DNA of 64,000 nucleotides from Gammaproteobacteria bacterium (GTDB lineage: Bacteria; Pseudomonadota; Gammaproteobacteria; Arenicellales; Poriferihabitantaceae): the NCBI GenBank assembly GCA_024644945.1, contig JAHEGU010000001.1, forward strand, positions 89,937 to 153,936. The letters are read 5' to 3'. Shown piece by piece: positions 1 to 64,000 of the stretch (the first letter of the stretch is position 1; the number at the start of each line of letters is the position of its first letter). Under the pieces are notes generated by a model. That model ran no database searches, had not been told where the DNA came from, and saw only the letters and a list, made by a program, of their open reading frames with translations. A program made the position numbers and the translations under genes.

Positions 1-87
1 AAGCGGCGGAATGCCGGGATGATCTTTCGCGAAATGGAATTCGATTTTTAGGGAGCGGTGAGACTGGACAAAACGTAACTAAAATAA

Positions 88-105
88 CTAAAGGGGTCGG
101 AGTGG
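88..105 (+). repeat. Short intergenic repeat, family B (TAAAGGGGTCGGAGTG box)
   Basis: The sequence is ctaaaggggtcggagtgg. The 17-mer aactaaaggggtcggag at 86-102 is identical to 2727-2743. Related copies lie at 22346-22378 and 43090-43109 (reverse). Confidence 0.6.
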
Positions 106-174
106 AGTGTAGAGACTTCCACCAAGATCGGGATCAGAGCATTAATGTTTAGTTAATGGATTGCATGATAAGAA

Positions 175-194
175 CTTGGGGTCAGAAAAAAATT
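175..194 (+). repeat. Short intergenic repeat, family C (TTGGGRTCAGAG..AAAA)
   Basis: The sequence is cttggggtcagaaaaaaatt. Similar copies lie at 7141-7162, 20057-20072, 25922-25944 and 50189-50207. Confidence 0.45.
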
Positions 195-259
195 ATCCGT
201 TGTTAAGATAATATGCGGTTAGTTTTTACTCTGGCCCTTAACTTTAAAAAGAACAGAAA

Positions 260-1231
260 ATGTCTCAACCAGCCTTAGAGATCATTCTCCATAACTATCC
301 GCAATCACCGGTCGCCGAAAAAGTGAGAATTGCACTCGGTATCAAAGGGATCTCTTGGCGCAATGTCGAGATACCACGTCTGCCGCCGAAACCAATGCTA
401 ACGGCTCTCACCGGGGGTTATCGACGCACGCCAGTGATGCAGATCGGCGCAGACATCTATTGCGACAGCCAGTGCATCATTCGCGAAATTGAGCGGCGCT
501 ATCCATCACCGTCTTTTATGCCTGGCGCCTACCCAGGCCTGATGTGGTGCCTCAGCCGATGGACGGACGGCGTCCTATTCGATCTGGCGGTGAAAATTGT
601 GCTTGGCTCGGCAGGCGACGGGCTACCAAAAGACTTTGCGGAAGATCGAGGGCGCCTATATCTGGGCAAAGACTGGGCGGACGGACTCAGACACGCCAAT
701 GCAGAACTTCCCCATCTCGTTGCGCAGTTGCGCGCTCCGTTGGCATGGCTAAATCGCCAGCTCAGTGACGGGCGCACATTTTTACTCGGGACAGCGCCGG
801 CTGCGATTGATGCGCAGATTTACCACGTCGTTTGGTTCGTGCGAGGGCGTTGGGACGGTGGACCGTCTCTGTTTTCAGAATTCCCAGAACTTGTGCGGTG
901 GGAGGATAATGTCCGCGCAATAGGACATGGAAAGCCAAGCGATATGAGCCCGGAAGACGCCATCACACGTGCTCATATTCTGGAGCCTGCCATGGAGACC
1001 GGTGTGGCGGAGAATGATCCGCAAGGTTTAAAGGTGGGTACTTCGGTGACCGTTAATCCTGACGTTGACGGCGGGGAGCAACCAGTCGAAGGTAAAGTGC
1101 GCAAAGCGGATGCGGAAACGATCGCGATCGATCGCTTTTCACAGGAAATAGGAACCGCTTGTGTTCATTTTCCACGAGCTGGCTATCGAATTGAGATTAG
1201 AAAAGGTCGGAGAGTTTTGGGATCAGCTTAA
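260..1231 (+). CDS. Glutathione S-transferase family protein with an extra C-terminal beta-rich tail
   Basis: The 323-aa ORF has an N-terminal thioredoxin-like GST fold (NYPQSPVAEKVRIALGIKGISW...RRTPVMQIGADIYCDSQCI). A helical GST_C-like middle follows, then about 80 additional C-terminal residues. Confidence 0.7.
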   Translation: MSQPALEIILHNYPQSPVAEKVRIALGIKGISWRNVEIPRLPPKPMLTALTGGYRRTPVMQIGADIYCDSQCIIREIERRYPSPSFMPGAYPGLMWCLSRWTDGVLFDLAVKIVLGSAGDGLPKDFAEDRGRLYLGKDWADGLRHANAELPHLVAQLRAPLAWLNRQLSDGRTFLLGTAPAAIDAQIYHVVWFVRGRWDGGPSLFSEFPELVRWEDNVRAIGHGKPSDMSPEDAITRAHILEPAMETGVAENDPQGLKVGTSVTVNPDVDGGEQPVEGKVRKADAETIAIDRFSQEIGTACVHFPRAGYRIEIRKGRRVLGSA

Positions 1232-1448
1232 TAACTAACTCTTATTGATGAATTCTGTCGTAACACAAAAGCTCCTGCTCCGACCCTAGTCACGATCGCT
1301 TTTCCTTGTAGGCAAGGTAGAGGGCCGGTACCAGAAACAATATTACCAGCCAGACGCGGACCCCGTGCCGTTCTGAAAAAAGTAACATGCTCCGTCCCAT
1401 TTGGAGAAGTTTGGGGTGAGCGTAAAAATTTAGACAGCTATTGCCGAA

Positions 1449-1472
1449 GGAAAAACCTGGACTGATCTAATT
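1449..1472 (+). repeat. Short intergenic repeat, family A (GAAAACCRGGRCAGATnTATTT), degenerate copy
   Basis: The sequence is ggaaaaacctggactgatctaatt, directly followed by cccaaaggggtccc. Confidence 0.4.
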
Positions 1473-2039
1473 GTCCCAAAGGGGTCCCTAGGGAAATGGT
1501 AAAGGTAAATGCGGAATTAAAGAACGATCCTTCTATCACCTGCAACCCGATACGATGGCGAACGAGATGTTCGACTTCCTCGACGAAGAACGTTGCTCTG
1601 ACATAATTGATCGCATGAAAAATGCCGATATTCCCCGAGGCATGTGAGATCCAAAGACCTTCTCATCGGCAGGTGAGATCGATCCGAATCGTCAAGACCG
1701 ATGGCAACACTGGCCGCAACCGCTTTTGAACCAACTGAATAGATTAGATAACCCAACTCTGCAGCGTCTGGGCTATCCTCCAGCAGAGATATATTGGACT
1801 CCGGTTTCTTAAAAAATATACCTGTTGCGATAAATACCCTCCCTTTTGAGAAAAACCGAAAAAGATCGGAGTCGAAAAAAGCTCGGGCTCAGACTGGGAA
1901 GCAGTATAATAGAGCGGCTAATCAGAGATCAGCTCAACACTTGAAGTTGGTGTAGCTCAGGTTTTGTCCGCCAGCATTATTTTATTGATATGCGATGTTT
2001 GTATGTTTGATACGTAACCACTCTTTATAATGATTTGGA

Positions 2040-2720
2040 ATGAAAATGAAAAATAAAATTGCAGCGCTGCTTCTATTCACCATTACGTTTGTTTCCCTGC
2101 CTTGCCTAGCTGACGATGCTTTAAAAGCCCGCGAGGTAGTTGAAAAGGCGAATCTTTCTGTTAAGAACTTCACCGCCGACCCTAATATGTCGTATCTACG
2201 AGAAAATATAGGTGATGCACAGGGTTTATTCGTTATTCCTGCCATGGTCAAGGGAGCTTTTATCATAGGTGGGTCCGGTGGCACCGGTGTATTGCTTGCG
2301 AAAGGGGATCAGGATCAATGGAGTAGCCCCGCATTCTATACAATGGGCTCCGGGAGCATCGGCTTTCAATGGGGCGGCGAGGTGTCAGAAATAATTTTGA
2401 TGGTGATGACGCAAAATGGAATGGATCATCTATTGAGCTCGTCATTCAAGCTAGGTGCTGATGCCAGCGTAGCGGCCGGTCCGGTAGGGGCAGGTACTAA
2501 AGCACAAACGGCGGATATTCTTGCATATTCCAGGAGCAAGGGAGTGTTTGCTGGCGTCAGTTTAGAGGGCGCAGTGGTGAAGGTGCGGCCAAAGTATAAC
2601 TCGGCGTACTATCTTAAGGAGGTTCGTCCAGTGGATATTCTAGTCGCTCAGAACATTAGCAGCCCGCACGCGGATGAACTTCGAAACTCAGTGGCTGCCT
2701 TGGTCGCGGCAGGAAACTAG
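2040..2720 (+). CDS. SYLF (Ysc84/DUF500) lipid-binding domain protein, secreted
   Basis: The 226-aa ORF has an N-terminal signal peptide (KIAALLLFTITFVSLPCLA). It carries the SYLF signature GGSGGTGVLLAKG...WSSPAFYTMGSGSIGFQWGGE. Confidence 0.75.
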   Translation: MKMKNKIAALLLFTITFVSLPCLADDALKAREVVEKANLSVKNFTADPNMSYLRENIGDAQGLFVIPAMVKGAFIIGGSGGTGVLLAKGDQDQWSSPAFYTMGSGSIGFQWGGEVSEIILMVMTQNGMDHLLSSSFKLGADASVAAGPVGAGTKAQTADILAYSRSKGVFAGVSLEGAVVKVRPKYNSAYYLKEVRPVDILVAQNISSPHADELRNSVAALVAAGN

Positions 2721-2728
2721 AACTAGAA

Positions 2729-2806
2729 CTAAAGGGGTCGGAGGAATTTAAGGGATCGGAGTGATTTTTCATTCTTTTTTCTCTTTAATCACTCCCAACT
2801 TTTTTT
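2729..2806 (+). terminator. Family B repeat units forming a hairpin plus T-run; possible intrinsic terminator of the SYLF gene
   Basis: The units are ctaaaggggtcggagg (2729-2744) and gggatcggagtgatt. ggagtgatt (2758-2766) pairs with aatcactcc (2787-2795) and is followed by T7 at 2800-2806. The loop is long, about 20 nt. Confidence 0.4.
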
Positions 2807-3027
2807 GCCATGGTTGAGAAACAGGGACCCGATTCCGCCTAAATAAACTGCCAATCATAAACCCGCGCTTTAGGCCGGCTAGCGGGTTCCCTAGATGAGG
2901 CCGGCTACATTGGGTTGCCGGCACACCGAACGTTACAAGACCGGTGTCAGAGGGCCTGTTAGGGAGTCAGCGGATTAGTGTTCAGCACTAGGGTTTTGTC
3001 ATAGGCAAGAGAAAGGTTTCTGTGCCG

Positions 3028-6000
3028 CTAGCTTTTTTGGGCTCGGATTAATTTACCGCCAAGGGCGTGCAGATCATCCGTTGCTGCCAGCAGACAGGGA
3101 ATGAGTATCAGCGTGATTGGTGTGGCAAACAGTATTCCGTAGCCCATGGCAAGTGCCATTGGTGCGGAGAATGGGTCCGAACCGCCCAGTCCATATGCCA
3201 TCGGTAACAGTCCTGCGACGGTTGTGATAGAAGTCAATACGATCGGCCGCAGTCTGGTTTTAGAGGCATTGACTATTCGATCGTGTGCGCTTATCTGTGG
3301 GTGAGTGGTCTTCAGTCGATTAACCAGGTTGACCAGTATCAATGAGTCGTTGACTACGATTCCCGTGAGACCAACAACACCGAGCATGGCGAGAAATCCA
3401 AATGCCTGCTGATGCAGCGCAAAGGCCAGGATCACGCCAACCAGACCAAACGGAATTGCGATCATTACCATCACCGGTTGGGTCAGAGAATCAAACAGAA
3501 GTAACAGCAACAGGTATATGCCTACGGCAGCGGCAATAAATGCGATCGCCAAGCTGCCCATTGATTCTGCAGATTCTTCAGCCTCTCCACCCACCACCAG
3601 GCGCATACCAGGCCAGTCTCGATCAAGGTCGATACTTTCGAGCACCGCGTCAGTGGCGACGAGAGGTGTAACCACATCTTTGGTGACGTCCGCGGTGATA
3701 GTGATCGCACGCTCATTATCAAAGTGGTACACGTTGGAAGGTCCGGCACTACTATTGAATTCAGCCACTTCCTCAAGGCGGATAAAATCACCGCGCGCAT
3801 TAGGGATGACCAGATCAGTCAGGGTGTCGAGAGAACTCCGAGCGGTTTCCTCGAATACAACCCGAAAATTCACATCTTCATCCCCATAACGCACCGACGT
3901 CACCACTTCGCCATCAAACGCGAGCCGTACATTGCGCGCAATATCGGATACCGTCAGCGCCGCGTCAGCGAGACGAATGTAGTCGATATCAATATTGATC
4001 TGTTCTTTGCCTTTTTTATCATCCCGGTCGATATCCTTGACGCCATCGATCGCTTCGAGTCGCTCAAGCGCCAGATCAGCGAGATCCGCACGCCGCTGAT
4101 CGTCACTGCCCACCACGCGAATTGTAATGGGGCGTCCTACGGGTGGTCCGCCGCTGTCGATGACGAAGCTGAGACGCAAGATGTCGTCAGCTTTTTTGCC
4201 GCGCTCACGCAGGTCCTCAACGATTGTATCCGCGTCGCGCTCGCGGGTTGCGAATGGAGTCAGAAACACGCCGAGGTACGCCCAGTGCTCGTTCTCTCCC
4301 GGGAAAAAATCTCCCAGTCCGCCAATGCGCGTGACGTAGGATTCGACTTCACCCTGAGGAAGTGCCTCCACCAGCGCTTCAATCTTGCGCATGGTGTCGG
4401 ACGTGTGGTCCAGCGATGAACCAGTAGGCAGCTCCGCGAGCACATAGAACTTATCTGCCGACTGGGTGGGAAACAGCACAAAATCCATATATCGTCCGGC
4501 GTACCAGAAGGCTGAGACCAGGGCCAAAACCGCGGCAGCAATCACCGCATAACGCCACCTGAGCAGGCGTTCGAGCAATCCACCAAACCAAAGCTTGATC
4601 TTCTCGAAATCGAACCGTTTTGGTTGATTGACCAAATCGGTGTTTTTTTGTTTGACCCCCCAGATCAAGTGTGCCGGGAGCGCGATAATCAGTTCAAAAA
4701 ACGATACCAGCAGTGCCAGTAAAACCACCAGCGGAATCACATAGATAAAATCCCCTAGCGTACCGGTCATGAAAAACATCGGCGCAAAAGCGAGAGCGGT
4801 GGTAAGTAAGGTCGTCACCACCGGCTGAAACACCGTCGACGTGCCTTCCACGGCTGCGTCCAGCGGTGCCATGCCCTGTTCGCGATAACGCCAGATGTTT
4901 TCCGCAACCACGATACCGTCATCGACAATTATGCCGATCACCAGAATCATCGCACCCAGCGCTATGGAATCCAGGTAGGCGCCAAACATCGGTAATAAAA
5001 ATATGGTACCAAGTAATGCGACCGGAATTCCCATTGCCACCCAGATTGCGGAACGCAGATCAAGAAATAAAGCCAGGGTCACTAACACCAGGATCAGACC
5101 TAGGGCGCCATTCGACATCACCACCTGCAGCCGGTTGTTCACATTCTGCGAAACATCGTTGGAATATTCGATACGCACGTTGTCCGGCAGCCGGTGCTGG
5201 TTTTCATCGACGAACGTTTTGATCCGCTCCACGGTACGAATAATGTCAGCGGTTTCTTTTTTGTAGACCAGAAAGGAAATCGCAGATTCGCCATTCATGC
5301 GCGATCGAATTTTTTCCGTCTCGAACGCATCCTTGACGATGGCGAGATCACCGACGCGGACCTGGGTGCCCTCTTCGGTGACATCGACGATCACGTCATT
5401 AACTTCGAGTGGCGTTTCGAACTGGGCCAGGGTGACAATATTCTTCTCGCTGGTATAAGACTCAAACGAGCCGCCGCTGGCACGGATATTCCGATTGGCG
5501 ATGGCGCTCACCACCTTGGCACCCGGAACCTGCCACTTCTCCATTGCGTCCTGCAGCATTTCAATATGTATTTCCCTGTCGAGATAACCATAGCGCCTGA
5601 GCCGCGCAACGCCCGGCAGTTCTTCGAGCGCTTTTTCCGCGCGCCGCGCGTAGTCACGCAGTTCAGCGTAAGGAACATCACCGCTCAAACCCACTTCAAT
5701 GATTGGAATGCCCGTGGCGGTGGTGATTTCCCGCACCTGGGGCTGTTCGTCGACTTCTGGCGGCAGTTCCGCGGTGCGTGAGACCGCGTCACGGACGTCG
5801 GTCTTCACTTTGTCCAGATCCTTGGTATCGAGATCGATCTTGACGTTGACTACCGAGATGTTTTCCATCGAGAAAGAGGTCACCCGTTTAAGCCCGTCAA
5901 CTTCCTTGAGTTCTTCCTCAATTTTGTTGGTGACATTGAGCTCGACATCCTGAGGTGATGCGCCAGGATAGCGCGTGGTGATCACCATTTCAGCCAGGTC

Positions 6001-6123
6001 CACACTCGGAAAATTGTCGCGCTGAATATGCAGCAGGGTGCTTAAACCTAGCAGCACCATCATCAGGGTGAACACATTCGCAAGGGTATGGCGCCGGGCA
6101 AAATAACTGATCAGCGCCTTCAT
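3028..6123 (-). CDS. RND efflux transporter permease (AcrB/CzcA superfamily)
   Basis: The 1031-aa ORF has the typical RND length. Two large periplasmic loops sit between hydrophobic TM bundles. It lies 27 bp downstream of an adaptor-subunit gene. Confidence 0.9.
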   Translation of the reverse strand: MKALISYFARRHTLANVFTLMMVLLGLSTLLHIQRDNFPSVDLAEMVITTRYPGASPQDVELNVTNKIEEELKEVDGLKRVTSFSMENISVVNVKIDLDTKDLDKVKTDVRDAVSRTAELPPEVDEQPQVREITTATGIPIIEVGLSGDVPYAELRDYARRAEKALEELPGVARLRRYGYLDREIHIEMLQDAMEKWQVPGAKVVSAIANRNIRASGGSFESYTSEKNIVTLAQFETPLEVNDVIVDVTEEGTQVRVGDLAIVKDAFETEKIRSRMNGESAISFLVYKKETADIIRTVERIKTFVDENQHRLPDNVRIEYSNDVSQNVNNRLQVVMSNGALGLILVLVTLALFLDLRSAIWVAMGIPVALLGTIFLLPMFGAYLDSIALGAMILVIGIIVDDGIVVAENIWRYREQGMAPLDAAVEGTSTVFQPVVTTLLTTALAFAPMFFMTGTLGDFIYVIPLVVLLALLVSFFELIIALPAHLIWGVKQKNTDLVNQPKRFDFEKIKLWFGGLLERLLRWRYAVIAAAVLALVSAFWYAGRYMDFVLFPTQSADKFYVLAELPTGSSLDHTSDTMRKIEALVEALPQGEVESYVTRIGGLGDFFPGENEHWAYLGVFLTPFATRERDADTIVEDLRERGKKADDILRLSFVIDSGGPPVGRPITIRVVGSDDQRRADLADLALERLEAIDGVKDIDRDDKKGKEQINIDIDYIRLADAALTVSDIARNVRLAFDGEVVTSVRYGDEDVNFRVVFEETARSSLDTLTDLVIPNARGDFIRLEEVAEFNSSAGPSNVYHFDNERAITITADVTKDVVTPLVATDAVLESIDLDRDWPGMRLVVGGEAEESAESMGSLAIAFIAAAVGIYLLLLLLFDSLTQPVMVMIAIPFGLVGVILAFALHQQAFGFLAMLGVVGLTGIVVNDSLILVNLVNRLKTTHPQISAHDRIVNASKTRLRPIVLTSITTVAGLLPMAYGLGGSDPFSAPMALAMGYGILFATPITLILIPCLLAATDDLHALGGKLIRAQKS

Positions 6124-6150
6124 TCTCCGCTACCGGTCTGCGGTCATCGG

Positions 6151-6936
6151 TTACTCGAACACCGCCTTGCCGAACATTCCTGGAAACAGGCCGGGACTGT
6201 CGGGCAGGTCAAGCTCGATGGTGAAGGTGTGACGATCATCGCCACTGGGAATGATTCGAATGACACTGGCATTGATCGGTGCATCACTCAGCGCTGAGAT
6301 GGTGATCATCGCCTCGTCGGCCAATTGAATATGCGCAAGGTCGTCTTCCTTGATTCTTGCACGGAATTTAAGTTTGCTCTGGTCCTGTATATCATAAAGC
6401 GCCTGTCCGGGCTGTGTGACCATGCCCACTTCCGCATACTTCCTGATCACCACTGCATCGAAGGGCGCTTTGATACGGGTTTCCGCCAGGGTTGAACGAA
6501 TAGCTTCGCGTTGCGCCTGGGCCTTTTCTAAATTGGCTTTGGCGACATCCAGACCATAAATCGCCTCATCGATTGCGTCTTGCGAAACCGCATTATTTTG
6601 AGTGAGCCGTTCAAGGCGATCTTTCACGCGCTTGCGATGATCTAGTTCCGCCTTTGCTCGATCCTCGTCGGCTTCCGCTGATCTGAGTTGGGCACGATAC
6701 TCGATATCGTCGATCTCGACGATAGTCATGTCGCGTGTCACCTCGTCACCCTCATCGGCGTGGACCTGCTTGATACGACCAACAATACGGGTGGCAAGCG
6801 TTACACTTCTGTTTGCAATCACCTCCCCAGTAACGATTCGCGGTGAGTCCGCACCATACGCCAGAGCCGTTACTGCAAGAGAGAGAATTGATAAATAGAT
6901 CGGCAGGATGGATAATTTTATTTTTTGCTTTACCAT
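6151..6936 (-). CDS. Efflux RND periplasmic adaptor (membrane fusion protein), short form
   Basis: The 261-aa ORF has an N-terminal anchor (LSILPIYLSILSLAVTALA). It has lipoyl-like and coiled-coil hairpin segments (RAKAELDHRKRVKDRLERL...ANLEKAQAQRE) and sits in an operon position upstream of the RND pump. Confidence 0.8.
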   Translation of the reverse strand: MVKQKIKLSILPIYLSILSLAVTALAYGADSPRIVTGEVIANRSVTLATRIVGRIKQVHADEGDEVTRDMTIVEIDDIEYRAQLRSAEADEDRAKAELDHRKRVKDRLERLTQNNAVSQDAIDEAIYGLDVAKANLEKAQAQREAIRSTLAETRIKAPFDAVVIRKYAEVGMVTQPGQALYDIQDQSKLKFRARIKEDDLAHIQLADEAMITISALSDAPINASVIRIIPSGDDRHTFTIELDLPDSPGLFPGMFGKAVFE

Positions 6937-7140
6937 TTTACTTCTCCATCAGAAAGATCCTCGTGGCAGATCGCGCTCGTGCCGATAGACACTGAATCGT
7001 CAGCAGAGCATCAGGATCGATACGTATTACAATCAGAAACTGGACTCGCCCTATTTAGTACTCTTCTGACATCGTTGCCCATGAGCGAGTCATAAAATTA
7101 TAGGGGATACGTTGTTTGGTTTAAACCAGAAAAGATCAAA

Positions 7141-7162
7141 GTTTGGGATCAGAATAAAAATT
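7141..7162 (+). repeat. Short intergenic repeat, family C
   Basis: The sequence is gtttgggatcagaataaaaatt. It is preceded by ggtttaaaccagaaaagatcaaa, a weak family A-like copy at 7118-7140. Confidence 0.4.
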
Positions 7163-7282
7163 AACTGTTATCGATGTAATTCGGCATGTAAAAAGGTTTC
7201 TACTATGATCCATAATATGTGTATGGGTGGTATCGTTATTTCCTAAAATAGCGACAGCCACACTGACACCGACGCAATCATT

Positions 7283-8185
7283 ATGAAAAATCACACCCCA
7301 GACGATGTTATTCGTTTAAAGCTGGAAATGGACCAAAACGGATTTTGTATCGTCCAAAATCTGATTGACGCGGAGACCATTGCCGAAGTCCGTCGACGGA
7401 TTGAGACCCAGGCGAAAGCGGAGCTGGAACAGGGCGTTACCAAAGTAGATCAGGTCCAGTCGGAAAATGACAAGAACCAATGGGTGTATTTGTTGATTAA
7501 CAAGGGTCCCGTGTTCCAGAAATTGTTGGAAGCGCCCACGGTCCATGAAATTGTTGAACATGTGCTGGGCCCGCACTATTTATTATCTGATTTCGCGGCA
7601 ACGATCACGCATCCTGGCAATAAGCAGATGGGGCTGCATAAAGACCAGTGGTGGTTGCCGGAGCCCCGCATGCCGGGTGAGCCTCACCATCGATGCGGTG
7701 GTATCGATCGAGAAAACGTGATTAAAGGATCTTCGGAGCCATCGACGTTACCGATCAACCCACCGGTGGTCTGTAATGTGCTTTGGATGGTCAGCGATTT
7801 TTCGGTGGAAAATGGTGGGACCCGCATTGTGCCACGCAGTCACTTAAGCGGCACGAATCCCGACCCATTTGGTGACTATGAAACTGTTAACGCTACAGGC
7901 AAAGCAGGCAGTGCGGTAATTTTTGAAGGACGGACCTGGCATTCAGCGGATTTAAATACCAGTAGCGCTCCAAGATATGGCATTACCACCTACTACGGTG
8001 CGCCACAGTTCAGGCAGATGTTGAATTTTACCTACGCTACGCGCCCCGAAGTGCTGGAAGACATTAGTGCAAGCACAGAGTACTTGCTGGGATTCAAACC
8101 TTGGGGCGGATATGGGGCTACAGGCGATCAATCCGCGGAAAAAATTATCAAAGCAGAAGACCAGGTTGGAGTGTTAGGGAAGTAA
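7283..8185 (+). CDS. Phytanoyl-CoA dioxygenase (PhyH) family Fe(II)/2OG oxygenase
   Basis: The 300-aa ORF has an HxD motif in GLHKDQWW and a distal His in GRTWHSAD. The fold and length fit the PhyH family. Confidence 0.75.
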   Translation: MKNHTPDDVIRLKLEMDQNGFCIVQNLIDAETIAEVRRRIETQAKAELEQGVTKVDQVQSENDKNQWVYLLINKGPVFQKLLEAPTVHEIVEHVLGPHYLLSDFAATITHPGNKQMGLHKDQWWLPEPRMPGEPHHRCGGIDRENVIKGSSEPSTLPINPPVVCNVLWMVSDFSVENGGTRIVPRSHLSGTNPDPFGDYETVNATGKAGSAVIFEGRTWHSADLNTSSAPRYGITTYYGAPQFRQMLNFTYATRPEVLEDISASTEYLLGFKPWGGYGATGDQSAEKIIKAEDQVGVLGK

Positions 8186-8221
8186 TGAAATTTTAGTATC
8201 CGCTAACTTTATCCGCGCGTA

Positions 8222-9241
8222 TCAAAGATGTTTCGGCAATCCAAGGGGGCACATACGATAGAGCAACCGGCGATCATGTTCGCTTGCGGCAGCGTCGATG
8301 GGCTGGGCGAAATGCATGGTTGATGAATTGTCCCACATCACCAGGTCGCCTGGCTGATACCTATGCTGGTAACAGAAACGCGCATCCGTCGCGAAAAGTT
8401 TTAGCTTTCGCATAAGTGTGCTCGCGCGTTCAAAATCCATGCCTGGAATATTAAATCCTGACCCTGCGGGTGCATAGAGCGCCTTTCGATTTGTCACTGA
8501 ATGCGTTCGCACAAGAGGACGCTCTACCGGATCGGGCAAATTAAGCTTGGTTTGATCGGTGGTGGGCGTTAGTTCGTGCTCCCAGTCTTCTCTTCCGCCG
8601 AGAATCGGCATTGCCCCGGCATAACAGTGTTCAACGACCAATTCCGATATTTCAGTTTGGGTTTTTGCATCCAGCGCGTCATAGGCGGCTTCCATATCCG
8701 CAAACACGGTCAAACCCATATCGACCGGTGTGTAAATGCTGTAAAGCATAGTAGTGGCATTGGGATCTGGCTCCGCTGCACAATCCGTATGCCAGAATGC
8801 TGCGCCGTTTCGATAACCATCGTCTTTGAACAGCTCTCCGCAGTTGCCCACCATATTCATGTCGGCAAAGCCGGGAACATGCATCTCGCTAAAGCTGTCG
8901 ATTCGCAAACTGTCCGACCAGCTGCGCCCAAATCTAGCGTATTGTTCAGTTGTCAGGTCTTGGTCACGTAACACCAACACCTTGTGCTCCATCAGCGCCT
9001 GAGATAGATCGTGGAGTGTTTGGTCTGATGGGGGCTGAGATAAATCAACTTCATGAATTTCCGCTACGAAGGTTTTAGCAAGCTTGTTCACTGAAGTAAC
9101 ATTCACTAGGCTTTCAATTCTGGATTGCCTTGGATTATACCTTTTACATTTTGAATGTTTTCCAATTGCATGTTTACTCCCTCTTCCCGCTCCGTCACCT
9201 TTTCCGATGTGCCACATCAAATCGTTCAGCGAGCCCATCAA
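8222..9241 (-). CDS. TauD/TfdA family Fe(II)/2OG dioxygenase (start uncertain)
   Basis: The ORF contains WHTDCAAEPDP (HxD) and MWDNSSTMH (distal His). Homology seems to begin near VNVTSVNKLAKTFVAEIHEVDL, so the real start may be the GTG at 9106 or the ATG at 9217 rather than 9241. Confidence 0.75.
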   Translation of the reverse strand: MMGSLNDLMWHIGKGDGAGRGSKHAIGKHSKCKRYNPRQSRIESLVNVTSVNKLAKTFVAEIHEVDLSQPPSDQTLHDLSQALMEHKVLVLRDQDLTTEQYARFGRSWSDSLRIDSFSEMHVPGFADMNMVGNCGELFKDDGYRNGAAFWHTDCAAEPDPNATTMLYSIYTPVDMGLTVFADMEAAYDALDAKTQTEISELVVEHCYAGAMPILGGREDWEHELTPTTDQTKLNLPDPVERPLVRTHSVTNRKALYAPAGSGFNIPGMDFERASTLMRKLKLFATDARFCYQHRYQPGDLVMWDNSSTMHFAQPIDAAASEHDRRLLYRMCPLGLPKHL

Positions 9242-9245
9242 TACT

Positions 9246-9920
9246 TCAGGTTTTAATCAGACGCTGAAGCAGCGATCGATGCCAGATGTATTCAACCAGT
9301 CTCATGCACCAGCGTTCGTAGCCAACCAGTAATGGGCGCAGCCAGCCAGGCCAGCGACTGATATCACGCACAAAAATTCCGGTCTCGTCCAGTGGGAGCA
9401 TGTCTTCGAGCACCTCGGTCTTTGCCAGGACAGCGATGTATTTCTCAGGGATACCGGGCATTTGCCGATAGGCGTCGAGTATATAATCGAGGTATTCCCG
9501 TGTTGGCTTAAGACCGGCAATTACCCGAGTCGCGCGATAGAAAAAAAACTCGAATTGCTCGGTCTGCTCAAAAATCTTGTCATGTGCCCTGAAATACGGC
9601 ACCCCTTCAAAATAATCCATGCGTACCGCATCCCGGGCCAGTATTTGATATATGCGCCCATAGACAATTTCGCCGTCGATGGGGTCGGGCGAGGCGTAAC
9701 CATGATTGCGGTAAAAGCCTGGCTGAGAAAAGCGTAATGCGGCGTTTTCGAGCTGGTAATCGAACACGTCAAATACCTTGATTCGGCGCTGGGCCAGCAC
9801 ATCGGGAGATAAATTGGCACCAAAGGCAAAATAAAATACTTTGTTACCGCTTTGCGGCGATAACGCCCGCAGCAGGTGCGCCCATTCGATGCCTAATTTC
9901 CACAACAATACTCGCAACAT
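9246..9920 (-). CDS. Gamma-glutamylcyclotransferase/AIG2-like fold protein with a C-terminal extension
   Basis: The 224-aa ORF has an N-terminal YFAFGANLSPDVL motif (YGSNL-type). About 90 extra residues at the C-terminus have no function I can assign. Confidence 0.55.
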   Translation of the reverse strand: MLRVLLWKLGIEWAHLLRALSPQSGNKVFYFAFGANLSPDVLAQRRIKVFDVFDYQLENAALRFSQPGFYRNHGYASPDPIDGEIVYGRIYQILARDAVRMDYFEGVPYFRAHDKIFEQTEQFEFFFYRATRVIAGLKPTREYLDYILDAYRQMPGIPEKYIAVLAKTEVLEDMLPLDETGIFVRDISRWPGWLRPLLVGYERWCMRLVEYIWHRSLLQRLIKT

Positions 9921-10108
9921 GGATCAAGTTAGCAGATCAAAAGATCTTTTTGCACAGGACACGCGGTTGATGGCCAGTGCAGCATGATGCCATCCAGGAC
10001 AAAGTGTGCGCATGGTGATAGGTTTAAATGACTGATCAGCGAGCGAAAGAGAAACCGTTGCCTTGATACTCACTAGATGATTAGTAAATCCTGAATTTAT
10101 TGTTTAGG

Positions 10109-11005
10109 CTATGGAAGCCTATACAAGCGCCGCGCATTCTCGAATGCCACTTTTGGCTGAATCTGAGGCGGCAGTTCGGCGATCCAGCTGCGGTGATAAT
10201 CAATCAATTGTTCAAAATAATCCCAGCCATCATCGGCCTGGTCCCAGGTTTGCGTGCGCGTCACTTTCCATACCGGGTCGGTACCGGTAATGAACCGGTC
10301 TGGATACTCGAGCACAAGCTCACGCCAGGCATCAAGGAGGTGACGATTGGCATCAGTCAAGCCGTCGAAGCGCCATGGGTCCCGCGCCGAAAATTCAATG
10401 GTTACGTTGACACAGGCTCTAATGATGTTACGAATGTGTCGCGCCTCGAGGTGACCGCCAGCGTGCGCGAAAATTAAAGTGAGCTGCGGGTGTCCTCGGC
10501 AAATATCCAGAAAGGTCTGCTCATTGCCGGCGTCGACATGGATCAACACCGGCACCTCGTATTCAATCGCTAGATGCATCAACTGCTGGAAGATAGGGTT
10601 ATCCGGTCGTGGCCTGAAACCTGACATAAAATGCACCTCACCGATACCGTGATACAAACGCTGACGCAATCCCGCTTCGGCCAGCTCCACCGTGCGCTGA
10701 TCAAGATACCAGTCCTGTCGCCCCAGCTCATGGGTATAGGGAGAAAAAATCGGCACGATCAAATCATCGCCTGCCTGTTTCAGTTCGAGCGCAAGCGCCG
10801 ATGGCGTGCTCGACACGACGGCAAAGTCTACCCCAGCCTGCCGTAACTTGTTCACCACCGTTGACGCATCGATGATTTCTTTTTGGTCCCAGTTGAAATG
10901 AATATGGGTGTCGGCAAATGGCATCTGCGCCTGCGCGCACCCGAGGCTGGATAACAGTGCGCTGATGATGAAAATACTGACTCGGAGTTTAGATAGCTGA
11001 GACAT
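10109..11005 (-). CDS. Amidohydrolase-superfamily metal-dependent hydrolase (TIM barrel), secreted
   Basis: The 298-aa ORF has a signal peptide (IFIISALLSSLGCAQA). It has an HxH metal motif (FADTHIHFNW) and later IHVDAG and IFAHAGGH. Confidence 0.7.
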   Translation of the reverse strand: MSQLSKLRVSIFIISALLSSLGCAQAQMPFADTHIHFNWDQKEIIDASTVVNKLRQAGVDFAVVSSTPSALALELKQAGDDLIVPIFSPYTHELGRQDWYLDQRTVELAEAGLRQRLYHGIGEVHFMSGFRPRPDNPIFQQLMHLAIEYEVPVLIHVDAGNEQTFLDICRGHPQLTLIFAHAGGHLEARHIRNIIRACVNVTIEFSARDPWRFDGLTDANRHLLDAWRELVLEYPDRFITGTDPVWKVTRTQTWDQADDGWDYFEQLIDYHRSWIAELPPQIQPKVAFENARRLYRLP

Positions 11006-11315
11006 CCCAAAAAAGGTGATAGATTATTTAAAAAGCAGGCGACTTTATCTAAGGATAACCTCAAATCGCCATGAAGGTGTGATCTCGAAATAAAAGAGAT
11101 GGTTCATGGATATTTATGCCTTTTTCTTCTTAAAAGGAACTGTGCTATTTTTCCTGCTATATTGCGATTTATCTCGTGTTGTATTGCACAACTTGCCAGA
11201 ATTTTTATTTCTGCAAACTTGTAGCCAGTTCTGTTTTATACGCCAACAAGTGCGGCGGGCGAAACACAAATAATTTTTCGACGCAGCTACTAATCGACGA
11301 AGAACCTGCTGACCG

Positions 11316-12599
11316 ATGAACAACGTACACCCATTATGCGATCCAAATCGACTTGCGGCGGTTGATTCTTATGAGTGTTTAGACACTCCGCCAGCGTTCG
11401 AGTATGACGCGCTTACCGAAATCGCCGCAGAAATTTGTGGGTTTCCGCTCGCGTTTATCAGTTTAATCAAAGAGCGCCGGCAGTGGTTCAAATCCAATTA
11501 TGGTGCGCCTGAAATTACGGAGATCCCTACCGAAGTCTCCGTCTGTTCCACTACGATTTGTGCAAATGAAATACTGTATGTTCCAGATCTGACCGAAGAT
11601 GAGCGGTTTAAAGATTATCCTGGAGTCACTGGCGAACCCTATATTCGGGCCTACTGTGGCATGCCATTGATTAATCCTGAAGGGTATGCGCTGGGCACGC
11701 TTTGCATAATGGATTTTGAACCGCACGCATTGACACCTGCGCAGCGCGAAACGGTGCGACGATTGTCGAGTCAAGCGATGTCATTGTTGGAGCTGCGCAG
11801 GCAGTTGATTTCTCGCGACGAAATGCTGAAAAAGGTAAACGTAGCAAGAAATGAAGCGGAAGTTGCACAGGCAAGATCCGAAGAAATATTGACGAGTGTG
11901 TTTCCGCCAGAAATCGCAACAGAACTCAAAAACGAAGGCCGAGTAGAGCCAAAATACTACGAACTGACAACCGTTATGTTTGCCGACTTTAAAGACTCTA
12001 CGCTGTTGACTGAAGGCATGGAGCCGGCGCGGTTAATAGAGCATTTGAACGAAAACTTCGCCATTATTGATGAAGTCGGACAGGCTAACAGAGTCACCAC
12101 ACTGCGTACTGTCGGTGACGGTTGCCTCTGCGTGGCGGGCCTGCCTGAACCCAATCGGACTCATCCACTAAACATGTGCCTGATGGCGCTCCAATTGCAG
12201 CAGAATATTGCGGAAAAAAATAGGCAGAGAGAAAAGTTCCGCCTTAATCCCTGGCAGCTACGTATCGGCATCAATACTGGATCCCTGGTTGCGGGTGTCG
12301 TGGGTACAACAAGATATACCTATGATGTATGGGGTAGTGCAGTCAACGCCGCGGCGCGACTTGAACAGGCTTGCGAACCTGGGCGGATTAACATATCGCC
12401 CAGCACATTGCACTATGTACAGGATTTCTTTGAGACCGAACCAAGGGGAAATATTTCGGTTAAAAACATGGGCAAGATAGACATGCATTTTTTGAACAGG
12501 ATAAAACCCGAGTATTCATTGGATGAGCAAGGATTTGCCCCAAATCAAGATTTGCTCAAGAAGGCAGGACTGGAAACGAATGGAAAAAGATTCGTCTAA
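11316..12599 (+). CDS. GAF domain / class III adenylate-guanylate cyclase
   Basis: The 427-aa ORF has a GAF-like N-terminus (LYVPDLTEDERFKD...GMPLINPEGYALGTLCIMD). Cyclase motifs follow: TVMFADFKDST, LRTVGDGCLCVAG, RIGINTGSLVAGVVG, YDVWGSAVNAAARLE. Confidence 0.85.
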   Translation: MNNVHPLCDPNRLAAVDSYECLDTPPAFEYDALTEIAAEICGFPLAFISLIKERRQWFKSNYGAPEITEIPTEVSVCSTTICANEILYVPDLTEDERFKDYPGVTGEPYIRAYCGMPLINPEGYALGTLCIMDFEPHALTPAQRETVRRLSSQAMSLLELRRQLISRDEMLKKVNVARNEAEVAQARSEEILTSVFPPEIATELKNEGRVEPKYYELTTVMFADFKDSTLLTEGMEPARLIEHLNENFAIIDEVGQANRVTTLRTVGDGCLCVAGLPEPNRTHPLNMCLMALQLQQNIAEKNRQREKFRLNPWQLRIGINTGSLVAGVVGTTRYTYDVWGSAVNAAARLEQACEPGRINISPSTLHYVQDFFETEPRGNISVKNMGKIDMHFLNRIKPEYSLDEQGFAPNQDLLKKAGLETNGKRFV

Positions 12600-12619
12600 C
12601 CCAGGGCAGTTTTGTTTAG
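12597..12619 (+). repeat. Family A intergenic repeat (degenerate), overlapping the cyclase stop codon
   Basis: The sequence is taacccagggcagttttgtttag. Confidence 0.35.
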
Positions 12620-12791
12620 CACCAGGTAAGGCGAGCTGACTGATACGGACGCCTGGTAATGAGGACAAGTTCAGATCGTTGAATTATTGTTTAATCGGAA
12701 ACAAAAAGATCTGAAAAAAGGCGACGGAGTGATTATCGTTTCTGCGTAGCCTTAAACCTTTCGTTTAAAATTAGCCTGTTTCCTTTTCTCT

Positions 12792-14306
12792 CTAGAATGA
12801 AAAGGGTTGGGTGCGATGCAAATGTCGCCATATGGGCTGTGCGCCGCGCGCGCACTCTTGCATTCTGTCATCAGCCCAGGTACGAATAAAGGACAGGTCC
12901 TCTGATTTTACGCTCGCTGGATCAAGTGCTGCGAGAATCTGTACAGCTGTTTTCGCGTCGTTTGCTTGACCGAGGTAATCTTGAAATGCTTTCAATTCGT
13001 TCAGTAAATCGGAAGCGTCTTCGCTCCAGATTTCGCTAAAAAACTCTGCGGCATAACGCAGCTTTTTTCCGCGTTTACGGATCTCGTGAAGCTGTTCACT
13101 GGTAATGCGAGTGAGAGAACGTGTTTCCACTAAGAGCTCTTGTTGCGCCCGATGCAATACGCTGTATGCAAATGGTGCAATGGGTTGTTTCAGGTATCCC
13201 GTTTTTGCCCGCTCGAGGGCAGTAATCCACTTTTCAAATTCCAGTAATAACCGTGCATATCGTTTGGTCTGTATCAACCTCACGGTTTCCTTGGTCGCTA
13301 TGCGTCGTTCCTTGACGGCAAGTTTTCGCAATGTGGCATACACCGGTTCTCCACCGTTTTGCTCCTTTATCTGTGGCAGGGTTTCACTCACAAACACATG
13401 CCAGTCACGTGCAGGGCCGAAGCGCTGCTGGAACCAGCGGAATTCCCCATTAAAAGCTTTTCTCTTATCGTAGGGGAGACAGTCCTTGAACGCACGCAAT
13501 GCGGCACGTAATCGCCTAATCGCGACGCGGGTTTGGTGCACCCCTTTTGGGTGGCTCTTAAGAGTTGGCTTTTCGTTCTTGTATAAATGATCAAGGGACT
13601 CATGGACAATATGGCTGAAAGCTTCGCCTACTGTAAGTGCCTTATCGAGCTCCACCCCGCTGGAAGTCACGGGACCCTTTCGGTTTGCTGGACGTGTCAG
13701 CTGAAACCCACGATCTGCCTTTGTCAGGTGTTCGCGCTGCAGTTCGTATTTTTCAGATAGCTTGAGCGCAAGATCCTGTAGTGCCAGCGGATCGCCCTTG
13801 ATAAGCTTCATCCGCATCTCGCACATCGCTTCCCGTTTTTTCTTCGGGCGGCTGCTCGCTTCAACATAGCCCTCATCAAAAGTAAACTCGATTCGACTCG
13901 TTGCCGATTTAAGCTCAATTACCTCGCGTTCGCAGTGCACTTCGAAATAGGCCTGCAGCTTGAGGCCTCGGCGCCATCTCTTGATTACAGGTTTAAATGC
14001 GGAGCCTCGGAACAAATCAAGTTTAGGCTCCCCCTCTTTTACTGGAATCGATAGCTGCGTATGACCCTGCGTACTTGCCGCCAGGATTTCGGGCACTTTA
14101 AGGGTGAGGATGCGTTTGTCTTTGGTTTCGGTGAGTCGCAGTATAAAGCCCGCCTTGTATAGAATATGATGTGGTGAATCGAAATAGGTATTGACCAGGT
14201 GGTGGCGCTCCTTTCGTATCGGTTTCAGATCGCGACAAAGGGATTTGCGTATTCTGCGTGCGGTTTTTGTCGAAGACGAAAATCTGATTGTAGGCTTAAC
14301 TGACAT
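12792..14306 (-). CDS. CYTH plus CHAD domain protein (triphosphate-tunnel / polyphosphate-granule associated type)
   Basis: The 504-aa ORF has an N-terminal half with a CYTH-like beta-tunnel pattern (EIELKS, RMKLIKG). The C-terminal helical CHAD region contains VHQTRVAIRRLRAALRAF and LHEIRKRGKKLRYAAEFF. Confidence 0.75.
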   Translation of the reverse strand: MSVKPTIRFSSSTKTARRIRKSLCRDLKPIRKERHHLVNTYFDSPHHILYKAGFILRLTETKDKRILTLKVPEILAASTQGHTQLSIPVKEGEPKLDLFRGSAFKPVIKRWRRGLKLQAYFEVHCEREVIELKSATSRIEFTFDEGYVEASSRPKKKREAMCEMRMKLIKGDPLALQDLALKLSEKYELQREHLTKADRGFQLTRPANRKGPVTSSGVELDKALTVGEAFSHIVHESLDHLYKNEKPTLKSHPKGVHQTRVAIRRLRAALRAFKDCLPYDKRKAFNGEFRWFQQRFGPARDWHVFVSETLPQIKEQNGGEPVYATLRKLAVKERRIATKETVRLIQTKRYARLLLEFEKWITALERAKTGYLKQPIAPFAYSVLHRAQQELLVETRSLTRITSEQLHEIRKRGKKLRYAAEFFSEIWSEDASDLLNELKAFQDYLGQANDAKTAVQILAALDPASVKSEDLSFIRTWADDRMQECARGAQPIWRHLHRTQPFSF

Positions 14307-14555
14307 GCTTATTTGTATTCATCGAATAAGAATGGGGGCGGCGCGAAATGAATGTTCAGAAAGCGTTGCTCGATCTTTGTTCGGAATGGCTGCGTGACAA
14401 GGGTGAAAAGTTTTAGTCTCTCTAATAATCGTTATACCCATGGTCGCTGTTATAACATATCAATCGTACTTTCACCTTTAAGACTATCGTTTATCTGCGG
14501 CGTTCTCTATTCTTCAAAAAAAGGTGACAGAGTGAGTGGTACTAGGCGAACTAGT

Positions 14556-14578
14556 GAAAAACCGGGACAGATTTATTT
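14556..14578 (+). repeat. Family A intergenic repeat
   Basis: The sequence is gaaaaaccgggacagatttattt, 21 bp beyond the ATP-grasp gene stop. Confidence 0.65.
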
Positions 14579-14598
14579 GACTCGATCCCTTTCGCTGT

Positions 14599-15573
14599 CT
14601 AGCAATCGATATTTAGAATCCGGCAGACGAAATCGGCAAATCGCTGTTCCGGCGAGAATCCTAACAATTTCTCTCCATCGCTGACGAAATTGGAATAGGG
14701 ATTGAAGTCGTAATAACATGGCTGGCCGGTGTCGGTATCCATAAAGTATTCGACACCTCCGAAATCTGCACCGCTGGCTTTAATAATCCGGATGACATTA
14801 TTAAGGATGGTTGGTGCCGGGTTATGGGTTTGTATTCCACCGGCACCGTTTATTCTGCGGAAATCCAAATCACCGCCTTCCCTAGCGGGTTGTTCCACGT
14901 TAACAACTTGCTTCGGCTCATCCGTGCTGCAACCGTCCGCAGCACAATAGTTGAACTCACCCGCGACCAGCGGTTGCTTGATACTGTAAAACAATGCATC
15001 GCCCAGCACCTCCACCCGATAAACGAAACCGTCTGAGCGGATGTATTGCTGTACGATTCCGGTTCGATCGACGCCTAAATCCAGCGCTTTGAACTTCACT
15101 GCCTGCTCAAGTTCTGACCGATTTTCGTATAAGCCGATGCCGCTGCCTGATCCACCGATATTAGGTTTGATGATGACCGGATAGCCTATTTGCTTGGCCG
15201 CATCCATCGCGTCCTCCTGACGGTAGATCGCTATGCCATTCGGGTAAGCCAGGTTCAGGGAGGAGAACACACCGTTTTGCATCGCTTTGGAGGATCCGAT
15301 GGCGTGGGCGCGTGAACCGTTGATCACCCGCGCCCCACTCTGCTCCAGCCAGTTCAGGTAATGCTGAGTCTGGAACACGACCTGGGGCAGTCGGTCAGCG
15401 GATGGCATGATGTTAATGCGATTGATCGCCACCGAGAATTCGCAGCTGTTGGCGTCCGTATCAAAGCGCAATTCGGCCACGTTCACCGGCACGATGCCTG
15501 GAATTCGTCGCTGCAATACTAAGAGCAGCTGATCCGACCAGGTCGGGTGTTCATATAGAAAAGCGATACGCAT
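14599..15573 (-). CDS. ATP-grasp fold ligase (RimK/glutathione-synthetase-like)
   Basis: The 324-aa ORF contains YPVIIKPNIGGSGSGIGLY (glycine-rich ATP-grasp loop), VQQYI and GGVEYFMD. The substrate is unknown. Confidence 0.7.
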   Translation of the reverse strand: MRIAFLYEHPTWSDQLLLVLQRRIPGIVPVNVAELRFDTDANSCEFSVAINRINIMPSADRLPQVVFQTQHYLNWLEQSGARVINGSRAHAIGSSKAMQNGVFSSLNLAYPNGIAIYRQEDAMDAAKQIGYPVIIKPNIGGSGSGIGLYENRSELEQAVKFKALDLGVDRTGIVQQYIRSDGFVYRVEVLGDALFYSIKQPLVAGEFNYCAADGCSTDEPKQVVNVEQPAREGGDLDFRRINGAGGIQTHNPAPTILNNVIRIIKASGADFGGVEYFMDTDTGQPCYYDFNPYSNFVSDGEKLLGFSPEQRFADFVCRILNIDC

Positions 15574-15671
15574 GGTGGTGAAGGATAAATGAGGGCTTGA
15601 ACGCAGGGATAAGATTTTAGTAGAAAACAGTATCGTGACTAAAAAGGTGACGAAGAAACTAATAAAAACCG

Positions 15672-15696
15672 GTAAAAACCGGGACAGATCTATTTT
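15672..15696 (+). repeat. Family A intergenic repeat
   Basis: The sequence is gtaaaaaccgggacagatctatttt, preceded by a partial duplicate aataaaaaccg. Confidence 0.65.
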
Positions 15697-15805
15697 GATA
15701 CTTAGAGAAATCTAACAATATTCGCTCAGTTTGATCTGAACAAACAAGCGATTTGGGTTAATCTCACTTCTAGGTGAAATTATCGATGAATTTCGGAGAA
15801 AAAAC

Positions 15806-16093
15806 ATGGCATATGTACTGGCGGTAACCTGGACAGCGAAAGAAGATCACGAGGCGGAGGTCCACGAAATTCTGCGTATGCTTGGAGATGCATCACGGCA
15901 AGAGCCGGGCGTCATTACCTATACGACTCATGTTGATCCGGACAATCCACGCGAGTTTTTCATTTATGAAAAATATCACGACGTCAGCGGTCTTGAGGCG
16001 CACCAGGAGACCGCGCATTTTAAGGAGTTCGTACTCGAAAAGGCGATACCCCTGCTTGAGGCCAGGGTCCGCAGAACACTCGTCGATTTTTAA
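15806..16093 (+). CDS. Antibiotic-biosynthesis-monooxygenase (ABM) family small protein
   Basis: The 95-aa ORF has a ferredoxin-like ABM pattern (FFIYEKYHDVSGLEAHQETAHFKEF). Confidence 0.7.
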   Translation: MAYVLAVTWTAKEDHEAEVHEILRMLGDASRQEPGVITYTTHVDPDNPREFFIYEKYHDVSGLEAHQETAHFKEFVLEKAIPLLEARVRRTLVDF

Positions 16094-16415
16094 GTAGATA
16101 AAAGACGAAAACACCACAACAGATTCATATTCCCCAATCTTCACGCTGGATCATACAGTTTTTGTATTTGAAGGAGCAGGCAAATGGGAGATAGCGAGAC
16201 AGGGCAGGTGTCGGAAGACACCAGACTGCAGCAGGTATTGACGTATGAATGGTCTAGATAAATTACCGGATATTTTTTCGCACGGCACGGGGTTGTGAAA
16301 CTATTGCATTGCGTCGTTCTTTGCACCGAAGGGTTGATAAGTCAATATTGCAATGTTCAGCGAAGGAATGCGGTATTTATGGGGCGAAGGGATATCTCTG
16401 TAGCTTGACTGGTCC

Positions 16416-16838
16416 TCATTTAAGTTTGCTGCCTTTGCGTTTAGAGGGTGTCGGCGCGTTTTTGGCCACATAGCGGTGGCTTTCTACGAGTTTGAGCAAA
16501 TCGAAGGCGCTTAACATGCCCACTACCGTCTGTTCGTGGGTGACGACAACGCGGTGGATACTGTGGTTGCGCATTATCCGTGCGGCAATACTGGTGTCGT
16601 CATACTGCGGCACGGTGTAAACTTTTTCCGTCATAACATGGCTGATAGGCGTGTTTGGCTTCAGCTCATGCGCCAGATCAGTAGAGGACACGATCCCCAC
16701 GGGATGGCCATCACTATCCACCACAGGTACTGCGCTGATTGAGTTATTTTCCAGCATGTTACGCACATGCTCGACGCTCTGATGCGGTTCGGCGGTTACG
16801 ACCGATTTGGTCATTAATTCTTCGACTTTTACATTCAT
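16416..16838 (-). CDS. CBS domain pair protein
   Basis: Two CBS repeats are present (VEELMTKSVVTAEP...ISAVPVVD; HVMTEKVYTV...IHRVVVT). I chose the ATG at 16838, preceded by ggagaaacag, rather than the upstream extension to 16892. Confidence 0.8.
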   Translation of the reverse strand: MNVKVEELMTKSVVTAEPHQSVEHVRNMLENNSISAVPVVDSDGHPVGIVSSTDLAHELKPNTPISHVMTEKVYTVPQYDDTSIAARIMRNHSIHRVVVTHEQTVVGMLSAFDLLKLVESHRYVAKNAPTPSKRKGSKLK

Positions 16839-17193
16839 CTGTTTCTCCGGGAAGAGTCCATTGCTGCGAGAGTTTAGGAGGCTGGGCGCCACAGTAAGTA
16901 GATGTAAATCAAGTTATCGATATATCGACCTAGGCAAGAATTGGCCAGGAGCAGCCATACAATAATCACTTTACTTGATTCTAAGGCTAGAGTGTTCTTG
17001 GAAAGCAAGCTCCAATTCGCCTGCAATTCACTTTCAACTCACAATTCGTTCACAGAGTAGTTGGGATAGTAATCCGAGAAAATAAGGCCAATGCTGCAGA
17101 GAGGAGGCGTCTCTTGATGGGGAAGTTACGCGGCAAAATTGAGGGACTTGGTAAACACGATAGTCTACACAGGAGACGCTAAGGTCATCAGAT

Positions 17194-17856
17194 ATGAGAA
17201 AGTATACAAGGGTTTTCCTAACCGGAGCGGTGATGTTGACAATAACAGCGTGTTCAATGTTTGGTCATTCAGATGTTGAAACTGCACCTTACAGAATTTC
17301 AAAAAGTGATGGTCAGATTGAGATACGTCACTACGAAATGCTTGTTTTGGTTTCTGCGTCGATGAATGGAGATTTGGATAACAATGAAGGTGCCTTTAAC
17401 AAATTATTTAGATATATCTCTGGTGAAAATACAGGTGCGGCTAAAATAGCGATGACTGCACCTGTTCTGATGGATCCTGCCGGTTCGGAAGGTCAAAAGA
17501 TTTCGATGACATCGCCAGTTATAGTAGACCAGGATGAAAATTCCAGAAACTGGACCATGTCCTTTGTGTTACCAAGTACATTTACTTATGAGACGGCTCC
17601 ACGTCCGACAAATCCCGATGTAACGCTGAATAAAATTACCGATCTTGAGGTGGCAGCGATTCAATTCAGCGGAATCTTAAACAATAAGAATGCGCAAAAG
17701 TACAGAAGCAAACTTGAGACATGGATCTTGGATAACGGTTATAGAATTACAGGCCCTTACCAGACCGCTGGTTATAACCCACCCTGGACATTGCCGAACA
17801 TGCGCCGTAATGAAGTATTAATTCCGATAGAGAAAGCATCCATAGTCGAGGGCTGA
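17194..17856 (+). CDS. SOUL/HEBP heme-binding family lipoprotein
   Basis: The 220-aa ORF has a lipobox (MLTITAC). SOUL-like blocks are present: ETAPYRI...IEIRHYE, MTAPV, AAIQFSG, AGYNPPW. Confidence 0.75.
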   Translation: MRKYTRVFLTGAVMLTITACSMFGHSDVETAPYRISKSDGQIEIRHYEMLVLVSASMNGDLDNNEGAFNKLFRYISGENTGAAKIAMTAPVLMDPAGSEGQKISMTSPVIVDQDENSRNWTMSFVLPSTFTYETAPRPTNPDVTLNKITDLEVAAIQFSGILNNKNAQKYRSKLETWILDNGYRITGPYQTAGYNPPWTLPNMRRNEVLIPIEKASIVEG

Positions 17857-17883
17857 ATCTTGGAGATCCGAACATGATGAGCA

Positions 17884-17940
17884 AATAACCAGAACAGATT
17901 TAGTTTCTGACTTGGATAAAATAGATCGGTCCCTGTTTAT
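17884..17940. repeat. Convergent pair of family A repeats between convergent genes
   Basis: The forward copy is aaataaccagaacagatttagttt (17884-17907). The reverse copy is aaaatagatcggtccctgtttat (17918-17940). Confidence 0.55.
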
Positions 17941-17981
17941 ACTCCAGCCTGGTAAATCATAAGAATTGCGTCTTAATACTA

Positions 17982-19730
17982 CTACTCATTAAGATCCGAG
18001 TAGAAATTTCTTCTAACCTCCTTGATCAAACGCGCAATCTGCGACTTAACTTCTCTCTGCTGGCGTATGAACTCTGATACTAATTGTTTGCGCTCCAGCA
18101 TCAGATTATCTTTGAGCTTACGATCATCTTTATGGTCGAGCTCTTTTAAGCTGCCGCTGGTATCAACTAACTTTGGTAAGGTGGTCGAAATGTGGTTTAG
18201 GGTAACTTTCCTGATTCGTCCACACATGTCTTCAAATTTCTGCTTCAGTGCTGCGCTTTCCACTGTTCTTAAACATCGAGACAGTTGAATTTTTACATCC
18301 AAGTAGTGCTCGGTGTCTTCAAGTGAGATCTGCTCCAGTATATCGGCACCCATATCCTTAGCTGTTGGTGTAACAAATACCTTGTCTAGAAATTGATTCC
18401 AGCGATTAGTAGCATCAATTAAAAGAGCGAGGTCGTTTGCATCGATGTGATCCCTGAACATTACCTGGTGTCCGGCGTCACGATATTGATCCGGCGTCTC
18501 GTTAACACTATGGAGCTGGCTTAAAATGCGGTCAACAAGGTCGTCCTGATTGCGGTCTTCCAGTTCACGTCGCCACTCCAGTTTACAGCTGCAATCGATT
18601 TCGTCAAAATGGCTGGTTTTGCCGGTCGCATTGTACTCGCGCAGGCCTTGGTAGCATTTTTCATCGCAGCTTGGACAGTTGTGAACATATTCTCGAGGAG
18701 GTGGATACAATTCGAACCCTCCCGCCCGAACGTCTCCCAGAAAGTGAGTCTGACGAATCACTTCGAATAATGACCAGGTCCATGGCGATCGGTAAAGATT
18801 TGCTTCGTTGAGACGCGCGACGGTTGTGTTGTCCTGGACGGAGACAGGCTCAATGCTAACCGCCTTCACGCCGTGTTCGAAGGCGAATTTTATCGACCGC
18901 ACGCAATCGTCAATCGCTGTTTGTTCGTCCAGGAACAAGGGTTTCATCAGGCAGTATGCAAGCGCCTCGACCTCGAATTCACGCATTACCGCGAAAGCAT
19001 TAATGTAATCCGACAGAGTGTTTCTTTTGTTTACACAAAACAATCGAATATCGTCGTTGACGCTTTCGAAACCCACTCCGATCTGTAGTCGTTTGTTACC
19101 GACCGCCTCCCGTACTGAGGCGATTGACTTGCGGGTCACAAGCTCGGGTAGTGATTCGAAGATAATCATTTCGACATCTTCGTTTGACGCTACCGTTTGC
19201 AATAATTCGTGCCGAACTGCGACAGGTATTTCCGACGACGACAACAGAGAACCACCATTGTAAATGGCGACCACTTTTGTGTCGGAGTAATCATAGCTAA
19301 AGAATGCTTCGCGAAATCCTTCGATATAGTCGGCCATCGATACGCAGTTTTGGGTGTCCATTCCGCTCACGTGCCCGCACATCAGACAACCACCACCGTT
19401 AGCGCGTGCCCACGTACATCCCTTACCGCGAACATAGAAGATTCTTCGTTGGGTGCGTTCTCCATCCAATAGATGAGGCTGTATGCTGACACCCCCTAAT
19501 GCGCTGGACTTCGAGCTCAGATCTGATTCGTGATAAAGTCGTGATTTGGATTGTTCGTTGATCGATTTGACCAAATCCAGGGCCTCTAGTCGGCGCGTCT
19601 CAACTGAGCTGTCCCTCAAATGAGCGGGGTAGACAGCACTTGGAAATTTCTTCTCACCCCAGGCCAATGTGCCGGTGGTGATTGCGGCGGGTATGTCGAC
19701 TGGGTCCGGTGTCTTTGGTTTTTCGGGCAT
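17982..19730 (-). CDS. Radical SAM superfamily enzyme with non-canonical CX9CX2C motif (RaSEA/TIGR01210-like by recollection) plus a unique ~175-aa C-terminal helical domain
   Basis: The 582-aa ORF contains GKGCTWARANGGGCLMCGH (C-x9-C-x2-C). It has an AIYNGGSLLS SAM-binding-like motif and a TIM-like core. A Cys-rich post-core region follows (HNCPSCDEKC...DCSCKLEW). Residues from about 410 to 582 are paralogous to ORF 21647-22276. Confidence 0.65.
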   Translation of the reverse strand: MPEKPKTPDPVDIPAAITTGTLAWGEKKFPSAVYPAHLRDSSVETRRLEALDLVKSINEQSKSRLYHESDLSSKSSALGGVSIQPHLLDGERTQRRIFYVRGKGCTWARANGGGCLMCGHVSGMDTQNCVSMADYIEGFREAFFSYDYSDTKVVAIYNGGSLLSSSEIPVAVRHELLQTVASNEDVEMIIFESLPELVTRKSIASVREAVGNKRLQIGVGFESVNDDIRLFCVNKRNTLSDYINAFAVMREFEVEALAYCLMKPLFLDEQTAIDDCVRSIKFAFEHGVKAVSIEPVSVQDNTTVARLNEANLYRSPWTWSLFEVIRQTHFLGDVRAGGFELYPPPREYVHNCPSCDEKCYQGLREYNATGKTSHFDEIDCSCKLEWRRELEDRNQDDLVDRILSQLHSVNETPDQYRDAGHQVMFRDHIDANDLALLIDATNRWNQFLDKVFVTPTAKDMGADILEQISLEDTEHYLDVKIQLSRCLRTVESAALKQKFEDMCGRIRKVTLNHISTTLPKLVDTSGSLKELDHKDDRKLKDNLMLERKQLVSEFIRQQREVKSQIARLIKEVRRNFYSDLNE

Positions 19731-19809
19731 GGTGCGTTCCTAGTATTTTTGTTTGAGCCGACATAAAAAAGTCGGATTACGCTCAACACAATCCAGTTAA
19801 CGTCGCATC

Positions 19810-19867
19810 ATTGCCACTATTGCCACTTTTTTCTTTTCTGAGCTCCTCCAATCACACCTCCAATCAC
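19810..19867. promoter_or_regulatory. Two sets of tandem direct repeats upstream of the radical SAM gene (candidate regulator sites)
   Basis: attgccact occurs twice (19810-19827). cctccaatcac occurs twice with a 12-bp period (19845-19855, 19857-19867). They lie 80-137 bp upstream of the start codon at 19730. Confidence 0.3.
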
Positions 19868-19972
19868 CGTCTTTATAATGTGGATTAACAAATGTTCCTA
19901 TCAGACTGGTTGATCACGTTATTTTATGGTACGGAATTTTACTTCCGGACGCAACTTTTTAGCATTCAGCCC

Positions 19973-20040
19973 CGAAAAACTGAAAAAACCGGGAGAAACA
20001 AGGAAAACCGGGGGAAAATCGGAAAAGACCCGTTTTCACA
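19973..20040 (+). repeat. Degenerate tandem cluster of family A-like units
   Basis: The sequence is gaaaaactgaaaaaaccgggagaaacaaggaaaaccgggggaaaatcggaaaagacccgttttcaca. Confidence 0.45.
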
Positions 20041-20056
20041 GGCATTTTGAATTTTG

Positions 20057-20072
20057 TGGTCAGAGTAAAAAA
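20057..20072 (+). repeat. Family C intergenic repeat
   Basis: The sequence is tggtcagagtaaaaaa. ggtcagagtaaaa is shared with 50193-50205. Confidence 0.4.
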
Positions 20073-20094
20073 GCCTTCAATCGGGCCAGACCAC

Positions 20095-21227
20095 TCAGCA
20101 TTTTCCTGCTTTCAAGTAGTTAGCACTAGCCCGCGCCACGGCATCAAGATCCAATTCGAATCCGAGTCCGGGGCCATTTAGAACCGGCAGCTGGCCGTTT
20201 CGCAGGCTGAGTCGGGGGATTCGATGATGTCCCATGCCAGGAGGTGGTTCATGTACTGGTTGCCGTCATCCAGATTTGCGATGGTTGCAGCCGCCTGGTT
20301 GGCGGCGCAGGTGGTGATGCCGGTCTCGTAAAGACCATGGATACATATATTGATGCCCGCGGTCTCGGCCACATGGGCGGTCTTGATAAACTGGCTGATG
20401 CCGCCCGTTTCATGAAGGCCGAGGACGATCAGACCGGCTGCATTCTCGCGGCAGACGTTAAAAGCGTCCTGGGGCGTGAACACCAGCTGGTCCGCAGCAA
20501 TTCCTACCGGGCTGGAAGCGCGGACCTGGTTGAGCGCCGACAGACTTTCGCTGTCTGTTGGCTGTACGACGAATTCAATTTCAAACGCCGCAAGTTTCTG
20601 GATCATGCGTTTCGCCTTCAGTGGGTCCCACTTTTCATTGGGGTCGATGCGCAGGCGTCTCTCTGGCCCTATAGCGGCGCGGGTCTGCTGGACGATGGCG
20701 AGATCGAGTGCATCACCCCTGCCCACCTTGACGTAAATCACCTCGCAGCCGTCCTCAGAAAGCTGCTTGGCGTGGGCAGCAATTTCCTCCGCAGTTTCAC
20801 CCTGTGGAAATCCGAAATACTGGATGTCATCGCGCAGCGCGCCGCCAAGCAGTTCGTGTACGGCATGACCAGTTGCTTTTCCTATCACATCCCAAAGCGT
20901 CATCTCGATGCCAGCGAACACCTGCCCCGCATAGCGTGGCGAACTGCAGGTTCCGAATGCTTGGAACAAAGCGTGGTAGCATTCGCGCATCAGCCTGGTG
21001 TTCTCAAACGGGCTTCTACCAACGCAGTAATTCGCAATCAGTTGCAGGTAATCCTGAATTGCGGATGCGGACGGTGTGCCGATACATTCGCCAAATCCGG
21101 TTACACCCTGTTCGGTATGCACTTCCACCAGGATCACCACGGCACCGTCCACTGAACCTTGAGCCCAGTGGTAGGGTGTTAGATAGGGTATTTTCAGCGG
21201 GGTTGTGCGTATTTCGGTGATCTTCAT
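20095..21227 (-). CDS. Enolase-superfamily enzyme (mandelate racemase/muconate lactonizing family) with an apparent 1-nt frameshift near the 3' end
   Basis: The core contains VIYVKVGRG, LRIDPNEKWD and other MR/MLE motifs. The annotated frame stops at 20178. The -1 frame continues as ...RLSLRNGQLPVLNGPGLGFELDLDAVARASANYLKAGKC, the canonical MR/MLE C-terminus, down to the stop at 20095-20097. The shift maps to the G5 run at 20214-20218. Confidence 0.8.
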
Positions 21228-21484
21228 CGGGGGCTTAGAGTTATTTTTCCGGTTAATAAATCGGTTACTGCCAAAGGTCTAGCGGCTGCTTCGCTAAGAA
21301 AAATTCCGGTAAGAGTTATTTCTCAGTTTGTTCTCGGATACCTGTCTCAATTATTACCGCTAGTTAGGCGTTAGTTACAAGTACTAGTTAGTTCTGACAG
21401 CTTTTGTGCAGTTAAATTTTTCTGTTTATTGAGTTTAGTCGGTAGAAAGCAAACACGCATGATCTCTTTTCGTGGATCAAGTGA

Positions 21485-21513
21485 GATCAAAGGGGTCAGT
21501 GTCGTTTAATTTG
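21485..21513 (+). repeat. Family B variant repeat (CAAAGGGGTCAGTGTC..TTAATT)
   Basis: The sequence is gatcaaaggggtcagtgtcgtttaatttg. It is nearly identical to the unit within 30412-30456. Confidence 0.55.
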
Positions 21514-21646
21514 TCAAAGCCAGCCAAAGCATTTAGCCATTTGCTAGTTTGTAACATTTTGTAATGATTGGGTAGATTTTCGCCACTCGGCGATATAACG
21601 AGAGTATTCTTGACATAGTTAAGGTTTAAATAAGTCGCAGAAAGTT

Positions 21647-22276
21647 ATGGAGGCTTTAAATAAAGCAGGAGTCGAGAATGGTACCGGGCACCAGGTATTG
21701 TCTAGGTATCGAATCGATGTAAATCAGCTCGCTCTTTTACAAGGTGCGATTAGTCGCTGGGATCAGTTTCTAGGTGAGCTATTTATAGTTCCGACACCTC
21801 GTAATTTGACTGCCGACGCAATAAACCTGATGTCTCTTGAAGATACCGAGCACTACTTAGATGTAAAGATTCAACTCTCTCAATGTCTAACAGTGGTGCA
21901 GAGCGTAGAGCTGGAGCAGAAATTTGAAAACATATGTGGCGCAATCAGAAAGGCCACCTATCACCAAATTTCAACTAACTTACCGCAGTTTGCTGATAAC
22001 AGCCGCAGCTTAGTAGAACTCGCACGAAAGGATGATCGCATTATTACTGATAACGATGTTTCGAAGCTCGGCTGGAAGCGTTCGCCAGACCTTGAGGTGA
22101 GTCAAGAGTACAAAGATTGTCTGGTACAAGAGCGCAGACAACTAAAATCAGACTTTATCCGCCAGCGGAGTAGGGTTAATTCGCTGATTGAGCGTCTAAA
22201 AAAGGAGATCAATCGAAGTTTTTACTCTCGCCTTGATGAACCAATATCGGAAAACGCTAGTACTAGTAACCGGTAA
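21647..22276 (+). CDS. Stand-alone paralogue of the radical-SAM C-terminal domain (unknown function, predicted helical)
   Basis: The 209-aa ORF is colinear with residues ~410-582 of ORF 17982-19730. Shared blocks include GHQV, SLEDTEHYLDVKIQLS (identical), QKFE..CG.IRK, ER.QL.S.FIRQ and R.FYS.L.E. Hand alignment gives about 77% identity between nt 21836-22038 and the reverse complement of 18121-18323. Confidence 0.7.
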   Translation: MEALNKAGVENGTGHQVLSRYRIDVNQLALLQGAISRWDQFLGELFIVPTPRNLTADAINLMSLEDTEHYLDVKIQLSQCLTVVQSVELEQKFENICGAIRKATYHQISTNLPQFADNSRSLVELARKDDRIITDNDVSKLGWKRSPDLEVSQEYKDCLVQERRQLKSDFIRQRSRVNSLIERLKKEINRSFYSRLDEPISENASTSNR

Positions 22277-22345
22277 TCAAAAAAATTAAAAATCCAAAAA
22301 TCGTGTCGGAGTGGTTTCTACGAAAAGTTAAAATAATTAAAATCA

Positions 22346-22378
22346 GGTCGGAGTGATTTTTGAGAAATCACTCCGACC
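22346..22378 (-). terminator. Perfect 14-bp hairpin built from two inverted family B units; likely intrinsic terminator between convergent genes
   Basis: The arms are ggtcggagtgattt (22346-22359) and aaatcactccgacc (22365-22378), with a 5-nt loop. On the minus strand the hairpin is followed by a U-rich tract (tgattttaattatttt). Confidence 0.6.
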
Positions 22379-22428
22379 CCTTTACAGGCATATCTGCCGG
22401 ATTTCTTCAAAAACATCTGGTTTATATT

Positions 22429-25400
22429 TCAGATCGCGGCAGTTTCCAGTTCTCTAATAGACTTAAACATTTTTTGCCTGATGCCAAAATCAATCAATTG
22501 CTGCCGGCGCGCAATGGTTGATTGTGTCACCTGGTCACGGTAGATACTCTCTAGTATCCTGGAACGCTCGATATAAAACTGATTAAATTTACAATTTTCG
22601 GTTTCATTTTTCTTCAGCCCTTGCCGAAGTCGATCCAGGTTATCCCATTCCCGATTGTTCAGCGCGGCCTGGATTGCGTCATGGTAAAACCAGTTAATGT
22701 TGTGACCGACAGAGCCCTCCTGCAAAATCGCCTCGGCCTCTTCGACCAGTGCACTGCGCTCATCAGGATCTTCAGTGACCAGCAGTAGCGCACCGAGTAT
22801 GGCGGGCCCATGAAAGCCATGCCCACGCTCTCGACTGACATTCGCGGCTTCAGTTAGAGTCTGGTGCAATTCCTCTCGCTCGCTAAATACATCCCTGCGC
22901 CGAACATCGAAAGACTGGACTGCTGCCAGGAAGCTCAACGTTCCCAAATTACGCGCAATTTCCATGGCATTTTCATTATGATCTTTCGCCAGCTCCACTT
23001 CGTTCATTTCCGAGTAAACCCAGCCGAGCAATGCGCTGGTATTCATCTCTCCTCGCAAATGGCCACATTCTCGAGTAGCCCGCAAGCCTTCAATACCATC
23101 CTCGCATGCCTCGGAAATTTCAAGCTGATACAGTCGACTCCATCCGATCATCGCCCGGTTGGCGGCATAATGGGTGGTAAATCCGTGGCGTAATGAAAAT
23201 TCGCAGCATTCCATAAATTTGAGGGTCGCAGTCTTCATCTCTCCGCGAACATAGTAAGCGTCACCCAGACCACCAATTGCCCTCGCCTCTTTTTCAAGGG
23301 AACCCGCCTGACCAGCATATTCCAGAGAACGTCCATGCTCTCCAAGGCAACCCTTCACGTCGCCTTTTGCGAAATAGATATTGCCGCGTATATTGCATAA
23401 ATCAGACAATGCGTCGATATCATTCAATTCGAGCGCCAGGGCTTCGGCGCTGGCGAGATGGAACAGTGCGTCATCATACTGGTCCTGGAATCGAAAACAT
23501 GCTGCGATGCCAAGCTGGATTTGAAGCTCAACAGACTCGAGGCCAGCTGAATCCAATTCTCTCATCCTCGGGCCAGTCATATCCCGCACTTTGGGAATGA
23601 CCTCGAGTGCATTGTGGAAATGGTCCAGCGCTTCGACTACGGCCGATGTCGAAAGCGCAGTCTCGCCGGCAATCCTGGCGTAATGTAACCCCCTGTCGAA
23701 CAGTCCAGCCCGTATATAATGATAGGAAAGCAAGTCAGCCAGCTTGTGACCCTGGCGATATAGTTCCTCAAGATAAACAGCGGCACGTTTGTGAAACCTG
23801 GTCCGGCGCTCCCTGAGCAGACTGGCATAAGCGGCGTCTTGGATTAACGCATGCTTGAATTGAAAACTTGCAGCGGTGCCTTCACCAAGTCGATAAACCA
23901 GCCCCGAATCCACTAAGGCGTCAAGCTGCCGGCTCAATTCATCATCTTCCAGACGAGTAATTGCACCCAGTAGCGATCTGCCAAACGAGCGCCCTATTAT
24001 AGCTGCCGCCTGGGCCGACCGGCGTGCTGTACCAAGACCGTCGAGCCGGGCATTGAGAGAATCGGCAAGGGACCCGGGAATGTCTATCTCTTCATCAGAG
24101 CCCGATCCATTGCTTGAGTTCAATATGGTCCGCGCCAGCTCTTCCACGAATAATGGAATGCCATCGGTACGGTCAACAATTTTACGTGCCAGCTGATCCG
24201 ATATTTCCGGGCCCATCAGACTCTGAATCATGTGGTGACATTGCTCAGGATTGATTCGATTGAGAGACAGTAAATGAACATGAGACAGATCCGTCCAGAC
24301 CTGGCGGTATTCGGGTCGAAAACTCAGCAGCATCAGGACGGGTTTGTCGGAAACGGAGAACACCAGGTTATTGATCAGTTCCTGGGTAGTGGCATCAACC
24401 CAATGCAGGTCTTCAAAAACCAGAATCCATGGTTCGCCATCTGGACTGCTGGTGAGAATTCGGGAGACCAATTCCAAGGTCTGTTGTTTTTGCAATTGTG
24501 CGTTGGCAAGCACTGGATCGGTATCAGAGGGGCCGTACAGCAAACGCCGCAATAATCCTTCTGCGCCTTCGTACTGTATCCCGTGATGTTCCAGAAACCG
24601 GGTAATCCAGTTCTCCGTGGCGTCCTCGTATTGCGGTTGCTGGGCACGTAAAAACTCAACAAAGGGATGGAGCGACCTGCTCTGATGATGCGGAGAGCAT
24701 TGCAGGATGCGCGTCCGGCTGCGGTCAAACTCACTGGCTACCTGAATCAGGCGGGATTTTCCAATACCCGGCTCCCCGCATAACATTATAATTTTTCCTC
24801 TGCCATGCCTCGCGTCTTCCATACAATCTTCGAGCAGCACCCGTTCGTGCCGACGCCCGACAAAAGGCGTCAGCTCGCTGCTGCTGATGGCTTCAAACCG
24901 GCTTCCTGAACTTGCCGCGGATTCCACCTCCCAGGCCAGAACCCGGTCATTCAGGCCTTTCAGATCAAGCTCTCCAAGCTCACTGTAATTAAACAGCTCA
25001 CCAGCCAGAGCCCTGGTTTCGTCTGCGATGACGACCCTTCCCGGGCTGGCGACAGACTGGAGACGGGAAGCCAGATTGGGTGTCTTTCCAACCGCAGTAC
25101 TTTCTCTGGAGGCACCGCTGCCCACTACCTCGCCGACAATAACCGGACCGGTGGCGATACCAACACGAACGAAAATGGGTTCGGTATCCGATGCCGACTG
25201 GTTTAACACCTGAATCCGTCTCTGGATTTCCAGTCCAGCGCTGATCGCGCGCTCTGCATCATTTTCATGGGCCATGGGATAGCCGAAATAGCATAGGATT
25301 CCATCGCCCATGTAACGCGCCACATAGCCATCAAAATGGTTGATGACTTCCGTGCAGGTCTCCTGATATCGGCGATTAATCCTGCTCAAGTCTTCTGGAT

Positions 25401-25707
25401 CCATACGTGTCGACATTGCGGTGGAATCAGCCAGGTCACAAAACATCACAGTCAGCTGACGCCGTTCGGCGCCGCTATTCGGCTTGGAGACGGTTTGGGA
25501 AAGAGCAGAACCCGCGGTCTGGTGCTCAGGCAGTGCATCAGGCTTGTCTGCCACAGCACCGAGCGCATTCCCGCAGCCCCCGCAAAACCTGTCGCCCGGA
25601 TCATTTTTGAACCCGCAATGCGCACATGCCGACGCTAATGCTGCACCACACTGCAGGCAGAATTTACGCTCGACCTTATTGTCGGTGCCGCAGGAATCGC
25701 AGTGCAT
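22429..25707 (-). CDS. Multidomain signalling protein: double zinc ribbon / class III nucleotidyl cyclase / AAA-STAND ATPase / TPR
   Basis: The 1092-aa ORF starts with MHCDSCGTDN..CLQCG...CAHCG...CGGCG. Cyclase motifs follow (LTVMFCDLADST, YMGDGILCYFGYP, RVGIATGPVIVGEVVG, GKTPNLASRLQ). A P-loop GEPGIGKS comes next, then a long TPR-like helical C-terminus. Confidence 0.85.
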   Translation of the reverse strand: MHCDSCGTDNKVERKFCLQCGAALASACAHCGFKNDPGDRFCGGCGNALGAVADKPDALPEHQTAGSALSQTVSKPNSGAERRQLTVMFCDLADSTAMSTRMDPEDLSRINRRYQETCTEVINHFDGYVARYMGDGILCYFGYPMAHENDAERAISAGLEIQRRIQVLNQSASDTEPIFVRVGIATGPVIVGEVVGSGASRESTAVGKTPNLASRLQSVASPGRVVIADETRALAGELFNYSELGELDLKGLNDRVLAWEVESAASSGSRFEAISSSELTPFVGRRHERVLLEDCMEDARHGRGKIIMLCGEPGIGKSRLIQVASEFDRSRTRILQCSPHHQSRSLHPFVEFLRAQQPQYEDATENWITRFLEHHGIQYEGAEGLLRRLLYGPSDTDPVLANAQLQKQQTLELVSRILTSSPDGEPWILVFEDLHWVDATTQELINNLVFSVSDKPVLMLLSFRPEYRQVWTDLSHVHLLSLNRINPEQCHHMIQSLMGPEISDQLARKIVDRTDGIPLFVEELARTILNSSNGSGSDEEIDIPGSLADSLNARLDGLGTARRSAQAAAIIGRSFGRSLLGAITRLEDDELSRQLDALVDSGLVYRLGEGTAASFQFKHALIQDAAYASLLRERRTRFHKRAAVYLEELYRQGHKLADLLSYHYIRAGLFDRGLHYARIAGETALSTSAVVEALDHFHNALEVIPKVRDMTGPRMRELDSAGLESVELQIQLGIAACFRFQDQYDDALFHLASAEALALELNDIDALSDLCNIRGNIYFAKGDVKGCLGEHGRSLEYAGQAGSLEKEARAIGGLGDAYYVRGEMKTATLKFMECCEFSLRHGFTTHYAANRAMIGWSRLYQLEISEACEDGIEGLRATRECGHLRGEMNTSALLGWVYSEMNEVELAKDHNENAMEIARNLGTLSFLAAVQSFDVRRRDVFSEREELHQTLTEAANVSRERGHGFHGPAILGALLLVTEDPDERSALVEEAEAILQEGSVGHNINWFYHDAIQAALNNREWDNLDRLRQGLKKNETENCKFNQFYIERSRILESIYRDQVTQSTIARRQQLIDFGIRQKMFKSIRELETAAI

Positions 25708-25820
25708 GGAGAGAAAAATGGTGAAGTGAATGGCAAGTTATTGTAGCACCGCGATCAGGAGGCATAGACGCAGCTCCTGTGTCACTCGCGAAATGAGCTA
25801 TGCGACAATCGAGCGCAGGG

Positions 25821-25845
25821 GACAAACCAGGGCAGCCTATATATG
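25821..25845 (+). repeat. Family A intergenic repeat (degenerate)
   Basis: The sequence is gacaaaccagggcagcctatatatg. Confidence 0.35.
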
Positions 25846-25921
25846 CCTATCTAACCCTTACTGCAAAGTTCTGAAAGATGAATAGTAACTAGATTTGTTC
25901 GGAATACTGCAGACGATAGTC

Positions 25922-25944
25922 TTTGGGTCAGAGGGATTTGATTT
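25922..25944 (+). repeat. Family C intergenic repeat
   Basis: The sequence is tttgggtcagagggatttgattt. Confidence 0.4.
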
Positions 25945-25960
25945 CACGCCAAGAAAACAC

Positions 25961-26770
25961 TTACTTGATAATCTGCACCGGATGAATCGGGGACAGTTTT
26001 CCGTCAGGATTCAACTTGCTCATTTCAGGGATCAACTCGGCTAATCGGGCTTTGCGGTTACCTGGGGATGGGTGGGTGCTGAGAAATTGAGGTGGGCTTC
26101 CTCCAACCGATCCCATTTTCTGCCACAAAGTCACCGCTGCCTCTGGTTTAAACCCGGCGCGAACAGCCAGTTCAAGCCCAATCCGGTCTGCTTCGGATTC
26201 CGCGGTCCTGCTGTTGGGCAGTTCAAGAGCCAGCGTTGCCGCCAGCGCCGCACCTGTCATCGTCGCACCGCGGTTGTCTGAAGCGATCCCGACTGCGAGC
26301 ACGCCGAGGCTGCTTGCCATGGCAACCGACATTCTTTCAGCTGTATGGTTGGCCAGGGCATGGGAAATCTCATGGCCCATAATCTGGGCAAATTCATCAT
26401 CAGTCAGATTTAGCTTTTCGAACAAGCCGGTATACACCGCCATTCGACCCCCTGCCATGCACCAGGCATTGACGGTTTCAGGATCGTCGACTATCGCCAC
26501 TGACCACTCCCAGATTGCAGATCGCGGATACTTCTTGATCGCTTCCGTCACAAGTCGGCCAGTAATGTTCCGCACTCTCTCCACCGTCGCTGGGTCATTG
26601 ACCAGTTTGTTTTTTGCGTCGAGGTCATTAACGGTCGTCAGATAAGCCCGTTTTGATTCGACGATGGCGGATTCTGGTGAAATCAGCATTAACTGACTGC
26701 GTCCAGTGGGGCTTGTTGCGCAGGCAGTCGTTAAGAATATTAAAGCGAGAGAGAGGATTGTTCTGTTCAT
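25961..26770 (-). CDS. M48 family zinc metallopeptidase, lipoprotein
   Basis: The 269-aa ORF has a lipobox (LIFLTTAC). It has the HExxH motif in MGHEISHALANH and the downstream E in ESEADRIG. Confidence 0.85.
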   Translation of the reverse strand: MNRTILSLALIFLTTACATSPTGRSQLMLISPESAIVESKRAYLTTVNDLDAKNKLVNDPATVERVRNITGRLVTEAIKKYPRSAIWEWSVAIVDDPETVNAWCMAGGRMAVYTGLFEKLNLTDDEFAQIMGHEISHALANHTAERMSVAMASSLGVLAVGIASDNRGATMTGAALAATLALELPNSRTAESEADRIGLELAVRAGFKPEAAVTLWQKMGSVGGSPPQFLSTHPSPGNRKARLAELIPEMSKLNPDGKLSPIHPVQIIK

Positions 26771-27078
26771 GGAAAACTTATACTAAAAAATTGGAAATAC
26801 ATGCAAATCTCGCCGAATTAGCAGAAAAGCCGATGTGCATCTGCAACTACAATATACGTTCATAAATGTTATGGTTTTTAAATAAATAAATTTGCTCCGA
26901 ACTTCTATTCAAGTCTACACCCATATTTACTTAGGCTGTGTGACCGGTCCGCAATAAAGAATCAGCTTTATAACGCATATTAATAAAAGGATAATATGCA
27001 TTTAATTCGTTTAGCATGATTTTGCAAACTTTTCACCAGACGATCTCAACCCTTTCCTACCCGTATTAATGTCAGTAT

Positions 27079-28014
27079 ATGAAGGAAGATATTTCCTGGT
27101 TAAAAAAAAGGATAAGCGGTGAAGGCCCGCCTGTTGTAATTGACGGGGGCATGGGGACACAACTTGAAAAATCCGGGGTGCCCATGGATGGTAAGGTGTG
27201 GAGTGGTCGAGCGGTGCTTTCACATCCCCATGTCGTGCGACAGGTGCATGAAGAATTTATCGCCGCTGGCGCCGAGGTCATCATCGCCAACACCTTTGCG
27301 TCCGCTCGTCATATGTTAGAACCCGCGGGCTTCGGCGAACAGGTGAAGGAAATCAATCTCAATGCGGTCAAAATAGCGCAGGAGGCCCGCGGCCGTGTTG
27401 CACAGGAGCCGGTCGCCATCGCGGGTTCCATTTGCGAATGGGCGCCGACCGACGATCTTAAATGGCATACACCCGAAGCGGTAGGGAGCTCGATCAAGGA
27501 ACAAGCTGAGCTTCTCGCCGAAGCCGGCGTTGATCTGATTACGCTTGAGATGTGTGAGCAACTCGACTTTTCAGTTGCCGCAATCGAGGCCGCTCTCGAC
27601 ATTGGTTTGCCGATCTGGATCGGCATGAGCGCTCAGACTCACAAGGGCTGTCGATCCCTGTCGGTATTTGATTATGCAGAGCTGGATTTTGAGAGCTTAG
27701 TCAAAGGCCTGTCCGAATTTCCGGCCATGATGATGAACATCATGCATACACCGGTTTCAGATGTAGACAATGCTATGGGAATCGTAAAAAATTATTGGGA
27801 TGGGCCTATCGGAATCTATCCCGAATCGGGTTACTTTAAAATGCCAAACTGGCATTTCATAGATGTAATTGAAACTTACGAGTTCGCTCAATGCGCGAAG
27901 AACTGGATTAATAACGGCGCTCGTCTGATTGGTGGCTGCTGCGGATTAGGGCCTGACCACATTGCCGCGGTAAGAAAAACCGTAAATAATATTTTTGAAA
28001 ACCGAGACGGATAA
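27079..28014 (+). CDS. Homocysteine S-methyltransferase family protein
   Basis: The 311-aa ORF contains DGGMGTQLE near the N-terminus and IGGCCGLGPDHI near the C-terminus (Zn-binding Cys pair). Confidence 0.85.
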   Translation: MKEDISWLKKRISGEGPPVVIDGGMGTQLEKSGVPMDGKVWSGRAVLSHPHVVRQVHEEFIAAGAEVIIANTFASARHMLEPAGFGEQVKEINLNAVKIAQEARGRVAQEPVAIAGSICEWAPTDDLKWHTPEAVGSSIKEQAELLAEAGVDLITLEMCEQLDFSVAAIEAALDIGLPIWIGMSAQTHKGCRSLSVFDYAELDFESLVKGLSEFPAMMMNIMHTPVSDVDNAMGIVKNYWDGPIGIYPESGYFKMPNWHFIDVIETYEFAQCAKNWINNGARLIGGCCGLGPDHIAAVRKTVNNIFENRDG

Positions 28015-28183
28015 AGATGACGGAAATCAAATTTTATGCAGATATTTTGCTGATGATTTGAATTCAAAGTTAGAATGGATGACATGCAGATTGTAGGAAG
28101 GATGGAGTAGCTCTTCCATTTAAACGTAAGGTTATGTATACCCACGCATGTGGCACAGTAACCGAGCTATGAGGGATAAGTCC

Positions 28184-28209
28184 GGGAAAACCAGGGCAAA
28201 CCCTTTTAG
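28184..28209 (+). repeat. Family A intergenic repeat
   Basis: The sequence is gggaaaaccagggcaaacccttttag. Confidence 0.45.
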
Positions 28210-28246
28210 CCTCAGCAACAATTAATTCCGACAGGCATAATTAAAT

Positions 28247-29425
28247 TTGGCCAGCAGCTGCGTCAGGGGATTGCCTTACTTTAGTTTCGATCTTAAACGG
28301 ACTGGTGTAACTGTTGTGGCGAGTTTAATTTTTCTAGTCCCAGCGAATCTTGCGCTGGCTGTAACTGCGTTGCCAATCGATCAACCTTCTGAGCAAGATA
28401 ACGCCCGCATTGAAATTGCCCAGTTTACCGAAGTATCCAGGACTGCGGAAACTGAGGATACACCCACTAACGAGGATGAATTATTGACTCGCTGGCACGG
28501 CATTATCTCGGACAAGATCGGGAGTATGGGTGAATCTGCAGATAGATTTCTTGACCCTAGTATAACTTTTGACGAACTCAATCAGACTTCCGTTCGGTTG
28601 CGGCTCGATATCGATGCGATCGAAGGAGAAGGCACCGACTTCGATCCCAAAGTTGATATCAAATGGATTCTGCCAGCAGCTGAAGGCAGATTGCGGCTGC
28701 TGGTGAGCTCCACAGATGAGTTGGAATACAGAGACGGCGAGGGAGGTCTGGGGTCTCCATTGATTGGAGACGATGACGAAGAAGCAACAGCAGCGCTCGA
28801 TTTCAATATACGGGATGATGAAAAGTGGCGATCATCAGCTTCTTTAGGCGTCAAATCTGACCAAGCATATACCCGATTAAAATTGCGTCGGAATTTTATG
28901 ATTGGTGAGCGCTGGAGCTCTCGTCTCCTCTATAGACTTACTTATTTATCAGACGACGGATTTGAGAATGATTTTCGTCTCGACTTTGATCGCACTCTCG
29001 GTCGCCCGCTGCCAGACACTAGGGAGTTTAGAGAGGTTGCTGTCGGAGGCGATCGTCGACCGTGGTTATTTCGATCGGCTTCTCGGATCCGTTCATTTGA
29101 AAACAGTGACAGCACGTTATACGAACAGCGCTTTAGTTTTTTCAATCGACTTTCCCGGCGTTCTGCAATCGCTTATGAAGCGCTCGCATTTGGATGCTCC
29201 AATCCAAATGAAGTTGATGAGACCGTCGACTGTGAGGAGTATCAACTAAGGTTGAGATATAAGGTGATTCACCCAAAGTATAACTGGCTGGCATTTGAGG
29301 TGTGGCCGATAGCCGCCTTTCCCGAGTCGAACGATCTTGATTTGAACGCACAATTGAGACTACGGGTTGAAATCTGGTTTGGTCGAAGCAGGACAGCACA
29401 AGGCAGAGGGGCTGTAAGGTTCTAG
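28247..29425 (+). CDS. Hypothetical secreted/outer-membrane protein
   Basis: This is a long ORF with no recognisable motif. A plausible signal peptide starts at the GTG at 28316 (VASLIFLVPANLALA). The N-terminus is acidic and the body is rich in alternating beta-like segments. Confidence 0.5.
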   Translation: MASSCVRGLPYFSFDLKRTGVTVVASLIFLVPANLALAVTALPIDQPSEQDNARIEIAQFTEVSRTAETEDTPTNEDELLTRWHGIISDKIGSMGESADRFLDPSITFDELNQTSVRLRLDIDAIEGEGTDFDPKVDIKWILPAAEGRLRLLVSSTDELEYRDGEGGLGSPLIGDDDEEATAALDFNIRDDEKWRSSASLGVKSDQAYTRLKLRRNFMIGERWSSRLLYRLTYLSDDGFENDFRLDFDRTLGRPLPDTREFREVAVGGDRRPWLFRSASRIRSFENSDSTLYEQRFSFFNRLSRRSAIAYEALAFGCSNPNEVDETVDCEEYQLRLRYKVIHPKYNWLAFEVWPIAAFPESNDLDLNAQLRLRVEIWFGRSRTAQGRGAVRF

Positions 29426-29441
29426 GAAATCGATAATCTAG

Positions 29442-30362
29442 ATGCGATACAGAATTAAAAATTACAATCGAAGAATTGTCATGCGAAAACATTGCGTTGG
29501 CAGTAATTTCCTCTTGATTGCATTGATATTATTCAGCGCTATCGTAAGTGGAGATGAAATTGATGAGGGGATAGCAGCATTTGACAGTGGTCACTATGCA
29601 ACAGCCTATAAGATTCTATTTCCATTAGCTGAACATCACGGATATACCAAGGCGATGAATACACTCGGGCTCATGTTCGAACAGGGTCTTGGCGTTGCAA
29701 AACAAGGCGATGAGGCGGAAAAGTGGTACAAAAAAGCGGCGCTCGAAGGGAATTCGGAAGCTATGTATAACCTCGGATTACTTTACTCTGAAGGCAATCT
29801 TGTACCAAAAGACACAGTAAAGGGAATTGCTTGGATGGGCGCTGCGTTTGACCACCGACAGAACGAGGCCGCTCACGTGGCTAAAATATTGAGCGCGGAC
29901 ATGAGCGATGAAGAGCTTAGTGCAGCCAGCAAGCTTCGGATAAAAATCAATAATGAAATGTACGGCAGCAAGTCACAACCTGTAATCTCAGTACCCGCTC
30001 TCACCGAGCCGCCAGTAAACCCGTCGAGGCTCCTGACAAGCGAGCAGATCATTGATGCTTATTCTGGAACCACCTTCATATTCGAGTTTCGCGGTTCAAT
30101 CGCCCTGCAGGACTACCGCAGTCATTCGAGTAAAAAGCGTGCAATGTCGGGTAAGAAAGCGAAAATATCCGGTGAGTATCGTGACGGCTTCTATAAGGGA
30201 AAGTGGTGGACAGTGAATAACAAATTGTGTGTCGAATATTCCAAGGTTAAGGTATTTGATGATTGTTTCTGGATTGAAGCTACGGGGGAAAGTGAATACA
30301 GATTGTACAGCCAGAAAACAGGCGGCATCATTGTCGAGACCATTACTGAAAGTCGGTACTAG
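29442..30362 (+). CDS. Sel1-repeat (SLR/TPR-like) protein with an unknown C-terminal domain, secreted
   Basis: Sel1 repeats are present: AMNTLGLMFEQGLGVAKQGDEAEKWYKKAALEGNSEAMYNLGLLYSEGN. The start is probably the ATG at 29481, before the signal peptide NFLLIALILFSAIVSG. Confidence 0.75.
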   Translation: MRYRIKNYNRRIVMRKHCVGSNFLLIALILFSAIVSGDEIDEGIAAFDSGHYATAYKILFPLAEHHGYTKAMNTLGLMFEQGLGVAKQGDEAEKWYKKAALEGNSEAMYNLGLLYSEGNLVPKDTVKGIAWMGAAFDHRQNEAAHVAKILSADMSDEELSAASKLRIKINNEMYGSKSQPVISVPALTEPPVNPSRLLTSEQIIDAYSGTTFIFEFRGSIALQDYRSHSSKKRAMSGKKAKISGEYRDGFYKGKWWTVNNKLCVEYSKVKVFDDCFWIEATGESEYRLYSQKTGGIIVETITESRY

Positions 30363-30411
30363 ATTTCTATATCAATCAAAGCAGGGTGCCGTAAACAACC
30401 AAAGAGATCAG

Positions 30412-30456
30412 CAATCAAAGGGGTCCAATCAAAGGGGTCAGTGTCAATTAATTAGG
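30412..30456 (+). repeat. Family B variant with a 14-nt tandem duplication
   Basis: The sequence is caatcaaaggggtc caatcaaaggggtc agtgtcaattaattagg. Compare 21485-21513. Confidence 0.55.
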
Positions 30457-30465
30457 TGAAATCGT

Positions 30466-30490
30466 GAGTAAACCAGGGCAGAACTAACTA
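30466..30490 (+). repeat. Family A intergenic repeat
   Basis: The sequence is gagtaaaccagggcagaactaacta. Confidence 0.45.
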
Positions 30491-30602
30491 CATGTTGATA
30501 CCGCCCATATCTCGTAATTATCTTTCTATGGTCAAACAGATCTTTTTGAGTGATAGTTGAGAGCTACAATTAGATCCGGCCTCAATATCGCCCGTTATTA
30601 GA

Positions 30603-32363
30603 CTATTCAAGTCCGATAGCACTCAAGCTATTCAGATAGGGTTCCAATCCGCCGGCATGTTTTGTCGGCAGGTTTTTTTTGAGAAAGTCGATCGACAGAT
30701 CTGGTTTCGCCACCACTGCCGCAGCAAGAGACTGTTTCGCCTCGTCAATCCGACCCAGATTAGCCAGCGCGGAAGCCTTGACGGCATGTGGCCAGTAGCC
30801 TATTGCATTTGGAATCTGCAAGGTATGGTTGGCCCACTCCAGCGCCGCTTCATATTCTTGGCTTAGAATGTAATTCAGGGCATGGACAATTGTGAAGGCC
30901 CACAGCATCGGATCGCGCGGACTCATCGCGACCGCATGTTTGGTTGTATGTTTGGATTCTTCGAGCTCCCCTGCGAGCGATAACGCAAACGCGAGCCCGT
31001 GATAAGCCTGGGCAAAGCAGGGGTTGAGCTCGATCGACTTTCGCAGTGCCGCGATCGACGCGTCATGATCGCCCAGCATCATATAAATGCGGCCGATAGC
31101 GAAATACGATATGGCATCTCTGTCATCGCATTGCAGCGCCATCTTTGCGGCTGTCATACCTTCCCGCAGCAGTGTATCGGGATCTTCCGCGCTGCCCAAA
31201 ATCACGAACTGATAGCAACAATAGGCGTAGTAGGCATAAGCCGGAGCAAATTTAGGGTCCGCTGCGGAGGAACGTTTAAACAACTCCAGTGCGGTCTTAA
31301 TATTTTCATCTTTGTAGGTCCACATATGCCACAATGCCCGCTGATAAAGCTCCCACGCGTCGAGATTGTCGGGCGATTTGCTCAGCGCGCGTTCGCGCTC
31401 AAACGCATTTAACTCGGGCTCAAGCGCCGAAGCAATGACCATGACCATCTCATCCTGCAGATCGAAGATATCCTCCATTTCGCGATCATAGCGCTCGGCC
31501 CAGACATGGTGCCCGGTTTTGGCATCGATGAGCTGCACGGTCACACGCACGCGGTTGCCCGCCTTGCGCACGCTGCCCTCGAGCACGAAGCGAACGCCGA
31601 GCTCCTTGGCCACCTGGCGTACATCAATAGCCGTCCCTTTGTAGGAGAACGTGCTTTCACGAGAGATAACCTTGAACGAGCGAATCTTGGACAAGGCGGT
31701 GATCAGATCCTCGGTAATGCCGTCGCCAATAAAGTCAAGATCCGAATCCTGGTTCATATTGGTCAGCGCCAGTACGGCGATCGAGGGTTTCTCCGATGCG
31801 CCTGATGTAGTTAGCTCATCAAGCATGTGCTGCCTTTCTTCTGGCTTCCAATAAAACACGTGAACCGGTCGACCGATGTTCTTATACTGTTGTTCCCCGC
31901 CATCGGTGAATGTTGCCTCCTGTTTTCCCAGGATTTGATCGTAAACAGAAGCCGAGATACAGATACCGCCCTCGGGCGCACTGGCCTCGAGCCGGGCCGC
32001 CAGATTGACGCCGTCGCCATACACTTCACCTCGGTCCTCGATAACGTCACCGATGTTGACACCGATCCTGATCTGAACTTTCTTGTTATCGTCGAGCGAC
32101 TGGTTCTGGATATGCAACTCGGTTTGGATCTTAACCGCGCAATTAGCTGCTGTAACGGCGCTCGAAAACTCCGCCAGAATAGCGTCGCCGGCGTAACGTA
32201 AAACCGCACCGCCGCTGTCTTTAATCTGACTGCTGGCATAATCCAGAACCTCCATGGCCCGGCGATGGGTACCTTCCTCGTCCCCACCGGTCAACCGCGA
32301 ATAGCCGGCAATGTCGGCATATAAAATAGCGGTTAACTTGCGTTTGTAGGCTTCGGTCGTCAT
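30603..32363 (-). CDS. Class III adenylate/guanylate cyclase / TolB-N-like domain / TPR protein (paralogue 1, no obvious TM)
   Basis: The 586-aa ORF has cyclase motifs (LTAILYADIAGYSRL, RYAGDAILAEF, RIGVNIGDVI, YGDGVNLAARLE). A PSIAVLALTNMNQD...FIGDGITEDLITALS...LEGSVRK block follows, then TPR repeats. Confidence 0.85.
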   Translation of the reverse strand: MTTEAYKRKLTAILYADIAGYSRLTGGDEEGTHRRAMEVLDYASSQIKDSGGAVLRYAGDAILAEFSSAVTAANCAVKIQTELHIQNQSLDDNKKVQIRIGVNIGDVIEDRGEVYGDGVNLAARLEASAPEGGICISASVYDQILGKQEATFTDGGEQQYKNIGRPVHVFYWKPEERQHMLDELTTSGASEKPSIAVLALTNMNQDSDLDFIGDGITEDLITALSKIRSFKVISRESTFSYKGTAIDVRQVAKELGVRFVLEGSVRKAGNRVRVTVQLIDAKTGHHVWAERYDREMEDIFDLQDEMVMVIASALEPELNAFERERALSKSPDNLDAWELYQRALWHMWTYKDENIKTALELFKRSSAADPKFAPAYAYYAYCCYQFVILGSAEDPDTLLREGMTAAKMALQCDDRDAISYFAIGRIYMMLGDHDASIAALRKSIELNPCFAQAYHGLAFALSLAGELEESKHTTKHAVAMSPRDPMLWAFTIVHALNYILSQEYEAALEWANHTLQIPNAIGYWPHAVKASALANLGRIDEAKQSLAAAVVAKPDLSIDFLKKNLPTKHAGGLEPYLNSLSAIGLE

Positions 32364-32473
32364 ATGGCGGAAACGATATTAATCTCGATTTTAATGGATC
32401 AGGGCGTAGCATACCCTAAAGGCCACATCCGTTTATAATACCGGAATAGAATTATTTTCATGGAAAATCACAT

Positions 32474-32496
32474 TGAAAACCGAGACAGATTGGACT
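32474..32496 (+). repeat. Family A intergenic repeat
   Basis: The sequence is ttgaaaaccgagacagattggac. Confidence 0.55.
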
Positions 32497-32510
32497 CTCG
32501 TTTACTTTTT

Positions 32511-33143
32511 CTACACGCCTTCTTTTGACCAATCTATCGCACGACGATCGCCGACATCCAGCCACCCGGCAAAGGCGAGTAACGGCTTATCGAAAGTACG
32601 CATCGCGTGCATTTGCCAGCTGTTGTGAAATATTAAATCTCCAGGCGAAACATCAAACCAATCGCCCTCGTCGAGACACCACTGAGAGCCTGGGGTGAGT
32701 AACAGATACACCTCTCTAGGCTCATGGTGATGGCCCGGGTACACAACATCTGGGCCGAGCAACAACAGGCCTCCACGAGGAACTGCACAAAGAATAGGGG
32801 CATCCGGCCCGGAAAAACCCGCATAGGCGTAACCGGCTAGAAAAGAGGAGCTGCTATTGCGTTCAGTGTAGTGTGAGTTTTGTGACCATCTCAGTTCGCC
32901 CACGACCCGAGAGAATTTATTGGCGATTTCCGCCAGCTCGTAGCGTGCCGCAAGTGACAATGCCTGATCGAGATGGCGCAGAACCGGCAGAGCATTATCA
33001 AAGCGGGATTCATCATCCTGTCTTTCTGTCGAAACCTGGTTCGGCACCTGAATTTCACAACCCGTAACCATATCCCTGCGGGCTGTAATCGCTTTCCAGG
33101 TGAGTCTGTTGAGCTTTTCGAGTTCGTTTATGTCGGCATTCAT
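32511..33143 (-). CDS. Cupin protein, DddL-like (DMSP lyase family) candidate
   Basis: The 210-aa ORF has a cupin metal motif YPGHHHEPREVYLLL and HNSWQMHAMRT followed by PLLAFAGWLD. From memory this pattern resembles the DMSP_lyase (DddL) family. It was not verified. Confidence 0.45.
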   Translation of the reverse strand: MNADINELEKLNRLTWKAITARRDMVTGCEIQVPNQVSTERQDDESRFDNALPVLRHLDQALSLAARYELAEIANKFSRVVGELRWSQNSHYTERNSSSSFLAGYAYAGFSGPDAPILCAVPRGGLLLLGPDVVYPGHHHEPREVYLLLTPGSQWCLDEGDWFDVSPGDLIFHNSWQMHAMRTFDKPLLAFAGWLDVGDRRAIDWSKEGV

Positions 33144-33182
33144 TTTCTGATCACTTAGCGAACACTGGAGATTAGCCTCGCC

Positions 33183-35081
33183 TCACTCGGGGACTCCCGC
33201 CTCACGAAGCGCGTCGAGATAGTTTTCCAGATCGGCTTCATACAGATAGTTAGCTTCTCTGCGTTCTTTAGCAAGGGTTATTTCCGGGGTGATTGCCAGC
33301 GCTTCTTCAACCGACCAGGCAGCGTCATCCAATTGACCAAGCCGGACCAAGACTGCCGCGAGAGTCAGGTGGGTACGATCAAATCCCGGGTTGAGCTCAA
33401 TACTTTTCTCAAGCGATGCCAGCGCATCCGTATATCTGCCCATCAGGAAAAGAATCCTTCCCTCGACACCGTAATACACACCTGTGACCTGGATGTTTAA
33501 CTGTTTAGCGTGCTCAAGAGCTTCTAGTGCCTGCTCATATTGCCCCGAGTAGCTCAAGATGAAGGCCAGTGCCGCGTGCCCGTCAGCGTAATCTGGAAAC
33601 ACTTCAATAGTCCGCATTGCCGCCTCTACTGCGGCCTCATGCTGCCGCTGAGATAGGTAAAGAATACTACGAGTGAGGTAAATCTGCGGGATGCCATCAT
33701 CCAGTTGTAATGCTCTGTTGGCGTACTCCAGGCCCAGCTTAATCGACTCCTCCCGATTTGGTGTCCAATAGAAATTTACCTCTGTCCCATAGGTCAGGGC
33801 AATATTGGAATAGGCTCGCGCATAGTTTGGATCAAGCGCGACCGCCTGCTTGAACATCTCGCGCGCGGCTACCATCGATTCACGCGAATAATATGTGTAC
33901 TGCTGGAGTCCGCGTAACAACATGTCGTAGGCATCAGGATTGGTAGTTTCTACCTTAATCAGTCTTTCTTCTTCGGTCGGGGTAAGGTTTACTTTTAGCT
34001 CCTCGACGATCTTACGATTGACATCGTCCTGCAACGAAAATATGTCGGCCATGGTTCCATCAAATCGATCTGCCCAAATATGACCACCAGTTTCACCGTC
34101 CACGAGCTGTGCGTTGATTCGGATTTGATCGTTAACGCGACGCACACTGCCCTCGAGTATGTACTTCACGCCGAGTTCCTGCGAGACCGTGCGCAGGTCC
34201 ATCGACCTTCCTTTGTACGAAAAACTGGAGTTGCGCGCGACCACGAACAGCCCCGATATTCTCGATAAATCGGTGGTCAAGTCCTCGGTAATACCGTCAG
34301 CAAAATACTCCTGGTCAGGATCGTCACTCATGTTGTCGAAAGGCAAAACCGCAATCGAGGGTCTTTCGGATTGTGTTTGTTCCTTGGATTCAGAACTGAT
34401 CGGCTCTTTGGACTGCCAGTTGACAACACCGTAGGTGACTGCAGCGATAACAGCCAGTGCAACCAGGGCTATCATAACCTTGGGCCTCGGCGAGCTCTCG
34501 GCGGGGCCGCTACTTCGGCCGGGCTCGGGAAGCGGGACAGATGCCCCGCGCTTCAATGCGACCCGATAAACGCCAACGGGCTCTTCGAACCCCTTTAATT
34601 CCTGTTCACCGATATTCTCAAGCTCGAACGGCAGGCGCCTCGGAATCGCTTCGCGGACCGCTGGCGTAATGCATATTCCACCAGAATTCGCCAGTTGCTC
34701 CAGGCGCTGCGCCAGCACCACCCCGGCACCGGTGATCGTATTGTCTGCAATAACGACTTCACCCATGGCAATCCCGACCCGTACCAGCGGGCGGATATTA
34801 TCATCGAGTTGTGCATTGAAATTAGCCTGATCAGATAGGAAAGAGAGTGCCGCAGAAACCGCATCCGAGGCCCGGTTGAACTCGGCTAGCAGCGCATCAC
34901 CACGGAGTTCACGCACCTGACCATGATACTTAGAAATCGTTTCAGCAAAACGCTTAAAAGAACCCTGGATGCGCGTGTGAGCTTTGTGCTCATTCTGTTG
35001 TACCAGGGCGGTTGACCCCACGACATCCGCGTGCAGGATAACTGCGAGTTTGCCCGATAACTGTTTAGCTGCCATCAGCAA
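33183..35081 (-). CDS. Class III cyclase / TM helix / TolB-N-like / TPR protein (paralogue 2, membrane anchored)
   Basis: The 632-aa ORF has cyclase motifs (LAVILHADVVGSTAL, LRGDALLAEF, RVGIAMGEVV). A TM segment VMIALVALAVIAAVTYGVV follows, then PSIAVLPFDNMSDDPDQEYFADGITEDLTTDLS, then TPR repeats. Confidence 0.85.
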   Translation of the reverse strand: MLMAAKQLSGKLAVILHADVVGSTALVQQNEHKAHTRIQGSFKRFAETISKYHGQVRELRGDALLAEFNRASDAVSAALSFLSDQANFNAQLDDNIRPLVRVGIAMGEVVIADNTITGAGVVLAQRLEQLANSGGICITPAVREAIPRRLPFELENIGEQELKGFEEPVGVYRVALKRGASVPLPEPGRSSGPAESSPRPKVMIALVALAVIAAVTYGVVNWQSKEPISSESKEQTQSERPSIAVLPFDNMSDDPDQEYFADGITEDLTTDLSRISGLFVVARNSSFSYKGRSMDLRTVSQELGVKYILEGSVRRVNDQIRINAQLVDGETGGHIWADRFDGTMADIFSLQDDVNRKIVEELKVNLTPTEEERLIKVETTNPDAYDMLLRGLQQYTYYSRESMVAAREMFKQAVALDPNYARAYSNIALTYGTEVNFYWTPNREESIKLGLEYANRALQLDDGIPQIYLTRSILYLSQRQHEAAVEAAMRTIEVFPDYADGHAALAFILSYSGQYEQALEALEHAKQLNIQVTGVYYGVEGRILFLMGRYTDALASLEKSIELNPGFDRTHLTLAAVLVRLGQLDDAAWSVEEALAITPEITLAKERREANYLYEADLENYLDALREAGVPE

Positions 35082-35216
35082 CCCGATTAGAATCAGTTGA
35101 CAAGAATATTATCATATTGTGGTTGCAGGGATTTCGGCACAGAGCTTGAGCCTGAGTTCTACTCTTTAAGTCACTGTGGCGCTGAGATTGCTATAATTTT
35201 TAGTTATGTGAGGCCG

Positions 35217-35289
35217 CGAAAACCAGGGTAACTTTATTTAGTAAAAATAGACCCAAACCTGGTGAGAAAACTGAGACAAATCTATTTAG
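35217..35289. repeat. Cluster of three family A repeats (forward, reverse, forward)
   Basis: The three copies are cgaaaaccagggtaactttatttag (35217-35241), aaaaatagacccaaacctggtg (35243-35264, reverse) and gagaaaactgagacaaatctatttag (35264-35289). Confidence 0.55.
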
Positions 35290-35351
35290 TCCTGGCAACC
35301 ATGCCCTTAACAACAAGAGGAAATTGAACCCGTTCTGAATATCGAGCAACC

Positions 35352-37880
35352 CTAATCGTCTGTGATTTTCGGTGCATAGTCGGCACCCCGCGCGTCGTGA
35401 ATTGACTGGACTATTTGTTTAATCGCCGGGTATTTTCGAAGAATCTTCAGCATCGAACGCATCGAGATTCTCAGTACTATGCAGGGTGACTTAGCTTTTA
35501 TGGTGGCGGACCTGATATGTCGTCCGCTTTCAAACTCCGACAGTAACGAAGACTCTCCCATAATATCCCCATCGCTCAAATTTGCCACGTGATGACCGTA
35601 ACTTAGTGCGTCGGTGCGCCATACCGCGGCTTCGCCAACGATGATGATATAAAAATGATCGCCAGTCTCGTAGGCGCCCATAATAGTGTCACCCGGCAGA
35701 AAGGTAATACAGGTGGCATTTTTTTCCAGATCACTTCGGTCTTCTTCAGACAAATCGTCGAACAACTCTAGTTCATCCAACATTTCGGCAACGCTATTTT
35801 CATCACTTGATATGGTGGGTTTCATCTCCCTGATACGCTCAATTATCTTATTCACTTTATATTGTGTTGAAACATAACCCTTAGCGCTCAGGTCACCATG
35901 TTCGTATTGTTCATTAACATGGTTCCAGCCACTGTAGATGGTTGAGCGCCTGGCCAAAAGATCCAGATACTGGCGGTAAAAACTCGGAAAATGCGCTCGG
36001 GCCATTTTCAGCCTTTTGCGATAGTACTTTTTTCTTTTCTTATAGAGTTTGGTGACTACCCCTCGTGCCCCAAGCTCAAGGTCATCCTGGTTCTTGAGCG
36101 CAGTGATGACAGCCTCGCATATCAATACGTGCGCAAGGTTACGTTGTAATTGTTGTACCATTCGAGTGCCTTGAAATCTTGACATTAGCGCCGACGACCA
36201 GCGCCGTTCACGTATAGTGCGCAGAAACATTTCTTCGAGGCGCTGAAAATAACTCTGCTTACTACGCTTGCGGTGGCTCTCGATTTCGCGACCTCCTTGG
36301 CGCAGATCCTCGCGCGTATCATAAAGCTGGTTAAGCATATCCAAGTAAATATACTGACTAATGTAACCAATTTCGTAGAGACTTTTTAGTTCTTTGCGTT
36401 CGATATGATAGGCACGCAGTAAGGCGATAAAATCATCATCGCGGTGTTCGTCACCCTCTTCGTCAAGCCACCCTAGCCCAAACCCAATTTCAATATCGTT
36501 CAAAGTTCTGTTGACATCAGTCTCGGGTGCTAACTTGTTATTCAGTAATTTAGTAAAATTATCGTGCAGCTTGTGGCGTGCATCGATCAGCACGCTGCGC
36601 AGTTCCAATTCCTCTCCCTTTGATAGTTCATTCATGCCGAGACGCTGCATCAACGGGCGGATGGTGGGTGCGCTCACCAATAGCGTGAACAGCACCACAC
36701 CGATGGTGAGATCAAACAGAAACTGCCTTTCGGGCAGGTCACTTGGAATCGAAAGCACTACCGCTATTGCCAGTCCACCTTTGAGTCCGCCCCACCACAT
36801 GATATGGCGCTCATTCATGGTCACCTTTGGCAGGCGAAACCAGCGTGTGGTCAATGGTACAAACGTGTATATCGACAGTGCGCGCGCTATCAATACCAGT
36901 GCCACCACGATAAATACGGGTCCGATACGAGATAAAACGTTGTCAGTATTGACCGATAATCCCACCATCAAAAACAACAACGAGTTACAAGACAGAGCAA
37001 TCACTTCCCAGGTTTCGCTTATAGAATGCGTGACATCCTGGCGAATACGTGACATTCCAAACAGACGCAAAGCGATGGCCGCGCCGACAACCGCCATCAC
37101 ACCTGATATGTGCAGGGCATGTTCACCGACAACAAAAGCGGCATAGGCAATAATGATAGACGTGGTCAGGATTACGCTGACATTTGCTTTCATCCTGTAT
37201 ATCAGCTCGCAGGCAATAAAACCGAGTAAACCGCCGAAGATAGCGCCGCCGAAAAATACGCGTAAAAATTCCAGGAATACGTTATCTATATCGGATAGTC
37301 CGATAGCACTGCCTTCAACAGCGATAGCGAGGAGTATCGAGAAAGTGACGATGGCTGTCGCGTCATTGAACAACGACTCACCCTCAACCAGAACGTTCAA
37401 TCGATTTGGTGCGCCGAGCTCCTTGAATAGCGCCACTACGGCAACAGGATCGGTAGCTGAAATCAATGCGCCGAAAACTAGCGCAATGATCAATTTCATG
37501 TCCAAAGCAAGCCATACCCCAAACCCCACAATAAATGTCGATATCAACATCCCCGGGATCGCCAGAATTAGGACGGCGGGTAAATCCTTGGTTAACTGTC
37601 GCGCATCCAACGCGAATCCTGACTCGAAAATGAGCGCTGGTAGAAAGATAAACAGCATGACCTCTGGACTGAGCTCGAAATCCTTCAGCGGCAGCAACAA
37701 CGGCCAACTTTCCGCAAGATTACTCAGCAATACGCCGATAACGACTAATACAACGGTAAAGGGGACCGGTAGTTTTCGACAGACGCCGGTGACCAGCATC
37801 GCAATGCCCAACAGGACAACCAGGACAAATACGGTTTCAGAAACTGGCATGGCTTTATCGTCTTCTCGACAAAACCACAA
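35352..37880 (-). CDS. CPA1 (NhaP-type) Na+/H+ exchanger fused to a C-terminal cyclic-nucleotide-binding domain
   Basis: The 842-aa ORF has an N-terminal ~420-aa polytopic exchanger (ATDPVAVVALFKELG, GESLFNDATAI). A ~270-aa linker follows. The C-terminal CAP-type CNBD contains FLPGDTIMGAYETGDHFYIIIVGEA...GDIMGESSLLS...RSATIKA. The start is possibly the ATG at 37850. Confidence 0.85.
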   Translation of the reverse strand: MWFCREDDKAMPVSETVFVLVVLLGIAMLVTGVCRKLPVPFTVVLVVIGVLLSNLAESWPLLLPLKDFELSPEVMLFIFLPALIFESGFALDARQLTKDLPAVLILAIPGMLISTFIVGFGVWLALDMKLIIALVFGALISATDPVAVVALFKELGAPNRLNVLVEGESLFNDATAIVTFSILLAIAVEGSAIGLSDIDNVFLEFLRVFFGGAIFGGLLGFIACELIYRMKANVSVILTTSIIIAYAAFVVGEHALHISGVMAVVGAAIALRLFGMSRIRQDVTHSISETWEVIALSCNSLLFLMVGLSVNTDNVLSRIGPVFIVVALVLIARALSIYTFVPLTTRWFRLPKVTMNERHIMWWGGLKGGLAIAVVLSIPSDLPERQFLFDLTIGVVLFTLLVSAPTIRPLMQRLGMNELSKGEELELRSVLIDARHKLHDNFTKLLNNKLAPETDVNRTLNDIEIGFGLGWLDEEGDEHRDDDFIALLRAYHIERKELKSLYEIGYISQYIYLDMLNQLYDTREDLRQGGREIESHRKRSKQSYFQRLEEMFLRTIRERRWSSALMSRFQGTRMVQQLQRNLAHVLICEAVITALKNQDDLELGARGVVTKLYKKRKKYYRKRLKMARAHFPSFYRQYLDLLARRSTIYSGWNHVNEQYEHGDLSAKGYVSTQYKVNKIIERIREMKPTISSDENSVAEMLDELELFDDLSEEDRSDLEKNATCITFLPGDTIMGAYETGDHFYIIIVGEAAVWRTDALSYGHHVANLSDGDIMGESSLLSEFESGRHIRSATIKAKSPCIVLRISMRSMLKILRKYPAIKQIVQSIHDARGADYAPKITDD

Positions 37881-37929
37881 TACGCCCCCACCTAAAACAT
37901 GTCAACGCGCTGAACGAAATACTGTTTAC

Positions 37930-37954
37930 GGAAAAATCGGGATAGATTTAATTT
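37930..37954 (+). repeat. Family A intergenic repeat
   Basis: The sequence is ggaaaaatcgggatagatttaattt. Confidence 0.5.
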
Positions 37955-38180
37955 CCAGGTTTTGGCGCCCCTTAATATGTTTAGTGTCCGTGTTAAATAA
38001 GAAATTTGTTTCTACCGTGGCCCACACACTCGACTTAAACATTGCCGCGGGATTTTAGTATCGGAGTCGACAATTACTTAACACGGCAGCAACATTATTC
38101 TCGTCAAACTAGTGTCTTACACCCGCGGATAATAATAGTCCGGAAGAATTTCCCGACAGCGCTAGATTTGGATAGTCTCG

Positions 38181-39398
38181 CTAGCCGTGTGCTTTAGCTG
38201 CAGCTGATTTTGGCAGTGAAATTTGCAGAACCAAATAGGCAAATATCGCAGAGAGGACTGATCCAAACAGTATACCCAGTCGATCATTGGCAAAATACTC
38301 GCCGCCCCCATGATCAAATGCTAGCCCCGCTATAAACAGACTCATAGTAAATCCGATCCCGCAGGCGAATGACACACCAATGATGTGCGACCAGCTCATA
38401 TCGTTTGGAAGTCGGATAAATTTCAATGCGACTGCAGCACCCACAAACAGCAGGATACCAACAGGTTTTCCGACAAACAAACCCAGAACAACTCCCAGTG
38501 TAACCGGATCCATCAGCGTACTAATGGTGACACCCGAGAGCGCAACGCCCGCATTGGCCAGTGCGAAAATTGGCAAGATTGCATAGGCCACAGGGCCGTG
38601 AAGATCATGTTCCAGCTCGCGCAGCGGAGATCCGCCCTCGTGGTCTCTCATCGGGACGCATAAGGCAATAACCACACCCGCCAGTGTGGCGTGTACGCCA
38701 GATTTGAGCACAGCAACCCAGAGCACAATACCAACCAGCACGTATGCAGAGACCCGTTTTACGCCAATCTTGTTTAAAAATATCGCTAACACCATCGCCG
38801 CCGCTGCCGCTGACAATGCATGCAGAGACAGATCATTGGTGTAAAAAATTGCGATGATAATAATCGCTGCCAGATCGTCAAAAATTGCCAGAGTCAATAA
38901 AAATACTTTGAGGCTTGTGGGTACGCGCGTGCCAAATACGCTCAGTAGACCAAGCGCAAATGCAATATCGGTCGCAACAGGAATTGCCCATCCTTCGAGC
39001 GCCACGGAATTGCCCCAGTTCATCCAGACGTAGATGCCTGCCGGCACGATCATGCCGCCGACCGCGCCCAGCGCTGGCAATACGATCTGGGAGGGGGATG
39101 AAAGCTCTCCCTCAACAAATTCACGCTTGATTTCAAGCCCGATTAAAAAAAAGAACACAGCCATCAGCCCATCATTGATCCATAACAGCAAAGGCTTATG
39201 GATATTCAAATCACCAACCAAGATGGCAACCGGCGTATTCAGTAATGCTTCATACCAACCAGCAACAGGCGAATTGGCGAGTAAGAGCGCGACTATGGCA
39301 GCGAGTAGAAGCAATATGCCGCCGGCCGATTCAAGCCTGATAAATTCGGTCATTGCTTTGCGAATTGCAGGCGAAGAGCGTTTGAAAGTAGACAGCAT
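38181..39398 (-). CDS. nhaA: Na+/H+ antiporter NhaA
   Basis: The 405-aa ORF contains WINDGLMAVFFFLIGLEIKRE and LTLAIFDDLAAIIIIAIFYT, both NhaA family hallmarks. Confidence 0.9.
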   Translation of the reverse strand: MLSTFKRSSPAIRKAMTEFIRLESAGGILLLLAAIVALLLANSPVAGWYEALLNTPVAILVGDLNIHKPLLLWINDGLMAVFFFLIGLEIKREFVEGELSSPSQIVLPALGAVGGMIVPAGIYVWMNWGNSVALEGWAIPVATDIAFALGLLSVFGTRVPTSLKVFLLTLAIFDDLAAIIIIAIFYTNDLSLHALSAAAAAMVLAIFLNKIGVKRVSAYVLVGIVLWVAVLKSGVHATLAGVVIALCVPMRDHEGGSPLRELEHDLHGPVAYAILPIFALANAGVALSGVTISTLMDPVTLGVVLGLFVGKPVGILLFVGAAVALKFIRLPNDMSWSHIIGVSFACGIGFTMSLFIAGLAFDHGGGEYFANDRLGILFGSVLSAIFAYLVLQISLPKSAAAKAHG

Positions 39399-39511
39399 TA
39401 TACGGATCTAGGCAGTGAGTTAAACGCTAATCTTCTCACATAAGTCTCTCTATCGAGGTTTCAAGACACGGATTACATAATAAGAATAACTTTTTTTCCA
39501 AAACAGAGACT

Positions 39512-39536
39512 CGAAAACCAGGACAGATCTGTTTAG
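39512..39536 (+). repeat. Family A intergenic repeat containing the palindrome acagatctgt
   Basis: The sequence is cgaaaaccaggacagatctgtttag. Confidence 0.6.
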
Positions 39537-39581
39537 TTCGAATCTATTTGTATCGGCCTGAAACTAAAATTGTCCCCGGAA

Positions 39582-40337
39582 TCAGAGCGCAGCTCGATGG
39601 CCTAACAGGGAGTTTACCAGAGCAGGCAGCGCGACGCCGGCCTGAGCTTGAATAGCAAAGTTGTAACTGCAGGCGAGGTCGGTGGTCTGAGAATTTATCT
39701 CTGCGACAACTGCCCCGGCTTCTCTTGCCAGATCGGCTAGACCGGCAGCTGGGTATACGAGTGACGAGGTACCGATGGACAGGAAGAAATCGCAGTCCCT
39801 GGCAGCTGTCAGAGCGGTGTCCAGCGCGACTTCGGGAATTGTTTCGCCGAACCAGACCACACCCGGCCTGGCAAGGCCGCCGCAAGCAGGACAGGTTGGC
39901 ACAGCCGTATCTTTATCGCATTCTATCTCTAAGCCTTCGATAAAACAGCGATTCACAAAGATATTGCCATGGAACTCGGTGACCTCGGTACTTCCCGCAC
40001 GCTGGTGCAGGCCATCCACGTTTTGCGTAATAAGCGTCAGGCGAGGCACCATCGCCTCGAGTCGGGCCAGCGCCAGGTGTGCGGGATTTGGCTCTGCTTT
40101 CGCAATTAGATTCTGGCGCCAGTGATACCAACGCCATACCAGTTCAGGGTCACGAAGGAACGCATCTGCTGTTGCAAGGTCTTGCGGCCGGTATTGCGAC
40201 CACAGGCCGGTGTGCGCGTCGCGGAATGTCGGCACACCGCTTTCGGCCGAGATGCCGGCCCCGGTCAGCACGCACAAGTGGCGGGCATCTCGAATCGCTT
40301 CGACCATATCGGATGGTATCGCCACATTCGCGGACAT
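39582..40337 (-). CDS. cobB: NAD-dependent protein deacylase, Sir2 family
   Basis: The ORF contains GAGISAESGVPTFRDA, ITQNVDGLH and Zn-ribbon cysteines (CFIEG..C...CPACG). I chose the ATG at 40337 (MSANVAIPSD). The longer ORF to 40475 would overlap the acnA 3' end. Confidence 0.85.
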   Translation of the reverse strand: MSANVAIPSDMVEAIRDARHLCVLTGAGISAESGVPTFRDAHTGLWSQYRPQDLATADAFLRDPELVWRWYHWRQNLIAKAEPNPAHLALARLEAMVPRLTLITQNVDGLHQRAGSTEVTEFHGNIFVNRCFIEGLEIECDKDTAVPTCPACGGLARPGVVWFGETIPEVALDTALTAARDCDFFLSIGTSSLVYPAAGLADLAREAGAVVAEINSQTTDLACSYNFAIQAQAGVALPALVNSLLGHRAAL

Positions 40338-40359
40338 CGCAGCTATCGACAAAACTGTC

Positions 40360-43023
40360 TTATGCAGCGAGCTGCCGCAGCACGTAATGCAGAATGCCGC
40401 CGTGTTCGTAATAGTCTCGCTCTTTGGGCGTATCAATGCGCACGTCGACCTCGAACTCGATCGGTTGCCCGTCATCAGGTGTTGCCGTTACGCTGATGGT
40501 CTTCGCATCAGGATCGGTGTGGCCCGAGATGTCGAATGACTCGTTGCCGGTCAGACCAAGCGACTCGGTATCGTCACCATCCTGAAATTGCAGCGGCAGC
40601 ACCCCCATGCCAATCAGGTTTGAGCGGTGAATGCGCTCGAAGCTCTTGGCAATTACCGCTTTAACACCGAGCAATAAAGTGCCTTTGGCGGCCCAGTCAC
40701 GCGACGACCCAGTGCCATATTCAGTCCCGGCAACAACGACTAGTGGCGTACCTTCTTCCTTGTAGCGCAGCGACGCATCGTAGATCGACATTTGTTCGCC
40801 GCTTGGCTGGTGCCGCGTCCAGCCGCCCTCGGTGCCCGGTGCCAACCTATTACGCAGGCGTATGTTGGCGAACGTGCCTCGCATCATTACCTCGTGATTA
40901 CCGCGCCGGGACCCGTAAGAATTGAAATCAGAGGGCTTGACATTGTTTGCCTGCAGATACTCGGCCGCAGGGCTGTCTGCAGCAATGCTGCCGGCTGGTG
41001 AAATGTGATCAGTTGTTACCGAGTCACCGAGCAAAGCGAGGACGCGGGCACCGTGAATGTCGGACACTGGTGCTGGGTCGAGCGACATACCCTCAAAATA
41101 AGGTGGATTTTTAACGTAGGTCGACGCTTCGTCCCAGGTATATATTTCGCCTTCAGGTGCGCTGATCCGGTTCCAGTTATCGTCGCCCGCAAAGACGCTG
41201 TCGTAACTCGACTTGAACATATCCGAATCGATGTTGGCGCCGATAATTTCGTGAATCTCGGTTTGGCTTGGCCAGATATCTCCCAAATAAACTGGAGTGC
41301 CTTCTTTGTCCACACCAAGCGGCTCGCTCAAGAGATTGACATCTAGATTACCGGCCAGTGCATAAGCCACCACAAGCGGAGGAGACGCAAGGAAGTTCAT
41401 GCGCACCAGCGGGTGTATTCGACCCTCAAAATTTCGGTTGCCGGACAGCACGCTGCACGCGACGATATCGCCCTTCCGAACGGCCTCCGCGATTTCCGGC
41501 TTTAACGGCCCCGAATTGCCAATACAGGTCGTGCAGCCATAGCCCACCGTAAAAAAGCCGAGCGCGTCGAGATCATCGATCAAGCCCGATTTGCCGAGAT
41601 AATCGGTCACTACTTTAGACCCGGGGGCGAGACTGGTTTTTACCCAGGGTTTCGACTTGAGGCCTTTTTCGTTGGCGTTTCTTGCCAGCAGACCCGCCGC
41701 GACCATGACTGCCGGATTAGAGGTGTTGGTACAACTCGTGATCGCTGCGATCAGCACAGCGCCGTCGCGTATCTCGAGCTCGTCGCCATCGATGTTTGCG
41801 GTTGCGGAGCCACCGTCGTGCCGATCTGCCGTTGCCGTCTTGAGATGTTTCTCATAGGTGATGTCCGCTGCGCTAAGCGAGATGCGGTCTTGCGGACGCT
41901 TGGGTCCTGCGATGCTTGGCTCGACAGTCGCCATGTCGAGTTCCAGCGTGTCGCTGTACAGCGCATCCGGCTGTCCGTCTTTACGCCACATGCCCTGCTC
42001 TTTCGCATAGGCTTCAATGAGTTTGATGTGGTCGGCATCACGGCCGGACAGTTCGAGGTACTTCGTGGTTTCGCTGTCGATCGGAAAGATAGCGCAGGTC
42101 GAACCGAACTCGGGTGACATGTTGCCGAGTGTGGCCCGGTCGGCCAGCGGCAGTTGCGACAGGCCGTCGCCGAAAAACTCGACGAACTTGCCGACCACAC
42201 CCTTGTTACGCAGCATCTCTGTGACCGTAAGGACCAGATCCGTGGCCGTAGTACCCGCTTTCAGTGCGCCGCTCAGTTTGAAGCCAACAACGTTCGGAAT
42301 CAGCATCGTTATCGGTTGACCAAGCATTGCAGCCTCCGCTTCGATACCGCCGACACCCCATCCCAGCACGCCGAGGCCATTGATCATAGTGGTGTGGCTG
42401 TCTGTCCCGACCAAGGTATCCGGATAGGCTTTTCTGCTGCCACCCTTTTCGATATCAAAAACAACCCTGGACAAATACTCGAGATTGACCTGGTGGACGA
42501 TACCGGTATTTGGCGGCACCACTCGGAAATTCTCTAATGCCGATTGTCCCCAACGCAAAAACGAATAACGCTCCTTGTTGCGCTGGAATTCAATCATGTT
42601 GTTCAGATCGAGCGCGTCTGCGCTGCCATAATGGTCGATTTGCACCGAGTGATCGATCACGAGTTCAGCGGGCGATAAAGGATTGATGCTTGCGGCCGAG
42701 CCACCCAGCTTAACCATAGCGTCGCGCATTGCGGCCAGGTCAACCACTGCCGGCACTCCCGTGAAGTCCTGCAGGATTACGCGACTTGGTGTAAAAGAGA
42801 TTTCGGTATTCGGCTCGGACTCAGGATTCCAGTTGGCTAGCGCGAGAATGTCATCGCGGGTGACGTCGCGGCCATCTTCATGCCGCAATAAATTCTCGAG
42901 CAATAACTTAAGCGAATAGGGCAATCGTTCGACGTGACCCTCAGTGACGGCGTCGAGACGATAGATTTCGAAGCTGTTATTACCGACGTCGAGCGCAGCA
43001 CGCGCGCCAAAGCTGTCATTCAT
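40360..43023 (-). CDS. acnA: Aconitate hydratase A
   Basis: The product is about 887 aa from the ATG at 43023 ([13 protein letters not shown]). It shows typical AcnA/IRP blocks: [66 protein letters not shown]. Confidence 0.95.
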
Positions 43024-43089
43024 TATGAATCTCCAGGATGGTTGATTTTCGTTGCGGTCAGCCGACCGCAAAGCGGATAAATTATAGCC

Positions 43090-43109
43090 GATCACTCCGA
43101 CCTCTTTGG
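43090..43109 (-). repeat. Family B repeat unit (reverse orientation) in the acnA upstream region
   Basis: The plus strand reads gatcactccgacctctttgg. The reverse complement is ccaaagaggtcggagtgatc. Confidence 0.5.
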
Positions 43110-43135
43110 CCCCAAATATTTAATTTTAAATTCAG

Positions 43136-43160
43136 CACAAACCGGGGCAGATCACTATTG
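43136..43160 (+). repeat. Family A intergenic repeat
   Basis: The sequence is cacaaaccggggcagatcactattg. Confidence 0.45.
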
Positions 43161-43235
43161 TGCACGAGAGAACAAACAGTTTTCACTGATGCCCGCAGAA
43201 CGAAGGCGCGCCAGCAAGTTAAACTGAGTGTCTAG

Positions 43236-43403
43236 CCACGAACAAACTCCTTCTTTGAAGTTAGCATGGCATTATGTGTTGAAGCATATTGCCGGCGAGT
43301 AGGCGGCACCCAGGGAGCAAAGCTTGAAGATCAGGTTCTGGTGACAGGTAATGGTGTGGGAATATTGACGCAGTGCCCGTTCGAGAAATCATTAATGTCT
43401 TGA
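43236..43403 (+). pseudogene. Remnant of the C-terminal ~55 aa of an M24-family (creatinase/Xaa-Pro peptidase-like) protein
   Basis: The translation is PRTNSFFEVSMALCVEAYCRRVGGTQGAKLEDQVLVTGNGVGILTQCPFEKSLMS*. It matches the usual M24 tail pattern (GM.l.vE.y......G.klEdqvlvT..G.e.Lt..Pfe). No upstream coding sequence is left. Confidence 0.45.
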
Positions 43404-43440
43404 GTAAAAACTGTGGCGAGAGATATATTCAACAGAATTT

Positions 43441-44655
43441 TTAGACCCTCTTCTCTGTAAGCATTCTCCGCAATACAATAGGTGAGACCATGCTGGTTGC
43501 CAATGAGACCAGAACCATTCCTGCAAACACCTCAGGTGAAACGATATCTTCGTCTATCGCTCTGCACTCATAGATCACCACCAATGCTATCTCGGCACGT
43601 GGAATCATGCTGACTCCGAGATTAAGAGCATCACGGCCACCCATGGACAACATCGCAGGCACTGCAGTGAATACAAGCTTTGACAATGCAGCGGCAATGA
43701 ACATCACAAGACCCACATCAATAGCACTGATCAATACTGACAAATCCGTTTGCATCCCGATATGTATGAAAAAAAAGGGCGTCAAGAACTCATAAAAGTA
43801 TGAGAAGCTCGCGTCAGACCGCACTGCCTCTGGATCCCGACTAAAGGCCAGTCCCGCAAACAGAGCACCAATAGCTATCGAAAAACCAAGATAATCGGCT
43901 ATTGCAGCAATTACCAGACCGGCTCCTAGAATTGAAATTGTTAGTGATGCAGAGGTATCGCTCTTCCGACGATTAAACTCAGTGAACCTGGCTTCCAGAA
44001 AATGGGCAAACAGGTAGCAACCAAACATGAACACTGCCAACTTGCTCAAAACGCCAATTAAAGATGTTCCAATTTGAAGCCAAGATACAGATTCACCTAT
44101 TAAAAGCAGTGGCAACGCGCCTAAAAGTACTGCGAGCAAAACAGCGGCGGACAGGTCATCTAACTCCGCGACATCGAGTAACATTTCACCCACGTCCGAG
44201 TTTGCGAGCCCCAGCTCGTCCCATACCCCCATGGAAACCGCAATGCTCGTGGCGCTGAAAGCAGTTCCTATCGTAAGGCTTGTCTCTAGAGACCAATGAA
44301 GGCCATAACGCGCCAAAGCATAGCCGATTGCAAAAGTGCCCACAACATTGCCTACCCATATGATACTTGCACTAGGCAGTTTCCTGAGAAGAGTGCTGGT
44401 GTGACTTCTCAAGCCAACGCGAAAGAGCAGGGCCACAATTCCGAGTTGCGCCAGGGCCGAGAATGCCCCATTGAATACTGGTGTTGTTAAGGCGTCAAAG
44501 GGTCTTAGCGCAGCCCCCATGACGAGACCCATCACGATGTATCCGACCGACACCGGCATACCGAGTCGACGACAAACGCTTTTTGTGAGTGGGCCAAGTA
44601 TCAAAACCGCACCAAGTGCGATAAGGAGCAACCCGTTACCCGAATCAAATTCCAT
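43441..44655 (-). CDS. CPA2-type cation:proton antiporter (Kef/NapA-like membrane domain only)
   Basis: The 404-aa polytopic ORF has Na_H_exchanger-like segments (GMPVSVGYIVMGLVMG, GLRSHTSTLL, AALFAGLAFS). Confidence 0.75.
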   Translation of the reverse strand: MEFDSGNGLLLIALGAVLILGPLTKSVCRRLGMPVSVGYIVMGLVMGAALRPFDALTTPVFNGAFSALAQLGIVALLFRVGLRSHTSTLLRKLPSASIIWVGNVVGTFAIGYALARYGLHWSLETSLTIGTAFSATSIAVSMGVWDELGLANSDVGEMLLDVAELDDLSAAVLLAVLLGALPLLLIGESVSWLQIGTSLIGVLSKLAVFMFGCYLFAHFLEARFTEFNRRKSDTSASLTISILGAGLVIAAIADYLGFSIAIGALFAGLAFSRDPEAVRSDASFSYFYEFLTPFFFIHIGMQTDLSVLISAIDVGLVMFIAAALSKLVFTAVPAMLSMGGRDALNLGVSMIPRAEIALVVIYECRAIDEDIVSPEVFAGMVLVSLATSMVSPIVLRRMLTEKRV

Positions 44656-44873
44656 TAATAGCTTAGGTGGGAGCAGATGCCGAAATTGTACCTACTTCGT
44701 CGGTCAGAAGCAGGAGTAGTTGCGGTGTGGATTAGGAAAACCGCATCAGTACTATTTAATATCAAACAATTTAGCAGGTCTAGCAACAAGTAATCCTTAA
44801 TGGGATAACTTGATCCACCCCGATTGACTCAAGTCTCATCCCCGTGTAACTGTTAATTATTGTTGCTGCCAAA

Positions 44874-45040
44874 ATGCGCCAGAAAATTGAGGTGTTTCAG
44901 TCGATGTGGGCGATGGAACACCGACGGCCGGACGGATTCGACTGGCCCTTGATCAGAAATTCGAATTGATAGCGGAGGCAGGCTATGCGGGTGCGGTCCT
45001 CGATATTGCGGCCAACGACTTCGACGACGCTAGGGCATGA
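44874..45040 (+). pseudogene. Remnant of the N-terminal ~55 aa of a xylose-isomerase-like TIM-barrel (sugar phosphate isomerase/epimerase) gene, frameshifted and truncated
   Basis: Frame 1 reads MRQKIEVFQSMWAMEHRRPDGFDWP.. and then stops. The adjacent frame continues LDQKFELIAEAGYAGAVLDIAANDFDDARA*. Together these resemble the N-terminus of that family, by recollection. Confidence 0.35.
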
Positions 45041-45091
45041 ACTCATCGCGACATGTGTTCTAATGAAGGAGCTACGAACAATCAGAACTGA

Positions 45092-46285
45092 GTGGTGAAC
45101 GGATTCTTCAGAACCAAATTGATAACGTTTGTTGGAAAGTTGGCCCTGGCGGGTGCACTAGTTTCTGCCCTACATATCAATGCTTTCGGACAAAACCTTG
45201 AAGCCGCGAAGTTTCCACAGCCGATCGCGGATTTTTCTCTGTACAAGGAGCAAGTGTTCGGTTACCTGTCGCGCCGCAGCTTGCCCCAGCGCACGCCAAA
45301 CCAGGTGCGTCTTAATCTGCCGTTTGAACTACCCGCTGATAAATCACAGCCGTATCGTGGCAAGTTCCTTTTAATCCACGGGCTGAATGATTCACCTTTC
45401 GTGTGGCACGATATTGCATCCAGGTTGTCCGCCAAGGGATACGATGTGCGCGCGATATTATTGCCTGGGCATGGGACCACTCCTGTTGACATGCTTGACG
45501 TGTCGTATCGAGAATGGCTCGATATCTCGCGCAAACACCTCACGCTATGGCGCACGGACGACACACCTTTTTATATCGGTGGATTTTCTCTCGGCGGCGT
45601 ACTGGCAACGGTGCTGGCCCTGGAAAATGAAGAGATTATGGGGCTACTGCTATTCTCTCCGGCATACAACAGCAAACTGAACAGCTATCTGCGCTGGTCG
45701 TGGCTGTACGCCAAGTTCAAGCCATGGATGTTTGGTGGCATGATCCTGGAGGACAATCCGATCAAGTACAACTCTATTCCGATAAATTCCGGGACCCAGT
45801 TCTATCGCGCAACGCGTTACCTGAAGAAGCGATGGAAAAGTCGAAAGCTGACCATGCCGGTGTTAATGGTGTTAAGCGAAGATGATTCGGTCGTCGACGT
45901 GGAATTTTCCCGGAAGCTGTTTAATCAGCGATTTACTTCGGGCAGTAAACAACTATTGATTTATAGTGCGAACGAGAAGATTTCTCCAAAGGCGGATGAG
46001 CTCATTCGTAACAGTCGGTTTGCAGATCGTCGTATTCTGAATCAGTCACACTTGAGCTTGTTGAACGCGCCGGACAATCCGTTATTTGGGGAGTCGCGGC
46101 GTATTCTGGTTTGCAATGGTAATGAATTCCCTATCTTCATGGCCTGTATGAGGAGTCGCACGCATTGGTATGGCGCCCAGCATACGCCCTCACCCGACGG
46201 CATTCCGGTCGCACGCACCACTTATAATCCCGATTTCGAGTTTGTGATGCGTTCGTTTGAGCAAGTATTTGAGAAAAAACTGTGA
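45092..46285 (+). CDS. Alpha/beta hydrolase (lysophospholipase/esterase-like), secreted
   Basis: The 397-aa ORF has a signal peptide. It contains an HGLNDSP oxyanion region, the nucleophile elbow GFSLGG, and a distal SEDDSVVD. Confidence 0.75.
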   Translation: MVNGFFRTKLITFVGKLALAGALVSALHINAFGQNLEAAKFPQPIADFSLYKEQVFGYLSRRSLPQRTPNQVRLNLPFELPADKSQPYRGKFLLIHGLNDSPFVWHDIASRLSAKGYDVRAILLPGHGTTPVDMLDVSYREWLDISRKHLTLWRTDDTPFYIGGFSLGGVLATVLALENEEIMGLLLFSPAYNSKLNSYLRWSWLYAKFKPWMFGGMILEDNPIKYNSIPINSGTQFYRATRYLKKRWKSRKLTMPVLMVLSEDDSVVDVEFSRKLFNQRFTSGSKQLLIYSANEKISPKADELIRNSRFADRRILNQSHLSLLNAPDNPLFGESRRILVCNGNEFPIFMACMRSRTHWYGAQHTPSPDGIPVARTTYNPDFEFVMRSFEQVFEKKL

Positions 46286-46540
46286 CGGCGAGCAGAGGAT
46301 TAAAGTTAGTCTCCGACCGGTAAGAAAGCGCTAAAGAAATGAACCCCTAACTCAGATCCAGTTCTGCATTTATGCAAGACAACAATCAGAACCAATCAAC
46401 AGTATGGTCGCCACAGCCGGTGCTCGCGTTGCAAATTAGAGTAACACGGCGCAGATAATTCACGAAGGGGTCTTCTTTACTCCCCTTTTTACCTTAGCCG
46501 CTGTACTGCGTTTTAATCAGGCATAACGGTTAGACAAACT

Positions 46541-47410
46541 CTATGACTCCGCACCTTTAAGGAACTTATCGATCTCTGGGGTACGGTATCCGTCGTTGCG
46601 CCAGATCACGGGAAAATAGTTCTCGTCGAGAAGATTGTCATCAAGGTGTTTATAGCGGCTGTATATTGTCCCAGTGCCTTGGCTAAGATGCGCTGGGTCA
46701 TAGTGCGCATCGCTGCGCATGCCGTGAAGCACCAAGGATCGACGTGGCCGCGATGATTTATTCTCACCTGATCCATGCCAGGTCCATCCGTGATGGAAAG
46801 AACCACCACCCTTGGGCACCTCGACATAGACGATTTCCGGCTCAACGCCTTCCCTTTTTGCAGCCTGCTCCATGTAGCGTCGATAGTTTTTGGGTCCGTG
46901 GAATTCGCCCTCGGGTGCAGAGTACTGCCATTGATGTGAACCTCTGACGAATTCAATGGTGCCCCCGCTGGCGGCAGTATCATCTAGTGCTATCCAGCAA
47001 CTCAACAATTCAGATGGTGTATACCAGTTTAAATAGGCATTATCCTGGTGATAAAGAATTGAACGCGTGCCGGGTGGCTTCCATACAACGTTGTCGATCA
47101 TAAGGCGCGTGCCAGGCCAGCCTCCCAGGGCGGCAATAGACTCACCCATATCAGAACGCGTGACAACGCTTGCAATAGTTCGGTTCGCTTTCCAACCGTT
47201 ACATATCTGACGGGTTAAAGTCGGGTCACCAGTACCTTGCTGCCAATTGACCTCATCTGGCGTAATACCGGTTTCAAACTCACCGCGAAACAGTTGATCA
47301 AAGCAGTTTCGAAGCTTTTTCACCGTGTCATTACTAATCAGACGTTCGATTACCAGAAAACCATCGTTGTTGAACTGATTAATTTGGGCGTCGGACAGAT
47401 TCTGTATCAT
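46541..47410 (-). CDS. Phytanoyl-CoA dioxygenase (PhyH) family Fe(II)/2OG oxygenase
   Basis: The 289-aa ORF contains FNNDGFLVIERL, ILYHQDNAY (HxD), and GWTWHGSGEN (distal His). Confidence 0.8.
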   Translation of the reverse strand: MIQNLSDAQINQFNNDGFLVIERLISNDTVKKLRNCFDQLFRGEFETGITPDEVNWQQGTGDPTLTRQICNGWKANRTIASVVTRSDMGESIAALGGWPGTRLMIDNVVWKPPGTRSILYHQDNAYLNWYTPSELLSCWIALDDTAASGGTIEFVRGSHQWQYSAPEGEFHGPKNYRRYMEQAAKREGVEPEIVYVEVPKGGGSFHHGWTWHGSGENKSSRPRRSLVLHGMRSDAHYDPAHLSQGTGTIYSRYKHLDDNLLDENYFPVIWRNDGYRTPEIDKFLKGAES

Positions 47411-47684
47411 TTTTCGACAATACTCTTGATTTCACGTTGCATGAATTTTGAATTAGTTAACTGAACGAACACTAGTAATACGGTTTAACCAAATGTGATT
47501 AGTCCAAGTTGTAAAGAAGCTATCAGTTTGAAGCATGCCGATTAGTCAGGAAGATAGCATAAGGAATCTAGCGAATGAGTACTGAGAACAGTAAACTTAA
47601 TTTTGTAGAAATTGTAATCGGGTGAAACAATGGAGACCAGCAGCAAGCGGGCCAAAGTGGCTAACCCACATACACACTTTACTT

Positions 47685-48134
47685 ATGGTCTCCAGCAACA
47701 TTAAAGATCCATTTCGATTAGAGCGGTTTTTGCAGGCTCAAGAAGGTGTCTACAGCGTAGCGCTTTCAGAATTGCGTGCCGGACGCAAACAGTCTCATTG
47801 GATGTGGTTCGTGTTTCCGCAGTTAGCGGGCTTAGGAAGCAGCCCGACTGCATCATATTTCGCCATTAAAAGCATTGCTGAAGCGAAAGCCTATTTGCAT
47901 CATTCTGTACTTGGGTCTCGTTTACGGGAATGCACAAAGTCACTGTTGAGTAATAAGGGTTTATCAGCCTCGGAAGTGTTCGGTTATCCAGATGATCTTA
48001 AGTTTTGTTCCTCAATGACGCTTTTCGATCATGTCTCACCAGACGATCCCCTGTTTGCGGACGCCATTAACAAATACTGCGCAGGGCAGCAAGATGAAAA
48101 GACGCTGGCTATTTTGCATGCGAGCAGGAATTGA
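47685..48134 (+). CDS. DUF1810 family protein
   Basis: The ORF contains DPFRLERFLQAQEGVYSVALSELRAGRKQSHWMWFVFPQLAGLG, characteristic of DUF1810. I chose the ATG at 47685, giving about 149 aa. Confidence 0.75.
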   Translation: MVSSNIKDPFRLERFLQAQEGVYSVALSELRAGRKQSHWMWFVFPQLAGLGSSPTASYFAIKSIAEAKAYLHHSVLGSRLRECTKSLLSNKGLSASEVFGYPDDLKFCSSMTLFDHVSPDDPLFADAINKYCAGQQDEKTLAILHASRN

Positions 48135-48207
48135 GACCCAGAAGATCGCGCTGCATTGCTATAAGTACTGGGAAAAGATAGAAAAGGCTATCCTTTTCCG
48201 CTTGTCT

Positions 48208-49971
48208 TCAGTGCATCGGAAGCCCCGCGTCTTGAAGAGCCTTGATATCGGCTTCGAGTAATTTTTTATCTGCATGAAACTGGGTATTTTTCCAGGCGCT
48301 AATTATGAAATCTCGACGGATTGATAATAGTTGTTCCGCAGTTTGTTTTGCCTCTTCAGGCCTGCCGGTTTGTTGATAGATTATTACTAAATCTGTCAGG
48401 CCAAACCCGGCGTTGCGGGCGTGAAAGGATTTAAAAGCATCGATTGCTTCTTCGAACCTTCCTGCCAGTCGATAAGCGTTGCCGAGAATCCCTAAGTAAT
48501 AGCCGGGATAGTTCGGGCTCAGGGTCTTCGCTCTTTCACCTTGCGCCACCGCCTCTTCTGAGTAGCCTGAAAACGCCAATATGAAGCAGGCAAATGTTGC
48601 GGCGTCAGCCGAACCAGGGGCCACCTGAACAGCTTTTCTAATATGGGTTACGGCGTCGTCGTAGCGATCTTCCATGAGCAAACCGAGGCCTGCAGTAATG
48701 TTGGCGGCGGAATTTTCGGGATCCAGTTCAAGCGCCCGGTCTGCGTAACGGCGCGCTTTGCCGAGTGCCGTTTCCCGATCGTCCCACCAGCCAAAGCGCG
48801 CATCGGAGTAATGCTTAAAGCCGATCATGGCATTGAGCGCGGCCGAATTCGGATCAAGCTCGAGCGCCCGATTCCAGCATTCAAGCACGCGGGCGGCATT
48901 TTCCTTGGTCACCGCTTGGCGGTAAAAGGACAGGCCCTCTACCCAGTGTGTCCACGCCTCGACGTTGCTGGTTGTTGTGTAATGCAGTCGCGCCTGCTCG
49001 CCCTCGGTCAGGTTAACTTGCATCTCGGTCGCCAGGACTAACGTGATTTCGTCCTGGACCGCGAAAATGTCGTCTATGGTGCGGTCATAACGTTCAGCCC
49101 AGACGTGGGAGCCGCTGCGAGCATCGATAAGTTGCGCGGTGATGCGAATGCGGCTAGCGCTCTTTCTTACACTGCCTTCCAGAACATATCGCACATCAAG
49201 TTGCTTCGCCACGTCGCGGATGTCGACCGCCTGCTCCTTGTAGACGAAGGTAGAGTTGCGCGCAATGACCCGCAGCCCGGCCAGCTTAGAAAGGGTTGTG
49301 ATGATATCTTCGACCAGTCCGTCAGCGAAAAACTCTTGCTCAGGGTCATCGCTCATGGTGGTAAAGGGCAGAACAGCGATGGAGGGCGTGTCAGGCAGGT
49401 TTGGTGTTTCCGGTTTGGATTCAACGGGTGATTCGCTCTCGGGAATCCCGTCACCCGGTATTAAACGGACTGCATAGGCCTTGATCGGTTTATCGAATCC
49501 TTTCAGCTCGCATTCACCCAGATCCTCATAATCGAACGGTAATCGCTTTGGCACGGTCTCGCATGCGGCGCCTTGAATACATACTCCACCAGGTTCGGCC
49601 AATTGTTCCAATCGCTGCGCAAGCACGATCCCTTCTCCAGTCACGGTGTTATCCGCGACCACGACTTCACCCATGGCAATGCCAACGCGCACTATAGGGC
49701 GAATCTGGTCGCGCAGCTCTTCGATAAGAGCGGTGTTACCAGACTGGAAAGTCAGTGATGCACAGATCGCATCTGAGGCTCTGGCAAATTCCGCAACCAG
49801 TGCATCACCTCGAATCTCATGGGCGACGCCATTATAGCGGGCGATGATTTCAGAGAACCGGCGGAACGCATCCTGTATGCGCTGATGGGCCAGCGTCTCA
49901 TCCATCTGCACCAGTCCCGTAGAGCCAACAACATCAGCGTGCAGAAGAACAGCAAGTTTTCGATTGGTCAC
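48208..49971 (-). CDS. Class III cyclase / TolB-N-like / TPR protein (paralogue 3)
   Basis: The 587-aa ORF contains LAVLLHADVVGSTGL, IRGDALVAEF, RVGIAMGEVVV and PSIAVLPFTTMSDDPEQEFFADGLVEDIITTLS, followed by TPR repeats. It is closely colinear with ORF 33183-35081 but lacks the TM segment. Confidence 0.85.
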   Translation of the reverse strand: MTNRKLAVLLHADVVGSTGLVQMDETLAHQRIQDAFRRFSEIIARYNGVAHEIRGDALVAEFARASDAICASLTFQSGNTALIEELRDQIRPIVRVGIAMGEVVVADNTVTGEGIVLAQRLEQLAEPGGVCIQGAACETVPKRLPFDYEDLGECELKGFDKPIKAYAVRLIPGDGIPESESPVESKPETPNLPDTPSIAVLPFTTMSDDPEQEFFADGLVEDIITTLSKLAGLRVIARNSTFVYKEQAVDIRDVAKQLDVRYVLEGSVRKSASRIRITAQLIDARSGSHVWAERYDRTIDDIFAVQDEITLVLATEMQVNLTEGEQARLHYTTTSNVEAWTHWVEGLSFYRQAVTKENAARVLECWNRALELDPNSAALNAMIGFKHYSDARFGWWDDRETALGKARRYADRALELDPENSAANITAGLGLLMEDRYDDAVTHIRKAVQVAPGSADAATFACFILAFSGYSEEAVAQGERAKTLSPNYPGYYLGILGNAYRLAGRFEEAIDAFKSFHARNAGFGLTDLVIIYQQTGRPEEAKQTAEQLLSIRRDFIISAWKNTQFHADKKLLEADIKALQDAGLPMH

Positions 49972-50188
49972 GGAGCAGGATGTTATTCGATCTTGAGATT
50001 ATTGCAGATAGTACAGCGGTTGATAGCGATAGGCGAGTAATGTAGCTCTCTGGTCAGCAGATGGAGGATGCTTATTCTTTCAATAAAAGATGTCGACGAA
50101 GCTACACTATAATTTTTCTATCACCTTTTAGTTGTACGTACGATTTTTCTGCGATCTATTGTGCGACACTCATCTCGTAAGTTGTGGC

Positions 50189-50207
50189 TTTGGGTCAGAG
50201 TAAAATA
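50189..50207 (+). repeat. Family C intergenic repeat
   Basis: The sequence is tttgggtcagagtaaaata. Confidence 0.4.
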
Positions 50208-50476
50208 CGAAGCGTTAGCAAATTGAAATGCATAACTGATGAGGAAATTCGATGAGCGACAAGACCGCTGGTGGTGTTCACTGGGGTTTCTGTACACCGG
50301 TGGTAAAATCAGCTCGGGCAAGCAAGGAGAACCGGTGGCGGCATATGACTGATCACTTAAGCCCCTGAAATTTGGGGGCATTGGGATACAGTCTGATGCA
50401 ATAGGAGGTAAAAGCCTTGAAGTGCTGTTAACCTAGCCCTAACTATTGCAAACCCGGTATCCCTATCTAACTATTC

Positions 50477-50860
50477 GTGTATCAGTTTTTACTCCATTTT
50501 TTTCCGCTCTTCACCATCTTCCTGTTCTGTATGTCAGCGGTGTACTTCTTTCGTTACATCAATTCGGTTCGCAAGATCGAAGACCATATGGCGTTGAATC
50601 GGCCTATGGAGTGGGAGTCGATGGGAAAACCCAGTATTTTCTCTAAAAAGGATTCGGTGAAAACTGCCGAGCTTAGAAAGCTCGTTGAAACTGAAAGCGA
50701 TAACGAGAACGATATACAGGATCTACAACTTATCGTGCTCGGGGAAATCTCAAAGAAATTGAATCATCATATGCGCGTAACGCTTTGGTCTGCTTTCGGG
50801 ATGTATATTTTTACGATTTTTGCGGTAAGGTTCTTGCTTGGTCAGATGCAGGGATTTTAA
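50477..50860 (+). CDS. Hypothetical small membrane protein
   Basis: The 127-aa ORF has hydrophobic N- and C-terminal helices flanking an acidic soluble segment. No motif was recognised. Confidence 0.4.
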   Translation: MYQFLLHFFPLFTIFLFCMSAVYFFRYINSVRKIEDHMALNRPMEWESMGKPSIFSKKDSVKTAELRKLVETESDNENDIQDLQLIVLGEISKKLNHHMRVTLWSAFGMYIFTIFAVRFLLGQMQGF

Positions 50861-50866
50861 TTCATT

Positions 50867-51919
50867 CTAAACAGGCGTAACGCCATGTCCGGGTTCGTCG
50901 AACGGCGAGATGCGGTGGCCCGGCTGGTGATGAGTTCCACCCCAGTCAGCGTCAAGAATTAGCGGTTGGCGTAAATCGCAGCCAGCGATCAACAGCGCTT
51001 CTGGAACCCCGCAGGCCAGGTGCAAGTTGGCAGCAGTCGCGACATGGCCGCACCAAGGCCCGTCGATTCGCATCGGCATGCCGGCCTCGATGCAGATATC
51101 ACGCGCGGTTCTGGCGACTTCAAGACCACCTAAGAATGGCGGTTTAATGCATACCGAATGCGCAATGCCCTCGGTCGCAACTTTATTGATAGCAGGCAGG
51201 TCCGATAAACATTGATCAAACATCACCGGCTTCTTGCATTGCGCGGCCACCCGAGTGTTTTCCTCTATCGTCTTGCAGGGCTCTTCCCACACGATTCTAT
51301 GGTCATCAAATTCGGCAATGACCGAGAGCGCCGTATCGACCTTAAGCGCACTATTGAAATCGGCAAGAATCAGTTGATCCTCGGTCAGGGTGTTGAGCGC
51401 CACGCTGAATATGTCGATATCAGACTGCAGGTCACCGATACCAAGCTTGATCTGCACCACTTTCCAGCCGGTCGCCTCCGATTTCAGAGTCAGACCTGCC
51501 CGCTCTGCATCGCCACCCGACAGTGAATAATACTCTGGCACCGAATCCAGCACCCGCCCGCCAAGCAACGCATACATGGGCAGTTCCGCTTTGCGCGCCG
51601 TCCAGTCGAGGTAAGCGGTGTCGAGACCGAAAGCCAGGCCTTTAAACATTTCGTCATCCTGTTGCAGTTTTCGAATCAATACAGGAACACTTGATACGGG
51701 CGCTCCCGAGAGGGAATTCAGAATAGGTTCTTCAAGGCTCGGTGCTATTTGGTCAAATTTCCCTCTACGGATGACTTCACCCCAGCCTATACGGCCATCC
51801 GTGGTCTCAAGCCGTAACACACGCACATTGAGCTCGGTCTGGGTCACAAACGACATCACATATTCACCATGCGTAAAGTGAAATATATGATCTTCGAAGG
51901 TGACCTTTTTAATATTCAT
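50867..51919 (-). CDS. Enolase-superfamily enzyme (MR/MLE-like), function unknown
   Basis: Barrel-domain ligand pattern is present: VQIKLG, LADFNSA, WEEPC, MFDQC, CIKP. The start is probably the ATG at 51919 (MNIKKVTF). Confidence 0.7.
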   Translation of the reverse strand: MNIKKVTFEDHIFHFTHGEYVMSFVTQTELNVRVLRLETTDGRIGWGEVIRRGKFDQIAPSLEEPILNSLSGAPVSSVPVLIRKLQQDDEMFKGLAFGLDTAYLDWTARKAELPMYALLGGRVLDSVPEYYSLSGGDAERAGLTLKSEATGWKVVQIKLGIGDLQSDIDIFSVALNTLTEDQLILADFNSALKVDTALSVIAEFDDHRIVWEEPCKTIEENTRVAAQCKKPVMFDQCLSDLPAINKVATEGIAHSVCIKPPFLGGLEVARTARDICIEAGMPMRIDGPWCGHVATAANLHLACGVPEALLIAGCDLRQPLILDADWGGTHHQPGHRISPFDEPGHGVTPV

Positions 51920-51999
51920 AGAACCAAAAAGCAAAAAAGGCGACAAGAGATTAACAATTAATCCCTACGCCACCTTTTCTAGTTACTGTTTTATTTCAG

Positions 52000-52437
52000 T
52001 TAAGAAGACTCTGGCCAAACGAATTCAGGACGTAATCCCTCGTAGACCGGTCGGCCGTCATCAGGTCTTGGTACTCCAGTGGATGGATCATAAAACGCAT
52101 GATATGTCGCCGGCATAGCATCGCCATCATGCCCCATGAGATTCGGCACGATAGCGCGAATTCGATGCTGTTTGTCATCGAGCATAATGGGTGTGCCACA
52201 GGTCGAGCAGGTGCATAGCTCCAACGGTCCATCGGGGTTTTGGTCATTGAAGGGCTGGCGTTTCAGGCTGTCTGGATTATCTACTTGGAGATCGCCGTGA
52301 CTAAAAAAGACGACATGGGTAGTATCCTGTCCGGTCACCCGTTTGCAAACTGAACAGTGACAAGTGTGATTGTCTATTGGATCGTTATCAGAATTGGTAT
52401 GAATGTGGTCGCATCCACCAGTATATTGATGTGACAT
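52000..52437 (-). CDS. GFA (glutathione-dependent formaldehyde-activating / CENP-V-like) zinc-binding family protein
   Basis: The 145-aa ORF contains CHCSVCKRVTG and a later CSTCGTP cysteine cluster. Confidence 0.7.
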   Translation of the reverse strand: MSHQYTGGCDHIHTNSDNDPIDNHTCHCSVCKRVTGQDTTHVVFFSHGDLQVDNPDSLKRQPFNDQNPDGPLELCTCSTCGTPIMLDDKQHRIRAIVPNLMGHDGDAMPATYHAFYDPSTGVPRPDDGRPVYEGLRPEFVWPESS

Positions 52438-52692
52438 GGCTTTTCTCCTCTTCTTGGTGGTTTTAAGGGTTGTCGAATATAAGATTCGACAACAAGCCCT
52501 AGGAAGTATAAAGCACTGGCTTATGTGATTTAGTTAAAAAAGGTTATGGAAGGATTTTTTTGTCTTTCTCCGTTACCTTATCTAAAGAGGTGGCACTCTG
52601 GAAATGCGAAGATTATTGGATTGTTGTGATAAAGTGCACACCTGATCAATATGTTTAAGCCGCTGATATAAAAGCGGATTCGGGGGATTCAA

Positions 52693-53817
52693 ATGTCTAT
52701 CGGAGATGTTACCGATCGAATAGTACAGCTTTCCGTTTCTAAACGTGCACTGTTTGAGTCACGGTTGAGTGAGCTCGGACTCGACGACGTGATTTGCGAG
52801 TATCCCGCATTCAAGGCAATCGAGGAAGTGCCTATTGCGGGAATAGGCTCTAACAGGCTAAAACAGCCGAACGATGAATTTCCCCTAGTTGTGCACGCCC
52901 CCAGTGCGCGGCCACAGCTCACTGCGTGGATCGAGGAAAATAGTGCCTGGATCCAAGAAAACCTGCGGAAATCTGGAGCAATTTTGTTTAGAGATTTTCA
53001 TATTGATGGACCTCCGGAATTCGAGCAGTGCATAGAGCGCGCCTGCGGTAAAACTACCGACTACCCTGGCCTTGCTCAAGGTGTTGTGCTTCGACAGCAT
53101 ATTCATGGAAAGATCTATACATCGACGGAGTATTCCCCGATGTTTCGCATCCGCCTGCATAATGAATGTTCATTTGCGAACACCTGGCCGGCACAGATTT
53201 GTTTCTTCTGCGTTACTGCGCCCGAAAGTGGCGGTGAGACGCCGATTGCGGATTCACGTCGCGTACTCATGCACATCAAACAGGAAACAGTAGATCGATT
53301 GGCTAAGCATGGCATTCTATATGTCCGCAACTTCGGCTACGGGTCGTCTCGCACCTGGGAGCAGGCCTTTGCCACCACAGATAAGTCTATAGTAGAAGAG
53401 ATTTGCAGCGCAGAGGGAGTAACGTGTGAATGGTTGGATCGATCTCGGTTGCGCACTCGAGCAGTACGCCCGCCCGTTGCACGACATCCGATCACCGGCG
53501 AAGTGGTCTGGTTCAATCATATTAATGCGTCGCATATTTCGTCACTCGAACCGGGATTGCGCGATGGGTTATTAGCAGAATTTGGGAAGGACAACTTGCC
53601 GAGAAATTGCTACTACGGCGATGGCACTGACATTGATCAGACTGTTATCAATGAAATTCAGCAGGCATACGAGGCGCAAACCGAGGCTTATGGCTGGCAG
53701 CCTGGCGATTTACTTATGCTCGACAACATGTTGACATCACATGGAAGAAATCCTTTTACGGGCCAACGTAAAATTGTGGTCGGCATGGCGGGCTCAATTA
53801 AGCGAACCCGCTTGTGA
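52693..53817 (+). CDS. TauD/clavaminate-synthase-like Fe(II)/2OG dioxygenase of the NRPS-associated type
   Basis: The 374-aa ORF has an HxE facial-triad motif in RLHNECSF and a distal TSHGRNPF. The N-terminal LSVSKRALFESRL resembles leader segments seen on NRPS-associated proteins. Its stop overlaps the start of the A-T gene in the sequence GTGA. Confidence 0.7.
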   Translation: MSIGDVTDRIVQLSVSKRALFESRLSELGLDDVICEYPAFKAIEEVPIAGIGSNRLKQPNDEFPLVVHAPSARPQLTAWIEENSAWIQENLRKSGAILFRDFHIDGPPEFEQCIERACGKTTDYPGLAQGVVLRQHIHGKIYTSTEYSPMFRIRLHNECSFANTWPAQICFFCVTAPESGGETPIADSRRVLMHIKQETVDRLAKHGILYVRNFGYGSSRTWEQAFATTDKSIVEEICSAEGVTCEWLDRSRLRTRAVRPPVARHPITGEVVWFNHINASHISSLEPGLRDGLLAEFGKDNLPRNCYYGDGTDIDQTVINEIQQAYEAQTEAYGWQPGDLLMLDNMLTSHGRNPFTGQRKIVVGMAGSIKRTRL

Positions 53818-56522
53818 GAGGCAGCCAGGATTCGTCAATGCAATACTCGTCTCAATCCCAATTCCCGGCGACCCACTCGTTCGCGCAAACCAACGTACAG
53901 CTTATCAATCAGCTCAAAGACGGTTATACGGATTCAGAAATTAGTGAGGTCCAAGCTGCGTATGAACTGGCCTGTAGTCTGTTTAGCAGTATTTTTCGTG
54001 GGTGCGGAAAACCGTTCCTCGCACATGCTGTTGGCACCGCCAGCATTGTTGCCGCTTTGGATGCACCAATACAATCGGTGACCGCTGCGCTCCTTCATGC
54101 CGCCTATATGTCGGGTAACTTTGGATTCAAGGGTGGTGGTGCTTCAACCGCCAATCGCAAGCGGATTCGAGATGCAGTGGGAAAGCAAAGTGAACAGTTG
54201 ATATTGCGCTATACGGAATTTACATGGCGCAGTGCGGCGGCAATTCCCCGAATTGTGCAAGGTTTTCCCGCACTGTCCCAAACTGATAGGGATGTGCTGC
54301 TTATGCGCCTGGCCAACGAGCTAGAGGAATATCTCGACCTCGGCATGCTGTATTGTGAAGATGCGGAAAAGCGGATTCAGTTTTGCGAAATCTATGGCAG
54401 CTATATGGTCGATCTTGCGGATCGGCTTGGTATTGATAGGCTCTCCACATGGCTCACCCAGGCTTTCGATGTTGTAAAGCAGGAATCCGTTGAGCGAATC
54501 GGCGACGATTCACCCGAGCCTTTACCGCGACACTCCAGCGATCTGGCAGAAATCTCTGTAAGGCAATCTGGCCGAGCTGCGACGCAACTCCATATTCCTG
54601 AAGAAAGCGAAGTCGACTTAGAGGTTGCAAATATAAGTATCGATGACTCAATCACCTATAACTTCGAACTTCAAGCGATGCGGCATCCAGATAAAGTCGC
54701 AGTTGAATATCGTAACGGAAGTATGAGCTATCGGGAGCTTCACGAACAGACAGACCGCCTCGCACGGGGCATACTGGCCCGCTTTGGGTCAGGTAATGAT
54801 CCCGTCGTAACCCTGTGCAGACACGACCCCAATGTAGTCGTATTCGCGCTTGGCATTTTAAAGGCCAATAAGATCTGGATACCATTGGACGCGACACATC
54901 CGGCACAACGTCTGTCGTTGATTGCGCAGGACTCCAAGGCCGTTTGTATGCTGAGCGATGACACACTCACAGATCTTGCGCGATCTGTTGCGACCCATGA
55001 GCAGGCAATCCTCACATTGAGCGAGGCGATCAATAGTGGTACGGCGAGCACTTCGATACCTGAAGTCTCAGCCGACAGTATAGCTTGCGTACTGTATACC
55101 TCGGGTTCCACGGGAACGCCCAAGGGCGTGATTCACAGTCACCGCAATCTTCTTCACCTGACGCGGCGTGGTTCCAAAGCATTTAAGATTTCCCCAGACG
55201 ATCGGTTAACACTGCTGCCTTCGTGTAGCCAAATCGCCGGCATTACAGATTTGCTTCGAGCCTTACTCAACGGCGCGACTCTGTTTCCATTTGATGTGCG
55301 CGAAGACTCGATCCGAAGTCTTGGCAGCTGGTTGGTTGATCAGCGGATCTCGATCTACCATTCCTCGCCAACTTTGTTTCGATTGCTGGCTGATAATTTG
55401 TCCGAACACGATACTATTCCCAGTGTGCGGGCAATCCACCTGGGGGGTGAGGCGGTTTCTCAGGCGGATGTTGATCTATATAAAAGTCACTTCTCGCCGA
55501 CCTGCACGCTCTTGAATAACCTCGGCTGTACTGAGTTGTCGGGTTATCGACAGTTATTCATCGACCATGATTTTACCTCGAACAAGAGTGTTGTACCCGC
55601 GGGATACGCCGTTGACGACGTCGAAGTATCAGTATGTGATGAAAAGGGTGAGGACCTGCCGACCGGTCAGGTCGGAGAAATCACGGTAACCAGTCGCTAT
55701 CTCGCGCTTGGATACTGGCAGCGGCCTGAGGAAACGAACGCTTTATTCTATTGTAGTGAGAATAATCAAGGCGCTCGAACATACCATACCGGTGATATGG
55801 GTTACATGCTGGCGGACGGCTGCCTGGTTTACATCGGCCGCGGAGGTGGTCAGATACAAGTCAGAGGTAACCGAGTAGACGCTGCGGAAATAGAGGCGGC
55901 GCTCGCCGTCCATCCCGGGGTCCAACGGGTCGCGGTGAAAGTATCGCAATTTCAAAGTGAACCATTAATCGCTTACATCGTGCCCCGTGGCGATGATATT
56001 CCAAGCGTCAATGAATTACGCAATTTCGTGAAAACGAAACTGCCCACGTATATGATCCCTTCCGTAGTGTTGGTAGAAAAGTTACCGCTTACGCCTAACG
56101 GAAAGATCAACTACGAACAGCTAGGACAGCCCTCGACACTCAGTCCGCATAGTACACCAGAGCACATACCGCCCCACACCCAGACCGAAACGGCCCTTGC
56201 TCGGCTGTGGTCCGAGCTGGTGGAGCCCGAAAGAATAGGTGTGCACGACGATTTTTTCGCATTGGGTGGTGACTCATTACTCGTCACTCAGTTGGTGAAC
56301 CATATAGCGGACGAGTTCGGCATTCATGTCAGCCTACACGATGTTTTCTTACACGCCACCCTGGGCGAACTTGCGACGATTGTCGCGGCGCGAGGCATCG
56401 GTAACGCATGGAACAGGTTAAGTGATTCCGAACAACAGAGTTTATTGACCGCTCTATCCGAGGTTGAGAAACTTTCGGAGTCACAAACACAGCAGTTGCT
56501 GCAAGCATCTACATCTTTTTAA
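53814..56522 (+). CDS. NRPS-like protein: N-terminal HD-like helical domain (DUF6817-like by recollection) / adenylation domain / peptidyl carrier domain; no C or TE domain
   Basis: The 902-aa ORF has these A-domain cores: SYRELHEQ (A1), LKANKIWIPLD (A2), LYTSGSTGTPKGV (A3), YHTGDMGY (A7), GRGGGQIQVRGNRVDAAEIE (A8), LPTYMIPS (A9), LPLTPNGKINY (A10). The carrier motif is FFALGGDSLL. The N-terminal ~280 aa contain GKPFLAHAVGTASIVAALDAPIQSVTAALLHAAY. Confidence 0.85.
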   Translation: MRGSQDSSMQYSSQSQFPATHSFAQTNVQLINQLKDGYTDSEISEVQAAYELACSLFSSIFRGCGKPFLAHAVGTASIVAALDAPIQSVTAALLHAAYMSGNFGFKGGGASTANRKRIRDAVGKQSEQLILRYTEFTWRSAAAIPRIVQGFPALSQTDRDVLLMRLANELEEYLDLGMLYCEDAEKRIQFCEIYGSYMVDLADRLGIDRLSTWLTQAFDVVKQESVERIGDDSPEPLPRHSSDLAEISVRQSGRAATQLHIPEESEVDLEVANISIDDSITYNFELQAMRHPDKVAVEYRNGSMSYRELHEQTDRLARGILARFGSGNDPVVTLCRHDPNVVVFALGILKANKIWIPLDATHPAQRLSLIAQDSKAVCMLSDDTLTDLARSVATHEQAILTLSEAINSGTASTSIPEVSADSIACVLYTSGSTGTPKGVIHSHRNLLHLTRRGSKAFKISPDDRLTLLPSCSQIAGITDLLRALLNGATLFPFDVREDSIRSLGSWLVDQRISIYHSSPTLFRLLADNLSEHDTIPSVRAIHLGGEAVSQADVDLYKSHFSPTCTLLNNLGCTELSGYRQLFIDHDFTSNKSVVPAGYAVDDVEVSVCDEKGEDLPTGQVGEITVTSRYLALGYWQRPEETNALFYCSENNQGARTYHTGDMGYMLADGCLVYIGRGGGQIQVRGNRVDAAEIEAALAVHPGVQRVAVKVSQFQSEPLIAYIVPRGDDIPSVNELRNFVKTKLPTYMIPSVVLVEKLPLTPNGKINYEQLGQPSTLSPHSTPEHIPPHTQTETALARLWSELVEPERIGVHDDFFALGGDSLLVTQLVNHIADEFGIHVSLHDVFLHATLGELATIVAARGIGNAWNRLSDSEQQSLLTALSEVEKLSESQTQQLLQASTSF

Positions 56523-56557
56523 TGCGGCACGAAATATCTATCCATCAGCGCGGAGAA

Positions 56558-56932
56558 TCAGTCCGTTTCGCTATTCTCCAACATCGATTTAAGGTTAGAA
56601 AATGGATTGTAAGTCGCTGCAGGGCTTTTAATACCGTCAGCCGAGGTCGGGTTCTGCTGCGCCTCTAGCTGCCGCTGGTGTTCGTTGTCATGACAGTAGA
56701 GACACAGTAATTCCCAGTTGCTGCCGTCTTCTGGATTGTTGTCGTGATCATGGTCACGATGATGTACCGTCAACTCATGGAGATTCGCGGTGTCAAAATC
56801 GCGCGCACAGCGGCCGCATATATGAGGATACATTTTTAGCGCCTGTTCGCGATAGCCACGTTCACGTGTGGTGCTGGCGCGCCTAGCGTCGGACACAACT
56901 TGATTTAACCTGTCGTTCTTCTTTCCAACCAC
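56558..56932 (-). CDS. yajD: HNH endonuclease family protein YajD
   Basis: The ORF contains GYREQALKMYPHICGRCARDF...LTVHHRDHDHDNNPEDGSNWELLCLYCHDNEH. As I remember it, this is nearly colinear with E. coli YajD. Confidence 0.85.
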   Translation of the reverse strand: MVGKKNDRLNQVVSDARRASTTRERGYREQALKMYPHICGRCARDFDTANLHELTVHHRDHDHDNNPEDGSNWELLCLYCHDNEHQRQLEAQQNPTSADGIKSPAATYNPFSNLKSMLENSETD

Positions 56933-57097
56933 GATAGCCTCAATATTCTAGCCACACCAGATGACTATAAAATCAATCGTCTTCCCTGCGTAAACCGGAA
57001 TCCAAAATCAACAATTTGTTTGCACAGTTTATTCTCAGAAATAGGTAAACTGTCACCTGAAGTATATGATTGTAACAATATCAATGAGGAAATATTA

Positions 57098-57385
57098 ATG
57101 TCAAATGAAGGTTACCATGAACCAATCACTGAGCTCTCAGATGAGACCAGAGACATGCATCGGGCGATCACATCGCTAATGGAAGAATTAGAGGCGGTCG
57201 ACTGGTACAACCAGCGGGTAGATGCGTGCAAGGATAATGATCTAAAAGCAATACTTGCGCATAATCGTGATGAAGAAAAAGAACATGCTGCTATGGTGCT
57301 TGAATGGATTCGTCGTAAAGACCCATCTTTTGACAGCGAGCTCAAGGACTATTTATTTACCGATAAACCCATTGCACATAAGTAG
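57098..57385 (+). CDS. EncFtn-type (encapsulated-ferritin-like) ferritin-like protein, without cargo-loading peptide
   Basis: The ORF contains HEPITELSDETRDMHRAITSLMEELEAVDWYNQRVDACKDNDLKAILAHNRDEEKEHAAMVLEWIRRKDP...DYLFTDKPIAHK*. The start at the ATG at 57098 is preceded by gaggaaatatta. Confidence 0.7.
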   Translation: MSNEGYHEPITELSDETRDMHRAITSLMEELEAVDWYNQRVDACKDNDLKAILAHNRDEEKEHAAMVLEWIRRKDPSFDSELKDYLFTDKPIAHK

Positions 57386-57473
57386 GCGTCGAGGTTAAAA
57401 CTTTAGGCTCTGCAGCAGGAGAGACAAAGGAGTTTTATCGATTTCAGCAGTATTAATTAAACAGGAATACGGA

Positions 57474-57839
57474 ATGAAAGCAGTCGTTAAATCCCACGAT
57501 CTCAGCAACGAGTTCTATACCCCTGAGAAGTGCTACATCACTGAATTATCTAATTCCAATGATGATCCAGATGTATCCATTACGCGAGCGAGACTAGAGC
57601 CCGGTGTCACCACCCGATGGCATCGGCTTTCATCCACATCCGAACGCTATTATATTATTAGCGGTGAAGGACGTGTGGAGATAGGAGACTTGTCGCCACA
57701 AAATGTAAAGGCCGAAGATATCGTACTCATCCCTCCAATGTGTCCTCAACGCATCACTAACATCGGATCAGAAGATCTGGTGTTCCTGGCAATCTGCACA
57801 CCCCGCTTCACCAATGATGTCTATGAAGATATTGAATAA
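57474..57839 (+). CDS. Cupin domain protein
   Basis: The 121-aa ORF has a single cupin barrel (TRWHRLSSTSERYYIISGEG...IPPMCPQRITNIG). Confidence 0.65.
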   Translation: MKAVVKSHDLSNEFYTPEKCYITELSNSNDDPDVSITRARLEPGVTTRWHRLSSTSERYYIISGEGRVEIGDLSPQNVKAEDIVLIPPMCPQRITNIGSEDLVFLAICTPRFTNDVYEDIE

Positions 57840-57883
57840 TGGCGTCAGAACTATTTAATGATTATTCGTAAGTAACAGCGAAA

Positions 57884-58504
57884 CTATACAGATGTATTAT
57901 CGAACGCTGGTCCCATCGCTCGAATCATTTCGGCTGCCTCTGTCAGCTTTTGAGATTTGGTTTCACCTTTAGCGACCGGTCCGTCTACGAACAGATTGGC
58001 GAGCCCATGTACCGATGACCAGGCCAATAGCTCCTGTGGACTGAAGCGCGCAGGATCTTTGTCTTCGATGGTATCGGCAAATCCCCCTTTTAGATGTGCG
58101 CTAAGTTCATTGGCAGCCGCGATGTAGTTTTGATCATTGGAATAAATAGTCTCTTCACGCCACATGGCACGAAAAAAAGCAGGTTTCTCCAGAGCGAATT
58201 CAATATAGGCCAGACCAACGGCGTGGAAAGGATTGGTTCCTTCTCTGTGCGCTTGAAACTTTGCGGTGGCCATGGCGTCTGAGAGCTGATGCAAAGCTCG
58301 CGTCGCAAAAGCGGTGAGCAGGGCGCGTTTATCCGAATAGTGTCTGAAGGCAGAGGAGGGTGAGACACCCACCAGCTTTGCGCAGCCGCGTAACGTGACG
58401 GCTTCAAGACCGAACTGGGTAGCAAGTTCATCCACTGCATTCAGCAGCGATTCCGCCAAATTTCCGTGGTGGTATGCTTTTTTGCCTCCCTTTTTTTGCC
58501 TCAT
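57884..58504 (-). CDS. TetR/AcrR family transcriptional regulator
   Basis: The 206-aa ORF has an N-terminal HTH: FGLEAVTLRGCAKLVGVSPSSAFRHYSDKRALL. Confidence 0.85.
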   Translation of the reverse strand: MRQKKGGKKAYHHGNLAESLLNAVDELATQFGLEAVTLRGCAKLVGVSPSSAFRHYSDKRALLTAFATRALHQLSDAMATAKFQAHREGTNPFHAVGLAYIEFALEKPAFFRAMWREETIYSNDQNYIAAANELSAHLKGGFADTIEDKDPARFSPQELLAWSSVHGLANLFVDGPVAKGETKSQKLTEAAEMIRAMGPAFDNTSV

Positions 58505-58527
58505 AAATGGTTTTCCGGTCGATTAAT

Positions 58528-58542
58528 GTGCACATTGTTCAC
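58528..58542. promoter_or_regulatory. Candidate TetR operator 1 (GTGAACA-N-TGTTCAC-type palindrome)
   Basis: The sequence is gtgcacattgttcac. It lies in the divergent intergenic region between the TetR gene and ORF 58699. Confidence 0.5.
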
Positions 58543-58592
58543 TTTTTTGGCTTAAAAGTCTTGAAACTTGCCTAACAGACGGTATATTATAT

Positions 58593-58607
58593 GTGAACAG
58601 TGTTCGC
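58593..58607. promoter_or_regulatory. Candidate TetR operator 2
   Basis: The sequence is gtgaacagtgttcgc. It matches the reverse complement of operator 1 at 12 of 15 positions, and each site is internally palindromic at 6 of 7. Confidence 0.5.
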
Positions 58608-58698
58608 ATTAGTCAATACCTGAAGTGGATAAAGCCCAAATTGGAACGCTGTAGAGTGGGATTACGCTTCCGCATTATTCTGTTAAGGAGATAATTTT

Positions 58699-59148
58699 AT
58701 GTCATCGTCAAGCAATTCAACTACTGATCAATCCAACAATCGATCACAGGGCCATTGCTGTGGTAGCTGGGGTAAAAAGGGCAACTGGTCTGGATTGAAT
58801 ATCGTTGCAATGGTTTTAGGGTTCGTATTATTCTGGCCTATTGGATTGTTTATCCTGTACTGGATAGTCACCGGGCGTAATGTCAAAGAGTTGCCGGAAG
58901 GGATTCGTGATCAGTGGTCAAAGGTGTCTGGAAGTCGGAGCGATAGCAACGGCCGAAATGGTCGCGGTGATAACGTCGTATTTAATGAGTATCAGCAAAC
59001 GCAATATGATCGCATTCGCGAACTCAAGGATGAAATAAAAGCGCGTTCACGCCGATTTGTTGAGTTTCGCGCCAATGCGAAACGCCGTGCTGACGAAGAA
59101 GAGTTCAATCGATTCATGTCAGATGCACCGGGGCGTAGCGATAGCTAA
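58699..59148 (+). CDS. Small membrane protein (DUF2852-like by recollection)
   Basis: The 149-aa ORF has one or two TM helices (LNIVAMVLGFVLFWPIGLFILYWIV) and a charged helical C-terminus. Confidence 0.5.
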   Translation: MSSSSNSTTDQSNNRSQGHCCGSWGKKGNWSGLNIVAMVLGFVLFWPIGLFILYWIVTGRNVKELPEGIRDQWSKVSGSRSDSNGRNGRGDNVVFNEYQQTQYDRIRELKDEIKARSRRFVEFRANAKRRADEEEFNRFMSDAPGRSDS

Positions 59149-59180
59149 GCCAACTTAGCTACAACAACGAAAAAAGGGAT

Positions 59181-59216
59181 GGCGGGATCAGGTTTTGATC
59201 CGCCGCCGTCTTTTCT
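59181..59216 (+). terminator. Rho-independent terminator after ORF 58699-59148
   Basis: The sequence is ggcgggatcaggttttgatccgcc, followed by gccgtctttt. Confidence 0.6.
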
Positions 59217-59425
59217 AGCTGACTTGCCCGACAAACCGATTTCTTCAACGGCTGTTTTTGAGCCAGCTATTTTTAAACTCGGCTACTTTTAGTTTTGAAG
59301 CATGGGTGCTCCAACTTTGCAGAAACAATACTATTATTTCTTATTGGTGTTAACTGGATTGAGGCCGTTTTTTTGGCAATCAGGTAAACTTGCCTGCTTA
59401 ATTTCTGAACTACCCGGTATTCGCT

Positions 59426-59809
59426 ATGACTGCGCAATCCAATATTCTCGGACCCGGCGACCGTGAGGTTATCGCTACAAACTCTTTGAAATTTCGGCCG
59501 TATGATCGATACGGCACACCAAACCCCTCAATGGACTGGGTGCCGCTGAATGGAAATGCAAACGAGGGATTCGAATCGTTCCTTCTGAAAATGAAACCCG
59601 GTGCTCAATCCACGCCCCATGTCCATACTGGTGGAGAGGAGTTCTATATCATTGACGGGACATTTACCGATTGTGATGGGGAAACTTTTTCCGCGGGCGA
59701 TTACGTGGCCTACCGACCCGGATCACGACATTTTTCTACCAGTGCAGACGGTTGCACCCTGCTGGTCATTCTGCGAGGCCAGAACGAGCCGATTCAGGAC
59801 CTTCTATGA
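59426..59809 (+). CDS. Cupin domain protein (ChrR-like cupin)
   Basis: The 127-aa ORF contains PHVHTGGEEFYIIDGTF...GDYVAYRPGSRH. Confidence 0.65.
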   Translation: MTAQSNILGPGDREVIATNSLKFRPYDRYGTPNPSMDWVPLNGNANEGFESFLLKMKPGAQSTPHVHTGGEEFYIIDGTFTDCDGETFSAGDYVAYRPGSRHFSTSADGCTLLVILRGQNEPIQDLL

Positions 59810-60247
59810 ACCCGGATTGTGCAAACGGGGTCGCAGACCTCCACGCTGATTTTACTTAACTGCTACTCACACCCCTTAGCCAGCTAACTCAGTAACTAAC
59901 GCTAATTTCCCGAAGCGTTCATTTTCAGCCTTCAGCGAAGCTGTTGGTTCTCCTCTCGTAAATTGTGAATTCTATTCAGATATATTATTAATTATAAATA
60001 TTTATTCTTCAGGCTCTCACGTAAAAGCTCGATAAAACAATTTTTCCTTCGGTAGACCATCAGAACACTGTTTCCAGATTAACATCTCGGTGTTTGACCC
60101 AGATCATCGTTAGCCACCGACAGATGGTCTTAGATTGAAAGCGTGAACGCATTGATTCAAACAATGTGGGGCGTCGGGCTATTTATCCTGGGGATGGCAT
60201 TTCTGACCTCCTTTTTCGGTCCTGTTTACGGTAAATACTAACTGTAA

Positions 60248-60829
60248 ACGTGGACTCGTTTTAAGGGGGCAGGTCAAGCCATACTTGCGAAAAGCTGCGT
60301 GGTGAATGATAACAATAATCCAAATATGAACCTGGCTAAAGTGGAACAAGAACTCAAAGCGCTGCTGGGACTTAGAAAAATAATATGGGTTGAGGATATT
60401 AAGGACAAAGATATTACGGATGGGCAGATCGATTTTTATGCACGCTTTTCAAAGAAAGGAGAAGTTCTTATGAGCAAGGGTAATTATCGACAATCGTACG
60501 ATTACGAGGTCACCAGAGAGAATATTGATGTTTTGAGTAAAGCCACCGATGCGGATGGGAATAAACTCAATGTGGTGATCATCGATACACCTGACTCAAT
60601 TGACGAATCATCTGGCGTTGACGACTTCGCAGCAGGATATATCGGCTATTATGTGTCTAATGGTGCGCTAATCATGCAAAGTTTTGGGGATAAAAAGGCA
60701 GATCAAAATGCCAGGAAAACAATATCTAAGGCGTTTCCAACTAGAGCAGTAGAGCAATTAGAAATAAATGGAATTGCTTCAGGTGGCGATACTATCCACT
60801 GCGCAACACAGCAAGAGCCAAGGATCTAA
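60248..60829 (+). pseudogene. Agmatine deiminase / PAD_porph family, C-terminal half only (N-terminal half missing)
   Basis: The translation is KGAGQAILAKSCVVNDNNNPN...IIWV...DITDGQIDFY...GGDTIHCATQQEP. It aligns to the second half of AguA-type enzymes. The catalytic GH(V/I)D His is replaced by Gln. There is an in-frame stop at 60245-60247 and no upstream ORF. Confidence 0.65.
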
Positions 60830-61101
60830 TAATCGCATAAATGTATAAGTCGGCATCTAATCTTTCAATCTAGACTATAGGTCTCTATTAAGACTGAAAA
60901 TGGAAAAGCTGCCGTTCACGGATTTATTCAGTAACTACCGCAATTTGGACCAACCCTGGTTTAGTGGACACATTGAAATGTCTTAGAATGAAAAGACAGG
61001 AGGGGAGTGATGACAAAGACAAAAATGTACAGACGCTATTGTCTATAGTTAAAGCGGGCCAATTCGAACGATGTTTTATCAGCAAATGATAGACTCTCGG
61101 T

Positions 61102-61166
61102 GAGCGCCGAGTTAGCCGCCTTAGTGTAAGCCCGTTGCGGGCTTTGGTCCCTCGTCGGTAACGCTC
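61102..61166. other. Extended imperfect hairpin between convergent genes (possible terminator or structured element)
   Basis: gagcg (61102-61106) pairs with cgctc (61162-61166). ccga pairs with tcgg. The apical perfect stem is aagcccg-ttg-cgggctt (61128-61144). Confidence 0.3.
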
Positions 61167-61231
61167 TGAACAGAGAGCCATGTAAGGAGAGCCGCAGCTG
61201 CAACCTCAAAGCGGAATTCGGATCAACAGAG

Positions 61232-62026
61232 TTAGTAGCGCACGGCCGGCGTCTCTATCTCCAGGCCCTTGCCTATGGCGTTTATGTACAGCTCGAGGTT
61301 GACGTAATCGTCCGAGCCGGCCTTGAGGGCCTTGGCCCGAAACTGATGTTGGCATTGACGGAAGCGCTCATGCAGCCCGTTTACCTTGGAATTCGCGAGC
61401 CGGTAGGTCGGAAAACCATTGCTGTGTCCCTGGGACAGGGTCTGGGCCCGTAGCTTACTGCCCGGGAAGTAGCTATGGCAGTGGGTGCACGCCATGTCGA
61501 GCTGCCCGGCGCGCCGATTGTAAAATGCCTTGCCCGCCTCGTAGTAAGGCTTTAGTGGCCCGTCTATGTCCACGTTCACCGGCTTGCCGTGAGCCTGGTG
61601 GCGGACGAAAGTTTCCAGGGCGATCGCCCTCGGGTCGTTGTATTTTTTCATTGGCGGGTTCTGCAAACGCTCGTTCCAGCAGATGTGGATCTGGTTTCTC
61701 AGCGTGATTGGCTTCTTCAGAGTTTCGCTGTAGACCGGGTATTGGGTAATGCGCTCAATGTCCAGCTTGCTGCCATCGTCCCCGTGACAGGAGCCGCAGG
61801 TCATTTCGTTCTTTGCGGTCGTGATGAACAAGGTTTGCCCTTCGTCGACGGTCAGCATACCTGGATTCTCGAAGTCGTCGTCCTGCATCGCTCGACTCTC
61901 CGGTGTCATGAACTCGTAACCAGACTTCGCGTCTTGCCAGGCATGGGTCAAGTTCAGGGCACCCAGCAACATTAATGGCAGCAACGCCGCCATGAGTCTT
62001 TTGTTATTGGGTTCGATCATTTTCAT
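61232..62026 (-). CDS. soxA: Sulfur-oxidation dihaem cytochrome c SoxA
   Basis: The 264-aa ORF contains ESRAMQDDDFENPGML, haem motifs CGSCH and CTHCH, QGHSNGFPTYRL, ERFRQCQ and LEIETPAVRY. It starts 5 bp after soxX. Confidence 0.85.
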   Translation of the reverse strand: MKMIEPNNKRLMAALLPLMLLGALNLTHAWQDAKSGYEFMTPESRAMQDDDFENPGMLTVDEGQTLFITTAKNEMTCGSCHGDDGSKLDIERITQYPVYSETLKKPITLRNQIHICWNERLQNPPMKKYNDPRAIALETFVRHQAHGKPVNVDIDGPLKPYYEAGKAFYNRRAGQLDMACTHCHSYFPGSKLRAQTLSQGHSNGFPTYRLANSKVNGLHERFRQCQHQFRAKALKAGSDDYVNLELYINAIGKGLEIETPAVRY

Positions 62027-62031
62027 TTTCG

Positions 62032-62511
62032 CTATTTGAGTGTCATGAGATAGGCGACCACATCCTCGATTTCCTGCGCAGTAAGCACCGTCTTACCTTT
62101 GAAGCTCTTACGGACCTGATTGAAGTGTCTCGGGTCCCGGTAGTATCCTGGCATGACCGTCATGGGGTTGATCTGCTTTTCGTCGACTATACTCAGTCGA
62201 ATCCGGCCTTCCTTGAGGCGCGACGCCACACCCGTCAGCGGTGGCCCCACGTTGCCGTTAAACTCCTCTTCCAGAATCGGCATAACGTGACAGGCGATAC
62301 AGTTGCCCTTCTTTCGTGCTACAGCGATTTTCCGACCGTTTTCCGGGTTGCCGACGAGGCCGCCGATCGGCGCGTTAATGGCAAATCCTTCGACTTTCCA
62401 CTCGTAATAGGGTTCGGGCGCAGGCTTTTCTTCTGCCAACACAGCCGATCCGCAGACCAGCAGTAGCGCCGTCAGCATAGACAAACGAATGAATCTTCGT
62501 CGCATGTTCAT
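62032..62511 (-). CDS. soxX: Sulfur-oxidation monohaem cytochrome c SoxX
   Basis: The ORF has a signal peptide from the ATG at 62511 (MNMRRRFIRLSMLTALLLV). It contains GNPENGRKIAVARKKGNCIACH, NVGPPLTGVASRL and INPMTVMPGYYR. Confidence 0.8.
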   Translation of the reverse strand: MNMRRRFIRLSMLTALLLVCGSAVLAEEKPAPEPYYEWKVEGFAINAPIGGLVGNPENGRKIAVARKKGNCIACHVMPILEEEFNGNVGPPLTGVASRLKEGRIRLSIVDEKQINPMTVMPGYYRDPRHFNQVRKSFKGKTVLTAQEIEDVVAYLMTLK

Positions 62512-62875
62512 ACCCACCTCGAGTCGGTCCGAATTACTATTTTTTATTAAATCAAAAGCGATCCGCAAACCTTGATCCCGATCAAGCGAGGGTATCTTTG
62601 GCTAATTAGAAGCATAAACACCCAATTTTCACATAACCACCGACATTCGTTGACATTGCCAGCGTCTGGTCAACGGCCGGTTCCGACCGCCCAGACGACT
62701 GCAGATACTATCCGGTCAAGATCGAGTAAATGGTGAGAGACGAATTCGAGATGCTGGAAGACCAAGATCTCGCTAACCTGAAACAGGCGCAGAGAATCCT
62801 GGATAATCTCATGGTCGATAGCCGCCCTCCCGTTAGCAAGTCGCAACCATGTGGGTAGTGAAGCGGAGCGAAGAT

Positions 62876-63907
62876 TTACCGCTTTTGCCTCCACCATCTG
62901 ACAAGCGCTTTTTCCAGCTCGGGAAACAGGAATCCGGCCGGGAGACCCAGCAGCACGAGCAACCACCACTCGGCTGGGAAGGCCTCTGTGCGAAACAGAT
63001 TGTTCATAAAAGGCGCGTAGACCAACGACAGATTGAAGATCAGCGTCATAGCCACACCCATCAGCAGCCATCGGTTGCCGAAGGGGCTGAACGAGAAGGC
63101 GGAACCCAGGATGGATCTGGCGGTGAATACATAGCCTAGGTGGACCATTACGACCATCATGAGCGTCGCCGTCTGAGCCTGCGCGAGATCGGCCGTATTA
63201 CCCGCCGCCAGGAGCTCGTGGCCGAACTGCCAGTATGTGTAGAAACCCAGTGCGGCCATGACGACGGAAACCAGCCCCACTCGTTGGAAAAAAAGCGCGT
63301 TGGCGATTTTTTCCTTTACCGAACGCGGTGGCCTGTCGAGCAAGCCTTTTTCCTTAAGCTCGAGCATCAGCGGCATGGTGAGGAACACCGAGTCGAACAG
63401 GTTGACCCAGAGGATTTGAATCGGCTCCAGCGGGAGGCGTAACGAGAAGACCGCGACAAAGGGTGCAGCCAGCAGCGCGCCCATCACCAGCAGAGCCTGG
63501 CCGCCGTTGGTGGGGAGAGTGTAATGAATAGCTTTTTCGATGTTGTTCCAGGCGTGTCGACCCTCCTCCACCGCTCCGACGATGCTGGCGAAGTTGTCAT
63601 CGGTAAGCACCATGTCCGCCGCTTCCTTGCTGACCTCCGTTCCGGTGATGCCCATGGCCACACCGATGTCGGCAGCTTTGAGTGCGGGAGCGTCGTTGAC
63701 ACCGTCCCCCGTCATGGCAACGATCTCGCCCCTGTGTTGGAGCTGCTGGCAGATCTGCAGCTTATGCTCTGGCGCCACCCGGGCTTAGACGGAGACGTCG
63801 TTCACCGCCTCGGCCAGCTCAGTTGGCGACATGCACGCGAGCTGCTCGCCGACCCTGGCAATGGACTGGGTGGTGATTATGTTGACGCGGGACGGCGTGT
63901 TATCCGA
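62876..63907 (-). pseudogene. P-type ATPase (type II-like) remnant: C-terminal ~300 aa intact, interrupted by an in-frame TAA, upstream part degraded or absent
   Basis: The translation contains ..ARVAPEHKLQICQQLQHRGEIVAMTGDGVNDAPALKAADIGVAMG.. plus C-terminal TM helices. A TAA at 63785-63787 immediately precedes ARVAPEHK (..ELAEAVNDVSV*ARVAPEHK). Further upstream, RVNIITTQSIARVG lacks the TGD motif. Another stop lies at 63908-63910. Confidence 0.75.
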
Positions 63908-63919
63908 TTACAATGCCAC

Positions 63920-64000
63920 ATGAAATACAAAGCAGTAGACTTCCGACCCAAATTTAAGAAATTTGACGATCGCTGGTCTCCCAGAGTCGTTGCTGAGATG
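63920..64000 (+). CDS. Cupin family protein, 5' end only (runs off the window)
   Basis: The translation is MKYKAVDFRPKFKKFDDRWSPRVVAEM. The F..(W/H)WSP(K/R)(I/V)(I/V)(A/G)E pattern is typical of a small cupin family, by recollection. Confidence 0.45.
   Translation, partial: MKYKAVDFRPKFKKFDDRWSPRVVAEM

Follow-up and report, generated by a model that had tools for sequence, protein, structure and literature searches.

Within the 64-kb stretch of DNA analysed here (the window), a 582-aa radical-SAM protein carries a C-terminal domain that recurs on the opposite strand as a 209-aa protein of its own, with an enolase-superfamily gene of the MR/MLE type lying in between. This arrangement raises the question of whether a local inverted duplication gave rise to a three-gene unit, as the initial annotation had suggested, or whether the two copies have an older and separate history. 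The features on which our answer rests are collected in Table 1.

Table 1. Features of the locus in window coordinates.
Feature	Position	Strand	Basis or remark
RaSEA-like radical-SAM protein, 582 aa	17982..19730 (incl. stop codon)	-	ORF list, TIGR01210, homologues P0017-P0032
N-terminal extension, residues 1-97	19440..19730	-	alignment, AlphaFold secondary structure
Radical-SAM core, residues 98-395	18546..19439	-	TIGR01210, invariant columns, Foldseek
Flexible linker between core and tail, residues 412-428	18447..18497	-	pLDDT <50; variable in alignment
Fused orphan helical domain, residues 419-582	17985..18476	-	BLASTP, alignment, profile match of P0017
Conserved 5' region of radical-SAM gene	19731..19954	-	kept in L001, L002
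MR/MLE (enolase-superfamily) gene, disrupted	20095..21227	-	Pfam, L004 orthologue comparison
Operator-like box TTTGTAACATTTTGTAATGAT	21548..21568	+	direct repeat, kept upstream of free genes
Stand-alone orphan helical-domain protein, 209 aa	21647..22276	+	ORF, homologues, profile search, AlphaFold
Intergenic repeat and hairpin	22281..22379	.	direct-repeat family D1; terminator-like site 22379-22345

A RaSEA-type radical-SAM enzyme with an orphan helical tail

The 582-aa product is a bacterial radical-SAM enzyme of the RaSEA/TIGR01210 type, and its fold is Elp3-like. TIGR01210 matches its residues 98-395 over model positions 18-308 of 313 (205.3 bits, E 1.3e-60), and alignment of homologues revealed an invariant Cx9Cx2C cluster motif (C105, C115, C118) as well as a second invariant four-Cys group (C352, C355, C380, C382) in the core. 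The core was modelled by AlphaFold with pLDDT >90, and Foldseek matched this model to Elp3, PFL-AE, LipA and others (probability 1.0, E 1e-6 to 1e-3), so that the radical-SAM assignment made at the outset holds. The N-terminal extension falls outside the TIGR01210 match and is specific to the subfamily; it is partly conserved (KFPSAVYP, RRxxALDLVK) and includes a long helix at residues 42-71. At the other end, the tail is of moderate confidence in the full-length model (pLDDT 50-75), and close relatives of the enzyme differ in their C-terminal appendage, which is the helical domain, a set of Arg-rich DRR repeats, or nothing at all.

BLASTP aligned residues 419-582 of this protein with residues 13-198 of the 209-aa ORF, with 94 of 186 positions identical (51%, E 2e-56) and one 22-residue gap, which bears out the colinear homology noticed earlier. 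The DNA comparison made by hand at that stage (about 77% identity) was reproduced exactly, the reverse complement of 18121-18323 differing from 21836-22038 by 47 mismatches in 203 nt (76.8% identity). Taken as a whole, the arms (18106-18475 and 21684-22053) pair over 370 nt without gaps as an inverted repeat with 72% complementarity, which does enclose the radical-SAM core and the MR/MLE gene; the longest exact run common to both is 14 nt. Only these two copies of the domain, fused tail and 209-aa ORF, occur in the window.

Searches of Pfam, NCBIfam, PADLOC and PDB returned no match to the domain, and AlphaFold modelled the 209-aa protein as a four-helix bundle (pLDDT 78, pTM 0.69), in agreement with its first description as unrecognised and helical. 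The domain spans about 190 aa and is an all-alpha, closed four-helix bundle of near-neutral charge with the signature W(D/E)xFL ... SLEDTExYLDVKIQLSxC ... IRKxTY; its SLEDTEHYLDVKIQLS block is extremely conserved, and the conserved Cys residues are missing from distant family members. A profile search recovered 21 clusters among 1.84 billion representatives, stand-alone in all except the fused cluster, and the stand-alone homologues of the 209-aa ORF number 16 close and 19 more distant ones. Both the helical-domain and the fused families were found only in uncultured bacteria, which are Gammaproteobacteria wherever the source is named. Free genes mostly lie alone in unrelated neighbourhoods. 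The gene at 21647-22276 is the normal stand-alone form of the family, and it is monocistronic. Both copies are under purifying selection, as dN/dS is 0.18 in the tail and ranges from 0.28 to 0.33 in the free gene.

The tail derives from a single old fusion

In a neighbour-joining tree of about 197 columns the fused tails were monophyletic (bootstrap 0.855), and the window tail and the adjacent free gene were grouped in 0 of 200 bootstrap replicates; the placement of the tail clade among the free clades in this tree is weak (0.635). Because the fused tails form one clade and the window tail never groups with its neighbour, we reject a local duplication into an inverted stand-alone gene. The "extra" segment of about 26 aa that had been described as an insert in the free copy proved to be the ancestral state: every free homologue has it, and so do the fused proteins P0018-P0020. 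It is the tail of the window clade (window, P0017 and L010) that has deleted 22 aa, including the SPDLE.SQEYKDC motif and the third conserved Cys. Since the fusion, the tail has diverged more rapidly than the core, and the conserved loop motif of the family was lost in the window clade. The two copies in the window are ancient paralogues of a rare, unannotated domain. A single fusion, dating to the ancestor of a small clade, joined one of them to the radical-SAM C-terminus through a disordered linker. The inverted repeat is two diverged paralogues lying head to head, with no recent duplication and no invertible segment.

The neighbourhood is not a conserved three-gene unit

In the window, L004 and L010, the radical-SAM, MR/MLE and free-domain genes lie side by side in conserved synteny. 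Elsewhere, fused and free genes occupy unrelated contexts, and the neighbourhood conservation that the initial annotation had proposed to check is not seen: in L001 and L002 the fused enzymes lack both an MR/MLE and a free-domain neighbour, and outside the window clade the examined flanks of free-gene loci (up to 10 kb) contain no radical-SAM or MR/MLE gene. In the divergent MAG GCA_051008855.1 both copies are kept, P0019 (fused) and P0006 (free), on different contigs, and the free copy is retained in both divergent fused lineages with genomes examined. That fused and free genes adjoin in the window clade may be coincidental or a relic.

As for the enclosed gene, its enolase-superfamily identity stands, with matches to PF02746 and PF13378, and its integrity does not. 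The ORF (20178-21227, minus strand) is ended at 20178 by a 1-nt deletion near 20211, seen as a gap in the DNA alignment; the intact frame would reach 20095. Up to residue 339 the product shares 95% identity with the L004 orthologue, which is intact at 377 aa. In L010, the closest MAG, the gene is split by an independent internal deletion of about 208 nt. This sugar-acid-type MR/MLE gene is an unrelated, decaying bystander outside any unit.

Each gene has its own upstream element

The 5' region of the radical-SAM gene contains a promoter-like pair, TTGCGT (19954-19949) and TACCAT (19931-19926) separated by a 17-nt spacer, and then a leader of about 190-220 nt. In this leader the GGAGGTGTGATTGGAGG block is invariant, and a terminator-like hairpin with a T-run (19795-19763) lies some 30 nt 5' of the ATG. 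This leader is kept in L001 and L002 despite unrelated upstream genes, with identities of 80% and 70%, compared with 61% at third codon positions. It matched no Rfam family, and covariation in it is weak.

The free gene is preceded, about 100 nt upstream of its ATG, by the TTTGTAACATTTTGTAATGAT box, a direct repeat of the form TTTGTAA-N3-TTTGTAA with 10-nt spacing. The box was observed once in the window (0 expected). Of 15 free-gene loci, 14 carry it upstream of the gene, and it occurs at no other place in 211 kb; no RNA structure was found downstream of it. It is an operator-like element specific to the free-domain gene family. CpxR-type response-regulator boxes follow the consensus GTAAA-N4-8-GTAAA (PMC5063474). 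The free-gene box resembles these in being a tandem direct repeat at one helical turn (GTAAC-N5-GTAAT), but it matches just 8 of 10 consensus bases and seems dedicated to a single gene family, as would be equally expected under another regulator or under autoregulation. Since no cis-regulatory motif common to fused and free genes was found and the genes are unlinked outside the window clade, co-regulation is not indicated. The convergent free-domain and cyclase genes are separated by two 42-nt direct repeats and a 15-bp stem, which probably constitute a bidirectional terminator.

Alternatives for the locus and for the tail

These data bear directly on the idea that a local inverted duplication created a cassette of radical-SAM, enolase-type and free-domain genes serving one chemistry. 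The synteny in three genomes speaks for it, as does our estimate that chance is unlikely to place two paralogues within about 2 kb of each other when the genome measures several Mb. However, the MR/MLE gene was broken independently in two genomes, neither neighbour accompanies the fused enzymes of L001 and L002, free genes outside the window clade lack both partners in their flanks, tail and adjacent free gene are not sister sequences, and the genes are divergently oriented, 447 and 419 nt apart, each with its own conserved upstream element; we therefore consider such a cassette very improbable. Phase variation, in which recombination between the arms inverts 18.3-21.8 kb and swaps the two tails, deserves next to no credence. 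The geometry permits an in-frame swap and the codons are colinear, but the arms are only 72-77% identical with no exact run beyond 14 nt, no recombinase was found among the scanned proteins, no gene-conversion tract was seen, and the orientation is the same in three related genomes separated by dS 0.2-0.4. The initial annotation had likewise judged inversion unlikely.

RaSEA is an archaeal tRNA-modifying radical-SAM enzyme for archaeosine formation. The 582-aa protein shares with it nearly the full TIGR01210 model (205 bits, E 1e-60) and the Elp3-type fold, but scores below the equivalog cut-off of 212.15, comes from a gammaproteobacterium and not a euryarchaeon, and is longer than RaSEA by 97 aa at the N-terminus and by a C-terminal region (linker and helical domain) of about 170 aa; the window yielded no ArcS or TGT-like gene. 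Given these differences, its substrate is probably not preQ0-Lys-tRNA. Archaeal RaSEA is active only in complex with its partner ArcS (PMC11298593), a dependence that parallels the proposed interaction module appended here. Elp3, the catalytic subunit of Elongator, which also has bacterial and archaeal forms, supplies the best structural matches to the core (8pty_C, 8asw_C, 6ia8 and 5l7j, E 1e-6 to 1e-4) and may be grouped with the 582-aa protein as an RNA-modifying radical-SAM enzyme with a C-terminal appended domain, although its appendage is a KAT/GNAT acetyltransferase and not an orphan four-helix bundle, and sequence identity is just 12-16%. Finally, a domain that is fused in one clade and free elsewhere, with both forms in two divergent genomes, recalls Rosetta-stone pairs. 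Rosetta-stone inference usually links two different proteins, whereas the fused lineages here also keep the free paralogue and no operon linkage supports the pair.

The best explanation, to which we give slightly better than even chances, combines ancient paralogy and a single fusion with a tail that acts as an interaction module docking the core to a partner; we read the tail in this way because RaSEA needs ArcS and because relatives carry differing C-terminal appendages. Any functional link of the enzyme to the free protein would rest on Rosetta-stone reasoning, and it is possible, if on balance unlikely, that there is none, the domain being a generic self-association or scaffold element that gives the enzyme an oligomerisation handle, adjacency being coincidental and the free protein having its own job, perhaps in a stress regulon given its upstream box. 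Consistent with this, free genes occur in many unrelated contexts under a dedicated box absent from radical-SAM genes, the two forms are unlinked in GCA_051008855.1, the most conserved loop motif of the family was lost from the tail, and Foldseek found only generic bundle and BAR-like matches. Against it stand the retention of the free copy in both divergent fused lineages, the great rarity of both families, and fusion itself, a classic signal of a functional link. There is a slim chance that the domain is instead a protein substrate of the enzyme, modified in cis as the tail and in trans as the free protein. In its favour, the structural matches include the PFL-activating enzyme (TM 0.60 on target) and the SLEDTEHYLDVKIQLS block is extremely conserved, but the best structural and sequence relatives (RaSEA, Elp3) modify RNA, an enzyme fused to its own substrate is unusual, distant members are without the conserved Cys residues, and a glycyl-radical or RiPP signature is absent.

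On the docking model, the tail would be an accessory module for protein-protein interaction or for oligomerisation, bringing the radical-SAM core to a partner. That partner would most likely be the free paralogue itself or something to which the free paralogue binds. The free protein, whose gene has a regulatory box of its own, might then recruit the enzyme or titrate it; the initial annotation had proposed a possible partner, adaptor or competitor role for the free copy. The chemistry of the enzyme is probably a SAM-dependent radical reaction on RNA or another macromolecular substrate, not archaeosine synthesis. The locus is thus a modest lead and no new three-gene system.

A bacterial RaSEA-like radical-SAM enzyme with a conserved leader

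The 582-aa protein aligns over residues 98-395 with NCBIfam TIGR01210, the model for the archaeosine biosynthesis radical SAM protein RaSEA (205.3 bits, E 1.3e-60), and the alignment spans model positions 18-308 of 313, which is nearly the whole catalytic model. As this score lies slightly below the curated equivalog cut-off of 212.15 bits, which is set on the whole-protein score, we regard the protein as a relative of the TIGR01210 family and not as an equivalog. No Pfam model, PF04055 included, matched the protein, and it has both the three-cysteine [4Fe-4S] motif and the partial TIM-barrel fold that characterise the radical SAM superfamily. C105, C115 and C118 (Cx9Cx2C) are invariant across 16 homologues, which share a second invariant cysteine group comprising C352, C355, C380 and C382. 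In the AlphaFold model the core has a pLDDT above 90, residues 412-428 form a disordered linker and the C-terminal helical domain, or tail, is predicted with moderate confidence. When the core was used as a Foldseek query, radical-SAM enzymes were returned with a probability of 1.0, with Elp3 first, followed by TsrM, PFL-activase (PFL-AE), MgmA and LipA; LAM was also found. Based on the TIGR01210 match, the invariant cysteines, the modelled core and the Foldseek ranking, we conclude that the protein is a bacterial RaSEA/Elp3-like radical-SAM enzyme with an N-terminal extension and an appended tail (see table).

The substrate of archaeal RaSEA is preQ0-Lys-tRNA, and the enzyme shows activity only when complexed with ArcS (PMC11298593). 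Whereas RaSEA is partnered by ArcS and ArcTGT in an archaeosine-making archaeon, neither partner was seen here: among the 42 window proteins scanned, the window alone being searched, no TGT or ArcS-type domain or gene was found. For this reason, and because the host is gammaproteobacterial, we stop short of calling the protein a RaSEA. Our literature search found no assigned function for bacterial RaSEA/TIGR01210 members, nothing on bacterial homologues and no paper under 'TIGR01210'. Of note, the sole radical-SAM relative in IMG/VR (L019:7022-8236, 33% identity) lies between phage genes encoding a CI-type repressor and RecT on one side and a LysR regulator on the other; it probably marks a prophage edge and is uninformative on function.

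The ~220 nt preceding the start codon of the radical-SAM gene are conserved in two homologous loci that encode fused enzymes (L001:2020-2252 and L002:5570-5797), in which the upstream genes are unrelated. Leader identity to L001 and L002 is 80% and 70%, respectively, versus 61% for the third positions of core codons, and thus exceeds that at synonymous sites. The region contains a promoter-like element and a terminator-like hairpin (see table). It had no match in Rfam, and a covariation analysis covering five sequences only yielded 2 compensatory pairs, with a folding z-score of -0.94. We consider it a candidate for a novel leader of the attenuator or riboswitch-like type. A precursor peptide encoded upstream of the enzyme was rejected, as neither the 79-aa ORF preceding the enzyme gene in L002 nor the mini-ORFs within the leader are conserved in other loci.

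Features of the locus and its surroundings (window coordinates)
Feature	Coordinates	Strand	Remarks
SOUL haem-binding gene	17194-17856		Flanks the locus
Radical-SAM gene	17982-19730	-	582 aa
N-terminal extension of radical-SAM protein			97 aa
Inverted-repeat arm in the tail	18106-18475		370 nt
Conserved leader of radical-SAM gene	19731-19954	-
Terminator-like hairpin and T-run	19795-19763	-	Just before RBS, ~30 nt ahead of start codon
Promoter-like TTGCGT-17-TACCAT and invariant GGAGGTGTGATTGGAGG block	Radical-SAM upstream region	-
MR/MLE gene	20178-21227	-	Enolase superfamily
Box TTTGTAACATTTTGTAATGAT	21548-21568	+	Direct repeat, 10-nt spacing; ~99 nt upstream of ATG; found in L004-L017
Free gene	21647-22276	+	209 aa
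Inverted-repeat arm in the free gene	21684-22053		370 nt
Direct repeats and hairpin	22281-22379		Two 42-nt repeats, 15-bp hairpin; motif GTCGGAGTG(A/G)TTT
Zinc-ribbon/cyclase/AAA/TPR gene	22429-25707		1092 aa; flanks the locus
Adenylate/guanylate-cyclase genes	11316-12599; 22429-25707; 30603-32363; 33183-35081; 48208-49971		Four fused to TPR arrays, one to GAF
DMSP lyase gene	32511-33143
cNMP-binding Na+/H+ exchanger gene	35352-37880
Second MR/MLE paralogue	50867-51946
TauD-family dioxygenase and NRPS-like gene pair	52693-56522		Genes overlap by 4 nt

The tail and the free protein define a rare helical family

Residues 419-582 of the fused enzyme and 13-198 of the 209-aa free protein are identical at 94 of 186 positions (51%, E 2e-56), with one 22-residue gap, and these are the only copies of the domain in the window. 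At the DNA level the two copies form an ungapped inverted repeat whose arms are 72% complementary, and the 203-nt stretch that the initial annotation had aligned by hand contains exactly 47 mismatches; its coordinates, numbers and the homology of the two copies, both of which are real genes, were accurate. It had also described the domain as helical but unrecognised, and the family and structure searches agree: we found no significant match to an annotated family or fold in Pfam, NCBIfam, PADLOC, PDB sequences or PDB and BFVD folds. The best E-values were 0.056 for Pfam (searched to E 10), 0.09 for a PDB profile and 0.12 for Foldseek in both PDB and BFVD; the Foldseek hits were limited to generic helical bundles and BAR-like proteins, and a known family or fold was dismissed, nothing beyond such helical-bundle noise having been returned. 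AlphaFold, supplied with 18 sequences, predicts that four long helices (25-45, 56-84, 87-128 and 153-191) pack into a closed bundle, with a disordered loop at residues 132-149 of the free protein (pLDDT 78, pTM 0.69).

A profile search of 1.84 billion representatives recovered 21 clusters, all of which, except the fused cluster, consist of stand-alone proteins of 160-264 aa; word-indexed searches yielded 16 close and 19 more distant stand-alone members. The family signature comprises W(D/E)xFL, SLEDTExYLDVKIQLSxC, IRKxTY and SPDLExSQEYKDC. Across 185,579 species genomes the sole match was L010, an uncultured Gammaproteobacteria MAG that is syntenic with the window at ~85-91% nucleotide identity; another, more distant, member of the family is annotated as coming from an Acidiferrobacterales MAG. 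The family is very rare. The most distant profile matches (P0044, P0045, P0047-P0050 and P0052; E 2e-10 to 6e-4, ~240-264 aa) have an N-terminal hydrophobic helix that appears transmembrane-like when judged by eye, which suggests a membrane-anchored branch.

Several roles for the domain were considered and set aside. Metal binding was rejected since distant members do not retain the three domain cysteines and most tails lack the third. Nucleic-acid binding is not indicated by the pI, which is near neutral to slightly acidic. An association with phages or defence was likewise rejected: the domain is absent from viral contigs, and PADLOC matched only the neighbouring 1092-aa protein, the cyclase domain of which hits the Pycsar PycC models.

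The fusion is a single, older event

Four further fused proteins (P0017-P0020) of 582-605 aa were identified. In the sister clade P0021-P0023 the tail is replaced by two tandem Arg-rich repeats of the form GVDRRS.LDRRVVNDAEYFESGGVERRT, which are basic with a pI of ~10 (L003:~9300-9539 in P0021), and more distant radical-SAM relatives have no tail. A neighbour-joining tree places the fused tails within the free proteins as a single clade with a bootstrap value of 0.855, and the window tail grouped with the adjacent free gene in 0 of 200 replicates. Thus, the fusion is a single, older event and the free gene is not a recent local duplicate; the initial description of a domain duplicated as an inverted stand-alone gene is not supported if read as a local event. 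The '26-aa insert' ascribed to the free copy also has to be read the other way round: the segment is present in P0018-P0020 and in every free member, so that it was the clade formed by the window, P0017 and L010 that deleted 22 aa, thereby removing a conserved loop motif and the third cysteine from the tail. Core, tail and free gene are all under purifying selection, with dN/dS values of 0.12, 0.18 and 0.28-0.33, respectively.

The paralogue dS of the two window copies is ~0.7 (0.6-0.8), which is below some cross-genome values, compared with 1.6 for the fused/free pair that occurs within GCA_051008855.1. The identical peptide block shared by the two copies contains 5 synonymous differences, and codon-level alignment, dS and identical runs revealed no tract of recent gene conversion between the arms; the low dS may be explained by shared codon usage or composition. 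The inverted geometry of the arms raises the idea of an invertible DNA segment, which had been called unlikely from the outset and for which we see practically no chance. At 72% identity the longest exact run between the arms is 14 nt, no recombinase was found near them among the window proteins scanned, and the arms have the same orientation in three genomes. We therefore rejected a recombination switch at this locus; the inverted repeat does not act as a recombination device.

The enolase-type gene is dispensable and the neighbourhood is not conserved

The MR/MLE gene between the two copies matches PF02746 (N-terminal capping, E 3e-16) and PF13378 (C-terminal barrel, E 1e-35), and its reading frame is broken in the window by a 1-nt deletion near 20211, which, judged against the intact 377-aa orthologue of locus L004, removes the final ~38 residues. 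This deletion is possibly a sequencing or assembly error. In L010 the gene (L010:8577-9495) carries an independent internal deletion of ~208 nt and is split into two ORFs, while the radical-SAM and free genes are intact, and only L004 has an intact copy. The lesions point to gene decay, and the gene is dispensable; it should not guide guesses at the chemistry. A three-gene cassette, the unit put forward in the initial annotation, is accordingly very improbable, the MR/MLE gene being disrupted in the window and in L010 and absent near the fused enzymes of L001 and L002. The latter are flanked by AceK and Usp (L001) and by a Na/Pi cotransporter and an Exo_endo_phos protein (L002), and have no free-domain gene nearby. 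Free genes in L005/L009, L007, L008/L013, L011, L014, L015-17 and L018 occur in unrelated contexts, with no radical-SAM gene in the fetched flanks of up to 10 kb; a 379-aa neighbour without Pfam match in L015 is not a radical-SAM protein. Overall, the compared loci and the genome and metagenome scans showed no gene that recurs next to the fused enzyme or next to the free gene, and the trio is not a conserved neighbourhood.

Two genes that flank the window locus, the SOUL haem-binding gene and the 1092-aa cyclase gene, are missing from L010; both are lineage-specific indels at the borders of the radical-SAM and free genes. The window itself is unusually dense in cyclic-nucleotide signalling genes (see table). 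The repeats and hairpin between the convergent free-domain and cyclase genes probably terminate transcription in both directions or represent a REP-like element. The second MR/MLE paralogue lies ~750 nt from a divergently transcribed pair encoding a TauD-family dioxygenase and a 902-aa adenylation/carrier (NRPS-like) protein, with which it may form a small-molecule tailoring cluster, and the DMSP lyase gene fits a marine origin of the host.

A conserved box precedes the free genes

The box TTTGTAACA(T/A)(T/A)TTGTAA(T/G)GAT is found upstream of the window gene and of free genes at 14 of 15 loci, including members with ~41% protein identity. It is located 98-99 nt from the ATG in most loci, 114 nt in four and 487 nt in one, and blocks reading TTTTCNCC and GTATTCT are conserved after it. 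There is a single occurrence of the box in the window, and the exact pattern is present nowhere else in 211 kb of loci. No RNA structure was found downstream of it (-0.7 kcal/mol), so that the box would most simply be a predicted protein-binding operator. In sequence, its GTAAC-N5-GTAAT core resembles the CpxR consensus GTAAA-N4-8-GTAAA (PMC5063474), a likeness that we treat as a lead only. The box is not found upstream of radical-SAM genes, nor did we find any other cis element common to the radical-SAM and free genes, indicating that these are separate transcription units under different controls.

Discussion

At this locus a bacterial enzyme of the RaSEA family carries a novel domain at its C-terminus, and a free paralogue of that domain is encoded nearby. 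The two copies are old paralogues within an orphan helical family, and a flexible linker connects the fused one to the RaSEA-like radical-SAM core. Sister clades differ in their appendage, the prototype enzyme RaSEA needs a partner, and the tail has lost a family motif while keeping the helical scaffold. These three observations suggest that the tail would serve as an accessory module for interaction or oligomerisation, the most likely binding target of which would be the free protein or the partner of the free protein. We favour this overall reading by a little, mostly on its evolutionary and structural part; that the free protein is a heteromeric partner of the enzyme is, taken alone, perhaps rather doubtful.

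Both copies are present in L010 and in GCA_051008855.1, where the fused P0019 and the free P0006 are encoded on different contigs of the same MAG, so that both checkable divergent fused lineages keep a free copy, and in the latter genome without linkage. The alternative that the free protein has no functional link to the fused enzyme sits with this missing linkage, the absence of a recurrent neighbour and the separate controls, and it sits less easily with the retention of both copies; we regard it as the less likely case, though one of some weight. A further alternative, which we consider most unlikely, takes the helical domain as the substrate of the radical-SAM enzyme.

Returning to the tail as an interaction module, an extended and improbable version would be that a bacterial RaSEA-like enzyme swapped its ArcS partnership for a new, lineage-restricted family of helical adaptors. 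The free adaptor would be induced via its dedicated tandem-repeat box, perhaps under a response regulator of the envelope-stress type. It would heterodimerise with the tail and so switch or redirect a radical reaction that modifies RNA or some other macromolecule, with the enzyme being gated by a novel riboswitch-like leader.

Collectively, our data describe a new protein family of ~190 aa, which can be recognised by its signature and has an upstream box of its own. Three features offer a handle on a bacterial RaSEA-branch enzyme: its defined and tiny phylogenetic distribution; an accessory domain that is fused to the enzyme and also occurs free and independently regulated, which makes it a candidate partner; and the strongly conserved 5' leader with its terminator, a candidate switch responding to a ligand or factor, from which the pathway might be guessed.

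Follow-up and report, generated by a model that had tools for sequence, protein, structure and literature searches.

Two adjacent genes of a marine-sediment gammaproteobacterium, located in the 64 kb stretch of DNA analysed here (the window), may encode a self-contained carrier-based cassette in which an acidic compound other than an amino acid is hydroxylated on the carrier and then oxidatively cleaved at a C-C bond, a reading to which we assign a probability of about 0.5. The case for it is built on (i) the match of an N-terminal domain to DUF6817, with an invariant 2-His-1-Asn set and the 24-residue spacing of SmaX, (ii) the recurrent pairing of a TauD-family gene with the fused gene, both proteins diverging in step, (iii) the fusion of DUF6817 to an adenylation-carrier (A-T) didomain on at least two occasions, one of them in a permuted order, (iv) the carrier fusions, TubC_N forms and NRPS-cluster contexts within the TauD clade, and (v) a conserved adenylation code together with co-divergence of the N-terminal, A and T domains. 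The features concerned are as follows.

52693..53817, + strand: TauD/TfdA-family Fe(II)/2-oxoglutarate dioxygenase, 374 aa (Pfam TauD, E-value 3.5e-41)
52693..52917, + strand: N-terminal extension of the TauD protein, ~75 aa, with the conserved motif RIxxLSxxxRxxLExxLxxxG(L/I)D
53838..56522, + strand: tridomain gene (DUF6817, adenylation, carrier), 894 aa, starting at ATG 53838
53871..54512, + strand: DUF6817/SmaX-like HD-fold domain (PF20680), residues 12-225 in the 894-aa numbering
54513..54662, + strand: poorly conserved linker of ~50 aa, predicted to be disordered (pLDDT <50 over residues 235-277)
54663..56105, + strand: NRPS-type adenylation domain (AMP-binding, E-value 1e-63, plus AMP-binding_C)
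56196..56378, + strand: carrier (thiolation) domain (Pfam PP-binding, E-value 2.4e-15)
56379..56519, + strand: C-terminal tail after the carrier, with the motif LLxxLxE(V/I)Exx(S/T)E

The chemical precedent is SmaX (Kim et al., J Am Chem Soc 2025; PMC12186529), a mono-iron HD-domain oxygenase of the DUF6817 family that binds one Fe via H39/H63/N143, acts only after an Fe/2OG hydroxylase, and cleaves the alpha-hydroxy-acid made by that partner from Asp to give aminomalonate. In the cassette, the adenylation domain would activate an acidic carboxylic acid that probably lacks an alpha-amino group, and the acid would be held as a thioester on the carrier domain of the same protein. The TauD enzyme, probably held by binding of its N-terminal helix to the tail after the carrier domain, would then hydroxylate the tethered acid at the carbon beside the free carboxylate, as its homology and the fusions within its clade suggest. 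Using one Fe(II) on H63/H87/N160 and O2, the SmaX-like domain would cut the alpha-hydroxy-acid unit with loss of one carbon and, to judge from SmaX as the single characterised protein assigned to DUF6817, would leave a malonyl-type half-thioester on the carrier, in analogy to the conversion of Asp via beta-hydroxy-Asp to aminomalonate. The alpha carbon of the product would more likely bear OH, oxo or H than NH2. Offloading might proceed to an unlinked partner, for example a C-A-T module such as the one beside a relative of the fused gene (L011), or by hydrolysis; no offloading step is evident for the cassette, which counts against this reading.

Both open reading frames were found where the earlier note had placed them, and its reading of a GTGA translational coupling is probably wrong. 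The two frames do overlap in the DNA (GTG 53814, TGA 53815-53817), the tridomain frame being open from GTG 53814 (53814-56522; 902 aa if counted from there), but ATG 53838 (MQYSSQSQFPATHSFAQTN...) is the likelier start, since it is the one chosen by gene callers, the N-termini of all homologues line up with it, and AGGA lies 7 nt 5' of it. The gene was also called as 894 aa in independent assemblies. The product is thus likely to have 894 aa and the gap between the TauD stop and the ATG to be 20 nt, so that the genes are tightly linked though without start/stop overlap. No transcripts of the cassette were detected in very small metatranscriptomes, a further point against the preferred reading.

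All four Pfam models found in the 902-aa frame (DUF6817, AMP-binding, AMP-binding_C and PP-binding) scored above their gathering thresholds. DUF6817/PF20680 matched residues 66-134 with 34.1 bits (gathering cut-off 25.2), and an HD_4 match to the same domain was present below the Pfam cut-off. The AF2 model of the N-terminal domain is all-helical with pLDDT >90 over residues 12-225; Rel/SpoT hydrolase domains were retrieved by its profile from the PDB sequences (E-value 1e-14) and were the best Foldseek matches. These HMM and structure searches bear out the earlier call of a DUF6817 domain with an HD fold (~225 aa, Rel/SpoT type) that has lost its dyad: across the 61 sequences of the domain alignment A88 replaces the HD-dyad Asp, whereas H63, H87 and N160 (H71/H95/N168 in the 902-aa numbering) are invariant and represent putative mono-iron ligands. 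We consider it rather improbable that the domain is instead a non-oxygenase, i.e., a hydrolytic, offloading, ligand-sensing or structural HD fold, with TauD as the sole modifier of a tethered substrate as in classical A-T plus Fe/2OG pairs. The nearest structures, being (p)ppGpp hydrolases, would fit such a role, and hydrolysis would fill the missing release step. The domain lacks both the HD aspartate and the catalytic ED diad of Rel, however (LLHAAYMSG), the invariant 2-His-1-Asn set matches the metal site reported for SmaX, and the specific, repeated pairing with TauD resembles PhnY/PhnZ, TmpA/TmpB and SmaO/SmaX. The closest stand-alone relatives of the domain (45-50% identity) speak for the non-oxygenase alternative and against the oxidative cassette, since they are not paired with TauD or another Fe/2OG partner and have as neighbours or fusion partners GT2 glycosyltransferases, a sugar epimerase/dehydratase or a Mur-ligase domain; given these contexts, the chemistry of the DUF6817 family may be broader than that of SmaX, or different.

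The hydroxylase is, as noted earlier, a dioxygenase with an intact HxE triad (H156-x-E158...H350, the first two within RLHNECSF) and has its 2OG-binding Arg at R352/R359; the triad residues, like R352 and R359, are invariant among the cassette partners. Its nearest solved structures are At3g21360 (1Y0Z, E-value 2.5e-34) and the sulfoquinovose dioxygenase SqoD (9YUT, E-value 9e-29). The enzyme is a member of an NRPS-embedded clade: with TauDs encoded inside NRPS clusters it shares 49% identity, and among its relatives at 47-50% identity some are fused to a carrier and others bear a TubC_N docking domain. Two sampled contexts of these relatives are located within NRPS clusters. The N-terminal extension motif is kept in the TauDs of three stand-alone cassette lineages (window, L010, L012/L013), whereas the L011 TauD has a TubC_N docking domain in its place. 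The extension itself gave no match to Pfam TubC_N and was rejected as a member of that family. The tail motif after the carrier is likewise kept in TauD-adjacent stand-alone cassettes, and a different tail (...ENWEEIEI) is found in P0180, whose partners carry TubC_N. The extension may therefore be a docking helix and the carrier tail its candidate docking partner.

The adenylation and carrier domains recognised earlier were confirmed by AMP-binding (residues 284-635 of the 902-aa frame), AMP-binding_C and PP-binding (residues 795-855), the last including FFALGGDSLL, in which the GGDSL motif (nt 56265) holds the phosphopantetheine-attachment serine. The best PDB matches of the adenylation domain are LgrA, TycA and GrsA, and TIGR01733 scored 293.9 bits, under its cut-off of 317.4. 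Motifs A3 (YTSGSTGTPKG), A7 (YHTGD) and A10 (PNGK) were identified, A5 (NNLGCTE) and A8 (GRGGGQIQVRG) are unusual, and the A8 hinge has Gly in the window copy and Asp in relatives (GRGGGQ vs GRGDGQ), which counts against the oxidative cassette. The Stachelhaus code, IATHHGNGYK (pocket residues I235, A236, T239, H278, H299, G301 and N322), is without Asp235, as in all 12 full-length N-fused relatives; 11 of these, from 91% down to 39% identity, keep IATHHGN(G/Y)(Y/C)K, the exception being P0180 with MANHHGNYRK. Ordinary NRPS modules gave canonical codes by the same procedure. Because the conserved code lacks Asp235, the substrate is probably not Asp or Asn. Divergence has proceeded at about the same rate in the N-terminal, A and T domains, whereas the linker varies freely (25-40% identity vs 45-70% in the flanking domains), which fits one working unit.

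A six-frame motif scan combined with Pfam scans of 57 other candidate ORFs (every ORF of >=390 aa included, some shorter overlapping ones outside) found no condensation (C), thioesterase (TE), reductase (R), MbtH or phosphopantetheinyl transferase gene in the 64 kb window. The earlier picture of a minimal unit without a C or TE partner thus held over this distance, and the neighbours (GFA, MR/MLE enolase, HNH, EncFtn-like, cupin and TetR) also agree with the earlier description where the two overlap. When the rare three-domain architecture and its neighbours were sought in other genomes, the pair of TauD and fused gene recurred at 39-67% identity, in four gene neighbourhoods unrelated to one another, and no other neighbours were shared across the lineages, leaving the two genes alone conserved. 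TauD lies directly upstream of the fused gene, with a gap of 2-20 nt, in window/L014, L010 and L012/L013/L021; in L011 it is ~2.3 kb upstream and three small ORFs intervene. Sequence identity falls in parallel for the two proteins (67/59, 44/40 and 41/42%).

The pair could alternatively be an ordinary NRPS loading and tailoring module that recruits its C and release partners in trans from other loci of the genome; the cassette would then supply an altered starter unit or building block to the assembly of a conventional siderophore or non-ribosomal peptide. We regard this as unlikely, even though the L011 fused gene is directly followed by a TubC_N-C-A-T module and its TauD carries TubC_N, members of the TauD clade typically occur within NRPS clusters, the window covers just 64 kb of a 308 kb source contig, and a published survey ties SmaX homologues to TauD and NRPSs (PMC12186529). 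Besides the lack of C, TE and MbtH in 64 kb and the conservation of the two genes alone, no C domain lies within 10 kb in three further independent contexts, and the post-carrier tail co-varies with the TauD N-terminus and not with an NRPS docking domain. It is very improbable that the cassette releases its own product in the manner of an alpha-oxidation, TauD hydroxylating the carbon beside the thioester and the HD-fold oxygenase cutting C1-C2, so that a one-carbon-shorter acid is set free and the carrier freed with neither TE nor C domain needed. Such a route would explain why three of the four neighbourhoods show no release domain, and its formal chemistry would resemble phytanoyl-CoA alpha-oxidation and the SmaX reaction. 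The SmaX substrate, however, is an alpha-hydroxy-carboxylate and not an alpha-hydroxy-thioester, and transfer to a C domain, as in the L011 relative, requires that the product still be on its carrier. In SyrP-type TauDs associated with NRPSs, moreover, it is the beta carbon that is hydroxylated.

DUF6817 has joined an A-T didomain at least twice, as N-terminal DUF6817-A-T and as permuted A-T-DUF6817. Since the DUF6817 domains of the two architectures form separate clades, the permuted fusion is, on this phylogenetic evidence, of independent origin. In it DUF6817 sits immediately C-terminal to the carrier, the usual place for domains acting on tethered intermediates; the 8.3 kb contig carrying the one readable locus of this form contains no TauD, which counts against the oxidative cassette. 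That both oxygenases act on a free small molecule and the A domain loads the finished product, the fusion serving co-expression or channelling only, has very little probability. SqoD and At3g21360, the closest solved TauD relatives, do act on free small molecules, and whether the NRPS-linked cascade works on a free amino acid or a bound substrate was left open in the published work (PMC12186529). Against this stand the TauD-carrier fusions and docking-domain TauDs of the same clade, and the permuted position of DUF6817. Malonyl-type free acids such as aminomalonate are, moreover, unstable as adenylation substrates.

Among known systems, A-T didomains are served in trans by Fe/2OG enzymes such as SyrP on SyrE-bound Asp, SyrB1/SyrB2, CmaA/CmaB and the siderophore Asp beta-hydroxylases. 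The window similarly has an A-T unit with an adjacent non-haem iron enzyme, but the SyrP/SyrB/CmaA-type systems feed a larger assembly line, have no HD-fold domain and keep Asp235 in their A domains, whereas the window adds a second, fused oxygenase, usually with no assembly line nearby. Zwittermicin-type PKS/NRPS aminomalonyl-ACP and hydroxymalonyl-ACP pathways employ FkbH-type loading or seryl-ACP plus dehydrogenases and reside in PKS clusters. The proposed product of the window would likewise be a malonyl-type unit on a dedicated carrier, but these pathways, also mentioned in PMC12186529, lack Fe/2OG and HD-fold oxygenases. In PhnY/PhnZ and TmpA/TmpB an Fe/2OG hydroxylase, as in the window of the TauD/gamma-butyrobetaine hydroxylase kind, acts ahead of a C-P-cleaving HD-domain oxygenase. 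The di-iron site of PhnZ and TmpB is mixed-valent and has six ligands, whereas in the window H63, H87 and N160 alone are invariant, and these enzyme pairs convert free phosphonates as opposed to the proposed carrier-bound acids. The PhnZ structure was a weak Foldseek match to the N-terminal domain (rank 50, probability 0.44), which again counts against the preferred reading. The Rel/SpoT/SAH HD domains are the best fold matches (Foldseek E-value 3e-5, TM <=0.75 normalised to small alarmone hydrolases) and have their first and second His and their last Asp/Asn at corresponding positions; with the HD aspartate replaced by Ala, the ED diad missing and the last Asp replaced by Asn, the domain was rejected as an alarmone hydrolase.

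The closest likeness is to SmaO/SmaX, in which an Fe/2OG hydroxylase gene adjoins one for a DUF6817/HD_4-like protein and SmaX, like the N-terminal domain of the window, has a 2-His-1-Asn set without the HD aspartate and a His-His spacing of 24 residues. The earlier suggestion of an undescribed pathway therefore holds in part: the TauD plus DUF6817 logic has a precedent, since SmaX was characterised as acting after an Fe/2OG hydroxylase and 52 gene clusters combine SmaX homologues with TauD-like enzymes and NRPSs, the latter by bioinformatics only (PMC12186529), so that DUF6817 is to this extent a known NRPS accessory domain. SmaX, however, is stand-alone and its chemistry takes place at Asp residues within a ribosomal peptide, and SmaO does not belong to the TauD family; in the window DUF6817 is joined covalently to A-T, a TauD serves as the hydroxylase, the A code without Asp235 probably does not specify Asp or Asn, and the pair occurs mostly outside NRPS clusters. 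The residues at the SmaX substrate-contact positions, matched by spacing alone, also appear to differ (Gly at H-8, Ser at H+5 and Glu at N+4 in the window). The covalent DUF6817-A-T fusion, the conserved adenylation code of the fused family without Asp235, and the recurrence of DUF6817-A-T with TauD as a stand-alone two-gene cassette are each undescribed in the literature found, and the pair would represent a version, fused and stand-alone, of a two-enzyme chemistry that was reported for the first time in 2025.

The feature under study consists of two adjacent genes, hereafter the cassette. Both ORFs were found at the positions named in the earlier note, and Pfam searches recovered the domains it had assigned (TauD; HD-like, adenylation and carrier domains):

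52693-53817, TauD/TfdA-family protein of 374 aa (Pfam TauD, E 3.5e-41)
53814-56522, fused ORF matching four Pfam families: DUF6817 (PF20680), AMP-binding, AMP-binding_C and PP-binding (with the motif FFALGGDSLL)

The finding is real and well above chance, and the domain-level annotation is correct. The GTGA start/stop overlap that had been taken as a sign of translational coupling is present in the DNA, but the probable start of the fused gene is ATG 53838: the protein predicted from this codon by independent gene calling has 894 aa (the numbering used here), AGGA is located 7 nt upstream of it, and the N-termini of all homologs align with the equivalent position. The two genes thus lie close together, 20 nt apart, and their linkage by a start/stop overlap is improbable. 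The 894-aa protein was assembled identically in three runs, and the cassette sequence occurs in marine sediment metagenomes. The metatranscriptomes of the same study, which are tiny, contained nothing credible on either gene, their sole matches falling on the conserved A3 motif and originating from other genes. A promoter and terminator scan of the region 51.9-57.1 kb gave counts below shuffle expectation, which are uninformative.

A six-frame motif scan identified one adenylation-core motif and one carrier motif in the window and no condensation (HHxxxDG), MbtH or phosphopantetheinyl transferase (PPTase) motif. Pfam searches of 57 other candidate window ORFs, which included all ORFs of at least 390 aa and part of the shorter overlapping ones, likewise matched none of the C, TE, R, MbtH and PPTase families. 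The absence of condensation domains is defined by the HHxxxDG scan and Pfam together. Within this coverage no condensation, thioesterase, reductase or MbtH gene was found in the window, as had been claimed from the sequence, and the advised check for a PPTase was negative for the window.

Comparison of the genomic context among relatives showed the TauD gene directly upstream of the fused gene, with a gap of 2-20 nt, in three unrelated neighborhoods:

the window and locus L014, its 91%-identical relative
locus L010
loci L012, L013 and L021 (Competibacteraceae-like)

In a fourth neighborhood (L011, which looks cyanobacterial) ~2.3 kb with three small ORFs separate the upstream TauD from the fused gene. 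TauD and the fused protein diverge together, at 67/59, 44/40, and 41/42% identity. The GFA, enolase, HNH and other neighbors in the window were rejected as parts of the system, because among the other cassettes they are shared solely with L014; GFA and enolase, not being conserved beyond this locus, do not belong to the unit. No C and TE/R domains were found within 10 kb of the cassette in L010, L012, and L013, and among these loci, the window and L011, only L011 has a C-A-T module near the cassette. There, a TubC_N docking domain is part of TauD, and downstream of the fused gene lies a TubC_N-C-A-T module; the N-terminus of the window TauD had no Pfam match to TubC_N even at E 10, the L011 TauD alone having one. 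In the stand-alone cassettes a tail after the carrier domain, LLxxLxE(V/I)Exx(S/T)E, is paired with RIxxLSxxxRxxLExxL at the TauD N-terminus, and in L011 the tail reads ...ENWEEIEI and the partners carry TubC_N. Since tail and TauD N-terminus co-vary, we read the pair as a putative docking interface, in which the TauD N-terminus would dock onto the carrier tail. In the Competibacteraceae-like lineage (L012 9558-17592; L013 13059-14882; L021) a conserved 186-aa ORF of no assigned family and a GATase_4 gene follow the cassette, and L012 additionally contains within 10 kb an Asn-synthase, an ATP-grasp/GNAT protein, an M42 peptidase and a second A-T gene.

The search for the same tridomain architecture elsewhere, which had been recommended, retrieved full-length DUF6817-A-T relatives at 91, 88, 61, 58, 52, 50, 46, 42, and 39-40% identity, in which the N-terminal DUF6817 domain (N-domain), the A domain and the T domain diverge in step, with a freely varying linker. 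Such fusions are rare: when 1.84 billion cluster representatives were searched exhaustively with HMMER, ~1,200 N-domain relatives were returned, only three of the best 150 being of A-T-fused length, and the fusion is present in only 3/80 loci from GTDB species genomes. Three further proteins (P0242, P0248, P0279) have the permuted order A-T-DUF6817, and in a neighbor-joining tree, calculated without bootstrap values, the DUF6817 domains of these proteins do not group with the N-fused clade. This separation points to two independent fusions of DUF6817 to A-T, which would be strong comparative evidence for DUF6817 domains acting with carrier-bound acids. The permuted proteins (the three above, with locus L099 1291-3894, and P0479) have a different A code, AGR..GSTFK, and no TauD was found near the permuted fusion on one contig of 8.3 kb.

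The A and T domains of the fused protein were recognized by Pfam (AMP-binding E 1e-63, PP-binding E 2.4e-15), motifs A3, A7, A10, and GGDSL are present, and the best PDB matches to the A domain are NRPS A domains; its TIGR01733 score is below the cut-off of that model. The specificity code was extracted by alignment to GrsA-PheA. The positions Asp235 and Lys517 fell at the correct numbers, and control NRPS modules subjected to the same extraction gave canonical codes (e.g., DAWTVAAVCK). The window code is IATHHGNGYK, and the form IATHHGN(G/Y)(Y/C)K is kept by 11/12 full-length N-fused relatives with identities as low as 39%, the divergent P0180 having MANHHGNYRK. Asp235, the residue that holds amino-acid substrates by their alpha-amino group (Stachelhaus/Challis codes), is absent in all N-fused relatives, where position 235 is Ile (Met in P0180), and two His and one Asn line the pocket. 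The most economical reading of this code is that the substrate would be an acid without an alpha-amino group, with the hydroxy, oxo or deamino analogs of aspartate as candidates. The A8 motif (~55840-55870) is GRGGGQIQVRG in the window, compared to GRGDGQ or GRxDxQ in the 91% relative and others, so that the hinge Asp conserved in adenylate-forming enzymes is Gly in the window copy.

In TauD, the H156-x-E158...H350 triad and the 2OG-binding Arg (R352/R359) are invariant among the closest cassette partners. A halogenase was considered and rejected, as the triad contains Glu (HxE) and not Ala or Gly. The closest solved relatives of the window TauD are At3g21360 and the sulfoquinovose dioxygenase SqoD. 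Its nearest non-cassette proteins are TauDs of ~350 aa with 47-50% identity, and TauD-carrier (PP-binding) fusions and TubC_N-TauD forms occur among such relatives at 46-50%; two sampled contexts of these TauDs fall inside NRPS clusters, one of them siderophore-like, with a TonB-dependent receptor and a lipo-initiation module. The fused forms, the TubC_N forms and the location in NRPS clusters support, without proving, that the window TauD would act on a carrier-bound substrate.

The N-domain matches PF20680 at 34.1 bits (gathering score 25.2) over residues 66-134 of the 902-aa ORF, and its match to HD_4 is below the cut-off; PF20680 is carried by all relatives, fused and stand-alone. An AlphaFold2 model is confident (pLDDT >90) and all-helical over residues 12-225, followed by a disordered linker of ~50 aa. 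The HMM and structure searches that had been proposed for this region returned DUF6817 and a Rel/SpoT-type fold: the alignment profile matched Rel/SpoT hydrolase domains among PDB sequences (E 1e-14), and the top Foldseek matches were Rel, SpoT and small alarmone hydrolases, with PhnZ first appearing at rank 50. Profile, Foldseek and alignment thus agree with the earlier description as an HD fold of the (p)ppGpp-hydrolase type in which the HD dyad is no longer present. Activity as a Rel/SpoT (p)ppGpp hydrolase, as the fold would imply, was nevertheless rejected, since HDxxED is absent (LLHAAYMSG), the HD Asp being Ala and the ED positions not acidic; with the ED diad gone the N-domain is not an alarmone hydrolase.

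In an alignment of the window domain with 60 stand-alone relatives (61 sequences), H63, H87, Y90, G93, E119, Y125, L158, and N160 are invariant, the nearly invariant A88 occupies the position after the second His that is Asp in HD proteins, and no invariant His or Asp was found beyond H63, H87, and N160. A mixed-valent di-iron HD oxygenase of the PhnZ, TmpB or MIOX type was rejected on this basis, as the six-ligand 4-His-2-Asp site is absent, leaving two His and one Asn as invariant candidates, and the fold match to PhnZ is weak. The characterized DUF6817 member is SmaX (Kim et al., JACS 2025; PMC12186529, the one paper retrieved by full-text search for DUF6817/PF20680), which by HHpred matches only DUF6817 and HD_4 and is Fe(II)-dependent, with a single iron on its residues H39, H63, and N143 and the HD aspartate absent (PMC12186529). 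The 2-His-1-Asn set of the N-domain without Asp after the second His is a predicted mono-metal site as in SmaX, the equivalence being drawn from spacing and HD-superfamily positions rather than from a direct alignment.

Outside the cassette, the stand-alone DUF6817 genes most similar to the window N-domain (L015-L093, e.g., L015 6973-8765, L066 4528-6353; proteins P0432, P0526, P0535) directly adjoin one conserved GT2 glycosyltransferase gene in ~60/80 species genomes, in phyla including cyanobacteria, Acidobacteriota, Methylomirabilota, Binatia, and Chloroflexota, at times as GT2-DUF6817 fusions. No TauD was found near these GT2-linked loci, and they point to a second, glycan-linked, uncharacterized role of the family. 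Further fusions (P0474, P0480, P0410-P0414) join DUF6817 to an NAD-dependent sugar epimerase/dehydratase, to a Mur-ligase middle domain or to itself in tandem.

Other genes observed in the window were the following:

11316-12599, 22429-25707, 30603-32363, 33183-35081, 48208-49971, five genes with class III adenylate/guanylate cyclase domains, one with GAF, one with zinc-ribbon and AAA_16, and three with TPR
35352-37880, Na+/H+ exchanger with a cyclic-nucleotide-binding domain
7283-8185 (+), 8222-9241 (-), 20178-21227 (-), 46541-47410 (-), a second TauD-family gene, two PhyH-family dioxygenases and a second MR/MLE enolase-superfamily gene
32511-33143 (-), DMSP lyase (PF16867)
27079-28014 (+), homocysteine S-methyltransferase
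57020-57385 (+), EncFtn-like (encapsulated ferritin) gene with no encapsulin shell gene beside it
57474-57839, cupin, next after the EncFtn-like gene and absent from L014
60299-60829 (+), PAD_porph (agmatine deiminase-like) ORF covering profile positions 150-321 only, its N-terminal half not found upstream
62876-63778 (-), P-type ATPase ORF, C-terminal part only

The second TauD, the PhyH pair and the second MR/MLE gene showed no link to the cassette in other genomes. The DMSP lyase and the homocysteine S-methyltransferase fit marine organosulfur metabolism, and the last two ORFs, which look truncated, are probably pseudogenes or assembly breaks.

We propose the following mechanism for the cassette. 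The A domain, whose type like that of the carrier is observed in the sequence, would load a putative acid on the carrier of the same protein; TauD would dock and hydroxylate the carbon beside a free carboxylate; the HD-fold domain in cis, with Fe(II) and O2, would by analogy with SmaX excise the carboxyl carbon and yield a malonyl-type half-thioester; and an unlinked partner or hydrolysis may then take the product off the carrier. Several observations weaken this proposal. No TauD lies near the stand-alone proteins most similar to the N-domain (45-50% identity), and the chemistry of the family may be wider than that of SmaX; the permuted locus examined lacks TauD on its short contig; no credible transcripts were found; and the A8 hinge Asp is Gly in the window copy. 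To our knowledge, few HD-fold oxygenases that cut C-C or C-P bonds have been described, namely MIOX, PhnZ, TmpB and, since 2025, SmaX. In a further-reaching version, to which we give a probability of about one in four, the cassette would be a free-standing pathway, independent of NRPS/PKS lines, that hydroxylates and then cuts a non-amino dicarboxylic acid on the carrier, e.g., malate or oxaloacetate to a hydroxymalonyl- or ketomalonyl-type thioester. If this version holds, an HD-fold oxygenase would for the first time be seen as part of an NRPS-like enzyme, and the cassette would make malonyl-type units on a carrier by a new route or put a carrier protein to a new catabolic use in marine sediment bacteria.

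The logic of the cassette has precedent. SmaX acts solely after the Fe/2OG hydroxylase SmaO has formed beta-hydroxy-Asp, and its authors likened SmaO/SmaX to PhnY/PhnZ and TmpA/TmpB (PMC12186529). With such Fe/2OG and HD-fold oxygenase cascades known and a DUF6817 member characterized, the undescribed pathway suggested in the earlier note is new only in part, namely in the DUF6817-A-T fusion, the code without Asp235 and the stand-alone two-gene cassette, none of which is described in the literature examined. An adjacent Fe/2OG hydroxylase is common to SmaX and the cassette (TauD), unlike the stand-alone GT2-linked relatives, and SmaX and the N-domain share the 2-His-1-Asn set and a His-His spacing of 24 residues. 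The substrate contacts of SmaX (H31, T68, R104, Q147) appear to differ in the window, where G55, S92, and E164 are placed at the corresponding offsets by spacing and not by direct alignment, and these residues suggest that the N-domain substrate may differ from that of SmaX. By bioinformatics only, 52 clusters were reported with SmaX homologs, TauD-like oxygenases and NRPSs with Asp/Asn A domains, and whether the substrate is free or bound in NRPS-linked clusters was left open by the authors (PMC12186529). For this question of tethered substrates the cassette offers a compact two-protein system for testing SmaX-type chemistry, with the carrier built in. The cassette family differs from those clusters in that Asp235 is missing and the A code is neither that of Asp nor that of Asn; a conserved code of this kind argues for a substrate other than Asp, and the chemistry may extend beyond aminomalonate.
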